Of a stretch of DNA of 64,000 nucleotides, positions 1 through 64,000 are shown piece by piece (within the stretch, counting starts at the first letter, position 1; each line of letters begins with the position of its first letter). The notes below the pieces were generated by a model. The model made no database searches and was not told the origin of the DNA. It saw nothing but the letters and a program-made list of their open reading frames with translations. A program made the translations under genes and the position numbers. The stretch is taken from IMG/VR virus record IMGVR_UViG_3300034072_001021, positions 1 to 64,000 of that record; one strand, 5' to 3'.

Positions 1-2
1 TC

Positions 3-131
3 AGTGCTCTGGTAGAGCGTGTTACTCTCTTGACCAATCCAGAGTTTGGCTTGAACAGCTTCAACATACACTTCGAAACCCCTTCACCCACCGAAAGAAA
101 GTACGAGAAACTAAAGGACCCTGCTAAATGA
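3..131 (+). CDS. 3' end of a gene entering the window (partial)
   Basis: Open frame SALVERVTLL...KLKDPAK* ends in TGA at 129-131, overlapping the next ATG (ATGA coupling). Confidence 0.55.
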   Translation, partial: SALVERVTLLTNPEFGLNSFNIHFETPSPTERKYEKLKDPAK

Positions 132-451
132 CGATAGCCCAGAAGAAACCCTTCCAGAAGCCGCAAGGTCAAGGTCAGCGTTTCAACTCCTTCGATCGCC
201 TGAAGGATGTTGCTCGTCCGCGTGCCGAAGATGACGCGGTCGTCCGTCGCAAACCCCAGCCTCAACCAGAACCTCTGGTATTCACTGGCCAACTCAACGC
301 CTGGTATAAGACCGAGCGCAACGGCCGTGAATCCCGAGTGTACCTGGTGGAAGTCAAGAAAGACGTGGCGTACTACAAGGAAAGTGCGGAAGACAAGCAC
401 AGCCAGCACATGAGCCTGGCTAAGTTCTTGAAGTTCTACAAGGCCGTCTGA
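128..451 (+). CDS. hypothetical protein, basic N-terminus
   Basis: 107-aa ORF with strong phage codon bias, followed by a terminator hairpin. Confidence 0.8.
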   Translation: MTIAQKKPFQKPQGQGQRFNSFDRLKDVARPRAEDDAVVRRKPQPQPEPLVFTGQLNAWYKTERNGRESRVYLVEVKKDVAYYKESAEDKHSQHMSLAKFLKFYKAV

Positions 452-453
452 TG

Positions 454-488
454 TGTAGCGGGGAGGGCTTCGGCTCTCCCCGCTATGC
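454..488 (+). terminator. stem-loop terminator (TTCG loop)
   Basis: TAGCGGGGAGGGC-TTCG-GCTCTCCCCGCTA followed by TGC; member of the conserved-arm hairpin family. Confidence 0.75.
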
Positions 489-510
489 GTCTTGACCTCC
501 AGGTGACGAA

Positions 511-759
511 TTGAAAAACATACCGATTATCTTAGTCACAGGTAGTAGGCTCGTGTTATCCAGACACAGTCCACTCAACACATACTTGGTCATCGAGGAT
601 TTCGACATTATTGAACATGTTTCCAAAGCAGGTGTCGATTTTAAAGATTTCTCAGGTACCGAGAAAGAAGCCACTGTGGCCCAGACCAAGTTAATGAACC
701 ATCTGATCAAATGTGGACTCATTCTTCCTGTTATTGAGGAGACCACTAAACCCCATTGA
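511..759 (+). CDS. hypothetical protein
   Basis: 82-aa ORF with TTG start; fits gene packing; shares a GTE...H[LM].. CGLI.P motif with 21068..21304. Confidence 0.6.
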   Translation: MKNIPIILVTGSRLVLSRHSPLNTYLVIEDFDIIEHVSKAGVDFKDFSGTEKEATVAQTKLMNHLIKCGLILPVIEETTKPH

Positions 760-1154
760 GGTGCATCGTGTATAGGAACGAAGTCAGTTTTATCATGTTT
801 CGTGGCATGTGGCTTGTAGCCACGCATTTCATTGTTGATCTTCAAACTGGCAAGCAGAACATTCGCTCCTATGACGGTGCCTTCTTCATGGGCAACAACA
901 TCACTAGAACGATGGTGATGTGGGAGTCTGAGAAACCAGCTACTTACGAGGAGATCTACGAACACGCTCCAGAACCGTGCATGCGACAGGAAGATTACCG
1001 TATTTACCTGGACATGCAGGAGAAAGTTTCTCGTCAATACGCTAAGGCCCAGGCCGAAGCAGCCAGGAAAGGTACGGAGTGGTTTCTTAGAGGGCTGGTC
1101 ATCCTCTTAGGTGCCGCACTGGTCGTTTATTCGCTCCATCTGATCCCCACCTAG
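756..1154 (+). CDS. hypothetical membrane protein (true start may be downstream)
   Basis: C-terminal hydrophobic segment WFLRGLVILLGAALVVYSLHLI. Confidence 0.65.
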   Translation: MRCIVYRNEVSFIMFRGMWLVATHFIVDLQTGKQNIRSYDGAFFMGNNITRTMVMWESEKPATYEEIYEHAPEPCMRQEDYRIYLDMQEKVSRQYAKAQAEAARKGTEWFLRGLVILLGAALVVYSLHLIPT

Positions 1155-1203
1155 TAAACAAAAAATAAACAAGGGTATCATGTAGATAACCAAAGGAGCG
1201 TTT

Positions 1204-1761
1204 ATGAACCAGTTCAAACAGGTCATTAACTTCGACAATCGTGGTGACCTCGAGGAAGCGTTCGCCAAAGGTCAGTTGAGCACTGACAGCCTCATTCGCG
1301 TGCTCGACGACGATGTGTTCTATCGTCTCGATCCGTCTGGTAAGGGCTTCATCGAGATCCAAGATCCGGCCTCGGAAGAGAACGACAACATCATGATCTG
1401 GTGGCAGGACAAGATTCATGTCCGCTGGAACAACATGCTGCGTGAGAAAGCCCAGACCGCAGAAATGCGCATCCCTGTACTGCCAGGTGCGATCACCATG
1501 GCGCTCGACACCATCAACGAAGGTACGCGCTTCGAGGGCCAGATGATCGTCCCTCTGCCGCTGCGTCATTCGTTCGATCCGGATGTGGTCAACGATGTAG
1601 TCGATAGTCAATCCCTGAAGAACATCCTGATGAAGCAATTCGTCGGTATTCCCTTCGAGATCTGCCACTACGACAAGATCAAGCACTATGGCGGCATCAT
1701 CACCACGCTCGATCTGCGTGAACCCGACCTGTGCCTGATGCGAGATCGCCTGAGTATCTGA
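1204..1761 (+). CDS. hypothetical protein
   Basis: AGGAG SD, 185 aa, strong codon bias. Confidence 0.8.
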   Translation: MNQFKQVINFDNRGDLEEAFAKGQLSTDSLIRVLDDDVFYRLDPSGKGFIEIQDPASEENDNIMIWWQDKIHVRWNNMLREKAQTAEMRIPVLPGAITMALDTINEGTRFEGQMIVPLPLRHSFDPDVVNDVVDSQSLKNILMKQFVGIPFEICHYDKIKHYGGIITTLDLREPDLCLMRDRLSI

Positions 1762-1764
1762 TTC

Positions 1765-2391
1765 ATGGAACTCTGGCAATCGATGGGCTTGCGCTGGAAG
1801 TTCATCTGGTGTGGTGTAGGTAGTCGTGAGGTGCCTGACGAGATCATTAAGCTTCAGATCTGGGTCGGGCACTGCATGGCATTGTTGGGTGGTGTCCTGT
1901 CCACTGGAGATGCTCCTGGATCGGACAGCAACTTTACAATCGGATATGAGCGTGGTAAGTCTGAAGACATGCCGCCTGCTCAGATCTACTACACCTGCCT
2001 TAAAAACCAAAAGGGATTGAGTCACGACCCCGTTAAAGGTTATCACGAAGCTGAACAGTATTCGACACACGAACACTCTAAGGCAATTGCGTTTAAAGCC
2101 AGAGGTTCTTTTGAAGGACTGTTTGCATCTGGCATTGGTCTTCATTCCCGTAACCCAATGCAAGTATTGAGTCACACACTCGAACATCCCGTTTGGATAA
2201 TCGTGTTTTACGCTCAGCCAGTCGGCAAACGTGGGAACGTAAAAGGTGGAACCAACACTGCTGTTAAAGTGGCCACCATGTACGACGTAAAGAAAGTGAA
2301 TCTTTACGTGGAAGAGCAGCGTGATAAGTTTGTCACTTGGCTCACCGATCAACTAAACAAGAAAGGCATACCAGTGCCTTCGATGGAGTAG
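1765..2391 (+). CDS. SLOG-superfamily (DprA/YpsA-like) nucleotide-binding protein
   Basis: Motifs WCGVGSREVP and LSTGDAPGSD resemble the SLOG G.GSR..P / SG.A.GAD signature. Confidence 0.6.
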   Translation: MELWQSMGLRWKFIWCGVGSREVPDEIIKLQIWVGHCMALLGGVLSTGDAPGSDSNFTIGYERGKSEDMPPAQIYYTCLKNQKGLSHDPVKGYHEAEQYSTHEHSKAIAFKARGSFEGLFASGIGLHSRNPMQVLSHTLEHPVWIIVFYAQPVGKRGNVKGGTNTAVKVATMYDVKKVNLYVEEQRDKFVTWLTDQLNKKGIPVPSME

Positions 2392-2393
2392 CA

Positions 2394-3059
2394 ATGTCGT
2401 CGAATAAAAAGGGATTCTTCCTGTGTCTTGAGGGGATCGATGGGGCTGGCAAGACCACGCTGCGCGAATGGATTGTCGAGTGGTTCAAGTCCCAAGGAAT
2501 TACCCCTGTCGTGACTCGTGAGCCTGGCGGTACACCGTTGGCCGAAAAGATCCGCAACATCATCCTGGCCGAACGTGACGAACACATGCCGCCGATGGCC
2601 GAAACTCATCTCTTCATGGCAGCTCGCTCCGTTCATCTGGAGAACCTGGTTAAGCCACGAGTTGAAGCAGGTGATCTGGTTATCAGTGATCGTTTCTGCG
2701 ACAGTACCTTCTGCTACCAGGGTGCTGGCCGGGGTATTCCACTCGGCCAACTGATCACCATGCACGAGATGAGTTTCGGTCGCACCTATCCGGATCTGAC
2801 TCTGGTACTCGACGGTCGTCCTGAAGTCTTCCGTGAGCGTATGGCCGTACGTGGTGAACAAGGTCTCAACCATTTCGACCGCATGGGTCAAGAATTCCAC
2901 GATGCATCTCGAGCAATGTACCGTGGTTTTGCAGAACAGTATCCTGAGCGCTACGCGTTGATCGATGCCGAGCAACCGTTCGATCAAGTCTGCTCCCAGG
3001 TGATCACTCACCTGATGCGTATCGATGGCATTGTTCGCCGCCGTCCTGAAGTTAACTGA
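2394..3059 (+). CDS. tmk: thymidylate (dTMP) kinase
   Basis: FLCLEGIDGAGKTT P-loop, TREPGGTPLAEKIR, ISDRF, YQG, PDLTLVLD; ATG at 2394 after GGAG. Confidence 0.95.
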   Translation: MSSNKKGFFLCLEGIDGAGKTTLREWIVEWFKSQGITPVVTREPGGTPLAEKIRNIILAERDEHMPPMAETHLFMAARSVHLENLVKPRVEAGDLVISDRFCDSTFCYQGAGRGIPLGQLITMHEMSFGRTYPDLTLVLDGRPEVFRERMAVRGEQGLNHFDRMGQEFHDASRAMYRGFAEQYPERYALIDAEQPFDQVCSQVITHLMRIDGIVRRRPEVN

Positions 3060-3061
3060 AT

Positions 3062-3093
3062 AGGAGAGTGGTGGCACTGCCACCACTCTCTTC
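3062..3093 (+). terminator. stem-loop terminator
   Basis: GAGAGTGGTGGC-ACT-GCCACCACTCTC directly after the tmk stop. Confidence 0.6.
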
Positions 3094-3114
3094 TGCCTTT
3101 TGACGGAGATAATC

Positions 3115-3507
3115 ATGTCTAACAAAGCACAGAAGCTGGCCGAGGCAATCACTGCAATTGAGACCAATATAACCTTGGTTGAGCAATTGGCTCAGGAAGC
3201 ACTGGCAGAAGGCGACTTCAATTTCGTTGATGACTTCCGTGATAAACGAGGTGGTAACCTTCAAGAAACGGGTGTCCTCATGGCAGCATTTGCCAAACGC
3301 ATGGCAGGTCATCTGAACACTCTCGGTAACGTCCTCTATATCCGCGAGATGGAAAGTACCAAGACGCCTTCCGACTGGCGCATGCACGCCGATAACGGCA
3401 AGAAGGTCGATGCTATCAAATCACTGAGGGAATGGACTGGTTCTAATTTCCTGTCCCTTTCCGAAGCTGTCAGCGTAGTTGACGCATATATCCAAAAACC
3501 GTTCTAA
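3115..3507 (+). CDS. hypothetical protein (possible ribosomal L7/L12-like C-terminal motif)
   Basis: GGAG SD; C-terminus KKVDAIKSLREWTGSNFLSLSEAVSVVD resembles the KI.AIK..R..TG..L.EA motif. Confidence 0.65.
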   Translation: MSNKAQKLAEAITAIETNITLVEQLAQEALAEGDFNFVDDFRDKRGGNLQETGVLMAAFAKRMAGHLNTLGNVLYIREMESTKTPSDWRMHADNGKKVDAIKSLREWTGSNFLSLSEAVSVVDAYIQKPF

Positions 3508-3517
3508 GGGGAACAAC

Positions 3518-4183
3518 ATGCACACATCTACTGTATCTTACCATCGTCTGTACTTCCGCAACATCGACAAGGCACCGAACGACTTCGCTCGTCTGGTTGA
3601 TGAGCTGGATATGGAAGCAACTGATCGTCCTGACGTGTTCGATATCGTCTTTGACGAGGGGTACTCTCTCTGTCTGGACGATGCCATCTATTCGCTGTTC
3701 CCTGAGAACAAGCTAGATGGTGATCCGGATAACTATCCCATCGAGCTATTGCTGTCGATGCTGAACACCATGGCACGGGATCAGGGCGTCAAGCTTCACA
3801 CCAACCTGTTCACCCGTACTGCCGAGAACGCTCCGTTCGATACTGACATTCAGCCAGATGAACTGTTCGACCTGATCAACACTCTCTCGAACGGTTACGA
3901 GCTGATCGGTATCTATACCGAGTGGGCGATGTTCAGCAACAAAAACGTATACGGTGCTCACAGCGGTGGTGCGGTGGTATCGACTCGTGAGTTCTCCCTG
4001 CCGACTACCATTCGTGGTGATCTGGCTGAAGAGATCATCATGAAGTTCTCCAACGAGTCCCCTGAAGAACTGGCTGACTTTTATGTCGACCAGTTCATCA
4101 AGCCTCGTATCGATCACATCGTCAGTGAACCTTTCAAGAACGCAGTCTTCGATGCCTTGCGGCGCCTGACAAGTTCTTGCTAG
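3518..4183 (+). CDS. hypothetical protein
   Basis: GGGG SD, ATG at 3518, phage codon bias. Confidence 0.8.
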   Translation: MHTSTVSYHRLYFRNIDKAPNDFARLVDELDMEATDRPDVFDIVFDEGYSLCLDDAIYSLFPENKLDGDPDNYPIELLLSMLNTMARDQGVKLHTNLFTRTAENAPFDTDIQPDELFDLINTLSNGYELIGIYTEWAMFSNKNVYGAHSGGAVVSTREFSLPTTIRGDLAEEIIMKFSNESPEELADFYVDQFIKPRIDHIVSEPFKNAVFDALRRLTSSC

Positions 4184-4187
4184 TCAA

Positions 4188-4220
4188 CATAGAGAGCGGC
4201 CTAGGCCGCTCTCTCTAAGC
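4188..4220 (+). terminator. conserved-arm stem-loop
   Basis: CATAGAGAGCGGC-CTAG-GCCGCTCTCT. Confidence 0.7.
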
Positions 4221-4232
4221 GTAGGACACGTC

Positions 4233-5039
4233 ATGGAAAACAAATACCTGGAGTGCATGGCAGAATGTAAACGTCGTGTAGACGAGCGCAAGAGCCGCAA
4301 GAAAGACCACATCACAGACTCTCTCGAAATCTTGAAGGGGTCGAAGCGATTCATCATCGACGATGTTGACGGACTTATCGATTTCGGTAAAGTCCACCGT
4401 GCAGACAACCTGATGCTCCCGTTCAAATCGGTGGCAATTGAAACTCAGGGGCTGCGCAAAGATCCAGAGAAGAACTGGATTGGCGATACTGTCACCATCG
4501 TTAAACAAGTATCTGACAAAGAAATCTCACTGGCCGTATATTCGCGGATCAATGCCGAGAAAAAATGGGGCCGTCTGATGTCAGAAATCACTGTCAAACT
4601 GAACGACCGTGGTCTGTTTGATATCGGTTGTCGTCTTGTCGGCCCTAAGCTGAAACGTAAAGAAAAGACTGCCACCCAACAGACCATCAAGAACTACGCT
4701 GGTTCGTTAACCGCCGTGGTCTTTGGACTTATCTCGTTCCTGCAGAGAGAACCTAACGAGATCGTTTCAAGCAAACAACAACGAGACCGTAACCCAAGTA
4801 CTGCTAAACTGCCAGCTAGCGCAGACGCGTACATGACAGTGGTACTCGATCCCACCAAACGCACCAAAGGCAAATCTAAGGGCGGTACTCATGCTTCCCC
4901 TAGAGCCCATGAAAGAAGAGGATTCTGGCGCACAAGTAAGTGCGGAGTTAAACACTGGGTAGGTCCCACTATCGTTAATCCTTCGGCAGGTGCCATGGTC
5001 GTTAAAGACTATGTCATCAGTACATCGTCTGCAGCTTGA
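4233..5039 (+). CDS. conserved phage hypothetical protein
   Basis: C-terminal PRAHERRGFWR...KHWVGPTIVN motif, a recurrent H.RRG.WR motif in phage proteins of unknown function. Confidence 0.7.
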   Translation: MENKYLECMAECKRRVDERKSRKKDHITDSLEILKGSKRFIIDDVDGLIDFGKVHRADNLMLPFKSVAIETQGLRKDPEKNWIGDTVTIVKQVSDKEISLAVYSRINAEKKWGRLMSEITVKLNDRGLFDIGCRLVGPKLKRKEKTATQQTIKNYAGSLTAVVFGLISFLQREPNEIVSSKQQRDRNPSTAKLPASADAYMTVVLDPTKRTKGKSKGGTHASPRAHERRGFWRTSKCGVKHWVGPTIVNPSAGAMVVKDYVISTSSAA

Positions 5040-5049
5040 GATTTAGGTT

Positions 5050-5730
5050 ATGGAAGAAGAAAACGTTATTCAATATGACACCTTGGAGCAAGAGTCGGCT
5101 GTGCTGGCCATGTTCCAAGATATCAAGAACCCCAATGCCAAAAAGGTAAAGAAACTCGCAGCACGGTTGCACAACGAACTTCCCCTCGATATCCAGAAGC
5201 GTCTGTGCCGCGATATCTATCGCGCCGACGATCCTGTCAAATACCTTAACTCGTGCATCAACAAGATCCATGATTGTGCCATCCTCGTTAAGCAGTTTAT
5301 CGAGGAAGGTAAGCACGGCATGATCTTCACTGGTAAGAATGGTACAGACATCTACCCCATTCAGTTGGATACACGTTCCAACTGGCTGGAAGAAGGTAAA
5401 CGCTGGGACCCTGAGCAAGAGATGATCATCCAGCACGAGTCCGTCAGTAGCTGGATGAAGGAACATGACAAAGGTTACTTCTTCGGCAAGGTAGTGTTGT
5501 TCCCTACGTTCGGTTTCTCTGGTGAGCCGCGTATCATCGAGATGTCCTGCGGCGACACTGAGGGCATGATCAAATACCCTGGCACTAACTTCTACGTCAA
5601 GAAAGGTGCTGACCTAGACGTGAAAGCTGTAGCCCGTGCTCAACTGGATCTGGCAGAACACCGTCGTCAGAAGTCGGCACTGCTCGAACAGCAACTTAAG
5701 GCAGAGTTTGCCAAACTTAACAAGGAGTAG
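5050..5730 (+). CDS. hypothetical protein
   Basis: 226-aa ORF, SD AGGT, C-terminal coiled-coil. Confidence 0.75.
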   Translation: MEEENVIQYDTLEQESAVLAMFQDIKNPNAKKVKKLAARLHNELPLDIQKRLCRDIYRADDPVKYLNSCINKIHDCAILVKQFIEEGKHGMIFTGKNGTDIYPIQLDTRSNWLEEGKRWDPEQEMIIQHESVSSWMKEHDKGYFFGKVVLFPTFGFSGEPRIIEMSCGDTEGMIKYPGTNFYVKKGADLDVKAVARAQLDLAEHRRQKSALLEQQLKAEFAKLNKE

Positions 5731-5732
5731 AC

Positions 5733-6359
5733 ATGTCTAACAAACTGTTCATCGAGAACAACCAGGCAGTACGCGATGGCATGACGCTCCGTCGTTTCAA
5801 CTGGGATGCATCTGGTGCGTACCACATGGATGAATGGATCATGGATCATCTGGATATCGCCGAAGAATGTCCTGAGGGCTATCGTCCGGCAACTATCCAC
5901 ATCGTCCCATACACGATCGCAAATGGTCAAATCGTCTACTGGGCGTTCTCAGGCGCTCAACTTGCCACGGTGTATTCGTCGTTGCTGATTGAACCGGTTG
6001 ACTTCGTGGCCCGTGACGAGCAGAAAGATCGTACCATGTCCTTCTGCAAGACGGTGATCGGCAAGATCCTGCGCGTACTGGATCAACACCACATCAGTCT
6101 CCGAGTGAAGACCAACCAATTCCATTTCCCTGCGGTGATCGACGGTGAAGTGGTATGGGCTGTTGAGATCAAGGCATCTACTGCTGAAGATGAGAAAAAT
6201 CTCATCCAGCAACTCGGCACACCAATCGGCCAAATGAGGGCGTTCGAATTCGACAATCCGATTGTCCAGTTCGACTCCCTGTCGATCAAGATCGTCAACT
6301 ACAAAAAGGACAACCCTTCGTCGAAAGACATGATGAAGGAACCTGAGGGGGATGTGTGA
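5733..6359 (+). CDS. hypothetical protein
   Basis: AGGAG SD, 208 aa. Confidence 0.75.
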   Translation: MSNKLFIENNQAVRDGMTLRRFNWDASGAYHMDEWIMDHLDIAEECPEGYRPATIHIVPYTIANGQIVYWAFSGAQLATVYSSLLIEPVDFVARDEQKDRTMSFCKTVIGKILRVLDQHHISLRVKTNQFHFPAVIDGEVVWAVEIKASTAEDEKNLIQQLGTPIGQMRAFEFDNPIVQFDSLSIKIVNYKKDNPSSKDMMKEPEGDV

Positions 6360-7084
6360 AATACGACAACGTCAGCGGGGCAATTGCGTTCCGTAAGCTA
6401 CTTGACCGTTACAACCATGACGATATCTTCCCGGAGGCTCGTCTGTCGCTCTACAGCATGGTCTCGGTAGTCGAGGCTTATCGCGTAATGAACGACTACC
6501 ATCCGGAAGGTATCGTTCCAGGCATTCGTTATGACGGTGTGATGCTGATTCGTGACAGCACTAACATCAGCATCAAGGACGGGCTGTACATGGACTGGAT
6601 CATCCAGGTCAAAGACAATCTCGACATGGTCTTTAAGGAGATTCGTGTTGCAGGGCGCCACGAGTCCATGAAACCCCTGATGGACGACCCTGCCCTGGTG
6701 CGGTTTGCTGATCAAGAAACAGACAGTCTTAATTTCAAGGATGTTCCTGCCGGCCTGGTGGTCGATCCGACTTATCTACTGACTGGCTATGCGGACTGTC
6801 TGGCTGCGTTGTTGTTCAATAACGACAACATCGTTGAAGTTGAACGGGCGATCACTGCACTGGATCTCGAGATCACGCAGAACATCGAAGTAGCTATCAA
6901 TGGGGTGATGCACTGTATCATCGAACCAGGTGACACACTGCGCATCGACGGGTGCCCTGATTCCTACGATTACATCAAGGTCTATGCTGTCATGGCTGCC
7001 ATGAGCCAGAAGATCTATTCGATGAATATCGTTCTGGATCGTGCGGCGGCGATATCGCCGATTTTCGCAGTCGAGCCTCTTTAA
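6356..7084 (+). CDS. hypothetical protein
   Basis: GTGA overlap with the upstream stop, 242 aa. Confidence 0.75.
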   Translation: MKYDNVSGAIAFRKLLDRYNHDDIFPEARLSLYSMVSVVEAYRVMNDYHPEGIVPGIRYDGVMLIRDSTNISIKDGLYMDWIIQVKDNLDMVFKEIRVAGRHESMKPLMDDPALVRFADQETDSLNFKDVPAGLVVDPTYLLTGYADCLAALLFNNDNIVEVERAITALDLEITQNIEVAINGVMHCIIEPGDTLRIDGCPDSYDYIKVYAVMAAMSQKIYSMNIVLDRAAAISPIFAVEPL

Positions 7085-7124
7085 AGATGGAAATGAGTGA
7101 TCTTATGACGTACAACCACGAGGT

Positions 7125-7640
7125 ATGATCATGGATCACTCATCTCCTGTCGTTTGGGCCAAACACCTTGTAAAGGCAGCCATTGAGTACTTCTGTGAAC
7201 GGAAGACTCGTTGCGGTATCCTGATCGATAACAGTATTCTTAAAGACGGTGTTCTGACCTCCATATCTGAACATCGTACAGACTTCATCATTTGCATAGC
7301 TCCTGGCTATGTGACTCAGATGGAGTATGGTCCGACGGAACTCGACATCACAGTCAAGTTTGATGACAGATGGCATGCCATGACGATCCCTTATGAAGCG
7401 ATCTTAATGGTGCTTGCTGTGGGCGCTAATAAGGTGGTCTCTGAAGAAGGCTACTTGAACATGATCAGTGTTCCGCCAGTCGTCTATCCCACCAACTCCA
7501 ATTATGTCCGTCGACAACAAGAATCTCGTCGCGTCATTGATGAGACTCAGGCTATTGAAGGTCAGCCGAAGCAGGAAGAACTGCTCTCTGACGTCAATGT
7601 CCATTTGTTCAATCGTCGTCGCAGTGATACAGGCTCGTAA
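7125..7640 (+). CDS. SspB-like protein lacking the C-terminal ClpX-binding tail
   Basis: FIICIAPGYVTQMEYGPTELDITVKFDDRWHAMTIPYEAILMV aligns by eye to SspB IVLNIAPRAV..LELGND..RF.ARFGG....V.VP..AVLAI; ends RRRSDTGS. Confidence 0.6.
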   Translation: MIMDHSSPVVWAKHLVKAAIEYFCERKTRCGILIDNSILKDGVLTSISEHRTDFIICIAPGYVTQMEYGPTELDITVKFDDRWHAMTIPYEAILMVLAVGANKVVSEEGYLNMISVPPVVYPTNSNYVRRQQESRRVIDETQAIEGQPKQEELLSDVNVHLFNRRRSDTGS

Positions 7641-7945
7641 TGATCAAACAACTATTTAACGACACCTTCGATGAAATGGAAGGTTTCACGCAAGACCTCG
7701 AGAAAGAAAAGTCGGTCACTGCATTGATTGAAATGAAGTCCCTGTGGCGGATCATGAAATCCGTACAGATCAAGTATGTCAAAGATCTAGACGAAGAGCG
7801 TCTGATTCGGTTGGATAGAATCGTTGCTCGTCTTGAGATCAAGGACGTAGTCGCTACAGCCTTCAGTGAACATGAAGTTGTTGGTATCCTTACAGGTTTC
7901 AAAGACACCTGTGGATTCCGGCACGAACAAGTTACATCGGAGTAA
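7640..7945 (+). CDS. hypothetical protein
   Basis: TAATG coupling, 101 aa. Confidence 0.7.
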   Translation: MIKQLFNDTFDEMEGFTQDLEKEKSVTALIEMKSLWRIMKSVQIKYVKDLDEERLIRLDRIVARLEIKDVVATAFSEHEVVGILTGFKDTCGFRHEQVTSE

Positions 7946-7980
7946 TCCGAATAAACCAGAAGCAACAATAAGGGGAAACC

Positions 7981-8634
7981 ATGAATATGCAAGTCATTCT
8001 GCCTGAGGATTCGAAGCCGAGCGTGTTCTTCGATCATCCGATCTGCTATATCAACGATTACGCAGCCGTTGAGCGTATCGTCGAGAAGATGACGAATATT
8101 CGCCAGTTCGTGGTGATCGCGGAGTCCGGTCTGAAGATCCCGCCCAAGATCAACCAGTACATCAAAGAGAAACGTGTCCAGGTGGTGCGCATTCGTGCGT
8201 CTGGTTCGTGGAACTCGCTGTATCGGCTCATTGCCGAATACGAGATCCTCAAGAACAAAGGCCAGTGCACGGAAGTAGAGGACATCATGTTCCTTTCCTT
8301 CCACAGCGCTCACGACATCTCGTCGGGCATGAAACGTCATCGAGCATTCGCTCAGTTGACCTGCCGTGAGCTGTACTACCTGTCGTTCATCGACAACCTC
8401 GATGTATCCATGGAAACGATCGAGCACACGCTGTCGATCATGCCGAACGTAGCCAGTTCGGTTTCCTACGGTGCGTTGTCGGTTGAACAACGTTTCAAGC
8501 TCAGTGCGTTTGAGTTCAGCCGCTACATGCGTCCTGTTCACTGCACTGAGTCGCTCGACCTTCTGTTCAAGGCCATCCCCTTCTACGAACGGAACCAGAA
8601 ACCTCTGGCTGAGCTGACCAAGCAGACCGCTTGA
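7981..8634 (+). CDS. hypothetical protein, possible degenerate LuxR-type HTH regulator
   Basis: GGGG SD, strong codon bias; LTCRELYYLSF...METIEHTLSIMP resembles the LuxR LT.RE..VL...S..EIA..L.IS pattern. Confidence 0.4.
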   Translation: MNMQVILPEDSKPSVFFDHPICYINDYAAVERIVEKMTNIRQFVVIAESGLKIPPKINQYIKEKRVQVVRIRASGSWNSLYRLIAEYEILKNKGQCTEVEDIMFLSFHSAHDISSGMKRHRAFAQLTCRELYYLSFIDNLDVSMETIEHTLSIMPNVASSVSYGALSVEQRFKLSAFEFSRYMRPVHCTESLDLLFKAIPFYERNQKPLAELTKQTA

Positions 8635-8666
8635 CATAGATGGGGGCTCACGCCCCCATCTATGCT
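8635..8666 (+). terminator. conserved-arm stem-loop
   Basis: CATAGATGGGGGC-TCAC-GCCCCCATCTATG, 13-bp perfect stem. Confidence 0.8.
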
Positions 8667-8716
8667 GTTTATTTGTAATAATCCATTTCATCTTTTGAAT
8701 ACATCGGGAGTATGCC

Positions 8717-8986
8717 ATGCAAGTTCATTATCAAGGTAAAGAAGGCAACCACATCTTCGCTTACAGTGACGGCGTCAAACTCGAACAGTGCCTGAAGTAC
8801 TGTCAGGAAAAGAACATTCCGTTCGCTACCCTACGCTTCGAAACCGATGACGATTCCGGTGGCGTCATCGTCATGGCTCCTGAGATCGAAGGTCGTGAAA
8901 ACGATCACGAATTCCTCATCGAGTACATCCGTAAGCACATGACCATCTTCAGTGAAGACCTGATCGCCAAGATCAAGCTTCCCTGA
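8717..8986 (+). CDS. hypothetical protein
   Basis: GGGAG SD, 89 aa. Confidence 0.75.
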   Translation: MQVHYQGKEGNHIFAYSDGVKLEQCLKYCQEKNIPFATLRFETDDDSGGVIVMAPEIEGRENDHEFLIEYIRKHMTIFSEDLIAKIKLP

Positions 8987-8997
8987 ACAAATAGGAG

Positions 8998-9492
8998 GTG
9001 TCCATGAAGATATTCGGCTTCGGCGCAAGCAAGTCGAACGGGACACCTCCAGCTCAGTCTCTTTATTCGCAAACTGGGCTGGAATATCGTCCGGCATTGG
9101 CAGGTCATCCTGTCCTCCGGATAGATTGGTTCCGTCGCATCCAATGGCCCAAAGCAGAAGGCCTGGATGAATTCCAAGCGATTCAGTACGAGAAGATCAT
9201 CAAGGACTTTGGTGATCGTGTCACAGGTACATCCAAATGGTTCACTATCTGTGATGTCGATAAAGTAATGGAGTTCTTTGGTATTGAGTTGAACGACTCG
9301 ACCAAGGAGATCCATCGTAAACTCCGTTGCCTTCACTGCGTACACTACGAGAACATACCTCCACATATCGTCGAGCAAATCCCGGACATGATGAACGCCA
9401 TCTTTACGGAAGGTGATTCACTGACCACGGTTGAAGGTGAGGTGGTTCGAGAAGAACCCAAACTCATTAAAAGCGAACAGGTAGAGAAATGA
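8998..9492 (+). CDS. hypothetical protein (likely start ATG 9004)
   Basis: AGGAGG SD, 164-aa ORF. Confidence 0.75.
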   Translation: MSMKIFGFGASKSNGTPPAQSLYSQTGLEYRPALAGHPVLRIDWFRRIQWPKAEGLDEFQAIQYEKIIKDFGDRVTGTSKWFTICDVDKVMEFFGIELNDSTKEIHRKLRCLHCVHYENIPPHIVEQIPDMMNAIFTEGDSLTTVEGEVVREEPKLIKSEQVEK

Positions 9493-9710
9493 GCGAAGAG
9501 CAGGAAGTAAAACTGAAACCAATCAAACACGTCACCGTCACCTACGAGAGCGGATGGCGTTATCCGGTAGGTCTCATCATACTGATGATGTACCTGTCTG
9601 GCATCGTACTCGCCAAGGGAGGGTGGGGTGTTACCTTCTCGATCGTCATTCCACCGTATGCGCTGTATCTGGTGGTCGAGCGTGTTATGCAGTTGATGGG
9701 GGTGACGTAA
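9489..9710 (+). CDS. small two-helix membrane protein
   Basis: GLIILMMYLSGIVLAKGGWGVTFSIVIPPYALYLVVE hydrophobic hairpin. Confidence 0.75.
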   Translation: MSEEQEVKLKPIKHVTVTYESGWRYPVGLIILMMYLSGIVLAKGGWGVTFSIVIPPYALYLVVERVMQLMGVT

Positions 9711-10057
9711 TGGGTCTTTTGGCCGACAAATGTCCTGAAACGGTAGATGAACTCAAAGAGTCAATTACCAAACTGGTTATCGAAACGGGTCAGGGTCTTT
9801 GGAAGACAGTCATCTTCGAAGAAATACCTGGTGACGAACCCTGGTGTGCGTCTGAGTCAGCTGTTGGTTCGGGTGTTCGAGAAATCATCTACTGTGGACA
9901 CGAAGGCCTTAAGCGAAGTTATAAAGAATTGGTCGATTACAAACAGTTCATTGATTCAGGTGATGCTGATCGTTTTCGATTGAATGCTTCTGGTCGCAGC
10001 GCACTCCCTCCAACCGGAGAAGAGCCCCCTGAAATCAACGATGTAAACTTGGATTAA
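9710..10057 (+). CDS. hypothetical protein
   Basis: TAATG coupling at 9708-9712; 3' part of the listed ORF 9554..10057. Confidence 0.65.
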
Positions 10058-10086
10058 CTGCTCGATCTAAATTAAGGAACCTGCTC

Positions 10087-10962
10087 ATGAAACAATACCT
10101 CGACCTCGTCCGTCTGATCCGCGACACCGGCAACTACAAGGGTGACCGTACTGGTACCGGCACCACCTCCATCTTCGGCCACCAGATGCGTTTCAATCTG
10201 GCTGATGGTTTTCCGCTGGTGACTGCCAAGCACACCCACCTGAAGTCCATCATTCACGAACTGCTCTGGTTCCTTCAGGGTGAGACCAACATCCGCTATC
10301 TGAAGGAAAACGGCGTCCGTATCTGGGACGAGTGGGTCAAGGAAGACACTGCAGAATATCGTGACATGGTGCCTGCTGAGATCCAGGTGGCGTTGGTCAA
10401 GTTCTTCAAAGCCACAGATTTCAATGCCATTTCGGTAGATAATCTAGAGACACCTAACCATTATCATCTTCATCGCAATGAGGATGATTCTGAGATAGTC
10501 CTCGAGTATTCCAGTGACGAATCTTGGAAGAATGTATATCGTGACATTATCGGTGGCGAGCCACGTGTACTGATCGCAGGTGAACTCGGTCCGGTCTATG
10601 GTTCGCAATGGCGTAGCTGGCCTGCCCCTGATGGCAAGTCAATTGATCAGATCGCCAACCTGATCGAAATGCTCAAGAAGAACCCTGACAGCCGTCGTGC
10701 CATCGTCTCGGCATGGAACCCGGCTGAAGTGGACAACATGGCCCTGCCGCCATGCCACACCATGTTCCAGTTCTACAGCAACTTCATGTCGCTCGAAGAG
10801 ATGGAAGATGTCATCGGTAAGGCTCATCTGACTGCCGACTACGTTCGTTTCGTCAATGAGCATGAGTGCGAGACCAACGATGCGGTGTACGATGCTGCAT
10901 TGCTGTTCTGTCAGGAGCATGATCTGCCGCGTCGTAAGCTCAGCTGCCAACTGTACCAGCGT
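10087..10962 (+). CDS. thyA: thymidylate synthase, exon 1
   Basis: [56 protein letters not shown]; codon 292 (CGT, Arg) ends at 10962. Confidence 0.95.
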
Positions 10963-12063
10963 AAACATCACTGCGCCCTTGTAGCGTGAGCTGCATTGAA
11001 TAACCTCTCTAAAACGGGAAACTCTCTTAGGAGACAATCCGTTGCTAACCCCGTAACTCGTTCCCTTCTAGTCAAAGGAGACGAGTATGTATCACGTTTA
11101 CGTAATCACTGATTTAAATACTGGGAACTATTACGTCGGAAGTACTGGAGAAATAGATAAGCGTCTAACACGACACGAAAATGAACTTCGGTCTGGCAGA
11201 CATCATAACCTTATCCTCCAGCAACTATTCGACGCCGGACACGATCTACGTGTATCGACCTACGAGTTCACGACTCGTGAGGAAGCTTACGCCAATGAGG
11301 ATCATTTGATCAACCGTGGTCAGATGAACCGACTCTGTATTAACATAGGGTCGAGCGCTATTGGTGGAGACAACCTCACCAGAAATCCAAATCGAGAAGA
11401 GATTATCTCTCGAATTGGTGAATCTGTCAGAACTCGGAACGAGTCTCTTGGTGAAGATGGTAGAAGGGCAGCTTACGGAAGAACAGGCCAACAAAACGGC
11501 ATGTTCGGAAGAAGTCATTCAGATGAATCTAAACGACTCATGTCGGAAGCTAATCTGGGTAACTCGTACGCTAAAGGAAGTATTCGCTCTGAAGATCAGA
11601 GAAGATTATTGTCTACCTTCGCCTCAACACGAACAGGGCGAGCTAACCCATTTTACGGGAAATCTCATTCTGAAGAGACCAGGAAGAAACTGTCGGAAGC
11701 CCGTAAAGGGAATGTACCACCGAACACACTCAGTGTGATAATCGATGGTGTCATTTATCCTTCGCTGGCCGAGGCAGGCCGGCAATTGGGAATTCCAGTC
11801 CCAACGATCCATTACCGGATCAAAAGCAACAACCCAAAATACAGTGGATACGAGTTACGGGAAACGCCCAACGACTAAGGAAAGGCGCCTCATTGATGAT
11901 AAAGGCGAACCGAGTACTGTAGGGTCCGAGTGGACTCGAAATGGGAGGAGTCTCCAAGGATGGAGGCTGTGATATAGTCTAAACTACATGGTGACATGTA
12001 GCGGTCAAGAACTGAAGAATCTTGACGGGTTAGGTCTAACGAACCTAGCTGAAGGTCGGCATG
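10963..12063 (+). mobile_element. group I intron (subgroup IA2), 1101 nt, with homing endonuclease in P6
   Basis: Exon 1 ends in U and the intron ends in G. IGS CACT-GCGC (10969-76) pairs exon 2 AGTG and exon 1 GCGT. P2 TGTAGC-GTGA-GCTGCA; P3 CCTCTC/GGGAGG; P4 AACGGG/TCCGTT; P6a CCCGTAACTCGT/ACGAGTTACGGG; P7 GACTA(11873)/TAGTC(11975); P7.1, P7.2, P8 and P9 hairpins present. Splicing restores YQR-SADVFLG in frame. Confidence 0.93.
11087..11878 (+). CDS. intron-encoded GIY-YIG homing endonuclease (I-TevI/I-BmoI-like)
   Basis: HVYVITDLNTGNYYVGST, KRL.RH; two NUMOD3-like repeats (GMFGRSHSDESKRLMSE, PFYGKSHSEETRKKLSE); C-terminal NUMOD1-like HTH (IDGVIYPSLAEAGRQLGI); stop overlaps P7. Confidence 0.92.
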   Translation: MYHVYVITDLNTGNYYVGSTGEIDKRLTRHENELRSGRHHNLILQQLFDAGHDLRVSTYEFTTREEAYANEDHLINRGQMNRLCINIGSSAIGGDNLTRNPNREEIISRIGESVRTRNESLGEDGRRAAYGRTGQQNGMFGRSHSDESKRLMSEANLGNSYAKGSIRSEDQRRLLSTFASTRTGRANPFYGKSHSEETRKKLSEARKGNVPPNTLSVIIDGVIYPSLAEAGRQLGIPVPTIHYRIKSNNPKYSGYELRETPND

Positions 12064-12360
12064 AGTGCCGACGTCTTCCTCGGCGTGCCGTTCAACATCG
12101 CCAGCTACGCTCTGCTGACCATGATGGTTGCACAAGTGACCAACCACGTCGCTGGTGACTTTATCTGGACTGGGGGCGACTGCCATCTGTACGCTAACCA
12201 CAACGAGCAGGTAGAGCTTCTGCTGACCCGTAAGACCCATCCACTGCCGACCATGAAGATCAATCCGGAAGTCAAGGACATCTTCGGGTTCCAGTTCAGC
12301 GATTTTGAACTGGTTAACTATGTCAGTGAGCCGGTGATCTCAGCGCCGGTGGCTGTCTAA
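12064..12360 (+). CDS. thyA: thymidylate synthase, exon 2
   Basis: [19 protein letters not shown]...GDCHLYANH...APVAV; spliced product 390 aa. Confidence 0.95.
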
Positions 12361-12411
12361 ACCATCCGTGTAAACACGGTATAAACCATGTCCTCAATAG
12401 GAGCAACAACA

Positions 12412-12735
12412 ATGTCTGAAGTCGAACGTCTCAATGCAGAAATGCGCATCTGGGAACCTGTATTTGCGAAGGACGCCTACGCTAAACGGGTATCTGAAAT
12501 TTTCCCCGAGCTTGATGAAAAAGAGCATCGTCATCTGACCCAGCTATTGGTTTTCCAAACCTTCAAGAAAACACAACTGGAAGCCGATGAATTCCATCGC
12601 CGCGTCTCCAATATCGTTGGCGGCGATGACAAGGCACCAGAACTCGATTCGATGGTAGGTAACGTCATAGCTGCTTTCGTAGGTCTCGGGTCTGACATCA
12701 TCGAGTGTGATCCGACCATTGTAAAATGGTCGTAA
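12412..12735 (+). CDS. hypothetical protein
   Basis: AGGAG SD before ATG 12412. Confidence 0.75.
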   Translation: MSEVERLNAEMRIWEPVFAKDAYAKRVSEIFPELDEKEHRHLTQLLVFQTFKKTQLEADEFHRRVSNIVGGDDKAPELDSMVGNVIAAFVGLGSDIIECDPTIVKWS

Positions 12736-12745
12736 GTTAGTCAAC

Positions 12746-12774
12746 TGAGGGGAGACTACGTCTCCCCTCATCAT
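12746..12774 (+). terminator. stem-loop terminator
   Basis: TGAGGGGAGAC-TAC-GTCTCCCCTCA. Confidence 0.65.
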
Positions 12775-12790
12775 GCAAGGCAGGATTATC

Positions 12791-13051
12791 ATGTCCAAAC
12801 CTCGACAACCCAATGTCACGTGTGTAGCGAACGGGATGTTCATCGTCAGGACACAGGCTGGTTTCCGAAAGGCCCTGAAGTGCGTGTGCGACGACCCAAG
12901 TACCTTGAAAGAGGTACCAAACTATCCCAAGTCCTATCCTGCACTGGTCTCTATATCGGTTGGTTATTGCGGATATGAGTACATGCATGTCAATGTCGTA
13001 CCACTTGACAAACTGAAAGATAAGCTTCGCGAACAAGCAGAGCTATTCTGA
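12791..13051 (+). CDS. hypothetical protein
   Basis: AGGA SD before ATG 12791. Confidence 0.65.
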   Translation: MSKPRQPNVTCVANGMFIVRTQAGFRKALKCVCDDPSTLKEVPNYPKSYPALVSISVGYCGYEYMHVNVVPLDKLKDKLREQAELF

Positions 13052-13113
13052 CATAAGGCCAGTCGTAATGACTGGTCTATTTATTTTTATTTCTGTCTCA
13101 TTTCTTTTAAGTG

Positions 13114-13122
13114 ATACATTAT
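13114..13122 (+). promoter_or_regulatory. putative phage-RNAP promoter motif ATACATTAT
   Basis: Same motif after a T-rich tract at 15956, 37454 and 44535; variants at 36966, 54910 and 59486. Confidence 0.55.
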
Positions 13123-13153
13123 AAACCAGATACCATCTACACAAGGAGTCGGT

Positions 13154-13576
13154 ATGAACAGAATCCAGTATCTCAGACAACACTGCAAGGCGATTAGCCA
13201 AGTTGAAGCCAATGAAATAATAGCTAATGGTAGCGGTATCGTTGTTGGTGGCGGATACGTCCATTACTCTGAAAATGGCTGTCATTACTATCATGCGTAC
13301 GGCACGTTCCCAGGATGTATGCGCGGAGGTCCGAGCGGTAACGTCAACGAAAAAATAAATGAATGGTATTCGGTATCTCCGTTGGACATTGTTTGTCTGG
13401 ACGGATATGTGCCGCACGATTACTATTCTCCTCCGGAAAGCTTTTCTAAGATGGACGGATGCCCCGATTGGAACGAACTGAATGACGTCCTCCTTTCTTC
13501 TAGCCTGAGCGACAGCGATCGCTCAGATCCAGATAAGAATGCTGCCTTCTGGCGACAATATTTTAACAGAGAGTGA
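13154..13576 (+). CDS. hypothetical protein
   Basis: AGGAG SD, 140 aa, AT-richer codons. Confidence 0.7.
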   Translation: MNRIQYLRQHCKAISQVEANEIIANGSGIVVGGGYVHYSENGCHYYHAYGTFPGCMRGGPSGNVNEKINEWYSVSPLDIVCLDGYVPHDYYSPPESFSKMDGCPDWNELNDVLLSSSLSDSDRSDPDKNAAFWRQYFNRE

Positions 13577-13923
13577 AAATGGAAATACCATTCCTGACTA
13601 AAGAAGACGATGCTCGTCTTGAGTTTCTGCTCCGACTGCATCAGAGTGGAAAATCACCGCTAGTATCCGACAACAGCATCGACGGTGTAGCACAGCACAT
13701 CCATCATGTCCTGTTTCCCAATGGCCTGATGGGTTATGTCACTACTCGTCGTGTAGTCAACTTTCCTGACGCTCTTATCGAACGTCTGCAGAAAGCTGGC
13801 ATCTGGCTGAAGTTCTCCACAGGTTTCGCCCCTATCGGCGCAGCGAATATCGACATCACCTACTCTGATGTCAACGGAACTACGGTGTCGTACCGGGTAC
13901 CGTTGGTCTTCAAATTCCAGTAA
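13573..13923 (+). CDS. hypothetical protein
   Basis: GTGA overlap, 116 aa. Confidence 0.7.
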   Translation: MKMEIPFLTKEDDARLEFLLRLHQSGKSPLVSDNSIDGVAQHIHHVLFPNGLMGYVTTRRVVNFPDALIERLQKAGIWLKFSTGFAPIGAANIDITYSDVNGTTVSYRVPLVFKFQ

Positions 13924-13932
13924 GGAAAACAC

Positions 13933-14592
13933 ATGCCCACTCTCCTCGAAATCATTTCAAGCGAGCTGGACAAACATCTCGAGCGCAATCCAAGCAAGGA
14001 CGTCCCTTATCACAATAACCAACACATGGCCAAGGTGTGGCAACTTGCCCAGTTCATGTGGAAGATCGAGAAAACCGATGTCGATCTCCATCTGGGAGAA
14101 CAGTGGTCTGAAATAGCCCTGATGTTGGCAGCGCGTCTTCATGACTGGGGACATTCTGCGGGTAAAGAAAAAGACGAAGTCAATATCCATGTGGCAAAGA
14201 TGAAAGCGAAGCTCATCATGAACTCGCTTTCAGTGGATGTCCCTAAACGTGTACAAGAAGTGGTGCTTGAAGCCATTGCGTGCACGCAGTTCCCGTTTGT
14301 TATCGAGCCTCGTAACCGCCTCGAAGAAGTTCTCCGTGACGCCGATCTCTTGTACACCGCCTGTACGGATGATCCGGTCATTGTGATGGAACATCTTCGT
14401 GCTGAGATGGAAGTGGCTTATGGCCGCAAGATCACTTACGCCGAGATGTGCAAGGGACAGAAAGCATTTCTTGAAAGTGCTCGTCTGTACACTTCCACCG
14501 GCGAACACAAGTGGTCACTGTTTGCCAAACCGTTCTTTAACAAGCTGGAACAATACGCCAAGGAGAGACAGAAATGCAGCTCGAAGAAGTAG
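13933..14592 (+). CDS. HD-domain metal-dependent phosphohydrolase
   Basis: PYHN..H, AARLHDWGH, LRDADL. Confidence 0.85.
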   Translation: MPTLLEIISSELDKHLERNPSKDVPYHNNQHMAKVWQLAQFMWKIEKTDVDLHLGEQWSEIALMLAARLHDWGHSAGKEKDEVNIHVAKMKAKLIMNSLSVDVPKRVQEVVLEAIACTQFPFVIEPRNRLEEVLRDADLLYTACTDDPVIVMEHLRAEMEVAYGRKITYAEMCKGQKAFLESARLYTSTGEHKWSLFAKPFFNKLEQYAKERQKCSSKK

Positions 14593-15128
14593 CAGTCGGT
14601 TTGCTCGAAGGTAAAGGATTGTTTGTTTCCGAGACCCATTACGTCTTTGGTGACGGGTTTGGCAATAACTACGTCATCGGTAAGAAAGACCAATTCCCAT
14701 CAGGCATCCGCACTCTGCCGGGTGCTGCAATGTCTTTCCTCCATGCTTACGGGCCGTGGCGGCAGTCCTCTCCGAAAGAACTCCTGCTGGAAATGGGATA
14801 CGTGGTGGACAAACACCTCGATGTCCCGGAGTGGATCAAACGCATGGATACCAGTATCGATTGGGATCTGCTCGAACGTCATATGGACGATCCACTCACG
14901 AAAGCCGACAAGAAATACAACTTTAATCGGATTCGGTGTTTCTTCCAAGAGCAGGCCAAGAAAGTCGTCGAACCTGCCAGTAAACAAGACACCGAGCTTG
15001 TCATTGTGATTGACACGTGCGATCACGGTCACAAGTTCGCGAAGTTACCTGACCATCCGACCAAAGACGGTAAGGCACGTTGTCCTAACTGCATGGCAAT
15101 CGGTCTGGATAAACTACTCGCCAAATAA
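14574..15128 (+). CDS. hypothetical protein with a possible C-terminal Zn-binding motif
   Basis: CDHGH...RCPNC near the C-terminus; GGAG SD. Confidence 0.7.
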   Translation: MQLEEVAVGLLEGKGLFVSETHYVFGDGFGNNYVIGKKDQFPSGIRTLPGAAMSFLHAYGPWRQSSPKELLLEMGYVVDKHLDVPEWIKRMDTSIDWDLLERHMDDPLTKADKKYNFNRIRCFFQEQAKKVVEPASKQDTELVIVIDTCDHGHKFAKLPDHPTKDGKARCPNCMAIGLDKLLAK

Positions 15129-15172
15129 TCAACCCAGCCTCTTTTGGAGAAAGTCATGATAGAGGTGCCTCA

Positions 15173-15718
15173 ATGAACGAACATGCCAATAAGGAATACT
15201 TCGAGCGCCTCGAGAAGCTGGTGAGTCGAGTCCGTGAAGTAGATGGGGTCATGATGTTGGATGTCTCCCATCCGGCGATTATCCTGAGTGAAGGTAAGGA
15301 AGACCTCATCACCATCGCTGATTTGGATGCCCTGGTGGATCTGTACCGCAAGCCTGAGCAGCATGCGCTGTACAACATGATCAACCGTTTCTTCATCGTG
15401 TTTTTAGGTAAAGCTTTCAAGTATCATCTGGACGTTCCTACCATCACGACCTTCGAATTCAAAGTAGAAGACAACGTCGTTAAGCTGTCGTTCGATACCA
15501 CCAAAGATGGTCGTTACGAAGAAGCAGTTACGCTGGTAGGTAAGTCAGATAGGCTGTACCTTGGCCGACTCCTGTCTGGTCTGAGTCCTGCGGTGGACGT
15601 ACGACCGAGCGCTGAAAACGATTACGTGTTCTCACTAAAGGACAGGGTGTTGTTGCTCGAAGAACTGAACAAAGAAACAGGGGGCGATGGTGTCGACGCA
15701 ACTGAGCATGGGACATGA
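15173..15718 (+). CDS. hypothetical protein
   Basis: GAGGT SD, 181 aa. Confidence 0.75.
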   Translation: MNEHANKEYFERLEKLVSRVREVDGVMMLDVSHPAIILSEGKEDLITIADLDALVDLYRKPEQHALYNMINRFFIVFLGKAFKYHLDVPTITTFEFKVEDNVVKLSFDTTKDGRYEEAVTLVGKSDRLYLGRLLSGLSPAVDVRPSAENDYVFSLKDRVLLLEELNKETGGDGVDATEHGT

Positions 15719-15902
15719 TACCGATCAACTGATCGAGATCCTTCGTGAAGACGCTGGATTTGATGACGGTACAGATGCGATGGAAGAGGCGCATAATCTT
15801 GCGTTTGCCATGAATCGTCTGAATGCCGAAGTCGAAGCCGAGAACTTGGTCGAGACGACAGACGATCACGTGATCATCACGATCAAGATCCCACGGGCGT
15901 GA
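15687..15902 (+). CDS. small acidic hypothetical protein
   Basis: Overlaps the upstream stop and ends before the terminator. Confidence 0.6.
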   Translation: MVSTQLSMGHDTDQLIEILREDAGFDDGTDAMEEAHNLAFAMNRLNAEVEAENLVETTDDHVIITIKIPRA

Positions 15903-15906
15903 TACA

Positions 15907-15941
15907 GGCATAGAGAGAGGGGTGGTCCCTCTCTCTATGCC
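15907..15941 (+). terminator. conserved-arm stem-loop
   Basis: GGCATAGAGAGAGGG-loop-CCCTCTCTCTATGCC, 15-bp perfect stem, then ATTTTATTTT. Confidence 0.85.
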
Positions 15942-15955
15942 ATTTTATTTTGGTC

Positions 15956-15964
15956 ATACATTAT
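15956..15964 (+). promoter_or_regulatory. putative promoter motif ATACATTAT
   Basis: ATTTTATTTTGGTC-ATACATTAT, nearly identical context to 37454. Confidence 0.55.
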
Positions 15965-15991
15965 TGTTTTGGTTATCGACCCAATTCATAA

Positions 15992-17128
15992 GTGAGGAAA
16001 CACTCCATGGAACTTCATTTGCCAAGCTATGACCTCCTGTCAACTACTTCCCGTAATCAGTTGTCTCAGGATTACATTGCACTGCGTGTTGGTTCGAATG
16101 GTACGGGGAATGCCATATCTGCATCATTTGACGCTGCGGTGATCCGTGCTGGCGCTTCTTCGTCTTCTAAACACAGGTCATTGTTCATTCCTTATGGTGT
16201 CAAAGGTAAGGATCACCGTGATGAAATCAGGAGCGTCATCAATGCCCAGTTGGATCTACTGAAACTGAAATTTTTCGACATGGATAGTTCCATTAGTTTC
16301 ATACTCCATGACAATGTCATCATCGGGTATATGAAGATTGCTATTTATTCGACATACATCGACGTCAATGTGAGGGCGTTTGACAATCTCGCAACAATCA
16401 TCATTGATAAGCTGGAGGCTGAGTTCATGAAGAACCCTCCACCAACTGTTGAACGAGTCGTCATTTCGCCGCACGATAAAAGTCTGCGTTCAGATGATGT
16501 AACGTTACCCACCACCGAGTTCAAAGGCGATATCCATCTACTTTACCCTCATTTCGATCAAACTCCAGCTGAACTTTGGAAAAGTTTTGAAGAATCGAAC
16601 AGCAATGTAATGTTGCTGATTGGTCCTCCCGGTCTTGGTAAATCTTCATTCATCCGAGCCATGCTAGATGCCCGTGGCTGGGGTGAACACAAGACGTTCA
16701 TAGCAGAACGTACCGATGTTCTACTGCATCCTGGTCTTTCCGACTTCATTCGTTCGACACCGCGAAAATCAGTGTTCGTTACGGAAGACTCGGACGTCAT
16801 CGTCGCTAAACGCGATGACGGCAATAGTAACATGGCTGGCCTGCTCAATACTGCGTCTGGTATCATTCCGACCGACACAAAAATCATCATCTCCACCAAC
16901 TTGCCGAATCTCCGCCGTGTAGATGAAGCACTGCTCCGTCCAGGTCGTATGTTCCGCGTTCTGGAATTCAAGCCCCTGACCATCGAACACGGTCATGCCA
17001 TTCGCGACACCATGCAACTTCCTCCAGTCGATTTCGGAAACATGACCGAATTGACGCTGGCTGAAGTTATCAACTGGCATGATATCAACGGCACTATCAA
17101 TAAAGCGACACGTATCGGTTATACTTAA
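15992..17128 (+). CDS. AAA+ ATPase
   Basis: Walker A GPPGLGKS, Walker B VFVTEDSD, IISTN sensor, ALLRPGR arginine finger. Confidence 0.88.
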   Translation: MRKHSMELHLPSYDLLSTTSRNQLSQDYIALRVGSNGTGNAISASFDAAVIRAGASSSSKHRSLFIPYGVKGKDHRDEIRSVINAQLDLLKLKFFDMDSSISFILHDNVIIGYMKIAIYSTYIDVNVRAFDNLATIIIDKLEAEFMKNPPPTVERVVISPHDKSLRSDDVTLPTTEFKGDIHLLYPHFDQTPAELWKSFEESNSNVMLLIGPPGLGKSSFIRAMLDARGWGEHKTFIAERTDVLLHPGLSDFIRSTPRKSVFVTEDSDVIVAKRDDGNSNMAGLLNTASGIIPTDTKIIISTNLPNLRRVDEALLRPGRMFRVLEFKPLTIEHGHAIRDTMQLPPVDFGNMTELTLAEVINWHDINGTINKATRIGYT

Positions 17129-17132
17129 TTGA

Positions 17133-17696
17133 ATGGAGTTTCAAATGTCGGATAAAGTGACGATGACGACCATCATCAACTCTGTTGAAGCTGAATGTCG
17201 TGAAGGTACGTTTGGCGAGAACGCCGCTGTCAAACGCATTCTCGAGCAAATTCAAAGTCTCGGCCGTATGGACAACTACAGCTCCAAACGCGTCTATCCA
17301 ATTACCATTGGTAGCGAGGATGACGGTGACTACATAACTGTCGACGGTTTGAAGATAGGTGTTTCTCTGCGTGCGATTGGGAAGAACGACAAAGAACCCA
17401 GACGCGTTTGGCTGAATTCTGGAGTGCCGGCAAACATACAGCATATATACGGTCGTAATTTCAAAACCAGCCCTCGCTATCATGTATTCATTGCCGTCGA
17501 CGATGAGTATAAGTTTTGCAGGGAACTCAGAAAGGGCGAAGTTATTTGGGTCGACGACGATATGTTCCGTGCTGCATTCTATCCGTTCGTCAAAGAAAAA
17601 CGGAACGACTCCATCTGGAGAATCCCACTCAACACGCTTCAGGAAGCAATTGACTGGCATCTGAAGGAAAATAAAGAAGATGGAAATCGTCTATAA
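17133..17696 (+). CDS. hypothetical protein (start may be ATG 17145)
   Basis: 187-aa ORF, GGAG upstream of the second ATG. Confidence 0.7.
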   Translation: MEFQMSDKVTMTTIINSVEAECREGTFGENAAVKRILEQIQSLGRMDNYSSKRVYPITIGSEDDGDYITVDGLKIGVSLRAIGKNDKEPRRVWLNSGVPANIQHIYGRNFKTSPRYHVFIAVDDEYKFCRELRKGEVIWVDDDMFRAAFYPFVKEKRNDSIWRIPLNTLQEAIDWHLKENKEDGNRL

Positions 17697-18177
17697 CGAC
17701 CAGGTCAAAGTGGCGGCCCGGTGTCTGCAAGCTGGACTCAATCGAGGCAGAATGAGTTCGTTACATTCTGCTCTCGATGATATCTGGGATGGAAGTAACG
17801 TCGGGCGGCACTTTGTAGTGGCTGCTGTAGAAGACGACGAGTTTATTGGTTGTGCTGTTTACTCTCGTCGTTCCAAGATGGTTCAGGTATTTGTCAAGGA
17901 AGAACATCGTCGTAAGGGTATTGGCAGCAAGCTTATCGCCTCACTTGAAGAGGTGACAGGCATACCCCGACAACTATACATCGCTAGGCCTGACAAGGAT
18001 ATAGAACCGTTCTTCGACAAGAACTACGTCATGTCAGATCCGTCCGATGGAGGTTATCCACTCAGCAAAGAAGAGACTACCCGCATCCTGGAGAACCCCT
18101 ACGAAGCAGCCAAGATCATCCGCAAGAAGCGTCGCGAGTACAGGCGCAATTGGCTCGACCGTATAAGCAAAAAATAA
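17680..18177 (+). CDS. GNAT-family acetyltransferase
   Basis: VQVFVKEEHRRKGIGSKLI acetyl-CoA-binding motif A. Confidence 0.8.
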   Translation: MEIVYNDQVKVAARCLQAGLNRGRMSSLHSALDDIWDGSNVGRHFVVAAVEDDEFIGCAVYSRRSKMVQVFVKEEHRRKGIGSKLIASLEEVTGIPRQLYIARPDKDIEPFFDKNYVMSDPSDGGYPLSKEETTRILENPYEAAKIIRKKRREYRRNWLDRISKK

Positions 18178-18193
18178 ATAGAGAGGACTACAG

Positions 18194-18517
18194 GTGGAAA
18201 GCGATACTCCTAAAGATGAGTTCAAGATCCTGATTGTTGCAGCTCACACAGACCCCATCGTCAGTCGTTTTAAAGAAGCGGTTGAGTCGATGAAACGATG
18301 CAGTCGGATCAGGAACTTTCAGATTGAGCTGATTCATCCGAATCTCAACGACATTACTGTTCCTCGAGACGGTTCTGTCAAGTTTAAAACACTGGAGCAC
18401 ATGCTGGCCGCGCACAATTACACGTACAATACACTCGGCGGTTACCTGGGGCATATACCCCGCAGCGAACGTGTTCCTCATCGGCAACGTGCCGACAAGC
18501 GCAAATATCCTCATTAA
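18194..18517 (+). CDS. hypothetical protein with a basic PRSER-VPH tail
   Basis: GAGG SD, GTG start; tail motif shared with 19276..19968. Confidence 0.65.
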   Translation: MESDTPKDEFKILIVAAHTDPIVSRFKEAVESMKRCSRIRNFQIELIHPNLNDITVPRDGSVKFKTLEHMLAAHNYTYNTLGGYLGHIPRSERVPHRQRADKRKYPH

Positions 18518-18521
18518 GGAA

Positions 18522-19283
18522 ATGAAGATGGAAAAGAAAAAATCGTTCTGGCAAAAGGTGTGCGATTTCCTTAACTCTGAAAACGAGGTCACGATAACTC
18601 CCTTCAACAAACCGTTCATCACGATGAAGGCTGTTGGTGCTGAAACGCCGGCTGAAGAGCCCGTCAGCGTAACCGAGAAACCTCCACTTTCGGTACTTGA
18701 TATCGAAAAGGAAATCCGTCGGAAACAGGTAGAAGATTACATCACTATCCGTGGCAAGGTATTCCAAAGTGTCTGTGTCATCGGTCAGAAGTTCCACATG
18801 TGGACTGACCGTGATTACCAAGTGATCGACGATGATCACTATCCGCAGGAACTAGACGACATTCAGCCACCTCCTGCCTGGGTTAACAAAGTGGGCGAAC
18901 TGTGGTTATCGTTGCCTAAACTTGAAAAGACACTTGATGCGATTTATATCGCCAAGGCACTGTTCAAGAAAAAGAGCGATTGGCAGTTTATCGTTTCTAA
19001 CGACAATCACTATCCACTGATAAAGCTGTACACGGATAACTCCTGGATAGAGCATGGATGGGCTGGTCCTGCTATCGTGCCGTGTCATCTGGAAGGAAAA
19101 ACCAAGGCCATCGGTATCATTCCAGATAGCCTCACTGTTGTCCCTCTGGACGAAATGACTGCCATGGTCACCGGTCTGGGTGAAATGATAGCAGACATCC
19201 CTGAAGATTATGACGTCGTGCGCATGGCTAAGAAAATCATGGCAAGGTATGACGAGTTCATTAAAGGACTGGCCGATGAGTGA
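18522..19283 (+). CDS. hypothetical protein
   Basis: AAGGA SD before ATG 18522. Confidence 0.75.
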   Translation: MKMEKKKSFWQKVCDFLNSENEVTITPFNKPFITMKAVGAETPAEEPVSVTEKPPLSVLDIEKEIRRKQVEDYITIRGKVFQSVCVIGQKFHMWTDRDYQVIDDDHYPQELDDIQPPPAWVNKVGELWLSLPKLEKTLDAIYIAKALFKKKSDWQFIVSNDNHYPLIKLYTDNSWIEHGWAGPAIVPCHLEGKTKAIGIIPDSLTVVPLDEMTAMVTGLGEMIADIPEDYDVVRMAKKIMARYDEFIKGLADE

Positions 19284-19968
19284 AATTCCAGGGCATACGC
19301 TTGAAGCGTTCGTCGAGTGGGAGTGGAACTTTGTAGTGATTGGGGAATCTGATAAGAACTTCAATCTGGCCGTAGCAGAGATGCTCAACGGCAACTACAA
19401 GCGCCCACACATCACCAAAGAGCAATTTGACAAACTGATCGCTCTCTACGAACCCTATCGCGAGATGATCGAGTATCGTCTTGATCAGTTCGACGAAGAA
19501 AACCAGTCGTGGCGCGGATACTGCAATTATGTCACCGAGGGAATTTCCCCTGATGACGAGTTGCTGATCAACACCATGGTGAAGCTGCTCAAAACTCAGG
19601 CAGATGAAGAGCTGGGTAAACAACAGCTCCGAATCCTGATTGTTGGTGGTGGTATTCGTCCAGAACACCTGACCGAATACGCCAAGCAAGAACTGATGAA
19701 GCTCCCTCAAATGGATGGAGGGGTGGAACATTTCATTGCCAAGAACCTCCAGCCCGCACCTGACCCGGATTGGACAGCGCACCTGGCCAAGCTGTCAGAA
19801 ATCGCTGATGAAGCATTCGTTTGCATCGACAGTATCTCCACTGGCCCAGAATACAAAAGCATGAGGAAGTTACTGGGCTTCGATGCCAAAGTAAAACGTC
19901 CTCGATCCGAACGCATCCCCCATCTCAAACGTGGTGCACGGGGTAGCAAATTCATTCGTCACAAGTAA
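19276..19968 (+). CDS. hypothetical protein with a basic PRSER-IPH tail
   Basis: AAGGA SD before ATG 19276. Confidence 0.75.
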   Translation: MSEIPGHTLEAFVEWEWNFVVIGESDKNFNLAVAEMLNGNYKRPHITKEQFDKLIALYEPYREMIEYRLDQFDEENQSWRGYCNYVTEGISPDDELLINTMVKLLKTQADEELGKQQLRILIVGGGIRPEHLTEYAKQELMKLPQMDGGVEHFIAKNLQPAPDPDWTAHLAKLSEIADEAFVCIDSISTGPEYKSMRKLLGFDAKVKRPRSERIPHLKRGARGSKFIRHK

Positions 19969-19978
19969 GGAGTGCTTT

Positions 19979-20518
19979 ATGCCGTACGCCATTTACCAGT
20001 TGAAAGTACCGAAGAAGATCCTGTCCAATGTCGGTGTTGTTTCCGGCAATCCTGACAAAGATGGTCTGGTTGTCGATACTCGGTTTACATCGATGGCCAA
20101 GTGCGCTGCCAAGGTGGTAGATGACGTACATCGGTTCGTTCACGAACACCTGTTCATTCATTCCAACCACGCCATCGATGAGTCAATCGATTCGATCGAA
20201 GAACTCAACTTCGAGATCATGATGGATTCGCAACTGTACTCGAGTCTGATGCGCTCCATCAAGGTTCAAGCAGTATGCATCATCCATCCCAAACACAACG
20301 AAGTGATCGATCGCGCACTTAATGCGCTGGACAATAAGAGCGCGTTGTTGTCTGCCGCTCGGGCCAAATCCCACCACAATGGTGAATGTGCCAAGTCGTG
20401 CCTGACCATGCTGGCGGATCTCACTAAGTTGTTGTTCGATGACTCGATGGCACATCGACACGACGTGACAGTGGCTCAGATGGACATGAGTCTGACGGAT
20501 CTTTATAAATGGCTCTGA
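19979..20518 (+). CDS. hypothetical protein
   Basis: AAGGAG SD before ATG 19979. Confidence 0.75.
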   Translation: MPYAIYQLKVPKKILSNVGVVSGNPDKDGLVVDTRFTSMAKCAAKVVDDVHRFVHEHLFIHSNHAIDESIDSIEELNFEIMMDSQLYSSLMRSIKVQAVCIIHPKHNEVIDRALNALDNKSALLSAARAKSHHNGECAKSCLTMLADLTKLLFDDSMAHRHDVTVAQMDMSLTDLYKWL

Positions 20519-20546
20519 TCATGTGAATTCACATGAGAGGTGTCCC

Positions 20547-21065
20547 ATGGAGATTACTCGTAACGGTCTATTGGCAGTGATCATTCCGACCCTGATTACT
20601 GCCTGTTTCACCACGATCGACAACTCACTGCGCTGGCGTGCAGAGATGGATCAGAAGCAATTCGATCGTCAGACCAAGATCCTCGATCAGATCATCAACA
20701 TCCCTGATGCAGAGCGTCGGCGAGCTATGGCGGAGTTCTACGTGTCTACCGGTGTATTCACTGGCGGTTATAAGGAAGAACTTACCAAGACGTTGGATAT
20801 CGCCAATGCTGAGCTGGCTCAGTTGGCTGCCAAAGCAGCTCGTGAGAAAGATCAGCAACAGGAACAGGAGGAACGTGAACTGCCGGTGTTAGCAGCACCA
20901 ACACCCATCCTCCCACCTCATGCCAAACCCATCATCGATTTCAACAGCCTGCCCGACATCCCTACATCGTCAACCGCTCCACTTGTCGAGCAGAAAGAAA
21001 TCACCGTACAACCTTCCGTCCAGAACATCTTCTTGTTGGACGACATTAAACGAGGAACGCAATAA
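20547..21065 (+). CDS. membrane-anchored hypothetical protein
   Basis: GAGGT SD; N-terminal GLLAVIIPTLITACF; Pro-rich C-terminal half. Confidence 0.7.
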   Translation: MEITRNGLLAVIIPTLITACFTTIDNSLRWRAEMDQKQFDRQTKILDQIINIPDAERRRAMAEFYVSTGVFTGGYKEELTKTLDIANAELAQLAAKAAREKDQQQEQEERELPVLAAPTPILPPHAKPIIDFNSLPDIPTSSTAPLVEQKEITVQPSVQNIFLLDDIKRGTQ

Positions 21066-21067
21066 CC

Positions 21068-21304
21068 GTGAAGGAGTATTTGCTTTACGTAATTTTCACC
21101 AGTGTGGTATCTGGCTTGCTGACTATCACCATCGCATCATTGGTGGCGTTCATCAAGACGTTCCATCCCGTTGAGGAAACTGGTACCGAGGATGACGAGG
21201 TCTTGGTAAATGACAGTGTGATCCAACACATGGTCAACTGTGGTCTCATCTACCCTGCTGTTTATACCTACGCCTGGATATTGATCTGGGCGTCTATCCG
21301 TTAA
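21068..21304 (+). CDS. small membrane protein
   Basis: Hydrophobic N- and C-terminal segments. Confidence 0.65.
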   Translation: MKEYLLYVIFTSVVSGLLTITIASLVAFIKTFHPVEETGTEDDEVLVNDSVIQHMVNCGLIYPAVYTYAWILIWASIR

Positions 21305-21320
21305 TATCGAGGAGACAACC

Positions 21321-21974
21321 ATGTCTGAAGCACTTCTGAAAGCTCTTGTTGGCAGCGCCGTATCTTCTCTGGGCCTTGCCATGATGGATCACAATTCACC
21401 TCGTGATTTCGTCAAAGAAGAACTGATCAAGAACATCAACGCCAATATCGCAAAGGGCGCCAAGTTCTTCATCACCAGCAACAAGACCGGTACCAAACAT
21501 GAAATCTACTCGCTGGAGGACATGAACGGTCACTACGTCAAGTTGATTGCCATCGACGACATGGGGATGCGTGTAAATGCATCTGTCTTCTATCGCACTG
21601 TACAGCACGGCTGCGATTGTGCGATGGATGAGGACGATGAGTACAAGCTGGATGACGCTGTCCAGTCGATCATCAGTGATTTCTTCGAAAGCAAGCACAA
21701 TACCATCGTTGAAGAGCACAACGCTCGTAGTCGGCGCCGGCTTGTAGAGACCCTGGCCAAGGTCACTGCCAAAGTCACTGTGGAAATCGGCAAGGCCTAC
21801 CAAATGGACGATCCGGATTGCGTGTTCTACGTCCTGAAAATCGATGAGAACACTCCCTCTGGCGTCCCGATGATCGGTGGGTTCATGATCGACATCACTG
21901 ACAGTGACGATGATGATTTCAAGATTGGTGCAGTGCCGTTCTATCGTCTGCGTGAAGAGTTCAAAATGGAGTAA
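21321..21974 (+). CDS. hypothetical protein
   Basis: GAGGAG SD, 217 aa. Confidence 0.8.
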   Translation: MSEALLKALVGSAVSSLGLAMMDHNSPRDFVKEELIKNINANIAKGAKFFITSNKTGTKHEIYSLEDMNGHYVKLIAIDDMGMRVNASVFYRTVQHGCDCAMDEDDEYKLDDAVQSIISDFFESKHNTIVEEHNARSRRRLVETLAKVTAKVTVEIGKAYQMDDPDCVFYVLKIDENTPSGVPMIGGFMIDITDSDDDDFKIGAVPFYRLREEFKME

Positions 21975-21976
21975 CC

Positions 21977-22270
21977 ATGTCGGAAGAGTTAACCGCAACA
22001 CTCAACCCTGATGCACGAGTCCTGTCGGACAGGACTCGTCTTAAGCTTCAGATGGACAAGGTCAGAAAGTTGATGCAGAAGGACGTCTCCGGGTTCAAGG
22101 TCGGTTCGTGGTATGAAGTAGAAGGTCGTGAGAAGACCATCTTCCTCATTAACGAGATCGGTCCACACCCGATTGATCGTCTTCCTACTGGATACGGTCT
22201 GATCATCACACCCACCGAGTCTGAGCCGCATTATTTGCATCTCTACGAATTGGGTAAACCGTTCGGCTAG
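21977..22270 (+). CDS. hypothetical protein
   Basis: GGAG SD; SH3-like composition similar to the C-terminus of the upstream gene. Confidence 0.7.
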   Translation: MSEELTATLNPDARVLSDRTRLKLQMDKVRKLMQKDVSGFKVGSWYEVEGREKTIFLINEIGPHPIDRLPTGYGLIITPTESEPHYLHLYELGKPFG

Positions 22271-22279
22271 GAGCCTAGC

Positions 22280-22510
22280 ATGGATTGGATAAGTGATACA
22301 CATCCTGCTAAATTCAAAGATGCTGACTATGTGATCAGCACCACTGAAAAGAAGAACATGACTGTGCATCTGACGGTCACGTTCCTATTCAAGTTGTGGG
22401 CACGGTCATTCCCTGAGCTGGCAGATCAAGCGATACGCAAGTACATCAAGGACAAGTATTGCATCGAGAAGTGGGACATAGCCACCATCATTAAACGTCA
22501 CACCGTCTAA
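22280..22510 (+). CDS. hypothetical protein
   Basis: AGGAG SD, 76 aa. Confidence 0.7.
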   Translation: MDWISDTHPAKFKDADYVISTTEKKNMTVHLTVTFLFKLWARSFPELADQAIRKYIKDKYCIEKWDIATIIKRHTV

Positions 22511-22518
22511 GGGGAACC

Positions 22519-22740
22519 ATGGACATTCAGATCCGTCGTATCAAAGATCTGGTTGAACTACTCGAACAACACCGTGAAAACGGTGGAGAGGCCGAATTGA
22601 CTCTCGTGGTCGAGGAGTTAGAGAAAGCTCGTGACAAGGCAGCGCGGCGACTACTGCTCAATGGTGAAACAGTGGGTACAGTCGTGATGTCACTTGCCAT
22701 GTCCCCGGCGCGGGTAAGAGAGTTGGCTAAAGACATGTGA
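22519..22740 (+). CDS. hypothetical protein, possible C-terminal HTH
   Basis: GGGG SD; GETVGTVVMSLAMSPARVRELA resembles an HTH. Confidence 0.65.
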   Translation: MDIQIRRIKDLVELLEQHRENGGEAELTLVVEELEKARDKAARRLLLNGETVGTVVMSLAMSPARVRELAKDM

Positions 22741-22778
22741 CATAGACAGGGAGGAGCGATGCTCCTCCCTGTATGCCG
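22741..22778 (+). terminator. conserved-arm stem-loop
   Basis: CATAGACAGGGAGGAGC-GAT-GCTCCTCCCTGTATGCC, then T-rich sequence. Confidence 0.8.
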
Positions 22779-22859
22779 TCTATCCTTTATTTTTTGGTAA
22801 TTCTATGTGCGAATTTTATTTCATGCCGGCTTAGTTTTAAGAAGCAAGGGAAAACAACC

Positions 22860-24446
22860 ATGTCGATTTCTATCGAAGCGCTCAAGACAAAGTTTGACTC
22901 GCTTCTTCAAACCATCTCCAATCACATTAACGGTAAGTTGGGGCGTGAAGAAGCAGCGGTCAGCGCCAACAAACTGACCAACCCGTTTACACTCTCTCTG
23001 TCCAACGATGCAACCGCTACAGCCAACGTAGATGGCAGTCAGGCGATCAACCTGAGCGTCATCTTGAAGACTGTGATGGCGGCACCAGGCACCTACGCCA
23101 AGGTCACTGTAGATGCCAAAGGCCGTGTCGTTGCAGCAGAAGCTCTGATTGCATCTGACATCCCCAATTTGGATGCCGGAAAGATTACCACAGGTGTGTT
23201 TGCAGTTGCTCGGATTCCGATCCTCAACCAGAATACTACCGGTAATGCTGCCACGGCTACCAGACTGGCTACGCCAAGACAGATTGCTATATCGGGTGAC
23301 GCAGCAGGCACATCACCGTTCGATGGAAGCGGTGATATCTCTATTTCGATCTCGCTCAAGAGTTCGGGTGTTGCAGCAGGTGCTTACGGTGATTCGGTAA
23401 CAATCCCTACCTTCTCAGTAGACGGTAAGGGTATCGTTACTCTGGCACAGAACGTAGCTATTCGTTCTGCCACTCTGACTCAGACTGGTCTGGTGCGCCT
23501 TAATAGCGCAGTCAATAGCACACTTGAAACACAAGCAGCCACTCCATTGGCAGTGAAGACTGCTTACGATCTGGCCGCTGCCGCTATCCCTGCTACGCAG
23601 AAAGGCACTGCAAGTGGTGTGTGTGAGTTAGATGCTGGCTCGTTTGTCCCAGTGTCTAGATTGCCTGATTCTGGGGCGGTTGCTGGTGTTTATCTGAAAG
23701 TTACTGTGGATGCCAAAGGCCGTGTAATGGGGGGTACTGCAGGACTTACTGCTGCCGATATCCCAGCACTCGATGCCAGTAAGGTTACCAGCGGTGTATT
23801 CGCCGCTGCTCGCATCCCGACACTGAATCAAAATACCACTGGTTCGGCTGGCTCCGTCAACGGTACTGGTGCAGGCGGTGCATTTGCTGATATGTACACC
23901 CGCCAAGGCGTTGTACATGCGTCTGTTGCCCATACCGGTAGCTCATATGCTCCTCTCGGTTCCATGCGTTATACGGGCACTGGCGGCGTTAAGGGCGAAT
24001 ACAGTTTTGGCCATCTGAGTGAGGTCGCAACCGACCCCGGCATGTTTGTCATCCACCACATCACCGATGCTGGGGTTGAGAAGCTCTGGACGTTCGATGG
24101 TGCCAACGGTGATTTCACTTCTGCTGGCGATGTTCTGAACTTCTCTGACAAACGTCTGAAAGAAGGCTTCAACGTAATTGACCATGCGCTCGACCGTATC
24201 GATTACGTCACCGGTTACACCTTCGTTATTAAGGAGACTGGTGAAGTCCAAGCAGGTTTCATTGCAGACGACTGGCTGTCGGCACTTCCTGAGGTTGTCA
24301 ATACCGATGGCGATTTCCTTCGTCTCGCATATGGCAACACCAACGCGCTGACTCTCAACGCCGTAAAGGAATTGAAAGCCATCGTTCTCAAGCAAGCTGG
24401 AGAAATTGAGGTTCTGAAGAATCTCGTGGCACAGCTTATCAAATGA
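22860..24446 (+). CDS. tail fibre protein with a C-terminal intramolecular chaperone (peptidase S74-like)
   Basis: Repeats KVTVDAKGRV...DIP.LDA.K.T.GVF..ARIP.LNQNTTG; gp37-like RLNSAVNSTLETQAATPLAVKTAYD; C-terminal FSDKRLKE....ALDRI..VTGYTF...GFIA...Y. Confidence 0.88.
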   Translation: MSISIEALKTKFDSLLQTISNHINGKLGREEAAVSANKLTNPFTLSLSNDATATANVDGSQAINLSVILKTVMAAPGTYAKVTVDAKGRVVAAEALIASDIPNLDAGKITTGVFAVARIPILNQNTTGNAATATRLATPRQIAISGDAAGTSPFDGSGDISISISLKSSGVAAGAYGDSVTIPTFSVDGKGIVTLAQNVAIRSATLTQTGLVRLNSAVNSTLETQAATPLAVKTAYDLAAAAIPATQKGTASGVCELDAGSFVPVSRLPDSGAVAGVYLKVTVDAKGRVMGGTAGLTAADIPALDASKVTSGVFAAARIPTLNQNTTGSAGSVNGTGAGGAFADMYTRQGVVHASVAHTGSSYAPLGSMRYTGTGGVKGEYSFGHLSEVATDPGMFVIHHITDAGVEKLWTFDGANGDFTSAGDVLNFSDKRLKEGFNVIDHALDRIDYVTGYTFVIKETGEVQAGFIADDWLSALPEVVNTDGDFLRLAYGNTNALTLNAVKELKAIVLKQAGEIEVLKNLVAQLIK

Positions 24447-24451
24447 CATAA

Positions 24452-24481
24452 TGGCTAGGGGTTATCCCCTAGCCTATTTTT
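24452..24481 (+). terminator. stem-loop terminator
   Basis: GGCTAGGGG-TTAT-CCCCTAGCC followed by TATTTTT. Confidence 0.7.
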
Positions 24482-24493
24482 CGAGAGCTTGCG

Positions 24494-25534
24494 ATGACTA
24501 TTCCATCGACACAGTCTATTCGATTGAGCGATATCGCAGTCGAACTAGGACTTCCACGGAACACCAAGATATCACTAGGTCATCCGGACGTCAGGACGTT
24601 TCTCGGTATCTCGTCTGGTCAGATTCGTCTCGGTCAGTTGCGTGGTGCTACATTCGGTCGAGCAATTGTCTCCCGAGTGATCTCTGCACACAGTCAGAAC
24701 CTGACAATCAATCTCAATACATTGCCTGGTTACCAGGCGGGTAAATCCGACATCACGATCACCGTAGATCCTGGTATTTACGTATGGTCGGACAATGCCA
24801 ACCCAGCATTGACGATTACTGGGGGTACTACCGGCGATACCCTTAAGCTGGTGAACAATGGATTCATCATGGGTAAGGGCGGTACAGGACAAAGCTATCA
24901 CCCTGATGCATTAGACCGTGCAGCCACTCCAGGCAATCCGGCAATGTCGATTGGCATGAATATTGTCATCGATACGCAAAACGGATATATTGCCGGCGGT
25001 GGCGGTGGCGGTGGTGGCTGGATGTCGGGCGGTGGTGGCGCCGGTGGTGGACTGGGCGGACAGTACGACGGTTATTCAACAGGTGGTGCACCTGGTGCCA
25101 TAGGTCAGCCAGGCGGCAACGGAGTTGGCGAATATGGTCCTGGTGGTGGCGGTGGCCGTATACTTCCTGGTGTCGGCGGTGGCCGACGGACAGTTACCAC
25201 CATGGTAAGTCAGGTTGGTCTAGGTGGTCAATCGGGCGGTGGCGGTGGTATGAATTATCTGTGCGGGATGTCTCCTGGTGGTGGAGGTGGTGGCTGGGGT
25301 GCTAAGGGCGGTGACCAGATAACATCCACTACCTACGATGCAACTGGTTTTACGGCCACTTCCGGTAAAGGCGGCGATGCAAATAACAATGGTGAAAACT
25401 CATCTATTGTCGGCGGCGCTCAGAGCGTTGTTAACTACATAGGTGCTCCAGGCGGGAAGGCGATCATTACAAACGGTCGCGGGGTCACATATGTTGGTTC
25501 TTCTGCATCTCGCGTATTCGGTATTGTTGGATAG
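24494..25534 (+). CDS. glycine-rich adhesin, T2/S16 gp38-like (polyglycine II)
   Basis: IMGKGGTG...GYIAGGGGGGGG and repeated GGGGG blocks, directly after the S74-type fibre. Confidence 0.7.
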   Translation: MTIPSTQSIRLSDIAVELGLPRNTKISLGHPDVRTFLGISSGQIRLGQLRGATFGRAIVSRVISAHSQNLTINLNTLPGYQAGKSDITITVDPGIYVWSDNANPALTITGGTTGDTLKLVNNGFIMGKGGTGQSYHPDALDRAATPGNPAMSIGMNIVIDTQNGYIAGGGGGGGGWMSGGGGAGGGLGGQYDGYSTGGAPGAIGQPGGNGVGEYGPGGGGGRILPGVGGGRRTVTTMVSQVGLGGQSGGGGGMNYLCGMSPGGGGGGWGAKGGDQITSTTYDATGFTATSGKGGDANNNGENSSIVGGAQSVVNYIGAPGGKAIITNGRGVTYVGSSASRVFGIVG

Positions 25535-25542
25535 AGGTAGGT

Positions 25543-25893
25543 ATGAGTATCGAAGTGCTTACTAAAGGTCATTTTTCAGCCAAACTGGTGATCCGTAACG
25601 AAGAAGAAGATACGGAGACTTGGTTGGACTATGACACGCGAGAACACGATGAAGATCCTGAAGTCGGTGTCATCCATGTGTTCAATTCTGATCTTGGTGT
25701 CTACGAGGCCTGTGCAAGTCTAGCTGAAGCAAAGGCCAGGTTTGAAGAGCGCACCAAACAACTGACCTACATCATTCCTGACGATGTGGATATGTTGAAA
25801 GCTAAGCGGGAAGAACTCGAAAGCCAAAACAAACATCTCAGGAACGTCAACCCATTTGTAATAGGTCCGGTGGTGAAGAATGATCCTGCGTAA
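25543..25893 (+). CDS. acidic hypothetical protein
   Basis: GAGG SD, 116 aa. Confidence 0.7.
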   Translation: MSIEVLTKGHFSAKLVIRNEEEDTETWLDYDTREHDEDPEVGVIHVFNSDLGVYEACASLAEAKARFEERTKQLTYIIPDDVDMLKAKREELESQNKHLRNVNPFVIGPVVKNDPA

Positions 25894-26377
25894 ACCCATT
25901 TACAACGATGGTGTCTACGATGTTGTCAGATACGCAGCACGCGACGGCGAGGTGTTCTCTGTCGCTCTGCGTGGTGTCTCCAGCAATGCGGAGATTAACA
26001 AGTATCTGGTTTACGTCACTGGCACCATCATTGTCAGAGACACGGAAGGAAATACTGTACTGATTCGGAATGAAGGGGATACCACTGACAGCAGTCATGT
26101 AGAGATCCCTGAGGGTATATACCTGTTCGAAGCAGACGGTGAGCTTTCCGAGTTCTACAGCGTCAGTAAAATGGATGGCACTGCGGTCATCCGAAAAGAA
26201 AACCGAATGCAGGAAAACGAAGAACTTCAAATCACTGAAGACTCTCTCGTATTCTTGGCGATTGGCACTATCATTAACGGGAACGGTGATGAGGTAGTTG
26301 CACCTGCCTGCTTCAATGCTGTAGCAGGAGATACTATCCTCACCACTTCTCAAACATTACTCGTCGAGCTTCGATAA
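25880..26377 (+). CDS. hypothetical beta-rich (cupin-like) protein
   Basis: Alternating beta-strand pattern, overlapping the upstream gene. Confidence 0.6.
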   Translation: MILRKPIYNDGVYDVVRYAARDGEVFSVALRGVSSNAEINKYLVYVTGTIIVRDTEGNTVLIRNEGDTTDSSHVEIPEGIYLFEADGELSEFYSVSKMDGTAVIRKENRMQENEELQITEDSLVFLAIGTIINGNGDEVVAPACFNAVAGDTILTTSQTLLVELR

Positions 26378-27043
26378 ATGATCAAGAACCTGTTCTTTCG
26401 CTTCCTAGCCTGGCTTGAGAAGAAAGGAAGACGACATGCACTGGTCACCTTCGATGGTGAAGTCATTGCATTCAAGTACTGCCTTCTCTATAACGAACTG
26501 GCTGGTCGTGAATCTGGCTGGCCAAACATCTACATCCATCAGTTCATGCGTGTCGGCGGCATTGATGGTGAGGATTTGATTCACTCGCATCCACACAGTA
26601 CGATCTCGATCATTCTGATCGGCGGTTATACTGAGTTCGTTAAGAAGCTGGGTAAAGAAGTCGAACGCAAACCAGGCGATGTCATTCGCATGCGGTACGA
26701 TGAAGATCACTCAATCGTGAAGGTCACTCCAGATACTTTCACGTTGTTCATGCATTGGTTCGAGAAGAAACGCTGGGCTATTGGTCTGCGTCCTTGTGAA
26801 GTCGTGTGTGAGCGCTGTGCATCTGAGTTCGGTCGTTGTGAGAAAGGCATCAACACCATTGATATCAAGGACATCCTCGAATACCCCGACATGGCTGTCA
26901 AATGGCGAGGTACTCGATGGGTGCAGGTGACTCCGGATTTTGATAGCAAGATCCGTATCCGTAAGGAAGCCATCGCCAAGACTGGCGTCAAGGCAAAAGA
27001 GATCACTGATTTCACTGACTTCAAAGAAATCAGACATAAATGA
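26378..27043 (+). CDS. metal-binding cupin-fold protein
   Basis: IHSHPHSTISIILIGGYTE ... HSIV ... FTLFMHW; CEVVCERC....C cluster. Confidence 0.6.
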   Translation: MIKNLFFRFLAWLEKKGRRHALVTFDGEVIAFKYCLLYNELAGRESGWPNIYIHQFMRVGGIDGEDLIHSHPHSTISIILIGGYTEFVKKLGKEVERKPGDVIRMRYDEDHSIVKVTPDTFTLFMHWFEKKRWAIGLRPCEVVCERCASEFGRCEKGINTIDIKDILEYPDMAVKWRGTRWVQVTPDFDSKIRIRKEAIAKTGVKAKEITDFTDFKEIRHK

Positions 27044-27059
27044 ATGGGCGCATTGATCA

Positions 27060-27749
27060 ATGAAGAGTTTATTGATGGCAGCATCGTTATCTGCTGGCCG
27101 TTATCCATTGAATATTCTTCAGGATATCGTAAGTCAGATAACGTTCCGTAACAACGTCGCAGTGGATGAAAGGACAAAACAACAACTGAGTCTTTCAGGA
27201 GCTGCCGCTGCACCATTTGTAGAAAATGGCCAGCTGGTAGTTATGAACCAGTCAGCATCCAGGTATCTGTTCCAGATACCTTATTTTGGAGCTGGAGACT
27301 TTACATACGAAATAATGTTTAGGCAAACCAGTGTTATTTCTGGAGAGGCGCTTCTACTGCCTTCGCAATGGCATAATGGCGCCATCAGCAATCCCGATAA
27401 CCGTCTACTGATCAGCGTGAGGCCAAATGGTTTACTGCGTGTTCAGCTAGCTCGTGGCAATACAGGGACTAGCGTTTACGGTGACAGTGCACCCAATACC
27501 ATTCTACTGAATAACGATTATCACCTTGTAGTCGAAAGGTACAATGGCGTTATTAAGGCATTTGTTAATGGGGTTGAAGTCCTGTCGTTTGCACACGCTC
27601 TACCGCTTTATGGAGAAACAAATAACCGTCTGTATAACTACTACAACGGCACCGGTTATGCCTCTTACCGCTGGTGGAATTTCAGACTGGCTAAACGAGC
27701 GATGTATCGTCACTCCGTTACCGTACCTGTGTCTCTTCCAAGAATCTGA
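27060..27749 (+). CDS. LamG/concanavalin A-like domain protein (tail-associated)
   Basis: YFGAGDFTYEI, YHLVVERYNGVIKAFVNGVE; paralogous to the second LamG domain of 28861..30660. Confidence 0.8.
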   Translation: MKSLLMAASLSAGRYPLNILQDIVSQITFRNNVAVDERTKQQLSLSGAAAAPFVENGQLVVMNQSASRYLFQIPYFGAGDFTYEIMFRQTSVISGEALLLPSQWHNGAISNPDNRLLISVRPNGLLRVQLARGNTGTSVYGDSAPNTILLNNDYHLVVERYNGVIKAFVNGVEVLSFAHALPLYGETNNRLYNYYNGTGYASYRWWNFRLAKRAMYRHSVTVPVSLPRI

Positions 27750-28198
27750 TGGAGATCATCATGGATCTGCTTCTCCCGCAGTACACTGTCGATGAGGACA
27801 AGAAGTTCAGTAATTTCGATACCCGTGAGATCGGGCGTCGTCATTATCTGATGTTGGATGACTTCTACTACTATGACGAGGTCTTCGGGCCTATCAAAGT
27901 AGAGAAGGGATTCGATACCAACTACGCAAGTCTCGATGCACTGCGTAACTTGGTCCTGTTCCCTGTCTACGCGCTTCTCGCCGATTACGGCGATAAAGCG
28001 TCAACCGTTCACGATCGTCTTTATCATGGTGTTCCTGTCGAAATGGCCGACGGTACCATGAAAATCTTTACAAGGAAAGAAGCCGATGAAGTCTTTTATC
28101 GCGCTCTGCGCTCTGAAGGAATTGCTCGCTGGCGGGCTGCTATGTTCTATGCGGGTGTCCGTGTTGGCGGCGCATCTGCATATCGCTCAGCCGAATAA
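27749..28198 (+). CDS. DUF1353-family protein
   Basis: GFDTNYAS, VHDRLY, RKEADEVFYRAL...W....YAGVRVGG. Confidence 0.8.
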   Translation: MEIIMDLLLPQYTVDEDKKFSNFDTREIGRRHYLMLDDFYYYDEVFGPIKVEKGFDTNYASLDALRNLVLFPVYALLADYGDKASTVHDRLYHGVPVEMADGTMKIFTRKEADEVFYRALRSEGIARWRAAMFYAGVRVGGASAYRSAE

Positions 28199-28278
28199 GC
28201 CACAAGACGACGACTATCTTCCAATTGTATGAGGGTAGTCTTTAAACTCTCTGACTCCTATTCGAATAGAGGTTTACC

Positions 28279-28785
28279 ATGTCTCAACTTCAAACTCTGC
28301 TGACTTCGATCGGCAATTTTTCCGACAAGGTCAAGCTGGCCATCGAAACCGGCGATGCCGCTTCGGTAGCCGAAATCGATCGCCTGATGCTCGAACTGCG
28401 TAACGAAATGGACGAGCAGACTGTTCTGATGGGCATCCCTGCCGGCGGCAACGTCGGCGTGGCCATCACCGAGCAGCTGGTCGACCTGGGCGCTGGCAAC
28501 GATATCAACTGCTCGGCCGCCAACCACTTCCTGAAGACCATCGCTGGTGCCACCACCTTCACCGTGTCGCAAGTACCGGCTGCTGGTCGTGTCTGTACCT
28601 TCACCCTGCGTCTGAAAAACGGCGGTGCCGGTACCATCACCTGGTGGAGCGCCATCAAGTGGTCCGAAGGCCAGGCTCCGACCCTGACCGCTTCCGGCAC
28701 CGACGTGATCGCGTTCACCACCGTCGATGGCGGCGTGACCTGGGAAGGCTACCTGCTCGGCAAGGACATGAAGCCGGTTGCCTAA
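28279..28785 (+). CDS. abundant virion tail-associated protein
   Basis: Extreme codon bias; FTLRLKNGGAGTITWWSAIKWSEGQAPTLTASGTDVIAF..DGG.TW.G is a common tail-protein module. Confidence 0.7.
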   Translation: MSQLQTLLTSIGNFSDKVKLAIETGDAASVAEIDRLMLELRNEMDEQTVLMGIPAGGNVGVAITEQLVDLGAGNDINCSAANHFLKTIAGATTFTVSQVPAAGRVCTFTLRLKNGGAGTITWWSAIKWSEGQAPTLTASGTDVIAFTTVDGGVTWEGYLLGKDMKPVA

Positions 28786-28807
28786 CCGCTTCTGACCAAC
28801 CGCCATA

Positions 28808-28848
28808 GACCACGAGAACATCAGTTCTCGTGGTCTTATTTATTTTTG
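28808..28848 (+). terminator. stem-loop terminator
   Basis: AGACCACGAGAAC-ATCA-GTTCTCGTGGTCT followed by TATTTATTTTT. Confidence 0.8.
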
Positions 28849-28860
28849 TAGGAGAGTAGG

Positions 28861-30660
28861 ATGCGTTCTTTAATTCTTGCTTCTGCGGCCAGGTTTATTG
28901 GTGGCTTTAAGCTAGCACCTTTGGCAAATCAATGGTCGTTTCATGACAACGAACCAATCGACGATGTAAGTGAAAAGTTCTTTTCGTATGTCGTCAATCC
29001 GACATCGTATTCACCGTATGGTTACGTATCTGGTCAACGCATTGTTGAAAACGATGACAACTACGGAACTAACTTGGCAATTGATTTCGCGCCAGGCCAG
29101 AACGAACCTTTCTGCATTCAGTGTAAGTTCAGATTGACTGCAATAAACACCGCTTATCAGGCAGGCGTCATCGCAAGGTGGCATGATACCGATACTACTC
29201 AGCGCAGCTGGGGACTTTGGATCTGGAATGACGGCAAGATCCAGTTCTCCATCTCCAATGACGGTACTGATACAAATGTGTACTGGCTGACGAGCGCGCC
29301 TGGCTTGGTTCAGATGAACCGCAATTATCATGTTGCTGTCGAACGAAATGCAGCTAATCAAATCACCATTTACTTGGATGGCATCGCGGTTGCAAGCGGA
29401 GTCGATGGACGTGAAGCATATTCTGAGTCCACCGCTTTAGTGGCTGTGCGGCGCGGTGTGCTAGGCAGTGTATGGGATATGAAGCTCTCCAAAGAGGTCG
29501 TCTTTGGCGCACCGTTTGGATCTAATGTACCAGGTAAATTTGGTAAGATCACCGAAGCACAGCGTCAGAAATACACTGACGCAATCGCTGCAGATATTGT
29601 TTATCAAATGACTGGTCGCCGCAGCTCCAGTGTTAACGAGAAGAACGGCACCCCGATGGTGCTAAACAAGAGCAATATGTACAACGGTAAGTTGTTCGTA
29701 TCCAACTTGAATGGGACGGCCTATTACTCGGCTCCGGTCGATTACTTCGGTGCCGGTGACTTTACGCTGGAGTGTAAACTTACCGTCGAATCGAGCATCA
29801 ATGGCGACGGCCTACTTGTGATGTCGCATTGGTACAATGGCGGCGTGACAAACAACAATAACCGATGGATTGTCTGTATTTTGCCTAATGGCGCTATACA
29901 GGTGGTATTTGCTAGATCTGGAGTCGCGGGTGATTACACTGCTCGCGTTACGGCCGCTGGAACCATCGTCCAGAACAAGCGATATCACATAGTTGTAGAA
30001 CGCTATAACGGCATCATTAAGCTTTTCGTGAATGGTGTTGAAAAACTATCGTGGAGTCAACCGGAACCACTGTGGGCAACTTCTGGGAATAAGATTTCCA
30101 ATACGTTCAATGGATCGTCATACGCCCAACATCGTATCTGGGATATTCGGATTGCTAAGCGAGCGATGTATAAACATGTCTCTCCGAAGCGTGTCGAGTC
30201 TTTCCCCAAAATGCCGGTTGACTGGAGAACGCAGAAGCCAACTCATCGGTTGATCGTAGGCTCTAATGACGTAGCCAATGGAAGTGTGGTGTATAGGGGA
30301 TTTGCTAAGCATTTCCTCTATGGCTCCTCTACGGTTTCGTTTGGAGAACTGCCGCACGAACTCTATTACAACACTCAGACCGGTAAGGTCATGCGCATTG
30401 TGGCGCTGATCCATCAGACAAATGGACATATCTTGTTTGCACTTAAGGAATCCAATGAACCATACGTTCAAGGGATGCCGACCATGACAAACAAGATCAA
30501 GATTGCAGGCGGTCCTACGGTTGACTTTGATCTAGGGATTGCGTTGCCGGCTGCCACAGATCCGACAATATTGGCAAGAAGCTTCGGTAAAGACAATGTC
30601 GCAAACTGGGCTACAGCGTTTGCAACTGACGAGACTGAAGTATCGTTCTCGTTTGTATAA
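28861..30660 (+). CDS. two-LamG-domain tail/receptor-binding protein
   Basis: Two ConA-like repeats (NYHVAVERN...TIYLDG; RYHIVVERYNG..KLFVNG). Confidence 0.8.
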   Translation: MRSLILASAARFIGGFKLAPLANQWSFHDNEPIDDVSEKFFSYVVNPTSYSPYGYVSGQRIVENDDNYGTNLAIDFAPGQNEPFCIQCKFRLTAINTAYQAGVIARWHDTDTTQRSWGLWIWNDGKIQFSISNDGTDTNVYWLTSAPGLVQMNRNYHVAVERNAANQITIYLDGIAVASGVDGREAYSESTALVAVRRGVLGSVWDMKLSKEVVFGAPFGSNVPGKFGKITEAQRQKYTDAIAADIVYQMTGRRSSSVNEKNGTPMVLNKSNMYNGKLFVSNLNGTAYYSAPVDYFGAGDFTLECKLTVESSINGDGLLVMSHWYNGGVTNNNNRWIVCILPNGAIQVVFARSGVAGDYTARVTAAGTIVQNKRYHIVVERYNGIIKLFVNGVEKLSWSQPEPLWATSGNKISNTFNGSSYAQHRIWDIRIAKRAMYKHVSPKRVESFPKMPVDWRTQKPTHRLIVGSNDVANGSVVYRGFAKHFLYGSSTVSFGELPHELYYNTQTGKVMRIVALIHQTNGHILFALKESNEPYVQGMPTMTNKIKIAGGPTVDFDLGIALPAATDPTILARSFGKDNVANWATAFATDETEVSFSFV

Positions 30661-30690
30661 CTGTCCTTGATTTAAATTCATGAGGTAAAC

Positions 30691-31344
30691 ATGGCTATTC
30701 AAAGACTTCTGGCTGCTGCACAGACCAGACTGAGGAAATCGTTCCCCAGTGGACTTAAGTACTGGTGGAAACTCCAGACTGATTACGCTGACTCGGTTGG
30801 TGGCAAGAACGGTACTCCTTCAGGTTCTCTGAGTTTTGTTACTCATCTTGGTCGGAAGGCACTTAGACTCGTTCCGAATGGTGGCTGGGTGACGATCCCC
30901 AACTTGACATTCGGTAACCAACCATGGACTTTGAGTCTCTGGTATGCTCCGGTGGACATGAGTGTTTATCATCACTTGCTGAGCAGTGAAGATCACGCCA
31001 CACTGCTGTTCAAAATCGCTCGTAGTGATGATCCTAATGCGGGTAAATCTTACGTTTACGCCGCATCTGCACTTCCCGCTGGAAGCAAGTTTTCCAGCAT
31101 TGTTGTGCCTTCTGGTGTATGGACTCTCATCACGTATGTTTACGACGGCAGCACATTGAAGTTCTACTTCAATAACGTTCTGCGTGGTTCTTCGCCAGTG
31201 ACCATGAACGCTCCTGCGCGTAATTTCCGAATTGGCTACGGTAACGCTGGCGAATACTCGAAGGGTTATCAATCCGATGTACGGATCTTCGACCGTGCCC
31301 TGACTGTTCAAGAGATTGAGCAGATCATGAACACTGTTCAATGA
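30691..31344 (+). CDS. LamG-domain protein
   Basis: WTLSLWY, WTLITYVYDGSTLKFYFN, SDVRIFDRALT..EI. Confidence 0.82.
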   Translation: MAIQRLLAAAQTRLRKSFPSGLKYWWKLQTDYADSVGGKNGTPSGSLSFVTHLGRKALRLVPNGGWVTIPNLTFGNQPWTLSLWYAPVDMSVYHHLLSSEDHATLLFKIARSDDPNAGKSYVYAASALPAGSKFSSIVVPSGVWTLITYVYDGSTLKFYFNNVLRGSSPVTMNAPARNFRIGYGNAGEYSKGYQSDVRIFDRALTVQEIEQIMNTVQ

Positions 31345-31349
31345 TACGG

Positions 31350-31382
31350 CATACAGGCAGGGACGATGTCCCTGCCTGTATG
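31350..31382. terminator. bidirectional stem-loop between convergent genes
   Basis: CATACAGGCAGGGAC-GAT-GTCCCTGCCTGTATG, 15-bp perfect stem. Confidence 0.8.
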
Positions 31383-31384
31383 GT

Positions 31385-33397
31385 TTATGCCGCGAGTGCG
31401 GCTTGCACTACAGTGTTTTCACCGACCACGAAGTTACTAACGTAACGTCCACGACCTTGAGTAGCGCGAACACGAGCGATATTCATCCGATAACCAGCTG
31501 CAGCCTCTGCAGCGATGTTGTAACCGATTTGAATATTGCCATTGTAGTCGGCTACGCGTGTCATGGCTGCCTGGGCAACTAAACTACCATCGACGTACAG
31601 GTAAGCTGTACCTGACCGAATTGAGACGGCTACATGATGCCACTGACTGTCGGCAATCACTGTAGATGACTCGATGTAAACACCACTACGAACGAAGAAC
31701 ACAGCTTTACCGTTAGCGATACCCAGCATCCACGACCCTGCAGTGCTTGCATGATACTGACCAACGATAGGCATTGCTGTCACACCCATGTAGTCGGTAT
31801 TGACCCAACCTTCGATCGTACTGTCAACTGCACCCAACATAGCACGAGTGCCGTTGTTATAGTTGATGCCACCGGCAGCCCCAGACTGGACCGTCAACGT
31901 ATCTTGACCGAAAAGTTTACGAGAAGGATCGATCGATACGCCAGCTCGTTGGGAGACGATCTGGAACATATCTACGCCCGCCGACACGTCCTTGCTGAAC
32001 GGGAACATGGCGTTGACCTTAGCGTAGTAAGGATCATACGCTGATTGCACGACCGTACCGTTGGTCGCAAAAGCTGTCTTCATCTTCGGAGTGAAGTTGC
32101 TGTAGTAGCGGCCATCACCACGGGTAATGCGCACCCCAGAAATGAAACCAGTGAACTGCTCTGTGGCGTCGTTAGAGGCACCGATAGTTACAGGGATGGT
32201 GCTGGGTTGGATTGCTGCTGTGATTGACACTGTACCAATAAGCTCACCATCTACAAACAGACTAATGGTGTTACCGACACGAGTCGCTGCCAGGTGAGTC
32301 CAGCGGTTAGGTTGGATTGCCGAGCCTGTCACAGGACCAACCACTGTGGTCCATGATGAGTTATTGATGGACGTTCCGATAACAGGCTGCATGTTATTCA
32401 GACCGAGCTTCCATCCACCTGACTGAGCTGCTGTACGACGACCGACCAGGTGGACGTTCCCAGAAATCACTGCTGATGGACGAACCCAACATTCGACGCA
32501 CCATTCCTGAGAACCGAAATCAAACAGACCGTTTTGGTCTGCGCGGTAGTAACTTCCAGCTGAGGCGAACTCCATGCTGGCACTACCGATCTTCTTGGTC
32601 AGTGTACTGATATTGGGCGACCCTACCGCTGTGAGTGTAGCGGCGCTGGCTTGGTTAACCATTGCGCTTCCAGAATGATTCTGGAGAAGCAGAGTGACAT
32701 TAACCCAATAAGGGTCGAAGGATGCCTCAGCGCTGCCGATTTCAAACGGTAAAGTTGGCGGTGTAAAGTTAGCAGTGTAGACGGCTTCTGCCGAAACACG
32801 TACTTGGTCTACTCGACCATTAACGTGATAGTTACCGCCACCGCTGTAGTTACCGACAGTGAACGCAGTATGTGCCAAGCTAGTCGCAAACGTGTTTTGA
32901 CCGCGCATTACACCATCTACATACAGCTGTACCAGACCATTGCGGCGAACAACCGCCATGTGATGCCATTTGCCGACTGTCGGAACGTAGCCAGTTGGGA
33001 TCAGGACTGTTCCCGCGTTACTATTGAGGATAATTTCCCCGTTGTAGTAACGGAGAATGAATCCGTTATTGCCATAATCGAAAATGTACTGGTTACTGGC
33101 CGCCAGACTGTCGAAGTTGACAAACAACTCGATGGTGAAGTCGGTATGGAGTGCAAACGGACTGCCGCCGACAGTGAAGCGAGTACCAGATGCGCAGCGG
33201 AAACACTGACCACCAAATACACCAACACCTATCTGATGACTACGAGCGTTGACGATGGGGTTGCGAGGGTCTACCTGGACACCTTCCTCAACCATGGGCA
33301 TTGCAATTACATTGTCCCAATTACCTACAGCCGGAACGACCTCAGGAGTGCTATTGATAGCATTCATGATAGCCGCCGCAAGAATAATCTTGTTCAT
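31385..33397 (-). CDS. three-LamG-domain tail-associated protein
   Basis: Three ConA-like repeats (DFTIELFV..WHHMAVVR; EWCVECWVRP..WTHLAATR; STIEGWV..WHHVAVS), with DPY...V linkers. Confidence 0.85.
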   Translation of the reverse strand: MNKIILAAAIMNAINSTPEVVPAVGNWDNVIAMPMVEEGVQVDPRNPIVNARSHQIGVGVFGGQCFRCASGTRFTVGGSPFALHTDFTIELFVNFDSLAASNQYIFDYGNNGFILRYYNGEIILNSNAGTVLIPTGYVPTVGKWHHMAVVRRNGLVQLYVDGVMRGQNTFATSLAHTAFTVGNYSGGGNYHVNGRVDQVRVSAEAVYTANFTPPTLPFEIGSAEASFDPYWVNVTLLLQNHSGSAMVNQASAATLTAVGSPNISTLTKKIGSASMEFASAGSYYRADQNGLFDFGSQEWCVECWVRPSAVISGNVHLVGRRTAAQSGGWKLGLNNMQPVIGTSINNSSWTTVVGPVTGSAIQPNRWTHLAATRVGNTISLFVDGELIGTVSITAAIQPSTIPVTIGASNDATEQFTGFISGVRITRGDGRYYSNFTPKMKTAFATNGTVVQSAYDPYYAKVNAMFPFSKDVSAGVDMFQIVSQRAGVSIDPSRKLFGQDTLTVQSGAAGGINYNNGTRAMLGAVDSTIEGWVNTDYMGVTAMPIVGQYHASTAGSWMLGIANGKAVFFVRSGVYIESSTVIADSQWHHVAVSIRSGTAYLYVDGSLVAQAAMTRVADYNGNIQIGYNIAAEAAAGYRMNIARVRATQGRGRYVSNFVVGENTVVQAALAA

Positions 33398-33439
33398 CTA
33401 GTGATGACCTCTTAAAGATGATGGAAATAAACGTTCCCT

Positions 33440-33474
33440 CATAGCATTCGGTCACAGTTAGCGACAATCCTATG
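33440..33474. promoter_or_regulatory. divergent TATG late-promoter candidates
   Basis: TATG on - at 33440-43 and on + at 33471-74 between divergent structural genes; TATG overlapping the TSS is the established phiKZ nvRNAP late consensus. Confidence 0.4.
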
Positions 33475-33503
33475 ACATGAATCCTCTTTCCGTTAATGGA
33501 GTA

Positions 33504-34667
33504 ATGAAAATGTCTGGAGATACTCCGGCAACAACTGTCGCAGCAATCAATCGATTTTTCACCAGTCTGATGAATCGTCTGGCTGGCAAGCTAGATTCCG
33601 ACGCCCCTGCTGTGGCAGCTGCTAAACTGACTGACCCTTTTGATGTCGTCCTTCAAGGGGATGCCAGTGCAACCGGGAGTACTGATGGTTCTGATACGCT
33701 GACTCTGACGTTGGCTTTGGCTAATAGCGGTGTCAGTGCTGGTCAATACGGTGCCAACAACAAGATTCCGGTAGTGACTCTCGATGCCAAAGGTCGTGTA
33801 GTCTCTGCCCAAGAAGTCACTGCAAGAAGCGCTATTCAAGAATACGCAACCCCGGCCAACTTCCCAGCTACCGGCGAAGAGAATCTTCTCTACATCGCAA
33901 CAGTCGGTGGTTATCGCAACTTCTTTGTCTGGGGTGGGACTGCATACGTTAATATCACGTCCACTCTGGCAGTAGCTCAGTTGGCAGATGAAGCCACCAA
34001 GCTTGCCGATCCTGTTTCTATTAGCATCACTGGTGACGCTTCCTGGACAATTTCGTTTGATGGCTCCGCTAACCAGTCGGCAGCATTGACACTGGCTAAC
34101 ACCGGGGTAACTCCCGGCACGTACGCCAAGATGACAGTCGACGCTAAAGGTCGTGTTACCGCAGGGTCGGCTCTGGTGGCTGCAGACATCCCGTCTCTGG
34201 ATGCCAGTAAAGTAAATTCAGGTGTGTTTGATTCTGCTCGAATTCCAACCCTGAATCAGAACACCACCGGAACTGCAGCCAGTGCTGCAAAATGGACAAC
34301 TCCACGATCACTGACCATCACTGGTGATGGCAGTTGGACAATCTCTATTGACGGTTCTGCGGACGCATCTGCAGCATTTACCTTGGCTAATTCTGGTGTA
34401 GTCGCTGGAACTTATTCAAAAGTGACAGTGGATGCCAAAGGCCGTGTTACGGTAGGTGGCGCGCTGACCGCCGCAGACATTCCTTCACTCGACGCTAGCA
34501 AGATTGGTTCTGGTTCCATTCCGGTTAGTCGTGGCGGTACTGGTGGTACTGATCAGGCCACAGGCCGTGCCGGCCTTGGCATTGGCAGCATGGCCACTCG
34601 TAACGTGACTATCAGTACTGCTGGTCCTTCGGGCGGAGCTGACGGTGACGTCTGGTTCCAGTACTAA
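33504..34667 (+). CDS. second tail fibre protein
   Basis: Same KVTVDAKGRV/DIPSLDASK repeats as 22860..24446; ends STAGPSGGADGDVWFQY; start 33504 or 33510. Confidence 0.85.
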   Translation: MKMSGDTPATTVAAINRFFTSLMNRLAGKLDSDAPAVAAAKLTDPFDVVLQGDASATGSTDGSDTLTLTLALANSGVSAGQYGANNKIPVVTLDAKGRVVSAQEVTARSAIQEYATPANFPATGEENLLYIATVGGYRNFFVWGGTAYVNITSTLAVAQLADEATKLADPVSISITGDASWTISFDGSANQSAALTLANTGVTPGTYAKMTVDAKGRVTAGSALVAADIPSLDASKVNSGVFDSARIPTLNQNTTGTAASAAKWTTPRSLTITGDGSWTISIDGSADASAAFTLANSGVVAGTYSKVTVDAKGRVTVGGALTAADIPSLDASKIGSGSIPVSRGGTGGTDQATGRAGLGIGSMATRNVTISTAGPSGGADGDVWFQY

Positions 34668-34677
34668 GGAGTTATAG

Positions 34678-35169
34678 ATGAAAGCTAGAGTAGCTGGAGT
34701 CTGGAGAAACGCACTCAATCTCTACGCTCGTGTAGCTGGATCGTGGAGACAGGTGCGTTATCAGTACGTGCGAGTTGCAGGTGTGTGGCGCAGAGCGTAC
34801 AGGGCCGACAATGCCCTGTACGACGGCAACATCACCATGGGTTACACCAACTTTGCTGGTGTGGATAACTGGGGATTCAGTAACGGTAACTATGGCTCTG
34901 CCAGTCCGACAACACTGAAAGACGGAACCGCTCTGTTACTGGCTCAGGTGGCCAATGATTCTAGGGGCGCATACGGTCCTAGGCGCTGGCTCCAGATTGG
35001 CATTCCTGGTAACGTGCCAGCTCCAGATATCAACAAGGCCATTTTCGGCGGGATCACCAGCGTAGCTGTTGTGTCCGTTACTTACGTCTCAGCATTCAAC
35101 CTGACTGAGATCATTCTTGGGTTCAATAGTCAGCTCCCCAACACCGGGACTGTCAGTCTTAAATTCTGA
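34678..35169 (+). CDS. putative fibre-tip/adhesin protein
   Basis: N-terminal triple RVAG.WR repeat directly after a fibre ending GDVWFQY. Confidence 0.6.
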   Translation: MKARVAGVWRNALNLYARVAGSWRQVRYQYVRVAGVWRRAYRADNALYDGNITMGYTNFAGVDNWGFSNGNYGSASPTTLKDGTALLLAQVANDSRGAYGPRRWLQIGIPGNVPAPDINKAIFGGITSVAVVSVTYVSAFNLTEIILGFNSQLPNTGTVSLKF

Positions 35170-35179
35170 GGTCTAGTCA

Positions 35180-35764
35180 ATGTACTTCTCTCCCTCTCAA
35201 TTGGGCTTCTTTGACAGTCCTGCGTTTGCTGATTGCAAACAGGTCAGCGATGAAGTCCATAATGCTGTAATGGACATGGTGTCCCAGGGCGGTCAAATTG
35301 CTGCTGACGAGAACGGCGATCCGGTTGCAGTTCCTCCTGCTTCAGCTGCACCGACAACCATCCAAGACGTATTCGATGCCAAGCTGAAACAATGCAATGC
35401 AGATTACGAACAGGCAGTCGCTGCGCTTCGTGGTGAATATCCTTTCTCCGAGACTACCACTTGGCCCGTCCAGATCAAAGAAGCTCAAGATTACGCTGCG
35501 TGGCGTGCTGCTGGATCTGTCGGAAACCCTCCGGCTACGCCGTTCCTGACCGATCTCAGTAACGAGCGTGATGCACGTGATGTTGGTGCTGGGTTGGAAG
35601 ATCTGGTTGATCGTGTGATCGCTAACAATGAAATATATGGTCCGGAAATGGCTCGTCTGACAGCTATCCGTCATGATGCTGAACTCGAACTCTACACCGC
35701 ACTAAGTAGCAACAACCAGAGTGCCGTTGAAGCAGTAACTTGGAGTTACGCGCCAGCTCAATGA
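35180..35764 (+). CDS. tail fibre assembly/chaperone protein
   Basis: MYFSPSQLGFF...G.....DENGDPV N-terminus; YP.SE..TW..Q..EA; paralog of 36334..36951. Confidence 0.7.
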   Translation: MYFSPSQLGFFDSPAFADCKQVSDEVHNAVMDMVSQGGQIAADENGDPVAVPPASAAPTTIQDVFDAKLKQCNADYEQAVAALRGEYPFSETTTWPVQIKEAQDYAAWRAAGSVGNPPATPFLTDLSNERDARDVGAGLEDLVDRVIANNEIYGPEMARLTAIRHDAELELYTALSSNNQSAVEAVTWSYAPAQ

Positions 35765-35776
35765 TGCCCTATTCTA

Positions 35777-35920
35777 TGTACAGGTAAAAATCCTGTCTTG
35801 AAGGGGGTGATCCAGCTCGGTTTCTCCGACTGCATCAGCGGCCTCGACGTGAAGTTGACACCCGCAGTCACGGCACCTGTACAGATGACACGTATGGCCA
35901 AGTGCCATACGTGTCATTTT
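35777..35920 (+). ncRNA. candidate small structured RNA with its own terminator
   Basis: TATG at 35775; 9-bp terminal helix TGTACAGGT/ACCTGTACA (35777-85/35875-83); internal helices; 14-bp hairpin 35885-35917 followed by TTT. Confidence 0.45.
35885..35920 (+). terminator. stem-loop terminator
   Basis: ATGACACGTATGGC-CAAGT-GCCATACGTGTCAT, then TTT. Confidence 0.75.
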
Positions 35921-35955
35921 ATGACGTTCAACACAAATACTTACCGAGAATTATC

Positions 35956-36327
35956 ATGAGCGAAACCTCTCTCGAAATGCTCAGAACCAGTCTTGACAGG
36001 TATTTGTCAAGGATAGTCAATACAGCCAAACAAGTTGGTAGAAGGGCATTTAATTCTACTGGACTTATTCCCGAAGGAACCATTAAAGAATGGTACGGGA
36101 TGACCACCTCTTCGAATGGACAGTGGTCTGTTGACATATCGTCGGCCCAGTTTAGCCAGATACTGCACATCGACCCACAGGCAATATATAACGACACCAG
36201 AGACAATCAGCAAGTCACAGCGTCCCTTAATACTGCATCGTTGACCAGCGTGTCAGGACGTGTCATACGCGACGGCAGCAAGGTGGGTGCCAACTGCACA
36301 GTCATGGTGAAGGTAACTGGGAGATAA
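35956..36327 (+). CDS. putative tail-fibre-related protein
   Basis: ATG at 35956 (the listed GTG start lies inside the terminator); beta-rich C-terminus; precedes a chaperone gene. Confidence 0.6.
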   Translation: MSETSLEMLRTSLDRYLSRIVNTAKQVGRRAFNSTGLIPEGTIKEWYGMTTSSNGQWSVDISSAQFSQILHIDPQAIYNDTRDNQQVTASLNTASLTSVSGRVIRDGSKVGANCTVMVKVTGR

Positions 36328-36333
36328 TGTGCT

Positions 36334-36951
36334 ATGTATTTTTTTAATCCAGACGAGAAAGTATTCAATTATGGATCGTCTATCTGGCCAAATGCCGTCG
36401 AGGTCAGTGATGAAACCTATGCCCAATTGATGACGTTATTAAACAACGGATATACGTTATCGGCGGATGTAAACGGATTCCCTGTCGCAATAGCACCGAC
36501 CGAACCTCCACTGATCGATATAACAGAACGTTTTAAAGAACGTCTTAGTATTCTGAACGGTGACTATGAGAGTGCGGTAACCTATCTGAAATCCACGTAT
36601 CCTCCATCTGAAGTAGATACCTGGACTATTCAGATTACCGAAGCAAGAGCCATCTTCAAATGGCTTGAAGATAACCCCACATTGACCATTGATGACATGC
36701 CTGAATCAGTGGCGCCATTCCTGGTTACGTTGAGTGCATCTCGACTTGCTCTAGGTTATCCCAACGGTCTCGAGCATTTGGCTCAGCGGGTCATTGAAAA
36801 TAATGACTTGTTCACTCCCGCACTTACCCAGGTGACTGCGATTCGACATGCCACAGAACGCGAAATGTTGCTCGCCGTGGCTGAAGATGATTTGAGTGCA
36901 CTGAACAATGTGACGTGGTCTTTCCCATGGCCTCCTGTATTGGTCGAATGA
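36334..36951 (+). CDS. tail fibre assembly/chaperone protein
   Basis: NGDYESAVTYLKSTYPPSEVDTWTIQITEA parallels 35180..35764. Confidence 0.7.
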   Translation: MYFFNPDEKVFNYGSSIWPNAVEVSDETYAQLMTLLNNGYTLSADVNGFPVAIAPTEPPLIDITERFKERLSILNGDYESAVTYLKSTYPPSEVDTWTIQITEARAIFKWLEDNPTLTIDDMPESVAPFLVTLSASRLALGYPNGLEHLAQRVIENNDLFTPALTQVTAIRHATEREMLLAVAEDDLSALNNVTWSFPWPPVLVE

Positions 36952-37012
36952 AATAAAAGTCAACGATACATGATGGTGGTGTATTAACCATCATGACCAA
37001 TGGAGGTCATTC

Positions 37013-37387
37013 GTGAAAGAACATGGAATTAACCTCATCGTTGCAGACTCTGCTGAGGAGATTGAGAACCTTCGAGTGATTCTCGGTGTGGGTGCAGTAA
37101 GCTCATTGAAGTCATTCGAACAGATGATCTTTGTCGATCCTGACACGGTCTTCTTCTCGATCCTCAGAAGTAAGTCAGAGATGGAGAAACTGTTTGGTTT
37201 CTTCACTGTCAAACGTGGTGTGATGAGCTACGGTGGTCATCGTGATCTCGTTGGGTTCAACATCGATTGGACGAAGAAGATTCTGGCAGGCAATAAACCT
37301 CAGCCCGAAGTCCGCAAACCAATTGAAATACCCCAGCCTGAAGAGAAAGATGACCCGTATGTTGATCTGGGTTACCATCGTCGATAG
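37013..37387 (+). CDS. hypothetical protein
   Basis: GGAGG SD, GTG start; ATACATGAT motif at 36966. Confidence 0.7.
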   Translation: MKEHGINLIVADSAEEIENLRVILGVGAVSSLKSFEQMIFVDPDTVFFSILRSKSEMEKLFGFFTVKRGVMSYGGHRDLVGFNIDWTKKILAGNKPQPEVRKPIEIPQPEEKDDPYVDLGYHRR

Positions 37388-37389
37388 AA

Positions 37390-37429
37390 CATAGAGACGG
37401 AGCGGGATGACCGCTCCGTCTCTATGCCG
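37390..37429 (+). terminator. conserved-arm stem-loop
   Basis: CATAGAGACGGAGCGG-loop-CCGCTCCGTCTCTATG, 16 bp, then CCG. Confidence 0.8.
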
Positions 37430-37453
37430 CTTCCACTTTAATTTTTTATGGTC

Positions 37454-37462
37454 ATACATTAT
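37454..37462 (+). promoter_or_regulatory. putative promoter motif ATACATTAT
   Basis: ATTTTTTATGGTC-ATACATTAT. Confidence 0.55.
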
Positions 37463-37507
37463 ACTGTTAGAAGAAACACCATAAACCAAAGACCCAAGGG
37501 GAACACT

Positions 37508-38053
37508 ATGTCCGGTAATTACGACACAACCATGATCGAACGAGCGATGAAAGAACTCGAGCAGCCGTCTGGCGCAGAGGATGCTGGTAATCGGGCTCGA
37601 GAAGCTCTCAAACGCCGCGCACAGCAAGCTAAGCGGGCTATGTTCAACCTCTATCTGATCGTGACCACGTTCGTCACGATCTTCGTTATTGGTTTAGGCG
37701 CGTTCACCTACACCGAATTCCAGAAAACCAGCAAATGGGTCACCGACATTCGCCCTTGTCGCTTCGTCGATCCGAAGACTGAACAAGAAATCACCGGTAC
37801 TCGCGAGTACAACTACCAGTCGAAGAGCATCTTCGGTATCGATTACCGTATGTCTGACCAGGTTGAGGTGAAAACCAAGCTTGATCTGAAAGGCGAGGCG
37901 ATGAATATCACCGGTATCAGTAATGACGGATGGTGGTCGCTCTACTCCGACATCGGTGAACGTGGTATTCTGCTTATTAAACCGGCCAGCCTGTACGTAA
38001 TTGCCATGGGCAAGAATACTTATGTCTTTCAGGACAAAGATTTCTGCCGTTAA
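37508..38053 (+). CDS. single-pass membrane protein
   Basis: GGGG SD; TM segment LYLIVTTFVTIFVIGLGAFTY. Confidence 0.75.
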   Translation: MSGNYDTTMIERAMKELEQPSGAEDAGNRAREALKRRAQQAKRAMFNLYLIVTTFVTIFVIGLGAFTYTEFQKTSKWVTDIRPCRFVDPKTEQEITGTREYNYQSKSIFGIDYRMSDQVEVKTKLDLKGEAMNITGISNDGWWSLYSDIGERGILLIKPASLYVIAMGKNTYVFQDKDFCR

Positions 38054-38064
38054 GGAATAGGTAA

Positions 38065-38394
38065 ATGACCGAAGGTGTTGTGAAATGGCTTCACAACCCC
38101 ACCTCCAGACGTGGAAAGCGTCTGGAGGACGTAGGTCCTGGGTGTTTTGTGCTTGAGCATGATGCAACAGGGCGTTTCTACGTAGGGGAAAGTAACAATG
38201 TAAGTGCCGAGGTGGACAAACAGTTAGCTCAACTGGCTAAAGGGAGTCATCCTTGCAAACTTCTTAACCGACTTTACGAGCGTGATGACATTATCAGGGT
38301 GTTTGAATACCCGACCAAGTCAATGAAAGAGCGAAAAACGCTCATGAAGTCGATCATCGCAGCCGCAAATACACCTTACCTCTATCTCAAGTGA
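38065..38394 (+). CDS. stand-alone GIY-YIG-like domain protein, probably inactive
   Basis: GCFVLEHDATGRFYVGES...L..G.H...LL..LY; lacks the catalytic Arg/Glu equivalents and any DNA-binding tail. Confidence 0.6.
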   Translation: MTEGVVKWLHNPTSRRGKRLEDVGPGCFVLEHDATGRFYVGESNNVSAEVDKQLAQLAKGSHPCKLLNRLYERDDIIRVFEYPTKSMKERKTLMKSIIAAANTPYLYLK

Positions 38395-38400
38395 GAAAAC

Positions 38401-38859
38401 ATGAACTACGAGAACATTTTCAGTGGTTTCTTCTGGGCAGTCTACAATGAACTGTTGCCGAACACCAAGCGCATTCACGTGATGATTCGTTCCAGTGACG
38501 ATTTCGTCCTGCGCAACCCGTTTGTTGTCCCGTATCTCACGAAAAGTGATAACGGCAACTTCCTGGTGATCAATCTGTCTCACGAAGCGACCAAATCCCT
38601 TCGTGTAGAAGACGGTTTCATGTACGTGGAACTGTCCTTCTCGAAAATCATGCGTTCGATGAAGATCGACCTGTTCGAAATCGAACAAATGGGCGATCCT
38701 GACACCAACAACTACATCGATTTCAACTGTCTGATGGCACTGACTCCGAATGGTTACGCTATTTTGAGCGCGCTGCCGAAACACATGCGCCAGGGCCAGA
38801 ATCAAGAACAGAAAGTCGGTGAAAAACGCAGCCGAGCACACCTCACCGTCGTCAAATAA
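38401..38859 (+). CDS. SspB-like ClpXP adaptor with an XB-type tail
   Basis: FLVINLSHEATKSLRVEDGFMYVELSFS matches the SspB core; C-terminus RAHLTVVK resembles the SspB ClpX-binding RP.LRVVK. Confidence 0.72.
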   Translation: MNYENIFSGFFWAVYNELLPNTKRIHVMIRSSDDFVLRNPFVVPYLTKSDNGNFLVINLSHEATKSLRVEDGFMYVELSFSKIMRSMKIDLFEIEQMGDPDTNNYIDFNCLMALTPNGYAILSALPKHMRQGQNQEQKVGEKRSRAHLTVVK

Positions 38860-38868
38860 GGAGATGAC

Positions 38869-39354
38869 ATGATTCGTCAGTGCGTGTTGGATATGTTCGA
38901 GCCTAATTCTCCTCATGCATTCGATGATCAGGCGGAAGTTATGCTTCCGCTTGACTCTGTTGAGGGTATGGGTGAGGAAGAAATCAAGAAACTCATTAAG
39001 AACGACGTACTTCCCATCTTTGTCGAGTGGCCAGTGCGTAATTTCCCGAAGCCAGTCACCTGGTATGGCAACGGAAAGCTATATGGAGTGATCATTGACC
39101 TGTATCGTCACCTCAAACCCAAGCAGATTGGCGTCTTCGGTGTACACGGTGTTGTAAAAGTAAACGGATCGTACAAATTACATGGCACGATCCACTATTA
39201 CGGCGGTCGACTACTTGACCCAAACCGAATCAGTACCATGAGGGCAGTTCTGATGAGCTGCAGTCTTGGCTTCGAGGAGCATCCGGATGATCGTGTACCG
39301 ATGATGTTCCATAAAGTGATCGCAACCCCTATCGAACAAACAATCGGACATTGA
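38869..39354 (+). CDS. hypothetical protein
   Basis: AGGAG SD, 161 aa. Confidence 0.7.
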   Translation: MIRQCVLDMFEPNSPHAFDDQAEVMLPLDSVEGMGEEEIKKLIKNDVLPIFVEWPVRNFPKPVTWYGNGKLYGVIIDLYRHLKPKQIGVFGVHGVVKVNGSYKLHGTIHYYGGRLLDPNRISTMRAVLMSCSLGFEEHPDDRVPMMFHKVIATPIEQTIGH

Positions 39355-39373
39355 TCCGGTTGTCCCGGAGCGC

Positions 39374-41359
39374 ATGATGCGAGAAGAAATCAAGAAGTTG
39401 CGGGCGGAGTTGCTGAGACTCAATGACCTGTACTACAACAAAGGCGAGTCTGACGTGGAGGACGCTGTATACGACTCCATGAAGAAACGTCTGCTTGAGC
39501 TGGAAGGGGAAAGTGACGATCCCCTATCCCCTCTGAACCGAGTGGGCGCTCCCTCGGACGGGGGTTTCGCCAAAGTGACTCACAAGTCACCCATGCTCAG
39601 TCTCATGAACCTCTACAACGAGAGTGAGGTGATTGAATGGGTGGCTAATATCGGCTTTCCTTATCAAGCTCGGCTGGAACATAAACTTGATGGTGCTAGC
39701 CTCAGTCTCCTATATCACAAAGGCAAGCTGATCAGTGCAGCCACTCGTGGTGATGGTGAAGTTGGTGATGATATTACCGACAACGCAATCTTCTTCGAGG
39801 GTGTTCCGACAGAAGTTCCTTCGTTTGACTTCTTCATCGAAGTCCGTGGTGAAGTGATCTGCCCACACCATCACTTTAAAGTGGCGTGTGAACGCCGCCT
39901 AGTAGCAGGTAAGACCGTTTACGCCAATCCACGTAACATGGTAGCGGGTCTCATGCGTAAGAAGGAAGGCGGTGCTCTACAGGGCCTTGGTCTTCGTTTC
40001 ATCGCGTATGACATTGTGGTGCATGGCGGTGATCGTCCTGCTTCTGTTCCGTACGATTACATCAGTGAGGAGTTTGCAGCCTGTTTCAACTTTGTTGAGA
40101 GTGTCTGGGAAGGCGGTCTCGATGCAGACAAGATCATGGACGCTATCAATGAACTGACCAAGGTACGTGATCAACTCGACTACGATATCGATGGTGCGGT
40201 TCTGAAGATCTCTGATGTCGATGTCCGTATGGATCTGGGCAGTCGTTCCACATCCCCTCGTTGGGCTGCTGCTTATAAGTTCGAGGCTCAAACAGCCACA
40301 TCGATCCTTGAGCGTATTGAAGTCCAGGTAGGTCGTACTGGTGTACTTACCCCGGTTGCCAAGATCAAACCGATCAAGCTATGCGGCGTAACCATCAGTA
40401 GTGTGACCCTGCACAACTTCGATGAGATCGAACGCCTGGATCTCCATATCGGCGATACGGTCATCGTTTCTCGTCGTGGTGACGTCATCCCGAAGATCGA
40501 AGGTGTCGTCAAGAACCTGCGTGTCGATGAACACGGGATTGTCCGTGTACCGACCGAATGCCCATGTTGCGGTGGTGTAGTCGGGAAGATTGGTGAAGGT
40601 GTCGAATTATATTGCACCAATAAAACCAGTTGTCCTGCGCAAGTCATCAACAAGATGGTTTACTTCGTTAGCCGTGACGGCATCGATGTGAAACACCTTG
40701 GCCCAGCTGCGGTAGAGTCATTGATCGTGACTGGTGTGTTGGGTTCATTCAGTAGTCTCTTCTATCTGTCGGATGCTGACTTCTACGCTGCCGGCGTCGG
40801 CGAAGCCATGACCGATAAGATCCTGGCTAGCATTGAGTCGTGCAAGAAGCTCCCGTTCTATAAGGTGCTTCGGGCTGTCGGTCTGACGGATATCGGTGAT
40901 GTCACAGCTCGTGCTCTGGCAGAACGCTTCCCGTCGTTCGATAAGCTGTTCAGTGCCAGTGAGAAAGAACTGCTTGAGATTCCTGACGTAGGGCCTGCGG
41001 TAGTGGCGAGCATCATGACTCGTGATGACCTGATGGAAGGTGATCTTCTGGGTCTCGACAAGCTCATCACTTACACCGATGAAGTCATCGAGAAGGCTGA
41101 AGTCCAAGACCTTCAAGGTAAGCGGGTCGTAGTGACCGGTTCCAACTTTGAGGGTAAGTCGCGCAAGGCGATGGAAAAGGAAGTCATCTCTCGTGGCGGT
41201 AAGCTGACATCGTCCGTTAGCAAGAATACCGACTTTATCTATGTAGGGGACGGGGCTGGTCCTGACAAGATCAAGACCGCCAAAGAACTCAACTTCTGGG
41301 AAGATGGGATTCGTCTCGTAAACCCGAACACCATCACTCGTTTAGAAACCAAGGAGTAA
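39374..41359 (+). CDS. ligA: NAD-dependent DNA ligase
   Basis: HKSPMLSL, EHKLDG adenylation motif, TRGDG.VG.DIT, EVRGE, NPRN..AG, DGAV.K, PRWA.AYKF, VGRTG..TP, CP.C...C....C Zn finger, HhH repeats, BRCT. Confidence 0.97.
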   Translation: MMREEIKKLRAELLRLNDLYYNKGESDVEDAVYDSMKKRLLELEGESDDPLSPLNRVGAPSDGGFAKVTHKSPMLSLMNLYNESEVIEWVANIGFPYQARLEHKLDGASLSLLYHKGKLISAATRGDGEVGDDITDNAIFFEGVPTEVPSFDFFIEVRGEVICPHHHFKVACERRLVAGKTVYANPRNMVAGLMRKKEGGALQGLGLRFIAYDIVVHGGDRPASVPYDYISEEFAACFNFVESVWEGGLDADKIMDAINELTKVRDQLDYDIDGAVLKISDVDVRMDLGSRSTSPRWAAAYKFEAQTATSILERIEVQVGRTGVLTPVAKIKPIKLCGVTISSVTLHNFDEIERLDLHIGDTVIVSRRGDVIPKIEGVVKNLRVDEHGIVRVPTECPCCGGVVGKIGEGVELYCTNKTSCPAQVINKMVYFVSRDGIDVKHLGPAAVESLIVTGVLGSFSSLFYLSDADFYAAGVGEAMTDKILASIESCKKLPFYKVLRAVGLTDIGDVTARALAERFPSFDKLFSASEKELLEIPDVGPAVVASIMTRDDLMEGDLLGLDKLITYTDEVIEKAEVQDLQGKRVVVTGSNFEGKSRKAMEKEVISRGGKLTSSVSKNTDFIYVGDGAGPDKIKTAKELNFWEDGIRLVNPNTITRLETKE

Positions 41360-41361
41360 CC

Positions 41362-41811
41362 ATGAGTACCGAGCTTGTCAAGCTTGAACAACCCACTGAC
41401 GTGGAACAGGTCGTTTCCAAGGCACTGGATGTCGGCGCTGCTCTGGGCTGGGGTGTCCAGTCCATGACGCGTGACACCGTCAGTGCCATGGTGCTGCTGG
41501 CCAGCTCGCGTAGCGAACACTACCGTTACGCGATTGCTGTGTCTCCGGACATCGCCCAGTACATGATGGATCTGCCTCCGGGTGCTACCACTTCGCGCGA
41601 GCACATCATCCAGACTGCCAATCCGACCGGTTCTCTGATCGGTCAGTTTGACATGATGGATCTACATGCCATCCAGGAAGAGAATGGCGAGAGCTACATC
41701 GCTCTCCTCATCCTCGACGACAACCGTAAAGTGGACAGCTACATCATCTCTCGACTGCGTCGGGCAGAAGATCACGTAGTCCACAACATCATCAAACGTA
41801 AGGACGTGTAA
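41362..41811 (+). CDS. hypothetical protein
   Basis: AGGAG SD, strong codon bias. Confidence 0.8.
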   Translation: MSTELVKLEQPTDVEQVVSKALDVGAALGWGVQSMTRDTVSAMVLLASSRSEHYRYAIAVSPDIAQYMMDLPPGATTSREHIIQTANPTGSLIGQFDMMDLHAIQEENGESYIALLILDDNRKVDSYIISRLRRAEDHVVHNIIKRKDV

Positions 41812-42359
41812 TGAAAGCACTGATCGAGCACCTGCGTCAGAAACTCAACGATGCCTGCAAAGCCAACGAAGATCTGTCTCTGACAGTCCATGGCAAACCA
41901 GGTCAAGGCAACGTCCGCATGACGGTGCACTACATGCGCGACAACCTGGTCTGCGCGATGCTCTATCGTGCCGATCTGCGTAAGGCAGAAGAGACGTCCG
42001 GTGAGAAGGTGGACATGTACCTGAGCCTGTTGCCTCACGGTAACCAGCCCTGGACTGAAGTTCCCAAGAAGGAACTCACCCACCTCAACAAGATCCCGGC
42101 CATCGTCGGCCGTGCGCCGGAGACCACCCTTCCAGAATCCATGGAAGTGGCCCAGGTACTGCTCAATGCGCTCGAAGACTTCGAGCGTAAGCACGCCTAC
42201 ATCCGTCAATGGCGTGCAGCCAATGGCGGTACCGGTGTCGAGATCATTTTCGTCTGTGAAGAAGACGGCAAGCGTCATGTGTTCGAACTGGCAGTGAACT
42301 TCTACTTCAAAGCCAACACCGACGCCATCGCCGAGCTAATCAAGAACAAACAGCAATAA
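41811..42359 (+). CDS. hypothetical protein
   Basis: TAATG coupling, strong codon bias. Confidence 0.8.
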   Translation: MKALIEHLRQKLNDACKANEDLSLTVHGKPGQGNVRMTVHYMRDNLVCAMLYRADLRKAEETSGEKVDMYLSLLPHGNQPWTEVPKKELTHLNKIPAIVGRAPETTLPESMEVAQVLLNALEDFERKHAYIRQWRAANGGTGVEIIFVCEEDGKRHVFELAVNFYFKANTDAIAELIKNKQQ

Positions 42360-42371
42360 GGAAAAGAACCC

Positions 42372-42890
42372 ATGAAGCTTTCTCTGATCTACGCGCAGCT
42401 GGATAACGGCTCGCTTGGTTACGCCGGCCCCGAGCCGATGGCCTGGAACATCCCCGAGGATCTCCAGCACTTCAAAGCACTGACTATGGGCAAGGCATTG
42501 CTCATGGGTTCGAACACCTTCGATTCGCTGCCGCGTCTGCTGCCTGGACGTTTCCATTTCGTGCTGACCAAACGTAAAGGTCTGCATCGACTGGGGCGGT
42601 TGGATCAAGTGCAGTTTGTCCCGTCGATTGATGAAGCCATTCGACTGGCTGAAGAGGTCGGTTTTGACGAGCTGGTCGGTATCGGCGGTGCTGACGTAGC
42701 CAGTCAGATGGTCGGTCGAGTAGAAGTTGTTCATCGTACCGTTATTCGTGGTGTGGTGCTGACCGAGAAAAAGATGCAAATCTCTGCTCCAGATCTCGAA
42801 GCATACGACTTCGATATGGTCGAACAGTACGCGGCCGAGACCCAAGGTGTGTGGTTCCAGACCTGGGTCAAGAAGGCTGAAGAAGAATGA
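42372..42890 (+). CDS. folA: dihydrofolate reductase
   Basis: MAWNIPEDLQHFKALTMGKALLMGSNTFDSLPRLLPGR, GIGGA. Confidence 0.92.
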   Translation: MKLSLIYAQLDNGSLGYAGPEPMAWNIPEDLQHFKALTMGKALLMGSNTFDSLPRLLPGRFHFVLTKRKGLHRLGRLDQVQFVPSIDEAIRLAEEVGFDELVGIGGADVASQMVGRVEVVHRTVIRGVVLTEKKMQISAPDLEAYDFDMVEQYAAETQGVWFQTWVKKAEEE

Positions 42891-43219
42891 GCATCTCCTC
42901 TATCTTCTTGGCGACCACTCTCACTGCCAGCAGTCCGGTCTTCGTGATGACTGAGCCTCATTGCGAAATGCTGTCGAAACATGCCGACATGGCAATGACC
43001 ATGAAAGGTAACGGCGAGACCTATCAAGACTTCGTAAGGGGTCTCATGGAAGGCTATCGTTACTCTAGTGGTGAATCTGTGTTGATCATGGATCACATTT
43101 TGCCGTACTCGCTCGAGGTCGGTTACGAGTATTTCCACAGCCCCTTCGATCCGAACACCCCTTATTCGAGGGTTGTTTACGAGCGTTGCATGGACAACGT
43201 GGGTACTCCGTCGAAATAA
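42887..43219 (+). CDS. putative exported protein
   Basis: Signal-like N-terminus MSISSIFLATTLTASS. Confidence 0.65.
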   Translation: MSISSIFLATTLTASSPVFVMTEPHCEMLSKHADMAMTMKGNGETYQDFVRGLMEGYRYSSGESVLIMDHILPYSLEVGYEYFHSPFDPNTPYSRVVYERCMDNVGTPSK

Positions 43220-43220
43220 G

Positions 43221-43250
43221 GATAGGGGCTTCGGCCCCTATCTTTTTATT
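43221..43250 (+). terminator. intrinsic terminator
   Basis: GATAGGGGC-TTCG-GCCCCTATC, then TTTTTATTTT. Confidence 0.88.
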
Positions 43251-43306
43251 TTTGCCCATTTTATGAACTTGCTTTTCACTTTTCCCTAGAATCATGGAAT
43301 TCCGTC

Positions 43307-44494
43307 ATGGGCAAAATCGCCGAACTCAGCGCCAAGCTACAGGCACTGCTGACAAAGATTCACACAGCAGTAAGCGGTAAGCTTGATGCCACTGCTACCG
43401 CAGTCAATTCGGATAAACTCGAAGGTAAGTCCCTGAGTGAAGTCCGTACACTTTCCTCGTCCGATGCTGTTACCCAAGTGGCATTGGATGATGCTCCGCG
43501 TAAAGGTCTGCGCGGAGAAATCGCCTACTTCGATCAAGACAACTCCCCGATGGCTATCAAAGGTATGCCGTTACTTAAGACGGTAAGCCTTGTGGCCAGT
43601 GATGCGGATCTCACTACTGCCAAAGCGGCAACAGTACCGTTTTCCGAGATCTTCAATAAATGGCGTCGTATCAGTCATTCGACTACCGGTATCTTCCCTG
43701 CCAGTGAAGGTGAACTTTCGGGCTGGTCCTATGATGCCGGCACTGACACGGTAAGTTCTACAATCAACAGCGGTACTGTGATTGGTCTTATCAGTAATGA
43801 TCGGTTTGAAGAGTACGTTTTTGAAACGATCATCAAATCGAACAATGCTGATAACGATGGTGTCGGTTTCTGCCTCGCGTTCAGCAAGGTAGGTGATCGA
43901 GAATACACGTTTATCGCCATGATCGATAGTGGCGGGCTTGCCAGTGACGCTAGCATTCCTAACGGTGATGTGCCGAAGTTGGTCATTGCTGTCAACTATG
44001 GCCAAGGCCCTGCGTGGGGTCACCAGGTCATCGCTCAATTGCCGTTTGGTTTTGTGGGTCAGGGCTGGACTGGTGTAGATTTTGCAGCTGGTATTAAGCT
44101 CAACGCAAAACGACTGAACACAGGTATGTTTGAAATCACCTGCACTCGCGCAGACGGCTCTCCACTGCCGACTCCAGTATACTGGACAGGCAACATTCCT
44201 GAACAGTTTGCAGGGCCGTGTGCCATCGGTTTGGTTGCCTATTCGCAACCCGGCGCAAGCTGGGAAATCGACCAAATGCCGACCATCAAACGCGATGTCA
44301 TCGATACGCGCACGATGGATGTCCATCGCTGGAATGGTACTGCATGGGCCGTAGCTGGTAAGCTCACTGACCTAGACGTCATGATGCCAGGTCGTATTTA
44401 CAAGAATACGTTCGCGGCACCATACCTGTCATTCTACCTTGACCACGATGGTTCGACCTACGTCCTTGGTGGTCCAGGTCAGATCGGGCTATAA
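43307..44494 (+). CDS. putative tail/virion protein with a fibre-type N-terminal anchor
   Basis: N-terminus ...SGKLDATATAVNSDKL matches the N-termini of both fibres; beta-sandwich core; TATG at 43262. Confidence 0.6.
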   Translation: MGKIAELSAKLQALLTKIHTAVSGKLDATATAVNSDKLEGKSLSEVRTLSSSDAVTQVALDDAPRKGLRGEIAYFDQDNSPMAIKGMPLLKTVSLVASDADLTTAKAATVPFSEIFNKWRRISHSTTGIFPASEGELSGWSYDAGTDTVSSTINSGTVIGLISNDRFEEYVFETIIKSNNADNDGVGFCLAFSKVGDREYTFIAMIDSGGLASDASIPNGDVPKLVIAVNYGQGPAWGHQVIAQLPFGFVGQGWTGVDFAAGIKLNAKRLNTGMFEITCTRADGSPLPTPVYWTGNIPEQFAGPCAIGLVAYSQPGASWEIDQMPTIKRDVIDTRTMDVHRWNGTAWAVAGKLTDLDVMMPGRIYKNTFAAPYLSFYLDHDGSTYVLGGPGQIGL

Positions 44495-44495
44495 A

Positions 44496-44517
44496 TGGAG
44501 GGGCATTGCCCCTCCAA
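44496..44517 (+). terminator. stem-loop
   Basis: TGGAGGGGC-ATT-GCCCCTCCA. Confidence 0.6.
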
Positions 44518-44534
44518 TCAACTTTAATCCAACC

Positions 44535-44543
44535 ATACATTAT
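44535..44543 (+). promoter_or_regulatory. putative promoter motif ATACATTAT
   Basis: Follows a terminator and precedes the 44588 ORF. Confidence 0.5.
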
Positions 44544-44587
44544 CGGAGTGTCTATCCGATAAGGGAGACATATAAGGACCCCCTGAG

Positions 44588-45064
44588 ATGCCTGCAGGAA
44601 AGTATGTAATGCCGATCGTCATGGGTGAAGCTTCGAGAGAAGTATTCCTCATTCAAGGTGAGATGGCTAAATCTGAAGAAGTCTTCCTGCTTCGTCACGT
44701 GAAGACTCGAGCAGTTCTGCCCAAAGATGAGCGCCACATCACTCGTCTTCTGGAGAATAATCGTCGAGCTGAACGACCGGTAAGGATCATGGAGCTGGAG
44801 ATCATCTGCGATGCCAATAAAGGGTCAATAGAACCCCATGAGGCATGCTTGATTCACGGCTACATCACGAATTTACTTCCGGGTGCTTTCAAGGCACCTG
44901 AGCTGAATGACTGGTTCATTCTCGAGAAGCCTAGTGAACTGACCTCTTTGAAGATGGCTAGGTTCGCAATCAATCTTCTGGATTCTGCTTCTCGCGCTCG
45001 TCTGCTTTCGTTTCTGCACAGTCGGAACAAGACAGACGCTTCCAAGTACGGCAAGTACAAGTGA
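44588..45064 (+). CDS. hypothetical protein
   Basis: 158-aa ORF between a promoter motif and a hairpin. Confidence 0.65.
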   Translation: MPAGKYVMPIVMGEASREVFLIQGEMAKSEEVFLLRHVKTRAVLPKDERHITRLLENNRRAERPVRIMELEIICDANKGSIEPHEACLIHGYITNLLPGAFKAPELNDWFILEKPSELTSLKMARFAINLLDSASRARLLSFLHSRNKTDASKYGKYK

Positions 45065-45067
45065 ATA

Positions 45068-45101
45068 CATGGGGCAGGGCCAACGCCCTGCCCCTATGCC
45101 G
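45068..45101 (+). terminator. conserved-arm stem-loop
   Basis: CAT-GGGGCAGGGC-CAAC-GCCCTGCCCC-TATGCCG. Confidence 0.7.
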
Positions 45102-45153
45102 CATGTCAAAAGAAAAATAACCATCCGAACTATGACCAACTGGAGTCTTAGCT

Positions 45154-46164
45154 ATGACTGATATTTTCAAGAAAGGTAATGTCCTCAACATCCTTTTCAA
45201 TAAGCATGCTGATTTATCACCTACCCGTGTCCAAGCCAGACACGATGTACTGGTAGAGTTCATGCGTGATTGCTTCCCACTTGAGAATATCGTGGAAGAA
45301 GACATCACCATCGTAGAAGATGGTATTTGTCTGCGCGGTGCCGAAGTGGCCAAGTTCACCGTCACCTACGAGCCGGTCGATCAGATCAAACTCTCCAACC
45401 TGTGCGAAGAGATGTCCCCTCCACCGATTCCCCAAGACATCCTGACAGGTCAGCAGTGGATAGAGTTGCTGCGAGATCTGTTGCGTGACGGTCACATTAC
45501 TGAAGCTCGTCTGCACCTCGATAATCTTCCTCCCGTAATGAAGGATATCGTTAAGGTCGGCGATACACACGTCATCGTACCGAACGCCGATAACGTCACT
45601 GAAGAGATGCTGGATGCTCCTCGTGGCGTCATGTTGTACACCGACGTAATGAATGACCATAACGCCGAGCATGTCCGCAAGATGCTCTTGGCCGACGTTC
45701 ATTACGCCAAGTATCTGCCCGAGTGGTTCCTGAAAATGGAAGGCCATATGACCAAGGCAGATCGTCTGCACTTGATTTATGCCCTCACGCTGGCTGGCTA
45801 CAGTGATCCCGAACCGCCTTACGTACCGAAAGCACGTGCGAAGAAACCAGACCCACAGAAGTTTTCCTTGAAGATCTATCTCGAGGGCAATCCACTGTTC
45901 CTGGACATCTCTCGCGAATACGAGCCGCGTTTTTCGCTCAAGGATCTGGAAGGCATCGACCTAAAGATCAATCGTCACCAGCTTCCCGAGCAATGGAAAG
46001 CGTTGTTCCGTAAGCAGGCCATTGACCTGAGTCTCGTTCTGAAGAAAGAGAACGGTCAGTACAAGATCACCAACTCCAAGGTACGTCTGGGTCTGAAAGA
46101 ACAGTACGTCGACAAAGTACGCTTTGAACTTACGGATGGTTCTGATGGCACTCGGTCTGCGTAA
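45154..46164 (+). CDS. hypothetical protein
   Basis: GGAG SD, 336 aa. Confidence 0.8.
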   Translation: MTDIFKKGNVLNILFNKHADLSPTRVQARHDVLVEFMRDCFPLENIVEEDITIVEDGICLRGAEVAKFTVTYEPVDQIKLSNLCEEMSPPPIPQDILTGQQWIELLRDLLRDGHITEARLHLDNLPPVMKDIVKVGDTHVIVPNADNVTEEMLDAPRGVMLYTDVMNDHNAEHVRKMLLADVHYAKYLPEWFLKMEGHMTKADRLHLIYALTLAGYSDPEPPYVPKARAKKPDPQKFSLKIYLEGNPLFLDISREYEPRFSLKDLEGIDLKINRHQLPEQWKALFRKQAIDLSLVLKKENGQYKITNSKVRLGLKEQYVDKVRFELTDGSDGTRSA

Positions 46165-46169
46165 AGGAG

Positions 46170-46574
46170 ATGACGATGAACCATCCTAACGTAGGCGTCG
46201 CAGTCATTCTTCAACGAGCTGATTGCATCCTGCTAGGTCGTCGAAAATCCGATCATGGTAAGGGCACTTATTCGGTTCCGGGTGGTCATCTGGAAATGGG
46301 AGAAGAACCCTACGACGCAGCAGTTCGTGAGCTGGCTGAAGAAACCGGCATTACAGTTGATGAGTTGGAATTCATCGGTTTCACCAACGATGTGTTCAGT
46401 CGGGAGAAGCACTACATTACGCTTTTCTTCACGACGCACTGTGATAAAGAGCCTGTCAATCAGGAACCCGAGAAGTGTGAAGGTTGGGAGTGGCACAGTC
46501 TGATGAATCTTCCCGAAGATCTGTTCCTCCCACTGCAAAACTACTTCACTGGTAAAGGTCATTTCCATCGCTAG
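46170..46574 (+). CDS. Nudix hydrolase (MutT/NUDT15-like)
   Basis: VGVAVI...ILLGRRK..HG.G.YSVPGGHLEMGE....AAVRELAEETG Nudix box; NQEPEKCEGWEW. Confidence 0.9.
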   Translation: MTMNHPNVGVAVILQRADCILLGRRKSDHGKGTYSVPGGHLEMGEEPYDAAVRELAEETGITVDELEFIGFTNDVFSREKHYITLFFTTHCDKEPVNQEPEKCEGWEWHSLMNLPEDLFLPLQNYFTGKGHFHR

Positions 46575-46582
46575 GAGCGGTC

Positions 46583-46855
46583 ATGTGTATTCGCCTCGGT
46601 AAGAAGCACTCGCAATACGTTGGTTCCGATGGACTCGAACGTCTGAAACGGGATAAGACCATCCGCAATCCCAAGCGCCGACTCTGGGATACCTACAAGG
46701 TACAGATCCTTCTGGCATCGACCAGTCTGCGTGACGTACTGTGGAACCCTCAGTGCAACAATCCTGAGGGAATCTCCAAACGCCTCAAGCCCAGCAAAGC
46801 TGCGTTCTACGCCAAGCTGGATAAGTATCAGAGCCGCGCTGATACTGGCCGTTAA
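46583..46855 (+). CDS. basic hypothetical protein
   Basis: AGGAG SD, 90 aa. Confidence 0.7.
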   Translation: MCIRLGKKHSQYVGSDGLERLKRDKTIRNPKRRLWDTYKVQILLASTSLRDVLWNPQCNNPEGISKRLKPSKAAFYAKLDKYQSRADTGR

Positions 46856-46879
46856 CAATTTATAACCAAGGAGCAAACC

Positions 46880-48739
46880 ATGTACGAAAACATCCACTAC
46901 CACGAGTCGCTGGAACAGCTGAAGGAAGAGGCCACTGCTCTTCTGTCGAACGGTGCAGGTGTCATCTTCACCACCAACGTCGGCAAGAAGCTGAACTACA
47001 AGTACCTGCGTCTGATGCACGAGGCAGCGGTGAAGCACGGTCTCAATCCGGAAGAAGTGGTCAAACACTTCAACTGCTCCACCTGCGCTCGTTTCATGGC
47101 ACGAGTCGGTCATCTGGTCGTCAGCCGCGAAGGCGAAGTGCGTTCCGTGTACTGGAATCCGCACGTGGTCATCGATCCGCTGATGAAAGAAGTCGTCGCT
47201 GGCATGAAAGCCTACGTCGAAGGCGCCCGTATCCAGAACGTCTTCAACGTCAACGGCCCGTACCGTAACTACACCGAGGTAACCAACCTCGGTGGTAAGG
47301 AGTACAAGCACTATTTCATCGAGAAGGAAGTGCTGCTCCATCGCGTACCGCTGCTCAAGACCGACATCGACATGTCCGACTTCTCCAAGAAGTTCGATCA
47401 GGTGGCGGCGTTGATCCGTCTCACCAACGAGATCAACCTGGACACCGTGCTCTTCGTCGACAGCCTGTTCCAGGCCCGCACCATCGAGCACGTCGGTGCC
47501 TCCGAGAAGACGGTCAAGGGCCTGCGTGATCTGGTTAGCGATCTCCAGATCGCCAAGTGTCTTCCGGCGTACGAAACTGCCAGCAGCCCGTATGAGCGCG
47601 AAACCATCCTGGTCAACAAAACCTGGATGTTCGCCATGAAGAACCCTAACCTCCTGTCGGCTCGCGGTTCCATCCTCGGCAAACTGATGTCCTACGTCCA
47701 GAGCGCGCTGACTCAAGGTGCTCGTGATTCGCAGATCGAAGGCATTGTCAAGTTCTGGCGTGAGCAGACCAGTGGCCTGAAGTACATGCGTACTACTCGT
47801 GAGGCCTCCGAAAGCCAGATCTCCAAGACCGCTCGTTTCCTCGACGAAGGTGGCTGGAACAACTCGCTGAAGCAGGTCGAGGCTGCTGAAAAGGATATCC
47901 CGGTACATTGGGAAGCCAAGGCGCGTTGGGCGTTCGAAGAAGGTGACGAGCCGATCGTCAACGACTTCACCGCGTTCGCTGCTCGCAAGGGCATCGAGGT
48001 CGAAGCGAAATCCAAGCCGAAGCCGATCGATCTGGGTTACTTCATCAACGAAGTCCTCCAGTACGTCGAGTCCATGGGTTTGGTGGCCACTGGTCTGACC
48101 TTCCGTCCGATCATGATCAACCGCATGGCCGACATGAACGCCAAGCCGATCTTCTCGTGGGATAGTGAAGAATCGCGTGCACCGTTCATTCCGTGGCGTT
48201 ACGATCGCAACTTCCAAGTGCGTGATCTGCGCCCGGAAGAAGGCCTCAGCTACAACGGTCAGACGGTTCTGCCGATCCTGTCCATCACCAGCGACAAAGC
48301 CATTGGCTATGTCGGTCGTCGTGCTGAAGACACCAACGTGTTCTTCCAGTTCGGCGGCATTTCCATGCCTGAAGACCCGCGTCCGGCACTGTTCGCCGAG
48401 TCCATGAAGTCCGAGTTCTACGAGCATCGTCGTGCACTCGAAGACTATAGCCGTGCCACCAAGATCGAACGCTCCACCACGCAACAGTCGATCTCGATGG
48501 TGTTCAGTGCGCGCCACCCGCAGCAGTCCGAGACGGTTAACGTCCTTCTGCATGTTCGTTTCAACGAGCAAGGCCAGGCGCTGTTCGGTTGCCGTAACGC
48601 CATCTATCGCTTCGATGCGAATGGCTACACGGTTAAGCCGGACTTCGATAAGTTCGGTGTTATCACCGATCGTTCGGGTTTCATGGCCAGTGCTGCTCCG
48701 GCTTCGACCGTAGCGTCCGCTGAAATGTCCTCTCTCTGA
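46880..48739 (+). CDS. large conserved hypothetical protein, likely highly expressed
   Basis: AGGAG SD; extreme codon bias; IFTT...HFNCSTCARFM motif. Confidence 0.85.
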   Translation: MYENIHYHESLEQLKEEATALLSNGAGVIFTTNVGKKLNYKYLRLMHEAAVKHGLNPEEVVKHFNCSTCARFMARVGHLVVSREGEVRSVYWNPHVVIDPLMKEVVAGMKAYVEGARIQNVFNVNGPYRNYTEVTNLGGKEYKHYFIEKEVLLHRVPLLKTDIDMSDFSKKFDQVAALIRLTNEINLDTVLFVDSLFQARTIEHVGASEKTVKGLRDLVSDLQIAKCLPAYETASSPYERETILVNKTWMFAMKNPNLLSARGSILGKLMSYVQSALTQGARDSQIEGIVKFWREQTSGLKYMRTTREASESQISKTARFLDEGGWNNSLKQVEAAEKDIPVHWEAKARWAFEEGDEPIVNDFTAFAARKGIEVEAKSKPKPIDLGYFINEVLQYVESMGLVATGLTFRPIMINRMADMNAKPIFSWDSEESRAPFIPWRYDRNFQVRDLRPEEGLSYNGQTVLPILSITSDKAIGYVGRRAEDTNVFFQFGGISMPEDPRPALFAESMKSEFYEHRRALEDYSRATKIERSTTQQSISMVFSARHPQQSETVNVLLHVRFNEQGQALFGCRNAIYRFDANGYTVKPDFDKFGVITDRSGFMASAAPASTVASAEMSSL

Positions 48740-48745
48740 AATCAC

Positions 48746-48764
48746 TAGGGGTGTAATGCACCCC
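48746..48764 (+). terminator. stem-loop
   Basis: AGGGGTG-TAATG-CACCCCT. Confidence 0.45.
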
Positions 48765-48792
48765 TATCCAATCCCCACCAAGGAGCAACACC

Positions 48793-49944
48793 ATGCAACA
48801 AGTGCAAGTACAGCCGTACGTGAAGCAAAAGCGTGACGAAATGACCTTCGGTTACCTGCCGGATCACGTCCTGCCGAACATCGTCCCGGACATGACCGGT
48901 TCCGCCAAGTTCTACGACCCGGACGAAGTCCGTAACCTGATGATGCAGATGGACTCCGGCTTCGTCGGTATGCGTCGCTCCACCATCGACAAGACCAACG
49001 CCGTGCGCCAGCTGATCCTGTACACGATGGTCGCCAAGGTCGTCGACGCCGAACTGCGTCTGGCTGTATACCAGCGTGCCGCCGGTGCTGAAGCCAAGCT
49101 GAAAGACGGCTTCTCCTTCGGCTTCGGCGGTCATGTCGAGGCCATCGATCTCGGCCCGCACATGAACGAGAAGGAAGACGGCTCGGTCGAAAGCTTCAAC
49201 GAGTGCCCGTCCTCGTACTTCTCCACCATGCACAGCGGCCTGCGCGAAGTGAGCGAAGAAGTCCACTTCTTCAATCCGGAGCACAAGGCAGTTCCGATGC
49301 AGCCGCAGGAAATGGCCAACGAGATCCTCGGTCACTTCTCCTTCACCAACGTGCGTTCGGAACCGGTGGTCGACGGTACTCTGGACGACTACAAGGCTTC
49401 GGCGGTGTTCGTCGGTGAAAACTTCGTCCTGCTGCGTGAAGAAGGCGCTCCGCAAAACGGCAAGCTGATCTTCTCCAAGCCCACCGGCCCGGATCAGGTC
49501 TACCGTGAAGTGTTCGGTAAGGAACCGGTCAGCACCCGCGTCAACCACATCGACACCGAACTGCTGCCGGTCGGCTTCCTGTCCGACATCAAACCGGAAA
49601 ACCCGTCCTTCATCGGCAACACTCACTTCGCCGTCCTGGGCTTCATGCTGGTGCCGGATGACCTGGAGTTCAAGGTCGCCGAAAGCAACTACACCACCAT
49701 CGGCTGGATGAGCAAGGACGAGATCCGTGAAGCGGCTGCTCGTTTCGAGCCGTGGTCGCAGATCCTGGTCGGTCACCTCGACGAGATCGAGAACATGGCC
49801 GTGCGTGAAGAAGCTCTGCGTCTGCGCCGTATCATCGAGCAGGAAGATGCGGCTCGTGAACAGACTGACGAACTTTCGTCTGACGCAGTACTTCGCGAAA
49901 AGCACAAGCAGGGCGCTGAAGAGCAAACTACTCAGCCCGTGTAA
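48793..49944 (+). CDS. divergent Nudix-fold protein (COG4112-like predicted phosphoesterase)
   Basis: QLILY, YQR..G.EAKL...FSFGFGGHVE, GLREVSEEV, GF.SD....IG.THF, WSQI. Confidence 0.7.
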   Translation: MQQVQVQPYVKQKRDEMTFGYLPDHVLPNIVPDMTGSAKFYDPDEVRNLMMQMDSGFVGMRRSTIDKTNAVRQLILYTMVAKVVDAELRLAVYQRAAGAEAKLKDGFSFGFGGHVEAIDLGPHMNEKEDGSVESFNECPSSYFSTMHSGLREVSEEVHFFNPEHKAVPMQPQEMANEILGHFSFTNVRSEPVVDGTLDDYKASAVFVGENFVLLREEGAPQNGKLIFSKPTGPDQVYREVFGKEPVSTRVNHIDTELLPVGFLSDIKPENPSFIGNTHFAVLGFMLVPDDLEFKVAESNYTTIGWMSKDEIREAAARFEPWSQILVGHLDEIENMAVREEALRLRRIIEQEDAAREQTDELSSDAVLREKHKQGAEEQTTQPV

Positions 49945-49945
49945 C

Positions 49946-49985
49946 GGCATAAGTAGAGCCAGGGGTAACCCCTGGCTCTATGCCC
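49946..49985 (+). terminator. conserved-arm stem-loop
   Basis: CGGCATA..TAGAGCCAGGGG-TAA-CCCCTGGCTCTA-TGCC. Confidence 0.75.
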
Positions 49986-50027
49986 GAATTGATAACACCT
50001 ACTAATCAAGACTAAAAGGAACACACC

Positions 50028-51278
50028 GTGGCTAATGTATCTCAAATCAACATCAACAGCTATGACAACCACCTTCTGATTACTGGTGTTGATCAGAGCA
50101 ATCTGATTGATCATGTGCCCGCTATGGTCTATCGTGCGCGCATGACTCGTGAAGGCCTCGTCCTGATCAAAGATAGACCGAACTTCACCCTGCCTCAGTT
50201 GCGCTTCGGTAAGCACAACCGTTATTTCTCTGCCATCTGTGCCGAATACGATCCGCTTGGATCTAGCACGGGTGTTCTGCTCGCTGGTCATAAGGGTTCT
50301 GGCAAGTCTCTCATGGCTGAAGAACTCGGTAACTGGATGATCAAACGCGATCTCCCGGTTATCATGATCGATGACGATCTCTGCCATCACACCATCAACC
50401 TCATCATCCGTGCTGTCGGTCCCTGCATGGTGTTGTTCGACGAGTTTGGTAAAGTGTACTCGGACGAAGACAAGCGCAATCGCCTGTTGACAGTGTTCAG
50501 TGACACGTCCTACGTCGGTGTCATGTTCGTGATCACCGGTAACTGCCGTGAAGAGTTCGGCGAATTCCTGGTAAACCGTCCACAGCGCTTCCGTTTTGCG
50601 ATTCATTATGAATCGGGTGTCGATGTCGAGTTGGCATGTGACGTCCTCAAGAAAATGCAAGTGCGTGAGGAAATGCACGAGACGTTGCTGGCGTATGTAC
50701 AAGGCCAACAAATCCAGCACGGTGGTCTGAATATCGACTCTTTCTTGGCAGTGGTGCGGGCTTCTGCGAACTGCAAGACTGTGGCTGAATTGGAAGAAGT
50801 CACCGAGATCATGAACGTACCGCGCATGGTCAAAAAGGAGTGGCGGGTCATCAGTGTCGTAGCGACTCCGAAACACGAACTGGCTGAAGATTTCGGATAC
50901 AGCGCCGATATCACCAAGTCGTTTGTCATCGACGGCAATCCACTGATGCTGAGCATCGCCGAAAACCGTAACACTGGCCGTAGCTGGGAAAAGGACGAGG
51001 AGGGATGTTACATCACCAAGTCGTTTGATCCCAGTGAAGATTTTTCGGATGTTGTAATTAACCACGAAGGACAATACTATGATTTCGAGATCATAGTCAG
51101 TTATTGTTATTCGGTCAACGCACAAGGTAAACCGACCAGTAAGCGTGGTAAGGACCATCCTCGCATGGCGGAGATGGAAAGCCTTCATGCTCAACGCAAT
51201 GGTAACAGTCGCACGGCTATGTTTGGTATGGAATACACCCCGTCTGCTTTTCTTGCTGCAAAACACCAACAGGGCTAA
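50028..51278 (+). CDS. AAA+ ATPase
   Basis: Walker A GHKGSGKS, Walker B VLFDEFGK, NRPQRF. Confidence 0.88.
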   Translation: MANVSQININSYDNHLLITGVDQSNLIDHVPAMVYRARMTREGLVLIKDRPNFTLPQLRFGKHNRYFSAICAEYDPLGSSTGVLLAGHKGSGKSLMAEELGNWMIKRDLPVIMIDDDLCHHTINLIIRAVGPCMVLFDEFGKVYSDEDKRNRLLTVFSDTSYVGVMFVITGNCREEFGEFLVNRPQRFRFAIHYESGVDVELACDVLKKMQVREEMHETLLAYVQGQQIQHGGLNIDSFLAVVRASANCKTVAELEEVTEIMNVPRMVKKEWRVISVVATPKHELAEDFGYSADITKSFVIDGNPLMLSIAENRNTGRSWEKDEEGCYITKSFDPSEDFSDVVINHEGQYYDFEIIVSYCYSVNAQGKPTSKRGKDHPRMAEMESLHAQRNGNSRTAMFGMEYTPSAFLAAKHQQG

Positions 51279-51288
51279 GGAGTCCATC

Positions 51289-51609
51289 ATGAAGATCGAA
51301 CAAAACGAAAACCTGCTCGGCATGCTGCGTCATCTGGCCAAAGACCAAGAGAAGCTGAACGCGGTCGTGGAATCTCATGCCAACCATCAGCTGACCTTCC
51401 GTATCGACGACAGCATCCAGCTGGGCGTCAAGGTCGATGCCAAAAAGGGCCTGAAGAAAGGCCAGTCCATCCAGATCGTGATGACTGACCTCTCCATCGA
51501 ATCCGACGACAAGGCCACTCCGGTGCCTGCCAGTGCTGTGCAGAAGGCTTCTCCGAGCCGGGGCTGCAGTCTGGAAGACAAGGCCGAGATGAAGGCCCTG
51601 TACCGCTGA
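51289..51609 (+). CDS. hypothetical protein
   Basis: AAGGAG SD before ATG 51289; extreme codon bias. Confidence 0.75.
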   Translation: MKIEQNENLLGMLRHLAKDQEKLNAVVESHANHQLTFRIDDSIQLGVKVDAKKGLKKGQSIQIVMTDLSIESDDKATPVPASAVQKASPSRGCSLEDKAEMKALYR

Positions 51610-51616
51610 TCATCAC

Positions 51617-51637
51617 TGGGAGGCTTCGGCCTCCCAT
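51617..51637 (+). terminator. stem-loop (TTCG loop)
   Basis: TGGGAGGC-TTCG-GCCTCCCA. Confidence 0.65.
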
Positions 51638-51653
51638 CTATTCCGGGGGCAAC

Positions 51654-52181
51654 ATGACCGCTATTGTGTTTCATCAAGGTAAGTTGATGGGCGATCGTAA
51701 GAACGCTCTCTTTACCAATCCGGTTACCTTTGTCGATGCGCCTAAGGTTTTCGTCAGTGAAGACAAGATGTTTGCATTCGGCATCAGTGGTAAAACGATC
51801 TCGGCAGAAACCAAGCCGCGTTATGAAGAGATCATCCGTAAGATCATCGAACACATGACGATCTCAGGTACTGATCGAAAAGCAGTTGACCAGATCGTTG
51901 AGATCGAGAACGGCCCGATCGACTTCACTCACGGCATCATCTGCACCAAGACGCAACAGTTCCTCATTCAGGACATTGGTAAGGTCTATGTGCGGCGATT
52001 TGATGGTGCCACGCATGGGTGTGGCACAGGTGGTGCTCAGATGGCTGTAATGCTGCGCTGTGGGCTCTCTCCGACCCAGGCGTACAACAAGATCACCATG
52101 ATCGATCACTTGTCCGGTGCAAAGTTCGACAGCATCGACACAAGTCGTCTGAAACCATTCGTCATTAAAGGGGATAAGTGA
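51654..52181 (+). CDS. Ntn-hydrolase (HslV/proteasome-beta-like) peptidase
   Basis: Met-Thr start (Thr1 nucleophile), TAIVFHQGKLMGD, Lys in DAPKVF, GCGTGG, D..SG near the C-terminus. Confidence 0.6.
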   Translation: MTAIVFHQGKLMGDRKNALFTNPVTFVDAPKVFVSEDKMFAFGISGKTISAETKPRYEEIIRKIIEHMTISGTDRKAVDQIVEIENGPIDFTHGIICTKTQQFLIQDIGKVYVRRFDGATHGCGTGGAQMAVMLRCGLSPTQAYNKITMIDHLSGAKFDSIDTSRLKPFVIKGDK

Positions 52182-52699
52182 TGCCTGCCATTTATCGTGA
52201 CGGTAAACTGGGTTTCCGTCTTAACCCTCATGTTCGAGAGGGTGTGTACGTAAAGTACATGATCGATGGGTTCGATCATTTCTTTACCAAACACGGTTTC
52301 ATCTATCCGATGGGAAGTCTCGGTCCCAGTCTTGAATCTGTGCTGGAAGGTCGCCCTGTATTCGGAGATAAGTTCCGCAATTCGATTAACTGCAGCTATA
52401 TCGTAGTTGATCATTACGGGCAGATCGTCCAGGCTGACGTCTACGTCAACGACGATAAAGAATACACCGTTGATGTGCACAGTCTGCCTCAAGGCTCTGG
52501 GGTGAAGTGGGTAGCCGCCGATCGTGAATGGGATCGTGATATCATTTCGGCCATTCTTATGGCGGATCTGAGTGATTCCGAAATGAACCAGCAGTTCAAC
52601 GAGCAGGGTGTTAACGAAGGTCACAACTTCGTTTTCTTGATGGTCGACTACATCGTCACCAAACTCAATGAACTGTTCCCAAAAGAACCCAAAAACTGA
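52178..52699 (+). CDS. hypothetical protein, possible inactive paralog of the upstream Ntn protein
   Basis: N-terminus MPAIYRDGKL resembles MTAIVFHQGKL; no Thr1. Confidence 0.5.
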   Translation: MMPAIYRDGKLGFRLNPHVREGVYVKYMIDGFDHFFTKHGFIYPMGSLGPSLESVLEGRPVFGDKFRNSINCSYIVVDHYGQIVQADVYVNDDKEYTVDVHSLPQGSGVKWVAADREWDRDIISAILMADLSDSEMNQQFNEQGVNEGHNFVFLMVDYIVTKLNELFPKEPKN

Positions 52700-52712
52700 C
52701 ATCGGTGCAAGC

Positions 52713-53144
52713 GTGAAAAAGAAAGTCGTGATCGTTGGTTTCCCAGGCATTGGGATGACTGAACTGACCAAGCGGCAAAAAGAATACGTGGAGGTAGAAA
52801 CCTCTGCGTCGGGGGTATCGGCAGGTGTCATCAAGAACCTGCTCGATGAAGGTCTTAAAGTCCTTATTCCGTTCGACAAGGATATCTGTGACGCACTGGT
52901 CAAAGAGAAGATCAAGTTCGTCATCGTGTATCCGAGTCGTTCGCTTAAGGCTGACATCTGTAGTCGCATCAGTCCGAGAAGTATCGACGACACTCGCATC
53001 ACCGATCTCATCAACCACTGGGACGAACACATCGACCAGTGCTCGACACAGGAGTGTTATACCCGAGTAGTACTCACCAAGTCTAACAGTTATCTGTGTG
53101 ACCTGGTCGTCTACATTGAGAATCTGTTTACCAATTGTAAATAA
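52713..53144 (+). CDS. P-loop kinase-like protein with a degenerate Walker A
   Basis: VVIVGFPGIGMT, with Met in place of the catalytic Lys of GFPG.GKT; GTG start inferred. Confidence 0.55.
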   Translation: MKKKVVIVGFPGIGMTELTKRQKEYVEVETSASGVSAGVIKNLLDEGLKVLIPFDKDICDALVKEKIKFVIVYPSRSLKADICSRISPRSIDDTRITDLINHWDEHIDQCSTQECYTRVVLTKSNSYLCDLVVYIENLFTNCK

Positions 53145-53149
53145 TTACA

Positions 53150-54115
53150 GTTGGCGCGTTCTCTATGTGAACAGAAAATAATTAACTCACAACAAGGACG
53201 GATTCGATGTTTGGGCTACTAACATCGTCCGTGCTTCGTCTGGCACTGAGTGCGGGTCGGTGGGTTGCAGATCTCTTAGTGGAACTGCCGCCTTTACCGA
53301 CCGAACGGTCAGGACCCATCCTGACCTTGTCTCCTGAGCCCGAACCGGCAGCTGGCGCCAACCGCGACCTTAAGGCGGTCGTATGGAGGCGTGCAGTAGC
53401 CTGAAGCACGTAATTTGATCATGCATAAGCCGATCCTGGCCGGGCGCTGGCCAGCATAATGCAATAAGGGGAGTGTAGCCATAGAAATCAATGCGCTTGT
53501 GATAGCAGCTCTAGCTGTACTAAGCGCTGGTGATATTGATGCTCGTACTGGAGGACTCGTGATGACCGCCGATGTCGGTGTTCACTACGAGATGCCGCTT
53601 ACTGAGTCGCCGGAAGACCCGGTCATACTCCGTCAGGCCATGCCTGATTGGTTACTTGGTGAAGCGAGGGCAATTCTGGACGAGGATCGTCATCAGTGGC
53701 TTAGCACAGTCGAAAGCTTTGCTAGCACATGGACGCACTGTGGGAACTGGCACGGGCACTGCGGGTCCCGTAAGCCAAACCATAGAGCCGTCTACCAATA
53801 TCCACGGTGACTAAACCTTCGAAACCGATTAAGTTCGGCCTTAGAGCCAGTGGGCTCTCTCATGCAGCCGTGCATATAGCGAAATGCAAGTCTCTTGATC
53901 AACTGTAAGGTCATCATCTGCGACTATCCAATAGGGTTTCATGAGGCCAAGGCGGATATTGTAGTTATGGCAGCAGTGGGGATGAGCAGCGTCTTCTGAA
54001 AGTGATAATGGGACAACGACACCGAATGAACTAACGCTCGGCAGCCTCCAAGAGGAGGAAACAGTACCCAGATGGGGCTGTGCGCGAGTATTGTTGGATC
54101 GGTGTCAATGTCTTT
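53150..54115 (+). ncRNA. candidate large (~960 nt) ornate structured non-coding RNA
   Basis: By far the largest gap without a credible gene outside the thyA intron; contiguous hairpins and enclosing helices (see findings); AT-rich promoter-like 5' flank and T-rich 3' flank. Confidence 0.65.
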
Positions 54116-54167
54116 CCTTTATTTTCTTTTGCCGATTTTATGAGGATCAACCTTTATAAGGACTGTT

Positions 54168-54551
54168 ATGTCATTCCAAAGTGACTTCGATGTAAGGCAC
54201 TTGCCAGAAGGACGCAAGTACTTACTGAAAGAGTTTGTCTTTAATGACCCTGAACACGGCAAGGTAGTGGTTTATCCAGAATACCTTACTGGCAGACGGG
54301 TAAGGCGACGACCCATGCTCTGGCCCACCATACAGCGTCTAAGCTGGGGTAGGGCAGACAGAGCCGAAACCATAAGAGACTATCTGTACAACGGGGGCAT
54401 CGTGCACTGCAATGTCCCAAACAAGAAAGAAGCAGATGAGATATTCCACCGTGCGATGATCGCGGAGGGTGTCCCGAAATGGCGACGTATTACTTTGTAC
54501 AATTATGTCCGCTTGTTTGGTCGACCTCTCTGGAAAGGATGGAGTAAATGA
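54168..54551 (+). CDS. DUF1353-like protein (degenerate)
   Basis: RDYLY, KKEADEIFHRAM...GVPKWRR..LY..VRLFG; the His of the HD.LY motif is replaced by Arg. Confidence 0.7.
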   Translation: MSFQSDFDVRHLPEGRKYLLKEFVFNDPEHGKVVVYPEYLTGRRVRRRPMLWPTIQRLSWGRADRAETIRDYLYNGGIVHCNVPNKKEADEIFHRAMIAEGVPKWRRITLYNYVRLFGRPLWKGWSK

Positions 54552-54853
54552 ATAGTCTTGTCTCTGTATCTGCTGCAAACACTGGCGCTCCAGGTACGCC
54601 CTCGAGCCCTGAGCGTTGGCTAGCCGCACGTATCACCGCCAGCAACCTCAACGTGTTTCTTCAAATGTGGAAACGCACGCCTAAAGAACTTCTCACAGGC
54701 GATGAGTTCGAGGCTGCCAAACACATGGTCACCCACATCCAAGCCAGCGCCGGTGTCTTTATCGATGCTATCCATACTGCCCACACCATGGATCAGCTCA
54801 TCGACATTAACCAAGAATTTTACAATATGGCTGCTGCTAAAAGTGGTGTCTGA
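54548..54853 (+). CDS. hypothetical protein
   Basis: ATGA overlap, GGAG SD. Confidence 0.7.
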   Translation: MNSLVSVSAANTGAPGTPSSPERWLAARITASNLNVFLQMWKRTPKELLTGDEFEAAKHMVTHIQASAGVFIDAIHTAHTMDQLIDINQEFYNMAAAKSGV

Positions 54854-54855
54854 TA

Positions 54856-54976
54856 AGAGGGAGGCTCAAGCCTCCCTCTATGCCGACTCGATTCGAATAT
54901 TTTTCAACAATACATAGTGGTGTTGAATAGGAAGAATGATCTTCCATATAACCTTCTTGATCGCAGGAGATCAATC
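54856..54976 (+). repeat. terminator-promoter-leader cassette, copy A
   Basis: GAGGGAGGC/GCCTCCCTC hairpin, TATGCCGA.TCGATTC, T-tract, CAATACATAGTG, GGAAGA-N4-TCTTCC; near-copy at 59429-59546. Confidence 0.7.
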
Positions 54977-55123
54977 ATGGGCTTTAGTTTCCGTTGCAAA
55001 GTAACTCGTCCTGATGGCAGCCATGCTGTAAACATCGACAAGCGAGTTTCGTTTGGCTGGAAAACCGTAGCGGCTGTAGTGGTAGTCGCTGCAGCTGTAA
55101 CTGCTGTCGTAACCAACAAGTAA
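54977..55123 (+). CDS. membrane mini-protein (48 aa)
   Basis: AGGAG SD; C-terminal TM segment WKTVAAVVVVAAAVTAVVT. Confidence 0.7.
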   Translation: MGFSFRCKVTRPDGSHAVNIDKRVSFGWKTVAAVVVVAAAVTAVVTNK

Positions 55124-55152
55124 AAAACTAACCAAACTTAGAGGAAGTTAAC

Positions 55153-55827
55153 ATGAGCAAAGAAAATGCAATTGCCCTGGGCGTAGCTGTGGGTGCTGTT
55201 GTTCTGGGCGGTCTGGGTATCCGGGCTTTCCGTAATCGTCAGTTGAAGAAGGCTGCAGCCAACGCAATGGCAACTGCCATGGCCAACTCGACACCTCAAG
55301 AGCGTGCCGCTGTTGTCCAAGCTGTAACTCGGCCTGCGCCGGCACCGGCTCCCAAGGAAGTCGTTCAGGAGCCAGTCAAGGCAGAAGAGCCTCAGGTTGA
55401 AGTCCAGCCTGAAGTTCCCGAAGTCGAAACCAACAATGAAACCATCATCGACAACGATGTAGTGATGCAGATCGTCACTGATCGGCAAGAGGAGATCACC
55501 TCGGTCTCTCGAATCCGTCTCCCGGAGGCAGGTGGTGCGCCTGTCTTCTGGGAAGCCGGTCAGCGTAAGATCCGTCGTCCTGAAGTCATCGCTCTCACTG
55601 AAGGTGATTTCGATGGAGGACGAAACGACTACGCTCGCGGATTCCATCACTGCACCCTGGACGGCGTAGCCGGTATCCTGCATGTCACCAAGAACAACTT
55701 CTCGGCCGTCATCATGACTGCCGATGGGGAGTTCCATGGTATCAGTACCAGCGCCGCTAAGTTCGGAGGTAAGAAGCTCAGCAATATCTCTGCTGAGCGT
55801 GCCAAAGTGTTCCTGAACGGGAACTGA
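55153..55827 (+). CDS. N-terminally membrane-anchored protein
   Basis: GAGG SD; NAIALGVAVGAVVLGGLGI TM segment; Pro/Glu-rich linker. Confidence 0.8.
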   Translation: MSKENAIALGVAVGAVVLGGLGIRAFRNRQLKKAAANAMATAMANSTPQERAAVVQAVTRPAPAPAPKEVVQEPVKAEEPQVEVQPEVPEVETNNETIIDNDVVMQIVTDRQEEITSVSRIRLPEAGGAPVFWEAGQRKIRRPEVIALTEGDFDGGRNDYARGFHHCTLDGVAGILHVTKNNFSAVIMTADGEFHGISTSAAKFGGKKLSNISAERAKVFLNGN

Positions 55828-55872
55828 CGGCATAGAGAGGAGGGCAACTGCCCTCCTCTCTTTCTTTTTTTT
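55828..55872. terminator. bidirectional terminator
   Basis: CGGCATA-GAGAGGAGGGC-AACT-GCCCTCCTCTC, then T-run; lies between convergent genes. Confidence 0.85.
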
Positions 55873-55876
55873 GTTT

Positions 55877-56347
55877 CTACCAGTTCATGGCCGATTTCTT
55901 GTGCTTGATGGACACTTTCTTACGACTGAGCCATTTCTTCAGATCGATCTGATCAGACTTGATAATGGCGTGTTTCTCAATGATACTGGTAGTCTTGAAC
56001 TCATTGTCCATACCGTTGTGAAGATTGTTCACCTTCACCCACTTGTGTTCGGGCAAGTTGCGGATATTGTAGAGGAAGACATCTAACTTGGAAAGGTCTT
56101 CCAGACTTGGGAGTTTGCCATCGAAGATGAAGACAAGTTCGCTGCCATGAGATTGGAACCGGCAGAGCTGGAACGTCTTCTCGACTACGGAGCAGAAACC
56201 TTGAGCAATGGCTTCTTCCATCACCGAGGAAGCGTACAGCCACTCGTTGGATTCTGTCTTATCCCACTCGACCTTGACACCCGTGTAATGGATGCCTGGT
56301 TTGAGTTCTTCTTGAAGATACCCAGATCCATGATAAAGAATGTGCAT
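55877..56347 (-). CDS. hypothetical protein, possible ADP-ribosyltransferase fold
   Basis: ILYHGS...LKPG ... WLYASS...A resembles ART/Arr beta1-beta2 motifs. Confidence 0.45.
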   Translation of the reverse strand: MHILYHGSGYLQEELKPGIHYTGVKVEWDKTESNEWLYASSVMEEAIAQGFCSVVEKTFQLCRFQSHGSELVFIFDGKLPSLEDLSKLDVFLYNIRNLPEHKWVKVNNLHNGMDNEFKTTSIIEKHAIIKSDQIDLKKWLSRKKVSIKHKKSAMNW

Positions 56348-56409
56348 GTCATTGCCCTGTAATTTAATAATGCCGACTCAGATCATGTAGAAGGTGACGA
56401 GTCTACACC

Positions 56410-56940
56410 ATGAAAAAGATGATTGTGATACGGGAAGGAGGACCACCTAATTCCCGTGAGCTGGACGACTACCTATACAATAGTGAAGTGACTCGTTCAG
56501 ATTTCATAGACATGACGCCTGTGTCTGAAGAAGCGTTTTACAAGGATGGCATGAGTATCCATGTATCCGATTGGGACGTGGTGTCTAAGGATGGTGATAA
56601 GTACGATCAATGGCATCTGATTGCCGATATCGAGACGATGTACAGTTTCGATGATCGTCGTTACAAAGCCATGTTAGTGTTGGAGAAGTATAGGTCTGCA
56701 CATTGCTCACCTGTCATTGTCTCCCACACCCCTACTTATTTTTTCTTTGTGTATCGCGTTAAGAAGAAAATATCTAACCTGATTAGCCAAAACCTCAAGG
56801 CCATCTTAGAGAGTTTTAATGGAGAGTGCTATGACTACGCGATTGACGAACAGTCTGTTGGATCTGTTGGCGTATCCATACAGGAAGAGGAAGATGCTGA
56901 AGACGCTCGAGAGATTCGTGAAAGAAAAGGTACTCGATGA
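56410..56940 (+). CDS. hypothetical protein
   Basis: 176-aa ORF divergent from 55877..56347. Confidence 0.65.
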   Translation: MKKMIVIREGGPPNSRELDDYLYNSEVTRSDFIDMTPVSEEAFYKDGMSIHVSDWDVVSKDGDKYDQWHLIADIETMYSFDDRRYKAMLVLEKYRSAHCSPVIVSHTPTYFFFVYRVKKKISNLISQNLKAILESFNGECYDYAIDEQSVGSVGVSIQEEEDAEDAREIRERKGTR

Positions 56941-57382
56941 ACGTACCTACTTCATGTTCATGGAAATCAAGACAGCATCAGGATCTGACTTTGCCAGAAT
57001 GTGTTTGATCAATGTCATCCGTGACATGATCGTGACTATGTACCGGCAACGTAACCTGGAATACGAATACTACACCGGTGGCATGGCTTTCCATGTAGAG
57101 TACTGGGTACGGAACATCGTTCTTTACCAGATGCCGACTATTACCAAGGGTTATCCGATATACATGTTCAAACACAAGTCTGGGGCATTTGCTAAGCGCA
57201 TTCTGTTTGCAGCAGGTGACCATGCAATGAACAGACTGAGCGATATGCCATCTACCCAGATGGATGTCGCTGATCTTGTTTGTAACCTGATGGGCATCAA
57301 GGGTAAAGAAGGTGTGATGCCGTTGGTGTTCTCTGATTCTGACCGATTTGCCAATCTATTTGAGCTTAAAGATGCAGCATAA
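56894..57382 (+). CDS. hypothetical protein
   Basis: GAGG SD before ATG 56894. Confidence 0.7.
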   Translation: MLKTLERFVKEKVLDERTYFMFMEIKTASGSDFARMCLINVIRDMIVTMYRQRNLEYEYYTGGMAFHVEYWVRNIVLYQMPTITKGYPIYMFKHKSGAFAKRILFAAGDHAMNRLSDMPSTQMDVADLVCNLMGIKGKEGVMPLVFSDSDRFANLFELKDAA

Positions 57383-57436
57383 TCCGATTATATGACGGAC
57401 AGTGTGTCCTCATTCCAACTCAAAGGAACTACATCT

Positions 57437-57841
57437 ATGACGACCCAGTCGACTGCGGCTAAGAAGCCGGCAGCCAAGAAACCAGCTGCGAAGAAACCCG
57501 TTGCCAAGAAACCGGTCGCTTCCATCAAAGTACCGACCACCGCGTCGGCAAAAGCCGCTCCAGTAAAGAAGGCTGCTGCTGCCAAGCCGGTGGCTAAGAA
57601 GCCTGCTGTGAAGAAGACCTCGCCGGCCAAGGTGAAAGGCCCGGCTCCGTTCAGCCTCCTGTCGGAAGAGATCGAGAAGTTGGCCAAGTCCATCGTCGAA
57701 GCCGAGGGTCGTACCGAGACCCTGGGCGGTCGCATCACCAAGGCTCAGAAAGAAGTCCTGGCTAAAGAAGCCAAGCGTCTCGGTGTCAAGCCCGCTCAAC
57801 TGTCGGCTGCCATCGTGATCGCGTATCTGTCGCGCCTGTGA
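57437..57841 (+). CDS. histone H1/AlgP-like Lys-Ala-Pro-repeat DNA-binding protein
   Basis: AAKKPAAKKPAAKKPVAKKPVA...KPVAKKPAVKK plus a short helical C-terminal domain; AAGGA SD; extreme codon bias. Confidence 0.7.
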   Translation: MTTQSTAAKKPAAKKPAAKKPVAKKPVASIKVPTTASAKAAPVKKAAAAKPVAKKPAVKKTSPAKVKGPAPFSLLSEEIEKLAKSIVEAEGRTETLGGRITKAQKEVLAKEAKRLGVKPAQLSAAIVIAYLSRL

Positions 57842-57850
57842 TAGTGCCTG

Positions 57851-57886
57851 TAGAGAGCCGTCCATATGGACGGCTCTCTATGCCGC
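57851..57886 (+). terminator. conserved-arm stem-loop
   Basis: TAGAGAGCCGTCC-ATAT-GGACGGCTCTCTA-TGCCG. Confidence 0.75.
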
Positions 57887-57921
57887 TTTACTATGAGTAA
57901 ATCCATTAAGGAGTATTCCAC

Positions 57922-58434
57922 ATGGGTGGGATTTTTAGCGCACTGGGATTGAAAGCCAAGATCGCAGTGCTGATCGTTATTGCTGCCATTGTGGGCGGGT
58001 TGATCTTCTGGGTGAATTGGTCTGCAGGCAAGATTGCAGAAGTCACTCAGCTGAATGAAACCATCACGCAGCAGAAGAAAACCATCGAAGATCTCCGTAA
58101 GGAAATCAAAGACTACACCACGCGTAAAGAGGAATTGGACGTTGGGTTCAAAGAGATCGAAGACAGTCAAATCGATCTTCTCTGTGCTGCACGTGGCAAT
58201 TCAACCATCACGATTCCTGTCAAAGTACCGACCATCGTAGAAGTGGTCAAGTACGTCGACCGCAACACAGGCTGCCCGACTACTGATAAGGAAAAGACAG
58301 AACCCTACGATCCGAATGTATCAGTACTTCGTCCGACCAATGAGGCCATCTCACTCCAGACGCTGAACAACTCCTGGAAGGCTTACTGCCTGGCGACGAA
58401 CAACGAGGAAAAATCATGCGAACCCTTCCGATGA
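57922..58434 (+). CDS. inner-membrane spanin (Rz-like)
   Basis: N-terminal TM, periplasmic coiled coil, C-terminal Cys residues; overlaps a lipoprotein gene. Confidence 0.65.
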   Translation: MGGIFSALGLKAKIAVLIVIAAIVGGLIFWVNWSAGKIAEVTQLNETITQQKKTIEDLRKEIKDYTTRKEELDVGFKEIEDSQIDLLCAARGNSTITIPVKVPTIVEVVKYVDRNTGCPTTDKEKTEPYDPNVSVLRPTNEAISLQTLNNSWKAYCLATNNEEKSCEPFR

Positions 58435-58703
58435 CCGGTAAACCTGGTCGACCCTACCAAGATCTGGCAATCATTCTCATCCTGGTGGCAATTTTGTTCC
58501 TGCCCGGATGTGCTAACAAAGATTACCAGATGGTGCCTGAGTGCGAAGTAGCGGCTCCGCCAGATCCAGATCGATTTATCAAAGCTGGTGTGGATGAGCG
58601 ATTGGTGTTGATGACCAACTCCTATATCAAAGCATCCAAGTACGTGGGCGAGTGCAATAACCGTATCAAAGTGGTCAATGCTGCCAATAAATCAGCTGAA
58701 TAA
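58416..58703 (+). CDS. outer-membrane lipoprotein spanin (Rz1-like)
   Basis: LAIILILVAILFLPG-C lipobox-like signal, Pro-rich APPDP, further Cys residues. Confidence 0.65.
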   Translation: MRTLPMTGKPGRPYQDLAIILILVAILFLPGCANKDYQMVPECEVAAPPDPDRFIKAGVDERLVLMTNSYIKASKYVGECNNRIKVVNAANKSAE

Positions 58704-58733
58704 TAGAGGGAGGCTCAGGCCTCCCTCTATGCT
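58704..58733 (+). terminator. conserved-arm stem-loop
   Basis: TAGAGGGAGGC-TCAG-GCCTCCCTCTA-TGC; same stem as 54856 and 59429. Confidence 0.75.
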
Positions 58734-58767
58734 CGAATCCTATGTAACTATCTAAAGGATCACTTCC

Positions 58768-59427
58768 ATGAGCATTCGTAACACAATGGCTGCTGCAGAG
58801 CAGCGTAAACGACCAACTCTTCCTGAGGGGTTCGTTGGAGAGATTTCCTTTTCTGCGTTCATAGATCAGAATAGCTTAGAAACCCTTTCTGGATTTAATA
58901 CTGTGGCAACTGGCACCAGTCAAATTAACACTGGTTCCAATGCATGGCTTAAATTCAATATTGGTGGCAAAGAACTTTACGTTGCGAAGAAACCAATCCG
59001 GGCCGCCGTTAATGGAGAGAAGCTACAGTCAATCGGAGTTATTGACGGGGCCAAAATAATCACATTTGCTGGCAAACAGTACAAGATGCGTCTGCTAACT
59101 GGTACTGACAACATCTCTGACAATCCGCCTGCCCCAAACACTGCTCCTGGTGGAGAATGGGATTCTATCCTTGTTAGAGTACATGAGAGTCATCCGGCGG
59201 CTACACGCTGGGCAAGTTATTCGAGTGCTGATCTAGGGATGTTTAACGCAAACGGATCTAACGGGGTCGTTTGTATTTGTCAGGGCAAGTACGTTAGTGC
59301 CAACGGAATCACTACCGGTCGCTTCTGTAGGGGTTATCCAGATCCTGTAAGAGGAGTGTGGTATCTCCCGTACGGCGATGTCGGGAATGGTAACTACGGT
59401 TGGCGTCCTGTGTTGGAACGTATCTAA
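58768..59427 (+). CDS. virion structural protein, phiKZ gp131-family-like domain
   Basis: WLKF..GGKELYVAKKPIR ... GKQYKMRLLTG ... GGEW ... YGWRPVLE; TATG at 58741. Confidence 0.65.
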   Translation: MSIRNTMAAAEQRKRPTLPEGFVGEISFSAFIDQNSLETLSGFNTVATGTSQINTGSNAWLKFNIGGKELYVAKKPIRAAVNGEKLQSIGVIDGAKIITFAGKQYKMRLLTGTDNISDNPPAPNTAPGGEWDSILVRVHESHPAATRWASYSSADLGMFNANGSNGVVCICQGKYVSANGITTGRFCRGYPDPVRGVWYLPYGDVGNGNYGWRPVLERI

Positions 59428-59428
59428 T

Positions 59429-59546
59429 CATAGAGGGAGGCCAGAGCCTCCCTCTATGCCGAGTCGATTCCAATTTATTTTGACAATACATAGTGTCGGT
59501 GAATGGGAAGAAGAGTCTTCCTTTAACCAGTCCTCTGGAGGACATC
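59429..59546 (+). repeat. terminator-promoter-leader cassette, copy B
   Basis: Near-copy of 54856-54976. Confidence 0.7.
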
Positions 59547-59720
59547 ATGAGTATCGATCCGAAGAATGCAATCATTGCTGGATTGGGCGCCTGCCTTATC
59601 GTAGGCGGTTACCTGATCTACAATCGCAGTAAAGAGAATGACAAGAAGATGAAGGAGATGCAAGAGCGCGTCCAATCCCTCATCAAAGACGTACCTGAGA
59701 TCGTCAAACCGTCTCGTTAA
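59547..59720 (+). CDS. membrane mini-protein (57 aa)
   Basis: GGAGG SD; KNAIIAGLGACLIVGGYLIY TM segment, similar to the N-terminus of 55153..55827. Confidence 0.75.
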   Translation: MSIDPKNAIIAGLGACLIVGGYLIYNRSKENDKKMKEMQERVQSLIKDVPEIVKPSR

Positions 59721-59757
59721 GCAATACCCTAACCTAGCCCTAAGGAGGGCAAACATC

Positions 59758-59970
59758 ATGTTGTACAATAATGCCCTCTCTAAGAAGGTAGCTGAAAAAC
59801 GAGCCAGTATCGATGAGATGCTGGCTCCCCTTTATGCCGAAGCAGAATACCTGCTGGTAACCATTGAGGCTGACAAGAAAGAAGGTCTGGAAGTTAGCCT
59901 CCAGGACGAGCGTCACTACAGGATCGATGAACTGATGGATCAGATCAGCGACCTGATTAACCAGATCTAA
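59758..59970 (+). CDS. small helical hypothetical protein
   Basis: AAGGAGG SD. Confidence 0.7.
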   Translation: MLYNNALSKKVAEKRASIDEMLAPLYAEAEYLLVTIEADKKEGLEVSLQDERHYRIDELMDQISDLINQI

Positions 59971-59980
59971 GGAGATCACA

Positions 59981-60526
59981 ATGGGAATATCTGATTGGCT
60001 TGAAGACTATCATCCAGAGCGTCTGTCTATTGAAGAAGCTCTGGATATGGCCGGTGCAGCATATACTGGAATGTGGGCGTTGTCAGACAACCCCATTATT
60101 CCTAAGAAGCTACCACCCATGCCGAAACACTACGAAAAACTACTTGAGGAGTGTGATAAACGCGAACCTCAGATAGTGGGTAAATTCCGTAGTTTTGTTT
60201 CATGGCAGGAAGTCTTCAATCTAGTTGTTTCCATTAGCTACACGGACTACCGGAAAGCTTTCCAGAGAGCCCACAACTCGTTTGGTTACAATAACCTCGT
60301 AAACGTGGTTTCTTGCCACACTGGTGGAATCATCATCTCTACCATTCACGGACATCGAGAGATCGTGCGTGCTGAATTCGATGACGTGAGCAATTACCTT
60401 CTGATGATGGACGGTAGGAAGGTACGGGTCATTGATGGTGACGATGGCATTGAGCGTTTCTTCACTGTCCATGTTTCAGCTGACAGCAAAATCGTTGTCA
60501 TCAGCATCAGTCCTTTTAAAGACTGA
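59981..60526 (+). CDS. hypothetical protein
   Basis: AAGGAG SD, 181 aa. Confidence 0.75.
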   Translation: MGISDWLEDYHPERLSIEEALDMAGAAYTGMWALSDNPIIPKKLPPMPKHYEKLLEECDKREPQIVGKFRSFVSWQEVFNLVVSISYTDYRKAFQRAHNSFGYNNLVNVVSCHTGGIIISTIHGHREIVRAEFDDVSNYLLMMDGRKVRVIDGDDGIERFFTVHVSADSKIVVISISPFKD

Positions 60527-60553
60527 CCATTAACCACGACCTAAGGAGGTCAC

Positions 60554-61027
60554 ATGAAACTCAAATTCACTGACATCGAACATTTCGAAGAGATTCGAAA
60601 TGGTGCGGTTGCATACATGGAAGATGGTTTTCCAGAATGCGATCTGCGCATGGTTCCCATCGTAGCTGCTCTCAATGCCTGTGAATCCGTTGCGGTTCGT
60701 TGGTGTTGTGAGGGTCATCCGACTGGGACCTCTGAGAAGGATCACTTCTACGTAGCCATGGCAATCAAAGACCAGGTAGGTCTTGAATACGTGGTCGCCA
60801 TTTACGAGAAAGCGGTTGAGATCCTTTCCAAGAAATGGAATGACTACTTCATTGAGCTGAATACAGGTCATCTGTATTTCGATGATACGTCGTTGTGGCG
60901 TCGTTGGTGTATCGAAGGGTACATTGACACTGACGATAAGGAACCATATATCTCCAGTCTGGAGGAAGCCTGTCGTCTGGTGTCTGAAGAGCACCGTTAC
61001 GCTGAAAAGTCGTTCTCCCTAGCTTGA
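60554..61027 (+). CDS. hypothetical protein (weak TYW3-like D..I..LN...SC.GH pattern)
   Basis: AAGGAGG SD; DLRMVPIVAALN...RWCCEGH. Confidence 0.65.
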   Translation: MKLKFTDIEHFEEIRNGAVAYMEDGFPECDLRMVPIVAALNACESVAVRWCCEGHPTGTSEKDHFYVAMAIKDQVGLEYVVAIYEKAVEILSKKWNDYFIELNTGHLYFDDTSLWRRWCIEGYIDTDDKEPYISSLEEACRLVSEEHRYAEKSFSLA

Positions 61028-61065
61028 TCTGCAATACCCCTACCCAACTGCTTAAGGAGCAGAGC

Positions 61066-61707
61066 ATGTCGTATACTTTCGTCACCAACAACAACAAACT
61101 GGAAGAAGCTCGCAGCAACACCACCGAGCCCTTCAAGAACCTGTTCATCACCAAGATGGATAACGACGAAATCGGTTACGAAGTACAAGGTGACGTCATT
61201 GTCATCAAGTACGAGATGGTAGATGACGAGCGTTTCGTCATCCGTTCCAATCAGACCTACGAAGAGAACGGGTACATCACCCCGCTCCCTTCTCTGTTTG
61301 GGATGGCTGCTAAACTCCATGGTTGCAAGACTATGGTGATCGGTTCTTCTAAGTTCGCCATTGATGTAGCGGTGAACTCTGAGGAGTCTGAGTATGTAGC
61401 TGCTCGTGCTAAGGTCGGTTACGTCGAGTACCACCAATCGAACGGCGTTGTGTTCGAACTGGTTGGTAATCGCTACGTCGCCGTATCGAACAACATGATC
61501 AAGGCTATCCGTGATTCTTACGTAGCCAAAGGTCTGCACGGGATGATTCCCGAGAAGTACATGGTTCGCTTCCAAGTGGGTGACCGTTTCGTTTACAGTC
61601 ATCTGGCTAACGCATACCGCGATCCGCTGGTGGCACATTCCTTTAACCGTGAGATCCCGGAGAAACTCTGGGAGGATCTCAAAATGACCCTGTCGGGTCT
61701 GGAGTAA
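61066..61707 (+). CDS. hypothetical protein
   Basis: AAGGAG SD before ATG 61066. Confidence 0.8.
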   Translation: MSYTFVTNNNKLEEARSNTTEPFKNLFITKMDNDEIGYEVQGDVIVIKYEMVDDERFVIRSNQTYEENGYITPLPSLFGMAAKLHGCKTMVIGSSKFAIDVAVNSEESEYVAARAKVGYVEYHQSNGVVFELVGNRYVAVSNNMIKAIRDSYVAKGLHGMIPEKYMVRFQVGDRFVYSHLANAYRDPLVAHSFNREIPEKLWEDLKMTLSGLE

Positions 61708-61711
61708 CATC

Positions 61712-62014
61712 ATGTCGCAAGTAAACGTGTATCACCAAGAAGAAGGCCTGGTCTTCCGCAAGATCACTGCCGAGTCTGGCATCAGTTACATCGCTGTAGA
61801 CCTCGCCGATATCGGCGACGACAAGAGTGACCTGCTGGTACGTCACGGTGACCCTGAGAAGGGTTACTGTGGCTACTATCCGGTCAAGTTGCTGTACGCC
61901 GATCGTGGTGTGCGTCAACGTGCCGCTATCAAAGCTCGTAAACGCGCTCCCGGTGAGTATTGGGTGCGTCGTCAGCGTCAGGCTCTTGAAGAGTCTGGCT
62001 TCAAATACAACTGA
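61712..62014 (+). CDS. hypothetical protein
   Basis: GGAG SD, 100 aa. Confidence 0.75.
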   Translation: MSQVNVYHQEEGLVFRKITAESGISYIAVDLADIGDDKSDLLVRHGDPEKGYCGYYPVKLLYADRGVRQRAAIKARKRAPGEYWVRRQRQALEESGFKYN

Positions 62015-62024
62015 GGTATCAACG

Positions 62025-62237
62025 ATGTCCGAAGCACACATTGAAGCAATGGAAGTCCTCAAACGTAAGAAGCAAGAGTACCGTGCTACGCGTCAAGGAG
62101 TCCATCAATCCTCTGGCAGAACAACGGTGCATAATCCCAATGCAGTGGCCGAGTGTCAGCTCCTGCTTCTGGAGATCACCTATCTGGAAAGTCGGATACT
62201 CTCCTTGTCCAACATGGACTTGGACTTCATAGTCTGA
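62025..62237 (+). CDS. hypothetical protein
   Basis: GAGGT SD before ATG 62025 (3' part of the listed ORF 61827..62237). Confidence 0.6.
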   Translation: MSEAHIEAMEVLKRKKQEYRATRQGVHQSSGRTTVHNPNAVAECQLLLLEITYLESRILSLSNMDLDFIV

Positions 62238-62239
62238 CA

Positions 62240-62288
62240 CGGCATAGAGAGGAGCCCTAGGGCTCCCCTCTAGCTATTTCTTTTTTTG
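62240..62288. terminator. bidirectional terminator
   Basis: CGGCATAGAGAGGAGCCC-TA-GGGCTCC, then T-run; lies between convergent genes. Confidence 0.75.
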
Positions 62289-62289
62289 T

Positions 62290-64000
62290 TTAGAACAGCA
62301 CGCTTCCTGCAGCTGCCAGCAACTCACCCACTCCAATCACAGCGCCTTTGGCAACCTTGCCAGCAACACTCCCAACGGTCTTGACCGCATCGGTCAATGC
62401 ACCCTCCATCCCCTCATCAGCAGAAAGATCCACTGCATCCTCAGGCATCATCTCACGCAACTGATCAATGAACTTCTCACCATCATCCAATGTGGCAGAG
62501 GGGTTCTCAATCAGGTTCTCAAGAGATGTCTCCAAATCGTCCGGAGTCTTGACGCCCAGGATTGCAGCGACCTGTTCTTTAGACCATTGCAGAATGTCTT
62601 TGGAGCGAGTCGATACGTTGGGCTCTTCGCCTGTATCGAGGAATACGTCAAACACATCGCAGCGATGTACCTGACCTACCCGATCAACACGAGCGATGGT
62701 CTGAGTCCGTTCGTAGTCACGGAATGGCGAGTTAGTGAAGACCAGGGTGTTGGCCATCACCAAGGGCATTGCTGTCGACAACGACTTGAAGGTAGCGATC
62801 AGGGGGTTGATATCCTCACTCTCACCAAACTTCTTGATGATTGCTGGGAGATCTTTGTTGGTTTCACCATAGACCAGAATCGGCTTGTAGCCTGCTTCAG
62901 TCAACAGACGATCCAGTTCCTTGACCACTTCAACGTAGCTGGTGAAGATGACAGTCTTGCTCTTGGCATTGTCAATGATCCGATCCAGCGGAATCTTCGG
63001 CAGCATGTCCAGATGACACTGGATACGCATCTTGCCCAGAACCTGACTCAGCGCTTCGCCCATGACCTTGAGATCGACGTACTTGATGATCGCACGGACA
63101 TTCAAGAACGGTTTCCGGTAACGGTCTGGGAGAGAAGGTACGATGGTCTTCAGCTCGTAGCGATTACAGAACATCACCATATCCTTCATGGTGACTGGAT
63201 CATAACCCTTACGGATCTGCTTGATGTAGCCAGTGTAAAGGTTGAAGTCTTGGACACCTCGACCACTCAGTGACTTGGCATGAAGTTCCATGCAGGTCGC
63301 GTAGAGCTTTTCATACTCCGGCATTCCCTTACGGTAGAACTCCAGACGTTCTTTGATGAACGCCCCCATCTTGTCACGGACGCTGGCCAGCGTGTAGTCC
63401 TTACCATTGGAGATCGAGATCTTCTCCTCGTGGTAATCCACACCGGGTGTTTCGACTTCCTCTTTCAGTACCTTAAAGGAAACGATACCGATACGGTTAG
63501 CCAGAATCTCGTTGGCGCGCTTGGCTTCTTTGCCGAAGATCTTCTTGAACGCCATCTTGACTTCTGGTGTGAAGTCATTACAGATCGTGGTCAGGAGTGT
63601 GATTGCTTCGGAGCCAATGGCCTTGAACGGTGTACCGGAAGCATGGACGGTGTCGCGGGAATTCAGAACCTTGATCAGCTCGATGAGGAACGATGTACGG
63701 CCTGACTCTTCGTTGAAATTGTGCGACTCGTCGATCCCGGTGTACACCTTACCGAAGTTACCCGAATTGCGCTTGGCGAACTCAAGGAATTTCTCGAGGT
63801 AGTCGAAGTGGACAATGTAGTACTTCTTACCTGGAACAGGATCGGTACCACTCAGGCTGTGCCAGTAATCCACAGGACCTGACTTGAACAGGGTGTTGGC
63901 TGTCTTGACCCAGACATCGATGACCGAGTTCTTCGGCACGATGAACACGTTGGTATCTACACCGAGACAATGTCCCAACGCATAGTTGGTGATCGTCTTA
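62290..64000 (-). CDS. superfamily 2 (DExH) helicase, 5'-truncated by the window edge
   Basis: Frame is open to 64000 (KTITNYALGHC..., tail of Walker A); motif Ia FIVPKNSV, II IDESH, III ASGTP, IV VIFTSY, VI QTIARVDRVGQ. Confidence 0.85.
   Translation of the reverse strand, partial: KTITNYALGHCLGVDTNVFIVPKNSVIDVWVKTANTLFKSGPVDYWHSLSGTDPVPGKKYYIVHFDYLEKFLEFAKRNSGNFGKVYTGIDESHNFNEESGRTSFLIELIKVLNSRDTVHASGTPFKAIGSEAITLLTTICNDFTPEVKMAFKKIFGKEAKRANEILANRIGIVSFKVLKEEVETPGVDYHEEKISISNGKDYTLASVRDKMGAFIKERLEFYRKGMPEYEKLYATCMELHAKSLSGRGVQDFNLYTGYIKQIRKGYDPVTMKDMVMFCNRYELKTIVPSLPDRYRKPFLNVRAIIKYVDLKVMGEALSQVLGKMRIQCHLDMLPKIPLDRIIDNAKSKTVIFTSYVEVVKELDRLLTEAGYKPILVYGETNKDLPAIIKKFGESEDINPLIATFKSLSTAMPLVMANTLVFTNSPFRDYERTQTIARVDRVGQVHRCDVFDVFLDTGEEPNVSTRSKDILQWSKEQVAAILGVKTPDDLETSLENLIENPSATLDDGEKFIDQLREMMPEDAVDLSADEGMEGALTDAVKTVGSVAGKVAKGAVIGVGELLAAAGSVLF

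What the first reader, a model, noticed from the sequence alone, without database searches (positions are those of the whole stretch)
10963..12063. Group IA2 intron in thymidylate synthase at the R|S site with a P6-encoded GIY-YIG endonuclease
SEEN: the intron interrupts YQR|SADVFLG, exactly 21 nt (AGT GCC GAC GTC TTC CTC GGC) upstream of the FLG| position. P1/P10 (IGS CACT-GCGC), P2-P9 and P7.1/P7.2 can be traced. The endonuclease ORF sits between P6 and P7, with its stop codon inside P7. KNOWN (from memory): the T4 td intron is inserted after FLG and has I-TevI in the P6 region. The Bacillus mojavensis thyA intron (I-BmoI) is inserted 21 nt upstream of the td site and has its ORF at a different intron position. 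INFERENCE: this element combines the Bacillus-type insertion site with a td-type ORF location, in a proteobacterial jumbo phage, suggesting independent intron/HEG assembly or long-range transfer. In nucleus-forming phages such endonucleases may also act as weapons against co-infecting phages.
Basis: partly seen in the sequence, partly recalled or inferred. Interest (0 to 1): 0.62.

Follow-up and report, generated by a model that had tools for sequence, protein, structure and literature searches.

The report
Self-splicing intron in jumbo-phage thyA
The thymidylate synthase gene of this 259-kb nucleus-forming-type jumbo phage is interrupted by a genuine T4-td-like self-splicing group I intron that carries its own DNA-cutting "homing" enzyme; it is real, but it belongs to a widespread, already known kind of mobile element.

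Summary
Window 10963-12063 is a 1101-nt group IA2 (T4 td-like) intron. It splits thyA between the Arg codon of YQR and the Ser codon of SADVFLG, 21 nt upstream of the T4 td site. All helices are present and covary across 12 related introns. The 263-aa ORF (11087-11878) is an intact GIY-YIG + 3xNUMOD3 + helix-turn-helix endonuclease without the I-TevI zinc finger. It lies in the P6a loop, and its last 29 nt form P6a', P6', J6/7 and the 5' arm of P7.

Metagenome contigs join 10962 directly to 12064, the predicted junction. They are either an intron-less allele or spliced RNA.

"R|S site plus P6a-loop endonuclease" is not an unusual hybrid. It is the commonest form of a family also found in:
- Bacillus phages (Bobb, LY2)
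- the T4-like Aeromonas phage Aes508
- Clostridium and Deinococcus genomes
- other chimallivirus-type jumbo phages (Erwinia Joad/RisingSun, Dickeya JA29, Vibrio phiKT1028)

In 12 of 47 phiKZ-like records the same site is occupied, but the endonuclease sits in P9.1.

Verdict: new member of a known kind, of moderate interest.

The parts
10087..10962 (+). thyA exon 1 (292 codons, ends ..LSCQLYQR; last base U pairs with G of the internal guide sequence)
   Evidence: ORF reading; Pfam Thymidylat_synt 1.4e-67, profile positions 1-154
10963..12063 (+). group IA2 (td-like) intron, 1101 nt, ends in G
   Evidence: Rfam partial hits; alignment with T4 td and 10 other introns; helix table and covariation; contigs joining 10962 to 12064
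10969..10976 (+). internal guide sequence: CACU (P10 partner of exon 2 AGUG) and UGCGC (P1 partner of exon 1 GCGU plus the first intron base)
   Evidence: the P1 arm GCGC is kept in all 14 R|S-site introns read
10980..11045 (+). 5' core: P2 hairpin (10980-10995, GUGA loop), P3 5' arm (11004-11009), P4 (11013-11018 / 11038-11043), P5 (11023-11034), P6 5' arm (11044-11045)
11050..11061 (+). P6a 5' arm (12 nt), pairs with 11850-11861 inside the end of the endonuclease ORF
   Evidence: compensatory double changes against the relative L019
11056..11086 (+). hairpin that sequesters the endonuclease Shine-Dalgarno (AGGAG 11076-11080); its 5' arm overlaps the P6a 5' arm
   Evidence: fold -13.2 kcal/mol, z -3.5; arms covary in L019; analogous hairpins in most family members, including T4 td (PMC2988022)
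11087..11878 (+). homing endonuclease gene, 263 aa: GIY-YIG domain, three NUMOD3 repeats, C-terminal helix-turn-helix; one Cys only, so no zinc finger
   Evidence: Pfam; PDB 1i3j 8e-10 and 1mk0 1.4e-3; catalytic Y16/G18/R26/H30/E71/N86 invariant in the alignment; dN/dS 0.13 against L019
11850..11877 (+). core elements encoded inside the ORF's 3' end: P6a' (11850-11861), P6' (11866-11867), J6/7, P7 5' arm (11873-11877)
11879..12063 (+). 3' core: P7.1, P7.2, P3' (11943-11948), P8, J8/7, P7' (11975-11979), P9, P9.1, P9.2, terminal G 12063
12064..12360 (+). thyA exon 2 (98 codons, [18 protein letters not shown]..)
   Evidence: Pfam Thymidylat_synt 3.3e-36, profile positions 169-266

Best explanation
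Window 10963-12063 is a mobile group IA2 intron of the T4 td type. It is inserted in the thymidylate synthase gene after the Arg codon of the conserved YQR|S(A/C/V)D motif.

Splicing (inferred from the anatomy). The pre-mRNA folds into the P1-P9.2 ribozyme. Exogenous guanosine attacks after U10962, which sits in the U-G pair of P1. The freed exon 1 then attacks after G12063, with P10 aligning exon 2. This yields an uninterrupted ThyA reading frame (..LYQR-SADVFLG..).

The endonuclease (inferred by homology). The P6a loop carries an I-BmoI-like GIY-YIG enzyme. By analogy with I-BmoI, it should bind exon-2 DNA just downstream of the insertion site with its NUMOD3 and helix-turn-helix modules. 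It should then nick both strands a few bases upstream, at the CAGCG motif whose G lies at -2, in intron-less thyA alleles. Recombinational repair from the intron-plus copy would then copy the intron in (homing). The intron-plus allele should be immune, because the base at -2 becomes U (intron end ..CAUG).

Regulation (inferred). A hairpin hides the endonuclease ribosome-binding site, and the ORF's 3' end is part of the ribozyme core. So, as in T4 td, translation of the endonuclease and splicing probably have to be kept apart in time.

What is shown: sequence anatomy, covariation, domain content, purifying selection, presence/absence polymorphism, and contigs with the exact junction. What is inferred: splicing chemistry, cleavage position and homing.
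For: - Exon frames and Pfam coverage either side of the junction.
- td-like core alignment.
- All helices found in 10 introns with compensatory changes, for example P7 GACUA/UAGUC becoming GACCA/UGGUC (Joad) and GAGCAU/GUGCUC (phiKT1028).
- Formal covariation on the 3' half: 85.2% paired against 64.1% shuffled, 34/44 pairs compensatory, 0/500 shuffles as high.
- Unconstrained MFE of the ORF-deleted intron recovers P2, P3, P4, P5, P6a, P7.1, P8, P9, P9.1 and P9.2.
- The closest relative L019 keeps the structure through paired changes in P2, P6a, P8, P9, P9.1 and P9.2. Its core is 85% identical over the window's core coordinates, while the thyA exons are 58-67% identical.
- Endonuclease domains and catalytic residues; dN/dS 0.23/1.73.
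- Contigs in runs X5 and X9 join 10962 (or 10961 plus C) to 12064, with 78-95 nt on the shorter side.
- Intron-less alleles occur in relatives: Erwinia phage pEa_SNUABM_10 and phiKZ itself, against 12 intron-plus phiKZ-like records.
- I-BmoI requirements and the G-2U change in intron-plus alleles: PMC3161791, PMC3664794, PMC5009752.
- RBS hairpin and ORF/core overlap in td: PMC2988022. Hairpin here.
Against: - No RNA evidence. No listed run is on record as RNA, and the joined contigs may be DNA of an intron-less relative rather than spliced mRNA.
- Rfam does not reach its gathering score.
- P1 has only 4 exon base pairs plus one, and P10 only 4. P10 is weaker still in L019.
- P7.1 pairs in only 66% of cells on the automatic alignment.
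- The cleavage site and immunity are argued from I-BmoI, which is at best about 40% identical by inference. Its own sequence could not be fetched here.
Confidence: 0.9

Rival explanations
1. Decaying element. The ribozyme still splices because ThyA depends on it, but the endonuclease no longer cuts, or the intron no longer moves. It would then simply be inherited vertically in this lineage.
For: - The endonuclease has diverged a long way from that of the nearest relative (dS 1.7). The intron therefore has a long history in this lineage and is not a fresh arrival.
- The end of the ORF drifts: the stop lies in P7 here, but between P6a' and P6' in L019 because of a 1-nt indel.
- Degenerate copies exist elsewhere: L128 has 6 stops inside the match.
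Against: - The ORF is intact.
- All catalytic residues are kept.
- dN/dS is 0.13.
- Presence/absence polymorphism occurs among close relatives and in the metagenomes.
Confidence: 0.12
2. Not an intron. A free-standing endonuclease gene has split thyA into two separately translated genes, like mobE in Aeh1 nrdA. The two polypeptides would assemble without splicing.
For: - GenBank relatives are annotated as two thymidylate synthase CDS plus an endonuclease.
- An ATG (12061) lies in frame just before exon 2.
- Free-standing endonucleases sit next to unsplit thyA in T5-like phages and in several contigs.
Against: - A complete td-like ribozyme flanks the ORF, with strong covariation.
- Exon 1 has no stop at the junction and runs on 27 nt into the intron.
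- The ATG before exon 2 is part of the conserved intron end ..AAUG, and no Shine-Dalgarno precedes it.
- Aes508 td is already annotated as a joined CDS at the same site.
Confidence: 0.03

Closest known systems
T4 td intron with I-TevI (group IA2)
   Same: - Same host gene.
- Same core, about 75% identical, with all helices including P7.1/P7.2 and P9.1/P9.2.
- ORF in the P6a loop, with its 3' end supplying P6' and J6/7.
- A hairpin hides the ribosome-binding site (PMC2988022).
- GIY-YIG nuclease domain and helix-turn-helix DNA-binding domain.
   Different: - The insertion site is 21 nt upstream: after R of YQR rather than after FLG. The guide sequence differs accordingly (GCGC against GCCU).
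- The endonuclease has extra NUMOD3 repeats and no zinc finger: one Cys only, 29% identity.
- It should therefore cut next to its insertion site, not 23-25 nt away.
Bacillus mojavensis thyA intron with I-BmoI (and the Bacillus phage beta22 thy intron)
   Same: - Same insertion position relative to the shared cleavage site, deduced from PMC3161791, PMC3664794, PMC5009752.
- The endonuclease lacks the zinc finger and uses NUMOD modules (PMC5009752, PMC3664794).
- The intron-plus allele has U instead of the critical G at -2 (PMC3161791).
   Different: - According to PMC5009752 the I-BmoI ORF lies at a different intron position from I-TevI. Here the position is the td one.
- The B. mojavensis and beta22 sequences and the original papers could not be retrieved, so no direct alignment was made.
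Unpublished-as-intron thyA introns of other jumbo phages: Erwinia Joad/RisingSun, Dickeya JA29, Vibrio phiKT1028, IMG/VR contigs L019, L020, L023
   Same: - Same site, same guide sequence and same P6-loop GIY-YIG ORF.
- Endonuclease 39-73% identical.
- Core 69-95% identical in the 5' part and 61-88% in the 3' part (pairwise alignments).

   Different: - The host gene is only 35-74% identical (ThyA exon 2).
- The ORF end overlaps the core to different extents.
- The records annotate two thyA CDS, not an intron.
phiKZ-like thyA intron (OMKO1, SL2 and 10 further records)
   Same: - Same insertion site.
- td-like core.
- The best-scoring endonuclease match in the phage collection, 43-44% identity.

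   Different: - P6 is a 20-nt hairpin loop.
- The ORF lies in the P9.1 loop, with a 9-bp stem closing directly around the start and stop codons.
PhiPA3 gp210 intron (Birkholz et al. 2024, PMC11620839)
   Same: [quoted passage not shown]
   Different: - That one is an HNH enzyme in an RNA polymerase gene, and interference has been shown experimentally.
- Here it is a GIY-YIG enzyme in thyA, and nothing has been tested.

Membership tests
Group I intron, subgroup IA2 (td-like) | Removal restores a continuous conserved reading frame | tested here: met
   YQR|SADVFLG; Pfam profile 1-154 and 169-266 on the two exons; contigs with the exact junction. The exons were searched separately and were not joined.
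Group I intron, subgroup IA2 (td-like) | 5' exon ends in U paired with G of an internal guide sequence (P1); intron ends in G | tested here: met
   GCGU|A with UGCGC; G12063. The same holds in all 14 R|S-site introns read.
Group I intron, subgroup IA2 (td-like) | Conserved core P3-P8 with the P3/P7 pseudoknot and J8/7, supported by covariation | tested here: met
   Helix table. 85.2% paired, 34/44 pairs compensatory, 0/500 shuffles as high. P3 has 7 different arm sequences that all pair.
Group I intron, subgroup IA2 (td-like) | Extra helices P7.1/P7.2 between P7 and P3' | tested here: met
   P7.2 is 94% paired in its outer part. P7.1 is present here (CGCCU/AGGCG) but pairs in only 66% of cells on the automatic alignment.
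Group I intron, subgroup IA2 (td-like) | Match to Rfam RF00028 at its gathering score | tested here: inconclusive
   Two partial hits, 24.7 and 20.2 bits against 50 (E 7.6e-4 and 0.016). The model cannot span the 792-nt ORF.
Group I intron, subgroup IA2 (td-like) | Guanosine-dependent self-splicing | not testable with these tools
   No RNA run holds the locus.
GIY-YIG homing endonuclease (I-TevI / I-BmoI family) | N-terminal GIY-YIG domain with the catalytic Tyr, Arg, His, Glu and Asn | tested here: met
   Pfam 5e-10; PDB 1mk0; Y16, G18, R26, H30, E71 and N86 invariant in 9 sequences.
GIY-YIG homing endonuclease (I-TevI / I-BmoI family) | Modular C-terminal DNA-binding region (NUMOD3, helix-turn-helix) | tested here: met
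   NUMOD3 7.5e-18 in three stretches; I-TevI_DNA-bd 1.9e-7; PDB 1i3j 8e-10.
I-TevI subtype | Zinc finger in the linker that sets the 23-25 nt cleavage distance | tested here: not met
   One Cys in 263 aa. The Cys-rich block of I-TevI and the Aes508 enzyme is replaced by NUMOD3 repeats.
GIY-YIG homing endonuclease (I-TevI / I-BmoI family) | Site-specific cleavage of the intron-less allele | not testable with these tools
   Only the candidate target can be named: CAGCG(U)|AGUGCC, with G at -2.
thyA R|S-site (I-BmoI / beta22-type) intron | Insertion after the Arg codon, 21 nt upstream of the td site | tested here: met
   The position of the I-BmoI site was deduced from PMC3161791, PMC3664794 and PMC5009752.
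thyA R|S-site (I-BmoI / beta22-type) intron | Endonuclease ORF at the I-BmoI position in the intron | not tested
   The sequence could not be retrieved. The literature says only that it differs from I-TevI's position (PMC5009752). Here the ORF is at the td position.

The most novel reading that the evidence does not exclude
The thyA intron endonuclease of nucleus-forming jumbo phages is not merely selfish. Like PhiPA3 gp210, it would be imported into the phage nucleus and cut the thyA of co-infecting intron-less relatives, giving the intron-plus phage a competitive edge.

In this lineage the shared 5' arm of P6a and the ribosome-binding-site hairpin would act as a switch. That switch would release endonuclease translation only once the long-range P6a has formed.
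Probability: 0.2. Interest if true: 0.6.

Novelty: new member of a known kind. Interest (0 to 1): 0.4.

Why it matters
- It corrects annotation. In this phage and at least a dozen cultured jumbo phages, "two thymidylate synthase genes plus a hypothetical protein" is one gene with a self-splicing intron.
- It shows that the I-BmoI-type insertion site is the commoner of the two thyA sites. At that site the endonuclease gene occupies either P6a or P9.1, or is absent. This is a clean natural series for studying how endonuclease genes colonise introns.
- It supplies ready-made intron-plus and intron-minus pairs among cultured nucleus-forming phages: OMKO1 or SL2 against phiKZ, and RisingSun or Joad against pEa_SNUABM_10. 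These pairs could test whether the interference competition shown for PhiPA3 gp210 applies to other introns and to other endonuclease families.

Tried and rejected
- Rfam at gathering threshold on the whole window: no hit. Partial hits appear only at the E-value threshold. A whole-genome RF00028 search found no second intron.
- Megablast of the locus against the phage collection found only two 53-54-nt matches, at the start of exon 2.
- The original papers could not be read: Bechhofer 1994, Edgell and Shub 2001, Liu 2006. The 21-nt relation was therefore rebuilt from later papers plus the T4 record.
- The B. mojavensis intron was not obtained:
  - The nine-sequence endonuclease alignment was too diverse for a pattern scan.
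  - The six-sequence one found 29 bacterial loci, none from B. mojavensis.
  - A family-wide genome search centred on a Bacillus genome hit nothing.
  So I could not establish which loop holds I-BmoI.
- No RNA run holds the locus. The joined contigs cannot tell spliced RNA from an intron-less DNA allele. I lean towards DNA, because the endonuclease region has zero depth in run X5.
- I first read the higher identity of the intron core than of the exons as recent transfer. I withdrew this because the endonuclease dS is 1.7, so constraint on the RNA explains it as well.
- The JA29 3'-core identity was computed from a wrongly placed J6/7 anchor. This was corrected for the alignment.
- The exons were not joined for any search.

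Full report
**What is there**

The + strand ORF 10087-10989 reads as thymidylate synthase up to ..LSCQLYQR (last codon CGT, 10960-10962) and then runs into unrelated sequence. A second frame resumes at 12064 with [18 protein letters not shown].. and ends at 12360. Pfam Thymidylat_synt matches profile positions 1-154 on the first piece and 169-266 on the second. I searched the two exons separately by reference and did not join them.

Between the exons lie 1101 nt that follow a U and end in G. They hold a 263-codon ORF (11087-11878) with a GIY-YIG domain, three NUMOD3 repeats and the I-TevI-type DNA-binding domain. The two I-TevI domain structures, 1i3j and 1mk0, are its only PDB relatives.

**Is it an intron**

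Rfam finds nothing at its gathering score. On the local stretch it reports two pieces of RF00028. One covers P3-P6 just before the ORF (11013-11090, E 0.016). The other covers P7-P9 just after it (up to 12001, E 7.6e-4).

I read the T4 td intron from NC_000866. I also collected related thyA introns from phage records and contigs. Aligned, they share the td core motifs almost letter for letter.

A per-intron helix search found P1, P2, P3, P4, P5, P6a, P7, P8 and P9 in all ten introns. The arm sequences differ but stay complementary. Examples:
- P3 is CCUCUC/GGGAGG here, CUCCAU/GUGGAG in JA29 and CUAUUCC/GGAAUAG in phiKT1028.
- P7 is GACUA/UAGUC here, GACCA/UGGUC in Joad and GAGCAU/GUGCUC in phiKT1028.

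A formal count was made on a MAFFT alignment of the 3' halves of 12 introns. It gives 85.2% paired cells against 64.1% in shuffles and 34-41% when one strand is slid. 34 of 44 pairs have changes on both sides, and 0 of 500 shuffles reach any measure.

An unconstrained fold of the ORF-deleted intron recovers P2, P3, P4, P5, P6a, P7.1, P8, P9, P9.1 and P9.2. Helix coordinates are listed under parts.

**The junction in nature**

No RNA run holds this locus. Contigs were laid from four metagenome runs:
- In run X5 a contig joins 10962 directly to 12064. It skips exactly 1101 nt, with 95 nt on the shorter side, and is about 97% identical to the exon.
- In X5 and X9, contigs join 10961 to 12064 with C in place of T10962.
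- In X5 the endonuclease region has zero depth.

I therefore read these as an intron-less allele of a close relative rather than spliced RNA. Either reading fixes the boundaries where the structure predicts them.

The same call shows low-depth contigs that skip only the ORF. In one (11056 to 11851, with two letters between) P6a closes as a simple hairpin.

**The genome**

The window is the first 64 kb of a 259,140-bp IMG/VR record with terminal repeats. It has 51% G+C. It encodes homologues of four phiKZ proteins:
- chimallin gp54 (E 1e-17)
- PhuZ gp39 (E 2e-21)
- RNA polymerase subunits gp55 and gp74

It is therefore a chimallivirus-type jumbo phage. Its ThyA exon 1 is at most 45% identical to those of cultured phages, the nearest being Erwinia jumbo phages. 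The host is unknown. The DNA comes from subsurface and soil metagenomes.

**How it compares**

*Site.* T4 td reads ..YQRSVDVFLG|LPFN, so this site is 21 nt upstream. The literature supplies three facts:
- I-TevI and I-BmoI nick the same positions (PMC3161791).
- The critical G is at -2 for I-BmoI (PMC3664794, PMC3161791).
- For I-TevI it is the last base of CAACG, which lies 23 nt before the td site (PMC5009752).

Together these place the I-BmoI site after the same Arg codon. Here the homologous motif is CAGCG followed by U, then the intron. The intron-plus allele has U at -2, as described for I-BmoI (PMC3161791).

*ORF position.* In T4 td and here the ORF lies between P6 and J6/7 and ends inside the core. 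PMC5009752 states that I-BmoI lies elsewhere in its intron. I could not retrieve that sequence.

*Endonuclease type.* It has one Cys and no zinc finger. NUMOD3 repeats take the place of the I-TevI linker. It is therefore I-BmoI-like, and I predict that it cuts next to its own insertion site.

**Distribution**

The same site, guide sequence and P6-loop GIY-YIG ORF occur in:
- Erwinia phages Joad and RisingSun, Dickeya phage JA29 and Vibrio phage phiKT1028, all jumbo phages
- IMG/VR contigs of 254 and 307 kb
- Bacillus phages Bobb and LY2
- the T4-like Aeromonas phage Aes508, where td is already annotated as a join
- Clostridium and Deinococcus genomes

In phiKZ-like phages the site is the same, but P6 is a small hairpin and the ORF sits in the P9.1 loop. 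12 of 47 Phikzvirus records carry this intron, and phiKZ itself does not. Erwinia phage pEa_SNUABM_10 is also intron-less.

The element is therefore not an unusual hybrid. It is a typical member of the commonest thyA intron family. Within that family, intron core and endonuclease gene are demonstrably separable.

**The nearest relative**

L019 has the same intron. Over the window's core coordinates the intron core is 85% identical. The endonuclease is 70% identical in nucleotides and 73% in amino acids, and the exons are 58-67% identical. Differences in P2, P6a, P8, P9, P9.1 and P9.2 are paired.

Endonuclease dN/dS is 0.23/1.73. It is therefore under purifying selection. The intron is old in this lineage, so the conserved core reflects RNA constraint rather than recent arrival.

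**Regulation**

The endonuclease Shine-Dalgarno (AGGAG, 11076-11080) is buried in a hairpin (11056-11067 with 11075-11086; -13.2 kcal/mol, z -3.5). Similar hairpins precede the start codon in most family members, including td. In td the hairpin delays translation and so protects splicing (PMC2988022).

Here and in L019 the 5' arm of this hairpin is also the distal half of the P6a 5' arm. In L019 all three partners have changed together, the one inside the ORF by synonymous changes. This suggests two mutually exclusive pairings, which is an inference.

**Verdict**

This is a new member of a known kind, of moderate interest. Its value lies mainly in correcting annotation and in the intron-plus and intron-minus pairs it points to among cultured nucleus-forming phages. 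A full-text search found no paper that combines thymidylate synthase, intron, GIY-YIG and jumbo. The PhiPA3 paper mentions thymidylate synthase introns only in other phages.

Noticed in passing
G000 about 76312-77094 (+), outside the window (L012:1078-1860): A second GIY-YIG/NUMOD3/I-TevI_DNA-bd endonuclease gene. It is free-standing and overlaps the end of a dCTP-deaminase-like gene. No group I intron signal lies near it.
   Followed up: partly
L001 (SL2) 2219-3309; L002 (OMKO1) 2193-3282: The phiKZ-like thyA intron is at the same R|S site but has the endonuclease in the P9.1 loop, where a 9-bp stem closes around the start and stop codons. 12 of 47 Phikzvirus records carry it. phiKZ (PHIKZ235) is intron-less, and exon identity between the two groups is only 88-90%.
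   Followed up: partly
L009 (Aeromonas phage Aes508) 1965-3015: This R|S-site intron carries an I-TevI-like endonuclease with the Cys-rich zinc-finger block. The intron therefore sits where an I-TevI-type enzyme would cut rather than where it would bind. This hints at how the two thyA insertion sites are related.
   Followed up: no
window 11056-11086 with 11050-11061 and 11850-11861: The ribosome-binding-site hairpin and P6a share a 5' arm. In L019 all three strands changed in step, which suggests alternative pairings that couple endonuclease translation to intron folding.
   Followed up: partly
window 10360-10560 and 10790-10930: ThyA exon 1 has 292 codons for 154 Pfam profile positions, so the protein has large lineage-specific insertions. 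These are shared in part with Erwinia jumbo phages and are longer still in L019 (380 codons).
   Followed up: no
L101 / L128 (Bacillales MAG): A short ORF-less intron (about 300 nt) lies at the same R|S site of thyA. A degenerate GIY-YIG gene with 6 stops lies upstream of the gene.
   Followed up: no
window 12064-12130: The first 53-54 nt of exon 2 are 89-94% identical to thyA of Microbacterium phage Magritte and Erwinia phage pEa_SNUABM_10. The rest of the gene does not match at DNA level. This is the presumed endonuclease binding site.
   Followed up: no
L005 (Salmonella phage SP01), L022, L024, L103: Related GIY-YIG endonuclease genes sit free-standing directly after an unsplit thyA in T5-like phages, two IMG/VR contigs and a Methylophilaceae MAG.
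   Followed up: no

What the first reader, a model, noticed from the sequence alone, without database searches (positions are those of the whole stretch)
53150..54115. Candidate ~960-nt ornate non-coding RNA in a jumbo phage
SEEN: this genome otherwise packs genes with gaps usually under 120 nt, yet about 1 kb between a P-loop gene and a DUF1353 gene holds no credible gene. The listed ORFs there are short, lie on both strands and lack the SD and codon bias of neighbours. The segment is tiled with helices found by eye: GTTGGCGC(53150-57)/GCGCCAAC(53355-62) enclosing a 5' domain; CGATGTT/AACATCG within ACGGA/TCCGT (53198-53232); GGTCGGT(53255)/ACCGACC(53296); GGTCAGGA-CCCA-TCCTGACC (53307-26); CGACC/GGTCG; CGTGC/GCACG; CTGGCC/GGCCAG (53436-54); nested ATCAAT..GCGCTT..CAGCT/AGCTG..AAGCGC..ATTGAT (53487-53540); CTCGT/ACGAG; TCAGGC-CAT-GCCTGA (53633-47); TGGCTTA(53697)/TAAGCCA(53771), which competes with a local hairpin (possible pseudoknot or switch); CCGA-TTAAGT-TCGG; GAGCC/GGCTC; and a 3' multistem domain closed by GACA..GACACCGA(54012-25)/TCGGTGTC..TGTC(54099-112). 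It is flanked by AAATAATTAC (53139-48, resembling the phiKZ middle-promoter motif) and a T-rich 3' tract. Two loops carry the palindrome TTAA. KNOWN: phage-borne giant RNAs of unknown function (GOLLD, ROOL) are in this size class and form multimeric cages. INFERENCE: this is a large structured RNA, possibly of a new class (scaffold, protein sponge, or phage-nucleus or virion component). I cannot match it to group I/II introns, tmRNA, RNase P or SRP.
Basis: partly seen in the sequence, partly recalled or inferred. Interest (0 to 1): 0.88.

Follow-up and report, generated by a model that had tools for sequence, protein, structure and literature searches.

The report
Structured, translated RNA unit in jumbo phages
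The 1-kb "empty" stretch is a conserved, self-contained transcription unit found in a clade of giant Pseudomonas-type phages: its RNA hairpins are kept by compensatory mutations, but it also keeps two small reading frames open, so it is more likely a heavily structured small-protein messenger than a giant non-coding RNA.

Summary
The gap is real. Nothing in it matches Pfam, PHROGs, Rfam or a 1.8-billion-protein library. It is not empty, though.

Window 53139-54132 (+) belongs to a family I found in at least 10 diverged lineages of roughly 250-kb phages, including the cultured Pseudomonas phage pPa_SNUABM_DT01. All members share one plan:
- an AT-rich block plus an invariant TATG, resembling a phiKZ-type promoter;
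- UAAGGA-N5-8-AUG opening ORF-A (65-77 codons, peptide not conserved);
- a long hairpin with a UUAAGGC loop;
- an AGGAG-like box plus AUC/AUA opening ORF-B (99-110 codons, hydrophobic N-terminus);
- an invariant CCGA-UUAAGU-UCGG hairpin flanked by lineage-specific hairpins;
- a three-way-junction terminator with a U tract.

Two hairpins show strong covariation (0 of 500 shuffles reach the observed score).

Both ORFs stay open everywhere and indels respect the frame. Yet substitutions show no third-position excess and the peptides are not conserved.

Best reading: a structured, translated RNA of a new family, not a GOLLD/ROOL-like RNA. A purely non-coding RNA is not excluded.

The parts
53139..53167 (+). 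Promoter-like block. It consists of AT-rich AAATAATTAC (53139-48), 15 nt, then TATG (53164-67). G53167 is the putative +1.
   Evidence: TAC-N14-16-TATG is invariant in all 11 lineages compared. It occurs once in the 64-kb window. The geometry matches the phiKZ AT-rich -24 motif and T-3ATG+1 late motif described in PMC7598289. The start site itself is inferred.
53167..53206 (+). 5' leader with Shine-Dalgarno box AAGGA (53194-98)
   Evidence: UAAGGA-N5-8-AUG is conserved in every lineage. The same box precedes the neighbouring DUF1353 gene.
53207..53404 (+). ORF-A, 65 codons. It is kept open but its peptide is not conserved. It contains hairpins 53198-53232, 53255-53302 and 53307-53326.
   Evidence: The frame is open for 65-77 codons (123 in L024) from the conserved AUG in 10 lineages. 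Nucleotide identity between lineages is only 42-56% and there is no BLASTP similarity. The one indel is 3 nt. Substitutions by codon position are 20/28/28.
53347..53401 (+). Long hairpin A. The upper stem is 53365-69/53377-81, the loop is UUAAGGC, and the lower stems end in the conserved GGWGGCGW box. It lies at the 3' end of ORF-A.
   Evidence: 98.3% of cells are paired and 5 of 6 pairs carry compensatory changes. The covariation score is 0.85 against 0.26 in shuffles (0/500), and slid registers give 25-55% paired. The extended stem is seen in every lineage's fold.
53436..53454 (+). Hairpin CTGGCC/GGCCAG
   Evidence: Invariant in close relatives. L027 has a different hairpin (TCCGG/CCGGA) at the same place.
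53465..53810 (+). Shine-Dalgarno-like box TAAGGGGAG (53465-73) plus ORF-B. ORF-B runs from ATA 53481 to TGA 53808-10 (109 codons). An internal GGAGGA-ATG at 53550-64 gives the 82-aa product that gene callers predict.
   Evidence: An AGGAG-like box followed 4-7 nt later by an in-frame AUC/AUA is present in all lineages. The frame is 99-110 codons everywhere, and a 15-residue N-terminal window has hydropathy >= 2.1 everywhere. There are no indels in 363 nt at 75% identity. Against coding: there is no third-position excess, tblastx is nearly equal in all three frames, there are no relatives beyond the clade, and the AF2 pLDDT is 52.
53750..53775 (+). Hairpin H5, GCACGG...CCCGUAAGC. ORF-B ends in it or within about 45 nt after it in all lineages.
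   Evidence: It is a conserved island in all lineages. The same local hairpin appears in each single-sequence fold.
53783..53813 (+). Variable hairpin Hv1
   Evidence: A different stem sequence occupies the same place in each lineage. Segment folding against shuffles gives a combined Stouffer Z of -4.9.
53825..53838 (+). Invariant hairpin CCGA-UUAAGU-UCGG
   Evidence: Identical in all lineages. DT01 has UCGA/UCGA, a C-G to U-A swap. There is a single copy in the window.
53843..53858 (+). Variable hairpin Hv2 (AGAGCC/GGCTCT)
   Evidence: 100% of cells are paired and 5 of 6 pairs are compensatory. The covariation score is 1.05 against 0.36 (0/500 shuffles). Stouffer Z is -5.9. Caveat: the alignment windows were chosen as hairpins, although their position is fixed 4-9 nt after the invariant hairpin.
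53862..53875 (+). Hairpin ATGCA-GCCG-TGCAT (found in the window-type lineages only)
   Evidence: Conserved in groups A and B, L013 and L027. One A-to-G change gives a G-U pair.
53880..54009 (+). Lineage-specific insert of the 3' region
   Evidence: Absent from L008 and L014, and from the L018-, L023- and DT01-type elements.
54010..54132 (+). Three-way-junction terminator. The outer stem is GGGACA/UGUCUU and the closing stem is GACACCGA (54018-25)/UCGGUGUC (54099-106). It has two inner hairpins and is followed by a U-rich tract to about 54132.
   Evidence: Fold. The closing stem carries 3 compensatory pairs among close relatives. It has a different sequence in L018, DT01, L023, L024 and L025, always followed by AAGACUUC-like sequence plus a U tract.

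Best explanation
Window 53139-54132 (+) is one autonomous transcription unit of a previously undescribed family carried by DT01-like jumbo phages.

Shown:
- A conserved plan: promoter-like motif, leader, ORF-A, hairpin A, ORF-B, 3' hairpins, terminator.
- RNA hairpins maintained by compensatory substitutions on the + strand.
- Two frames that stay open in all lineages.

Inferred:
- The transcript (about 965 nt, from G53167 to the U tract) is made by the phage's own RNA polymerase from a phiKZ-type TATG promoter, and it is translated.
- ORF-A acts mainly through being translated. Ribosomes starting at the conserved UAAGGA-AUG must run through hairpin A, which would remodel the downstream fold. 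Its peptide is free to drift and is even swapped between near-identical phages.
- ORF-B starts at a weak AUC/AUA codon behind a strong Shine-Dalgarno box. It yields a roughly 100-residue membrane-targeted or secreted peptide that evolves quickly.
- The 200-330-nt 3' region, with its invariant UUAAGU hairpin and branched terminator, ends and probably stabilises the RNA or binds a factor.

In short, this is a heavily riboregulated small-protein messenger (a dual-function RNA) rather than a pure non-coding RNA. The biological role of the peptide is unknown; an accessory function at the cell envelope is my guess.
For: Family and plan:
- Homologues were recovered through ORF proxies, a neighbouring gene and DNA patterns.
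- DT01 carries the element at the syntenic spot.
- The multi-lineage alignment shows conserved islands.

RNA structure:
- Hairpin A covaries and Hv2 covaries.
- Hv1 and Hv2 are present with different sequences in all lineages.
- The terminator closing stem has 3 compensatory pairs, and helix 53697/53771 has one A-U to C-G swap.
- G-U pairs and the U tract fix the strand as +.

Translation:
- UAAGGA-AUG is conserved.
- ORF-A is open for 65-123 codons and ORF-B for 99-110 codons in every lineage, while the other frames close quickly. Stop frequency is about 0.05 per codon, so 65 open codons has a chance of about 0.04 per independent lineage. A new member, L028, met both predictions.
- The indel in ORF-A is 3 nt, and there are none in the ORF-B body.
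- The hydrophobic N-terminus is present in all lineages. DT01 reads like a Sec signal peptide if the AUC codon is the start.

Promoter:
- The TATG and AT-rich block are invariant.
- The phiKZ promoter motifs are described in PMC7598289, and DT01 is reported to encode multisubunit RNAP genes in PMC8541153.
Against: - Substitutions are spread evenly over codon positions in both ORFs. Examples are 15/14/20, 9/7/10 and 35/26/27, whereas flanking genes have 55-83% at position 3.
- tblastx similarity is nearly equal in all three frames.
- Codon usage is not gene-like.
- There is no protein relative outside the clade in 5.8 billion clustered or 1.84 billion representative proteins, and no Pfam or PHROGs hit.
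- The AlphaFold model of ORF-B is unconfident: pLDDT 52, with only the N-terminal helix near 70.
- ORF-B needs a non-AUG start.
- A stretch of 48 nt inside ORF-B is identical across lineages that are 25% diverged, with no synonymous change. That points to constraint on the nucleotides, not the protein.
- The proposed coupling between ORF-A translation and ORF-B initiation is not supported by a consistent predicted pairing.
- There are no expression data.
Confidence: 0.5

Rival explanations
1. It is a genuine large non-coding RNA of about 0.9-1 kb, a new class in the size range of GOLLD or ROOL. The open frames and Shine-Dalgarno-like boxes are by-products or serve non-coding roles. For example, UAAGG motifs displayed in loops and single strands might bind 30S subunits or a protein.
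For: - Covarying hairpins lie inside and outside the ORFs.
- Conservation is at the nucleotide level, without synonymous relaxation.
- There is no third-position bias, similarity is equal in all frames, there are no protein relatives and the AF2 model is poor.
- Loop sequences are invariant.
- TAAG/TAAGG is about 1.5-3 times over expectation in each lineage, though weakly significant individually.
- It has the lowest folding energy and z-score in the window.
Against: - Two frames are kept open at the same places in lineages that are otherwise unalignable. The chance is roughly 0.04 per lineage for ORF-A alone.
- AUG, AUC and Shine-Dalgarno spacing are conserved.
- Indels preserve the frame.
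- Every ORF-B has a hydrophobic N-terminus despite different sequences.
- No long-range or domain-closing helices are supported, and H1 is refuted.
- Whole-element folding z-scores overlap those of coding controls.
Confidence: 0.27
2. These are two ordinary, fast-evolving small accessory genes of the moron type that annotation missed. The RNA hairpins are only routine regulatory or terminator elements.
For: - Promoter-gene-terminator cassette layout.
- Gene callers on related contigs call both ORFs, and DT01 annotates ORF-A as PA10_00292.
- The ORF-A part is swapped between L023 and L024: 42% identity there against 93% downstream.
- The locus is variable between relatives.
Against: - Ordinary genes, even orphan ones, show third-position excess, and these do not.
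- Hairpin A sits inside ORF-A and covaries.
- A 200-330-nt 3' region of conserved or covarying hairpins, with an invariant 14-nt hairpin, exceeds what a simple terminator needs.
- Islands inside ORF-B are invariant at the nucleotide level.
Confidence: 0.15
3. It is a DNA-level element, such as a replication origin, a packaging or recombination site, or the decayed remnant of a larger gene.
For: - The locus is a hot spot of insertions and deletions among relatives.
- Inverted repeats could also act in DNA.
Against: - G-U pairs work on one strand only.
- There are no iterons or an AT-rich core. GC is 53-56%, above the flanks.
- The promoter, Shine-Dalgarno boxes, AUG and U-tract terminator have a fixed polarity.
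- No open piece on either strand matches any family.
- There is no tblastx similarity to the tail-fibre region of DT01.
Confidence: 0.05

Closest known systems
GOLLD and ROOL (large ornate RNAs often carried by phages and prophages)
   Same: - Size class of 0.6-1 kb.
- Phage-borne and of unknown function.
- Many stem-loops, some kept by covariation.
   Different: - No match to either covariance model at any threshold.
- No tRNA neighbourhood.
- It carries two conserved open frames with ribosome-binding boxes.
- No supported long-range or pseudoknotted architecture.
- Multimer formation is untested.
Dual-function RNAs and leader-ORF systems (hok/mok mRNA of plasmid R1; SgrS, RNAIII, SR1; long-distance translational coupling in RNA phage MS2). 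Recalled from established knowledge.
   Same: - A highly structured transcript.
- An upstream ORF that matters by being translated rather than through its peptide.
- A downstream small hydrophobic-start peptide.
   Different: - Much longer: about 0.9-1 kb against 0.2-0.5 kb.
- ORF-A and ORF-B do not overlap in the window.
- No antisense RNA or 5'-3' closing helix was found.
- No consistent occlusion of the ORF-B start was predicted.
- ORF-B, at about 100 aa, is larger than type I toxins.
Phage moron cassettes (promoter, accessory gene, terminator inserted between conserved genes)
   Same: - Autonomous promoter and terminator.
- Sits in a variable locus between conserved blocks.
- Dispensable in some natural variants (L014, L021/L022).
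   Different: - The nucleotide sequence and RNA hairpins, not the peptides, are what is conserved.
- The element itself is kept at the same place across deep divergence.
phiKZ-type non-virion RNA polymerase promoters (T-3ATG+1, AT-rich motif near -24; PMC7598289)
   Same: An invariant TATG, with an AT-rich block centred about 24 nt upstream of its G.
   Different: - The TAC-N15-TATG composite is specific to this element in the window.
- No start-site data exist for this clade.

Membership tests
GOLLD (Rfam RF01998) / ROOL (Rfam RF03087) | Match to the family covariance model | tested here: not met
   No hit at gathering threshold in the window. No hit at E<=10 in 52900-54400 other than a chance Qrr match. 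No hit at E<=0.1 in five relatives.
GOLLD / ROOL | Frequent adjacency to tRNA genes in phage genomes (from knowledge of the families) | tested here: not met
   No tRNA or tmRNA gene in the 64-kb window.
GOLLD / ROOL | Assembly into multimeric cages | not testable with these tools
   This needs SEC or cryo-EM of the transcript.
Group I / group II introns, RNase P, tmRNA, SRP, OLE, HEARO | Match to Rfam models; for introns, insertion within a host gene | tested here: not met
   No Rfam match. The element lies between complete genes.
Structured RNA (generic) | Helices maintained by compensatory substitutions across homologues | tested here: met
   Hairpin A has 5 of 6 pairs compensatory (0/500 shuffles), and so does Hv2. 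The terminator stem has 3 compensatory pairs. Hv1 and Hv2 give Stouffer Z of -4.9 and -5.9. This holds for local hairpins only. The global architecture is not established, and helix 53150/53355 is refuted.
Structured RNA (generic) | Folding energy well below shuffles and below the genomic background | tested here: inconclusive
   The window element has z of -5.8 to -6.8 against a background of -2.9 +/- 1.2. Relatives give -2.9 to -6.5 against controls of +0.3 to -3.9.
Ordinary protein-coding gene | Ribosome-binding site, start codon and an open frame conserved in relatives, with frame-preserving indels | tested here: met
   ORF-B relies on AUC/AUA as its start.
Ordinary protein-coding gene | Purifying selection on the protein: third-position excess and best similarity in the coding frame | tested here: not met
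   The ORFs have 33-41% of substitutions at position 3, against 55-83% in flanking genes. tblastx gives 187/175/148 bits in the three frames. There is no BLASTP similarity between lineages.
Ordinary protein-coding gene | Relatives or domains in protein libraries; a confident fold | tested here: not met
   AF2 gives pLDDT 52 and pTM 0.19.
Intrinsic terminator | A stable G+C-rich stem followed directly by a U tract | tested here: met
   The branched stem at 54010-54114 is followed by a U-rich tract to about 54132, with conserved architecture and covarying closing stems. The simple scanner did not call it because the stem is branched.
phiKZ-type late/middle promoter | A TATG overlapping the start site, with an AT-rich motif near -24 | tested here: met
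   The motif is present and invariant. The definition comes from PMC7598289. Use as a promoter is not testable here.
Type I toxin-antitoxin (hok/mok/sok-like) | A short hydrophobic toxin ORF, an overlapping leader ORF, an antisense RNA, and a 5'-3' closing interaction | tested here: inconclusive
   A leader-like ORF-A and a hydrophobic start of ORF-B are present. The ORFs do not overlap in the window, no antisense promoter was found, and the 5'-3' helix is refuted.

The most novel reading that the evidence does not exclude
This is a new class of large phage RNA that works as RNA while engaging ribosomes. It would be transcribed by the jumbo phage's own polymerase and would display SD-like UAAGG/UUAAG motifs in invariant loops and leaders. 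The open frames would be kept only so that ribosomes can load and travel. It could be a ribosome-capturing or ribosome-remodelling scaffold, or a factor-binding RNA used for host takeover, rather than a messenger for functional proteins.
Probability: 0.17. Interest if true: 0.85.

Novelty: new variant of a known kind. Interest (0 to 1): 0.6.

Why it matters
Jumbo phages that build a nucleus-like compartment and carry their own RNA polymerases are intensively studied, but their RNA-level biology is almost unexplored.

This element has an unusual combination of properties:
- It is conserved at one genomic position across deep divergence.
- Its hairpins are protected by compensatory mutation.
- It has two reading frames whose openness, but not whose sequence, is preserved.

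That pattern usually marks translation-dependent riboregulation, and it is not described for phages of this kind.

The element is present in a cultured, sequenced phage (pPa_SNUABM_DT01), where 640 nt of it are left unannotated. The question 'RNA, peptide or both?' is therefore directly testable. The work also gives a concrete caution for genome scans: a gap with no gene call and many helices is not by itself a non-coding RNA.

Tried and rejected
- blastn of the region and of the L024 element against 50,697 phage records found nothing. DT01 was found only through synteny and a 12-nt seed.
- IMG/VR scans with exact peptide words of the neighbours and of ORF103 returned only the source contig, as did a 25-base pattern from the 5' domain.
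- The pattern GCACGG-N50-80-CGATTAAGTTCG was too weak. 120+ hits in bacterial genomes across all phyla and 12 of the 16 IMG/VR hits (all but the source contig, L023, L024 and the new member L028) are chance matches. The genome scan is therefore uninformative.
- The exhaustive protein search of the 82-aa ORF gave only repeat-protein artefacts such as HEAT and Ig repeats.
- MAFFT X-INS-i/Q-INS-i structural alignment was not installed. No whole-element structural alignment or covariance model was built, so the global architecture remains unresolved.
- I tested the idea that the conserved GGUGGCGAC box masks the ORF-B start. In every lineage the box instead forms the 3' strand of hairpin A.
- The hypothesis of a decayed tail-fibre gene upstream of DUF1353 found no similarity in any frame.
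- A sigma-70-like site (TTGAGA-18-AATAAT, 53116-45) lies inside the P-loop gene and is not shared by distant lineages, so I did not adopt it.
- AlphaFold of ORF-B was uninformative.
Full report
**Source and setting.** The window is positions 1-64000 of IMGVR_UViG_3300034072_001021, a 259-kb viral contig; an identical copy is Ga0247725_1000019. The closest isolate is Pseudomonas phage pPa_SNUABM_DT01 (265.5 kb), at 65% amino-acid identity on a 619-aa protein. Its authors report multisubunit RNA polymerase genes (PMC8541153). The finding lies between a P-loop kinase-like gene (52668-53144; T5-like relatives) and a DUF1353 gene (54168-54551).

**Checking the observation.**
- No Rfam family matches, at gathering score or at E<=10.
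- No open piece on either strand matches Pfam or PHROGs.
- A codon log-likelihood trained on 40 genes of the window finds no gene-like signal. It also scores the real DUF1353 gene near zero, so this test is weak here.
- The + strand folds to -376.9 kcal/mol with z = -5.8 or -6.8, against z = -3.6 for the minus strand.
- The needed calibration is that 41 other 966-nt windows of this genome give z = -2.9 +/- 1.2, with a minimum of -5.1. The region is the most stable in the window, but only by about 2.5-3 background standard deviations.

**Finding relatives.** DNA searches of the phage collection found nothing. I therefore used the small ORFs as proxies in the protein collection.
- The 103-aa and 65-aa ORFs each had a handful of near relatives, and their contigs could be fetched.
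- This gave a 98% group (L006, L007, L012), an 86% group (L008-L011, L015, L016), a more distant L013, and deletion variants.
- L014 lacks 53327-53802, and L008 lacks about 53887-54010.
- The DUF1353 neighbour led to L018 (53% protein identity), which carries a collinear but highly diverged copy. It also led to L021/L022, where almost the whole locus is deleted.
- Two islands shared by the window and L018 made a search pattern that recovered L023, L024, L025 and L027. A looser pattern added L028.
- DT01 has the element at the syntenic position. Its annotated PA10_00292 is ORF-A, and the following 640 nt are unannotated.
- None of five relatives tested (L018, L023, L024, L027 and the DT01 region) has an Rfam match.

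**Common plan.**
1. An AT-rich block ending in TAC, 14-16 nt, then an invariant TATG.
2. A short leader with UAAGGA, followed 5-8 nt later by AUG.
3. ORF-A.
4. A long irregular hairpin (hairpin A) whose 3' strand is the conserved GGUGGCGAC-like box.
5. An AGGAG-like box, followed 4-7 nt later by an in-frame AUC or AUA that opens ORF-B.
6. The hairpin GCACGG...CCCGUAAGC.
7. A lineage-specific hairpin (Hv1).
8. The invariant hairpin CCGA-UUAAGU-UCGG.
9. A second lineage-specific hairpin (Hv2).
10. A branched terminator domain closed by a lineage-specific stem, followed by AAGACUUC-like sequence and a U tract.

The TATG, with an AT-rich block centred about 24 nt upstream of its G, matches what is described for phiKZ late and middle promoters (PMC7598289). 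The composite motif occurs once in the window.

**RNA structure.**
- Hairpin A aligns without gaps in ten lineages. 98.3% of cells pair and five of six pairs carry changes on both sides. The covariation score is 0.85 against 0.26 in shuffles (0 of 500), and slid registers pair at 25-55%.
- Hv2 in five lineages with equal loop length has all cells paired and five of six pairs compensatory, again with 0 of 500 shuffles. Those windows were picked as hairpins, but their position is fixed relative to the invariant hairpin.
- Segments holding Hv1 and Hv2 fold better than shuffles in every lineage, with Stouffer Z of -4.9 and -5.9. The lineages are not fully independent.
- DT01 changes the invariant hairpin's stem from CCGA/UCGG to UCGA/UCGA.

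- The terminator closing stem gains three compensatory pairs.
- TGGCUUA/UAAGCCA gains one A-U to C-G swap but also two breaks.
- GGUCGGU/ACCGACC, CGACC/GGUCG, UCAGGC/GCCUGA and GAGCC/GGCUC show only pairing-compatible changes.
- The nested helix at 53487-53540 is broken in L013, where the sequence has been replaced.
- GTTGGCGC/GCGCCAAC is broken at seven positions.

G-U pairs and the U tract place the RNA on the + strand. Whole-element folding z-scores of relatives (-2.9 to -6.5) only partly separate from those of flanking coding controls (+0.3 to -3.9). I could not establish a global architecture.

**Coding evidence, for.**
- From the conserved AUG, the frame is open for 65, 66-69, 66, 67, 75, 77, 77, 123, 71 and 74 codons in the ten lineages, while the other two frames usually close within a few to about 60 codons.
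- Stops occur at about 0.05 per codon in these sequences, so 65 open codons has a chance of about 0.04. The ORF-A bodies of at least six lineages are mutually unalignable at 42-56% identity.
- ORF-B is 99-110 codons everywhere. It ends in or shortly after the GCACGG hairpin and always begins with a strongly hydrophobic 15-residue window.
- In DT01, reading from the AUC gives a textbook signal-peptide pattern.
- The only indel inside ORF-A among close relatives is 3 nt. L023, L024 and L025 have no indel in 363 nt of ORF-B at 75% identity.
- L028, found afterwards, met all these expectations.

**Coding evidence, against.**
- Flanking genes have 55-83% of substitutions at third positions, while ORF-A and ORF-B have 33-41% in every comparison.
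- Translated similarity between L023 and L025 is 187, 175 and 148 bits in the three frames.
- Peptides of different lineages show no BLASTP similarity beyond what conserved nucleotides impose.
- An exhaustive HMMER search found only the ORF's own cluster plus repeat-protein artefacts.
- The AlphaFold model has pLDDT 52.
- Within ORF-B, a 48-nt stretch is identical across lineages that differ by 25% overall.
- L023 and L024 are 93% identical in ORF-B but only 42% identical in ORF-A. ORF-A therefore behaves as a swappable cassette that nevertheless keeps its start signals and length, and reads through hairpin A.

**Interpretation.** The constraint that can be demonstrated is on RNA sequence and local structure. 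The constraint on the frames is that they remain open, not on what they encode. I therefore favour a structured, translated RNA. ORF-A would be a leader-type frame whose translation through hairpin A matters. ORF-B would be a weakly initiated, membrane-targeted small peptide. A long structured 3' region ends in a branched terminator. The specific coupling mechanism is an inference, and my one concrete version of it failed. A pure non-coding RNA remains a serious rival. A DNA element or a pseudogene is unlikely. Natural variants lacking part or all of the element (L014, L008, L021/L022) suggest an accessory role, if those assemblies are correct.

**Novelty.** I found no description of such an element. 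A 2026 review of jumbo phages mentions only that phiKZ expresses non-coding RNAs (PMC13282480). The PaBG and DT01 genome papers do not discuss the locus.

Noticed in passing
window 52668-54551, compared with L001 9200-11140, L018, L021/L022 and L024: The block between the conserved 173-aa gene (52178-52699) and the conserved 101-aa gene (54548-54853) is a variable locus. The window adds a P-loop kinase-like gene and a DUF1353 gene around the element. L018 has a 212-aa gene plus DUF1353, L023 a tail-fibre-like gene, and L024 and DT01 have neither. L021/L022 fuse the AAA-ATPase gene directly to window 54035 onward, deleting about 3 kb.
   Followed up: partly
window 54168-54551: The DUF1353 gene scores about zero on the window's own codon model (-0.015 per codon against a mean of 0.32), yet it shows normal third-position excess in relatives (64%). 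It looks recently acquired. In DT01 and PaBG its relatives sit next to tail-fibre genes and are annotated as tail assembly chaperones.
   Followed up: partly
L023 versus L024 (ORF-A part of the element): Two phages are 93% identical across ORF-B and the 3' region but share only about 42% identity in the ORF-A body, with the promoter, Shine-Dalgarno box, AUG and hairpin A retained. This looks like a cassette-type replacement of a small ORF inside an otherwise conserved RNA.
   Followed up: partly
whole window (966-nt windows): Ordinary coding sequence of this genome folds about 3 standard deviations better than its dinucleotide shuffles at this window length (mean z -2.9). Raw RNAfold z-scores of long windows overstate structure here.
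   Followed up: yes
window 50028-52181: An AAA-family ATPase gene (416 aa) is followed by a small ORF and then a 175-aa gene whose DT01 counterpart is annotated as an HslV-like protease. This may be a phage-encoded HslUV-like pair lying immediately upstream of the variable locus.
   Followed up: no
MW735835 (DT01) 250160-250799 = L001 10161-10800: The public record leaves 640 nt unannotated. This stretch holds the family's ORF-B frame (about 108 codons, signal-peptide-like start), the invariant-type hairpin and the branched terminator.
   Followed up: yes
window 53550-53564: In the window-type lineages only, an internal GGAGGA-N6-ATG lies in frame at codon 28 of ORF-B. It would give the 82-aa product that gene callers predict, lacking the hydrophobic start. 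It is absent from L013, L027 and the other lineages.
   Followed up: partly
window 22773-33397: This is a cluster of tail-fibre-type genes: a phage tail fibre repeat with an endosialidase-chaperone domain, and two Laminin-G/concanavalin-like proteins. One of these has a weak match to a clostridial neurotoxin receptor-binding-type lectin fold, which I take to be a generic carbohydrate-binding fold.
   Followed up: no
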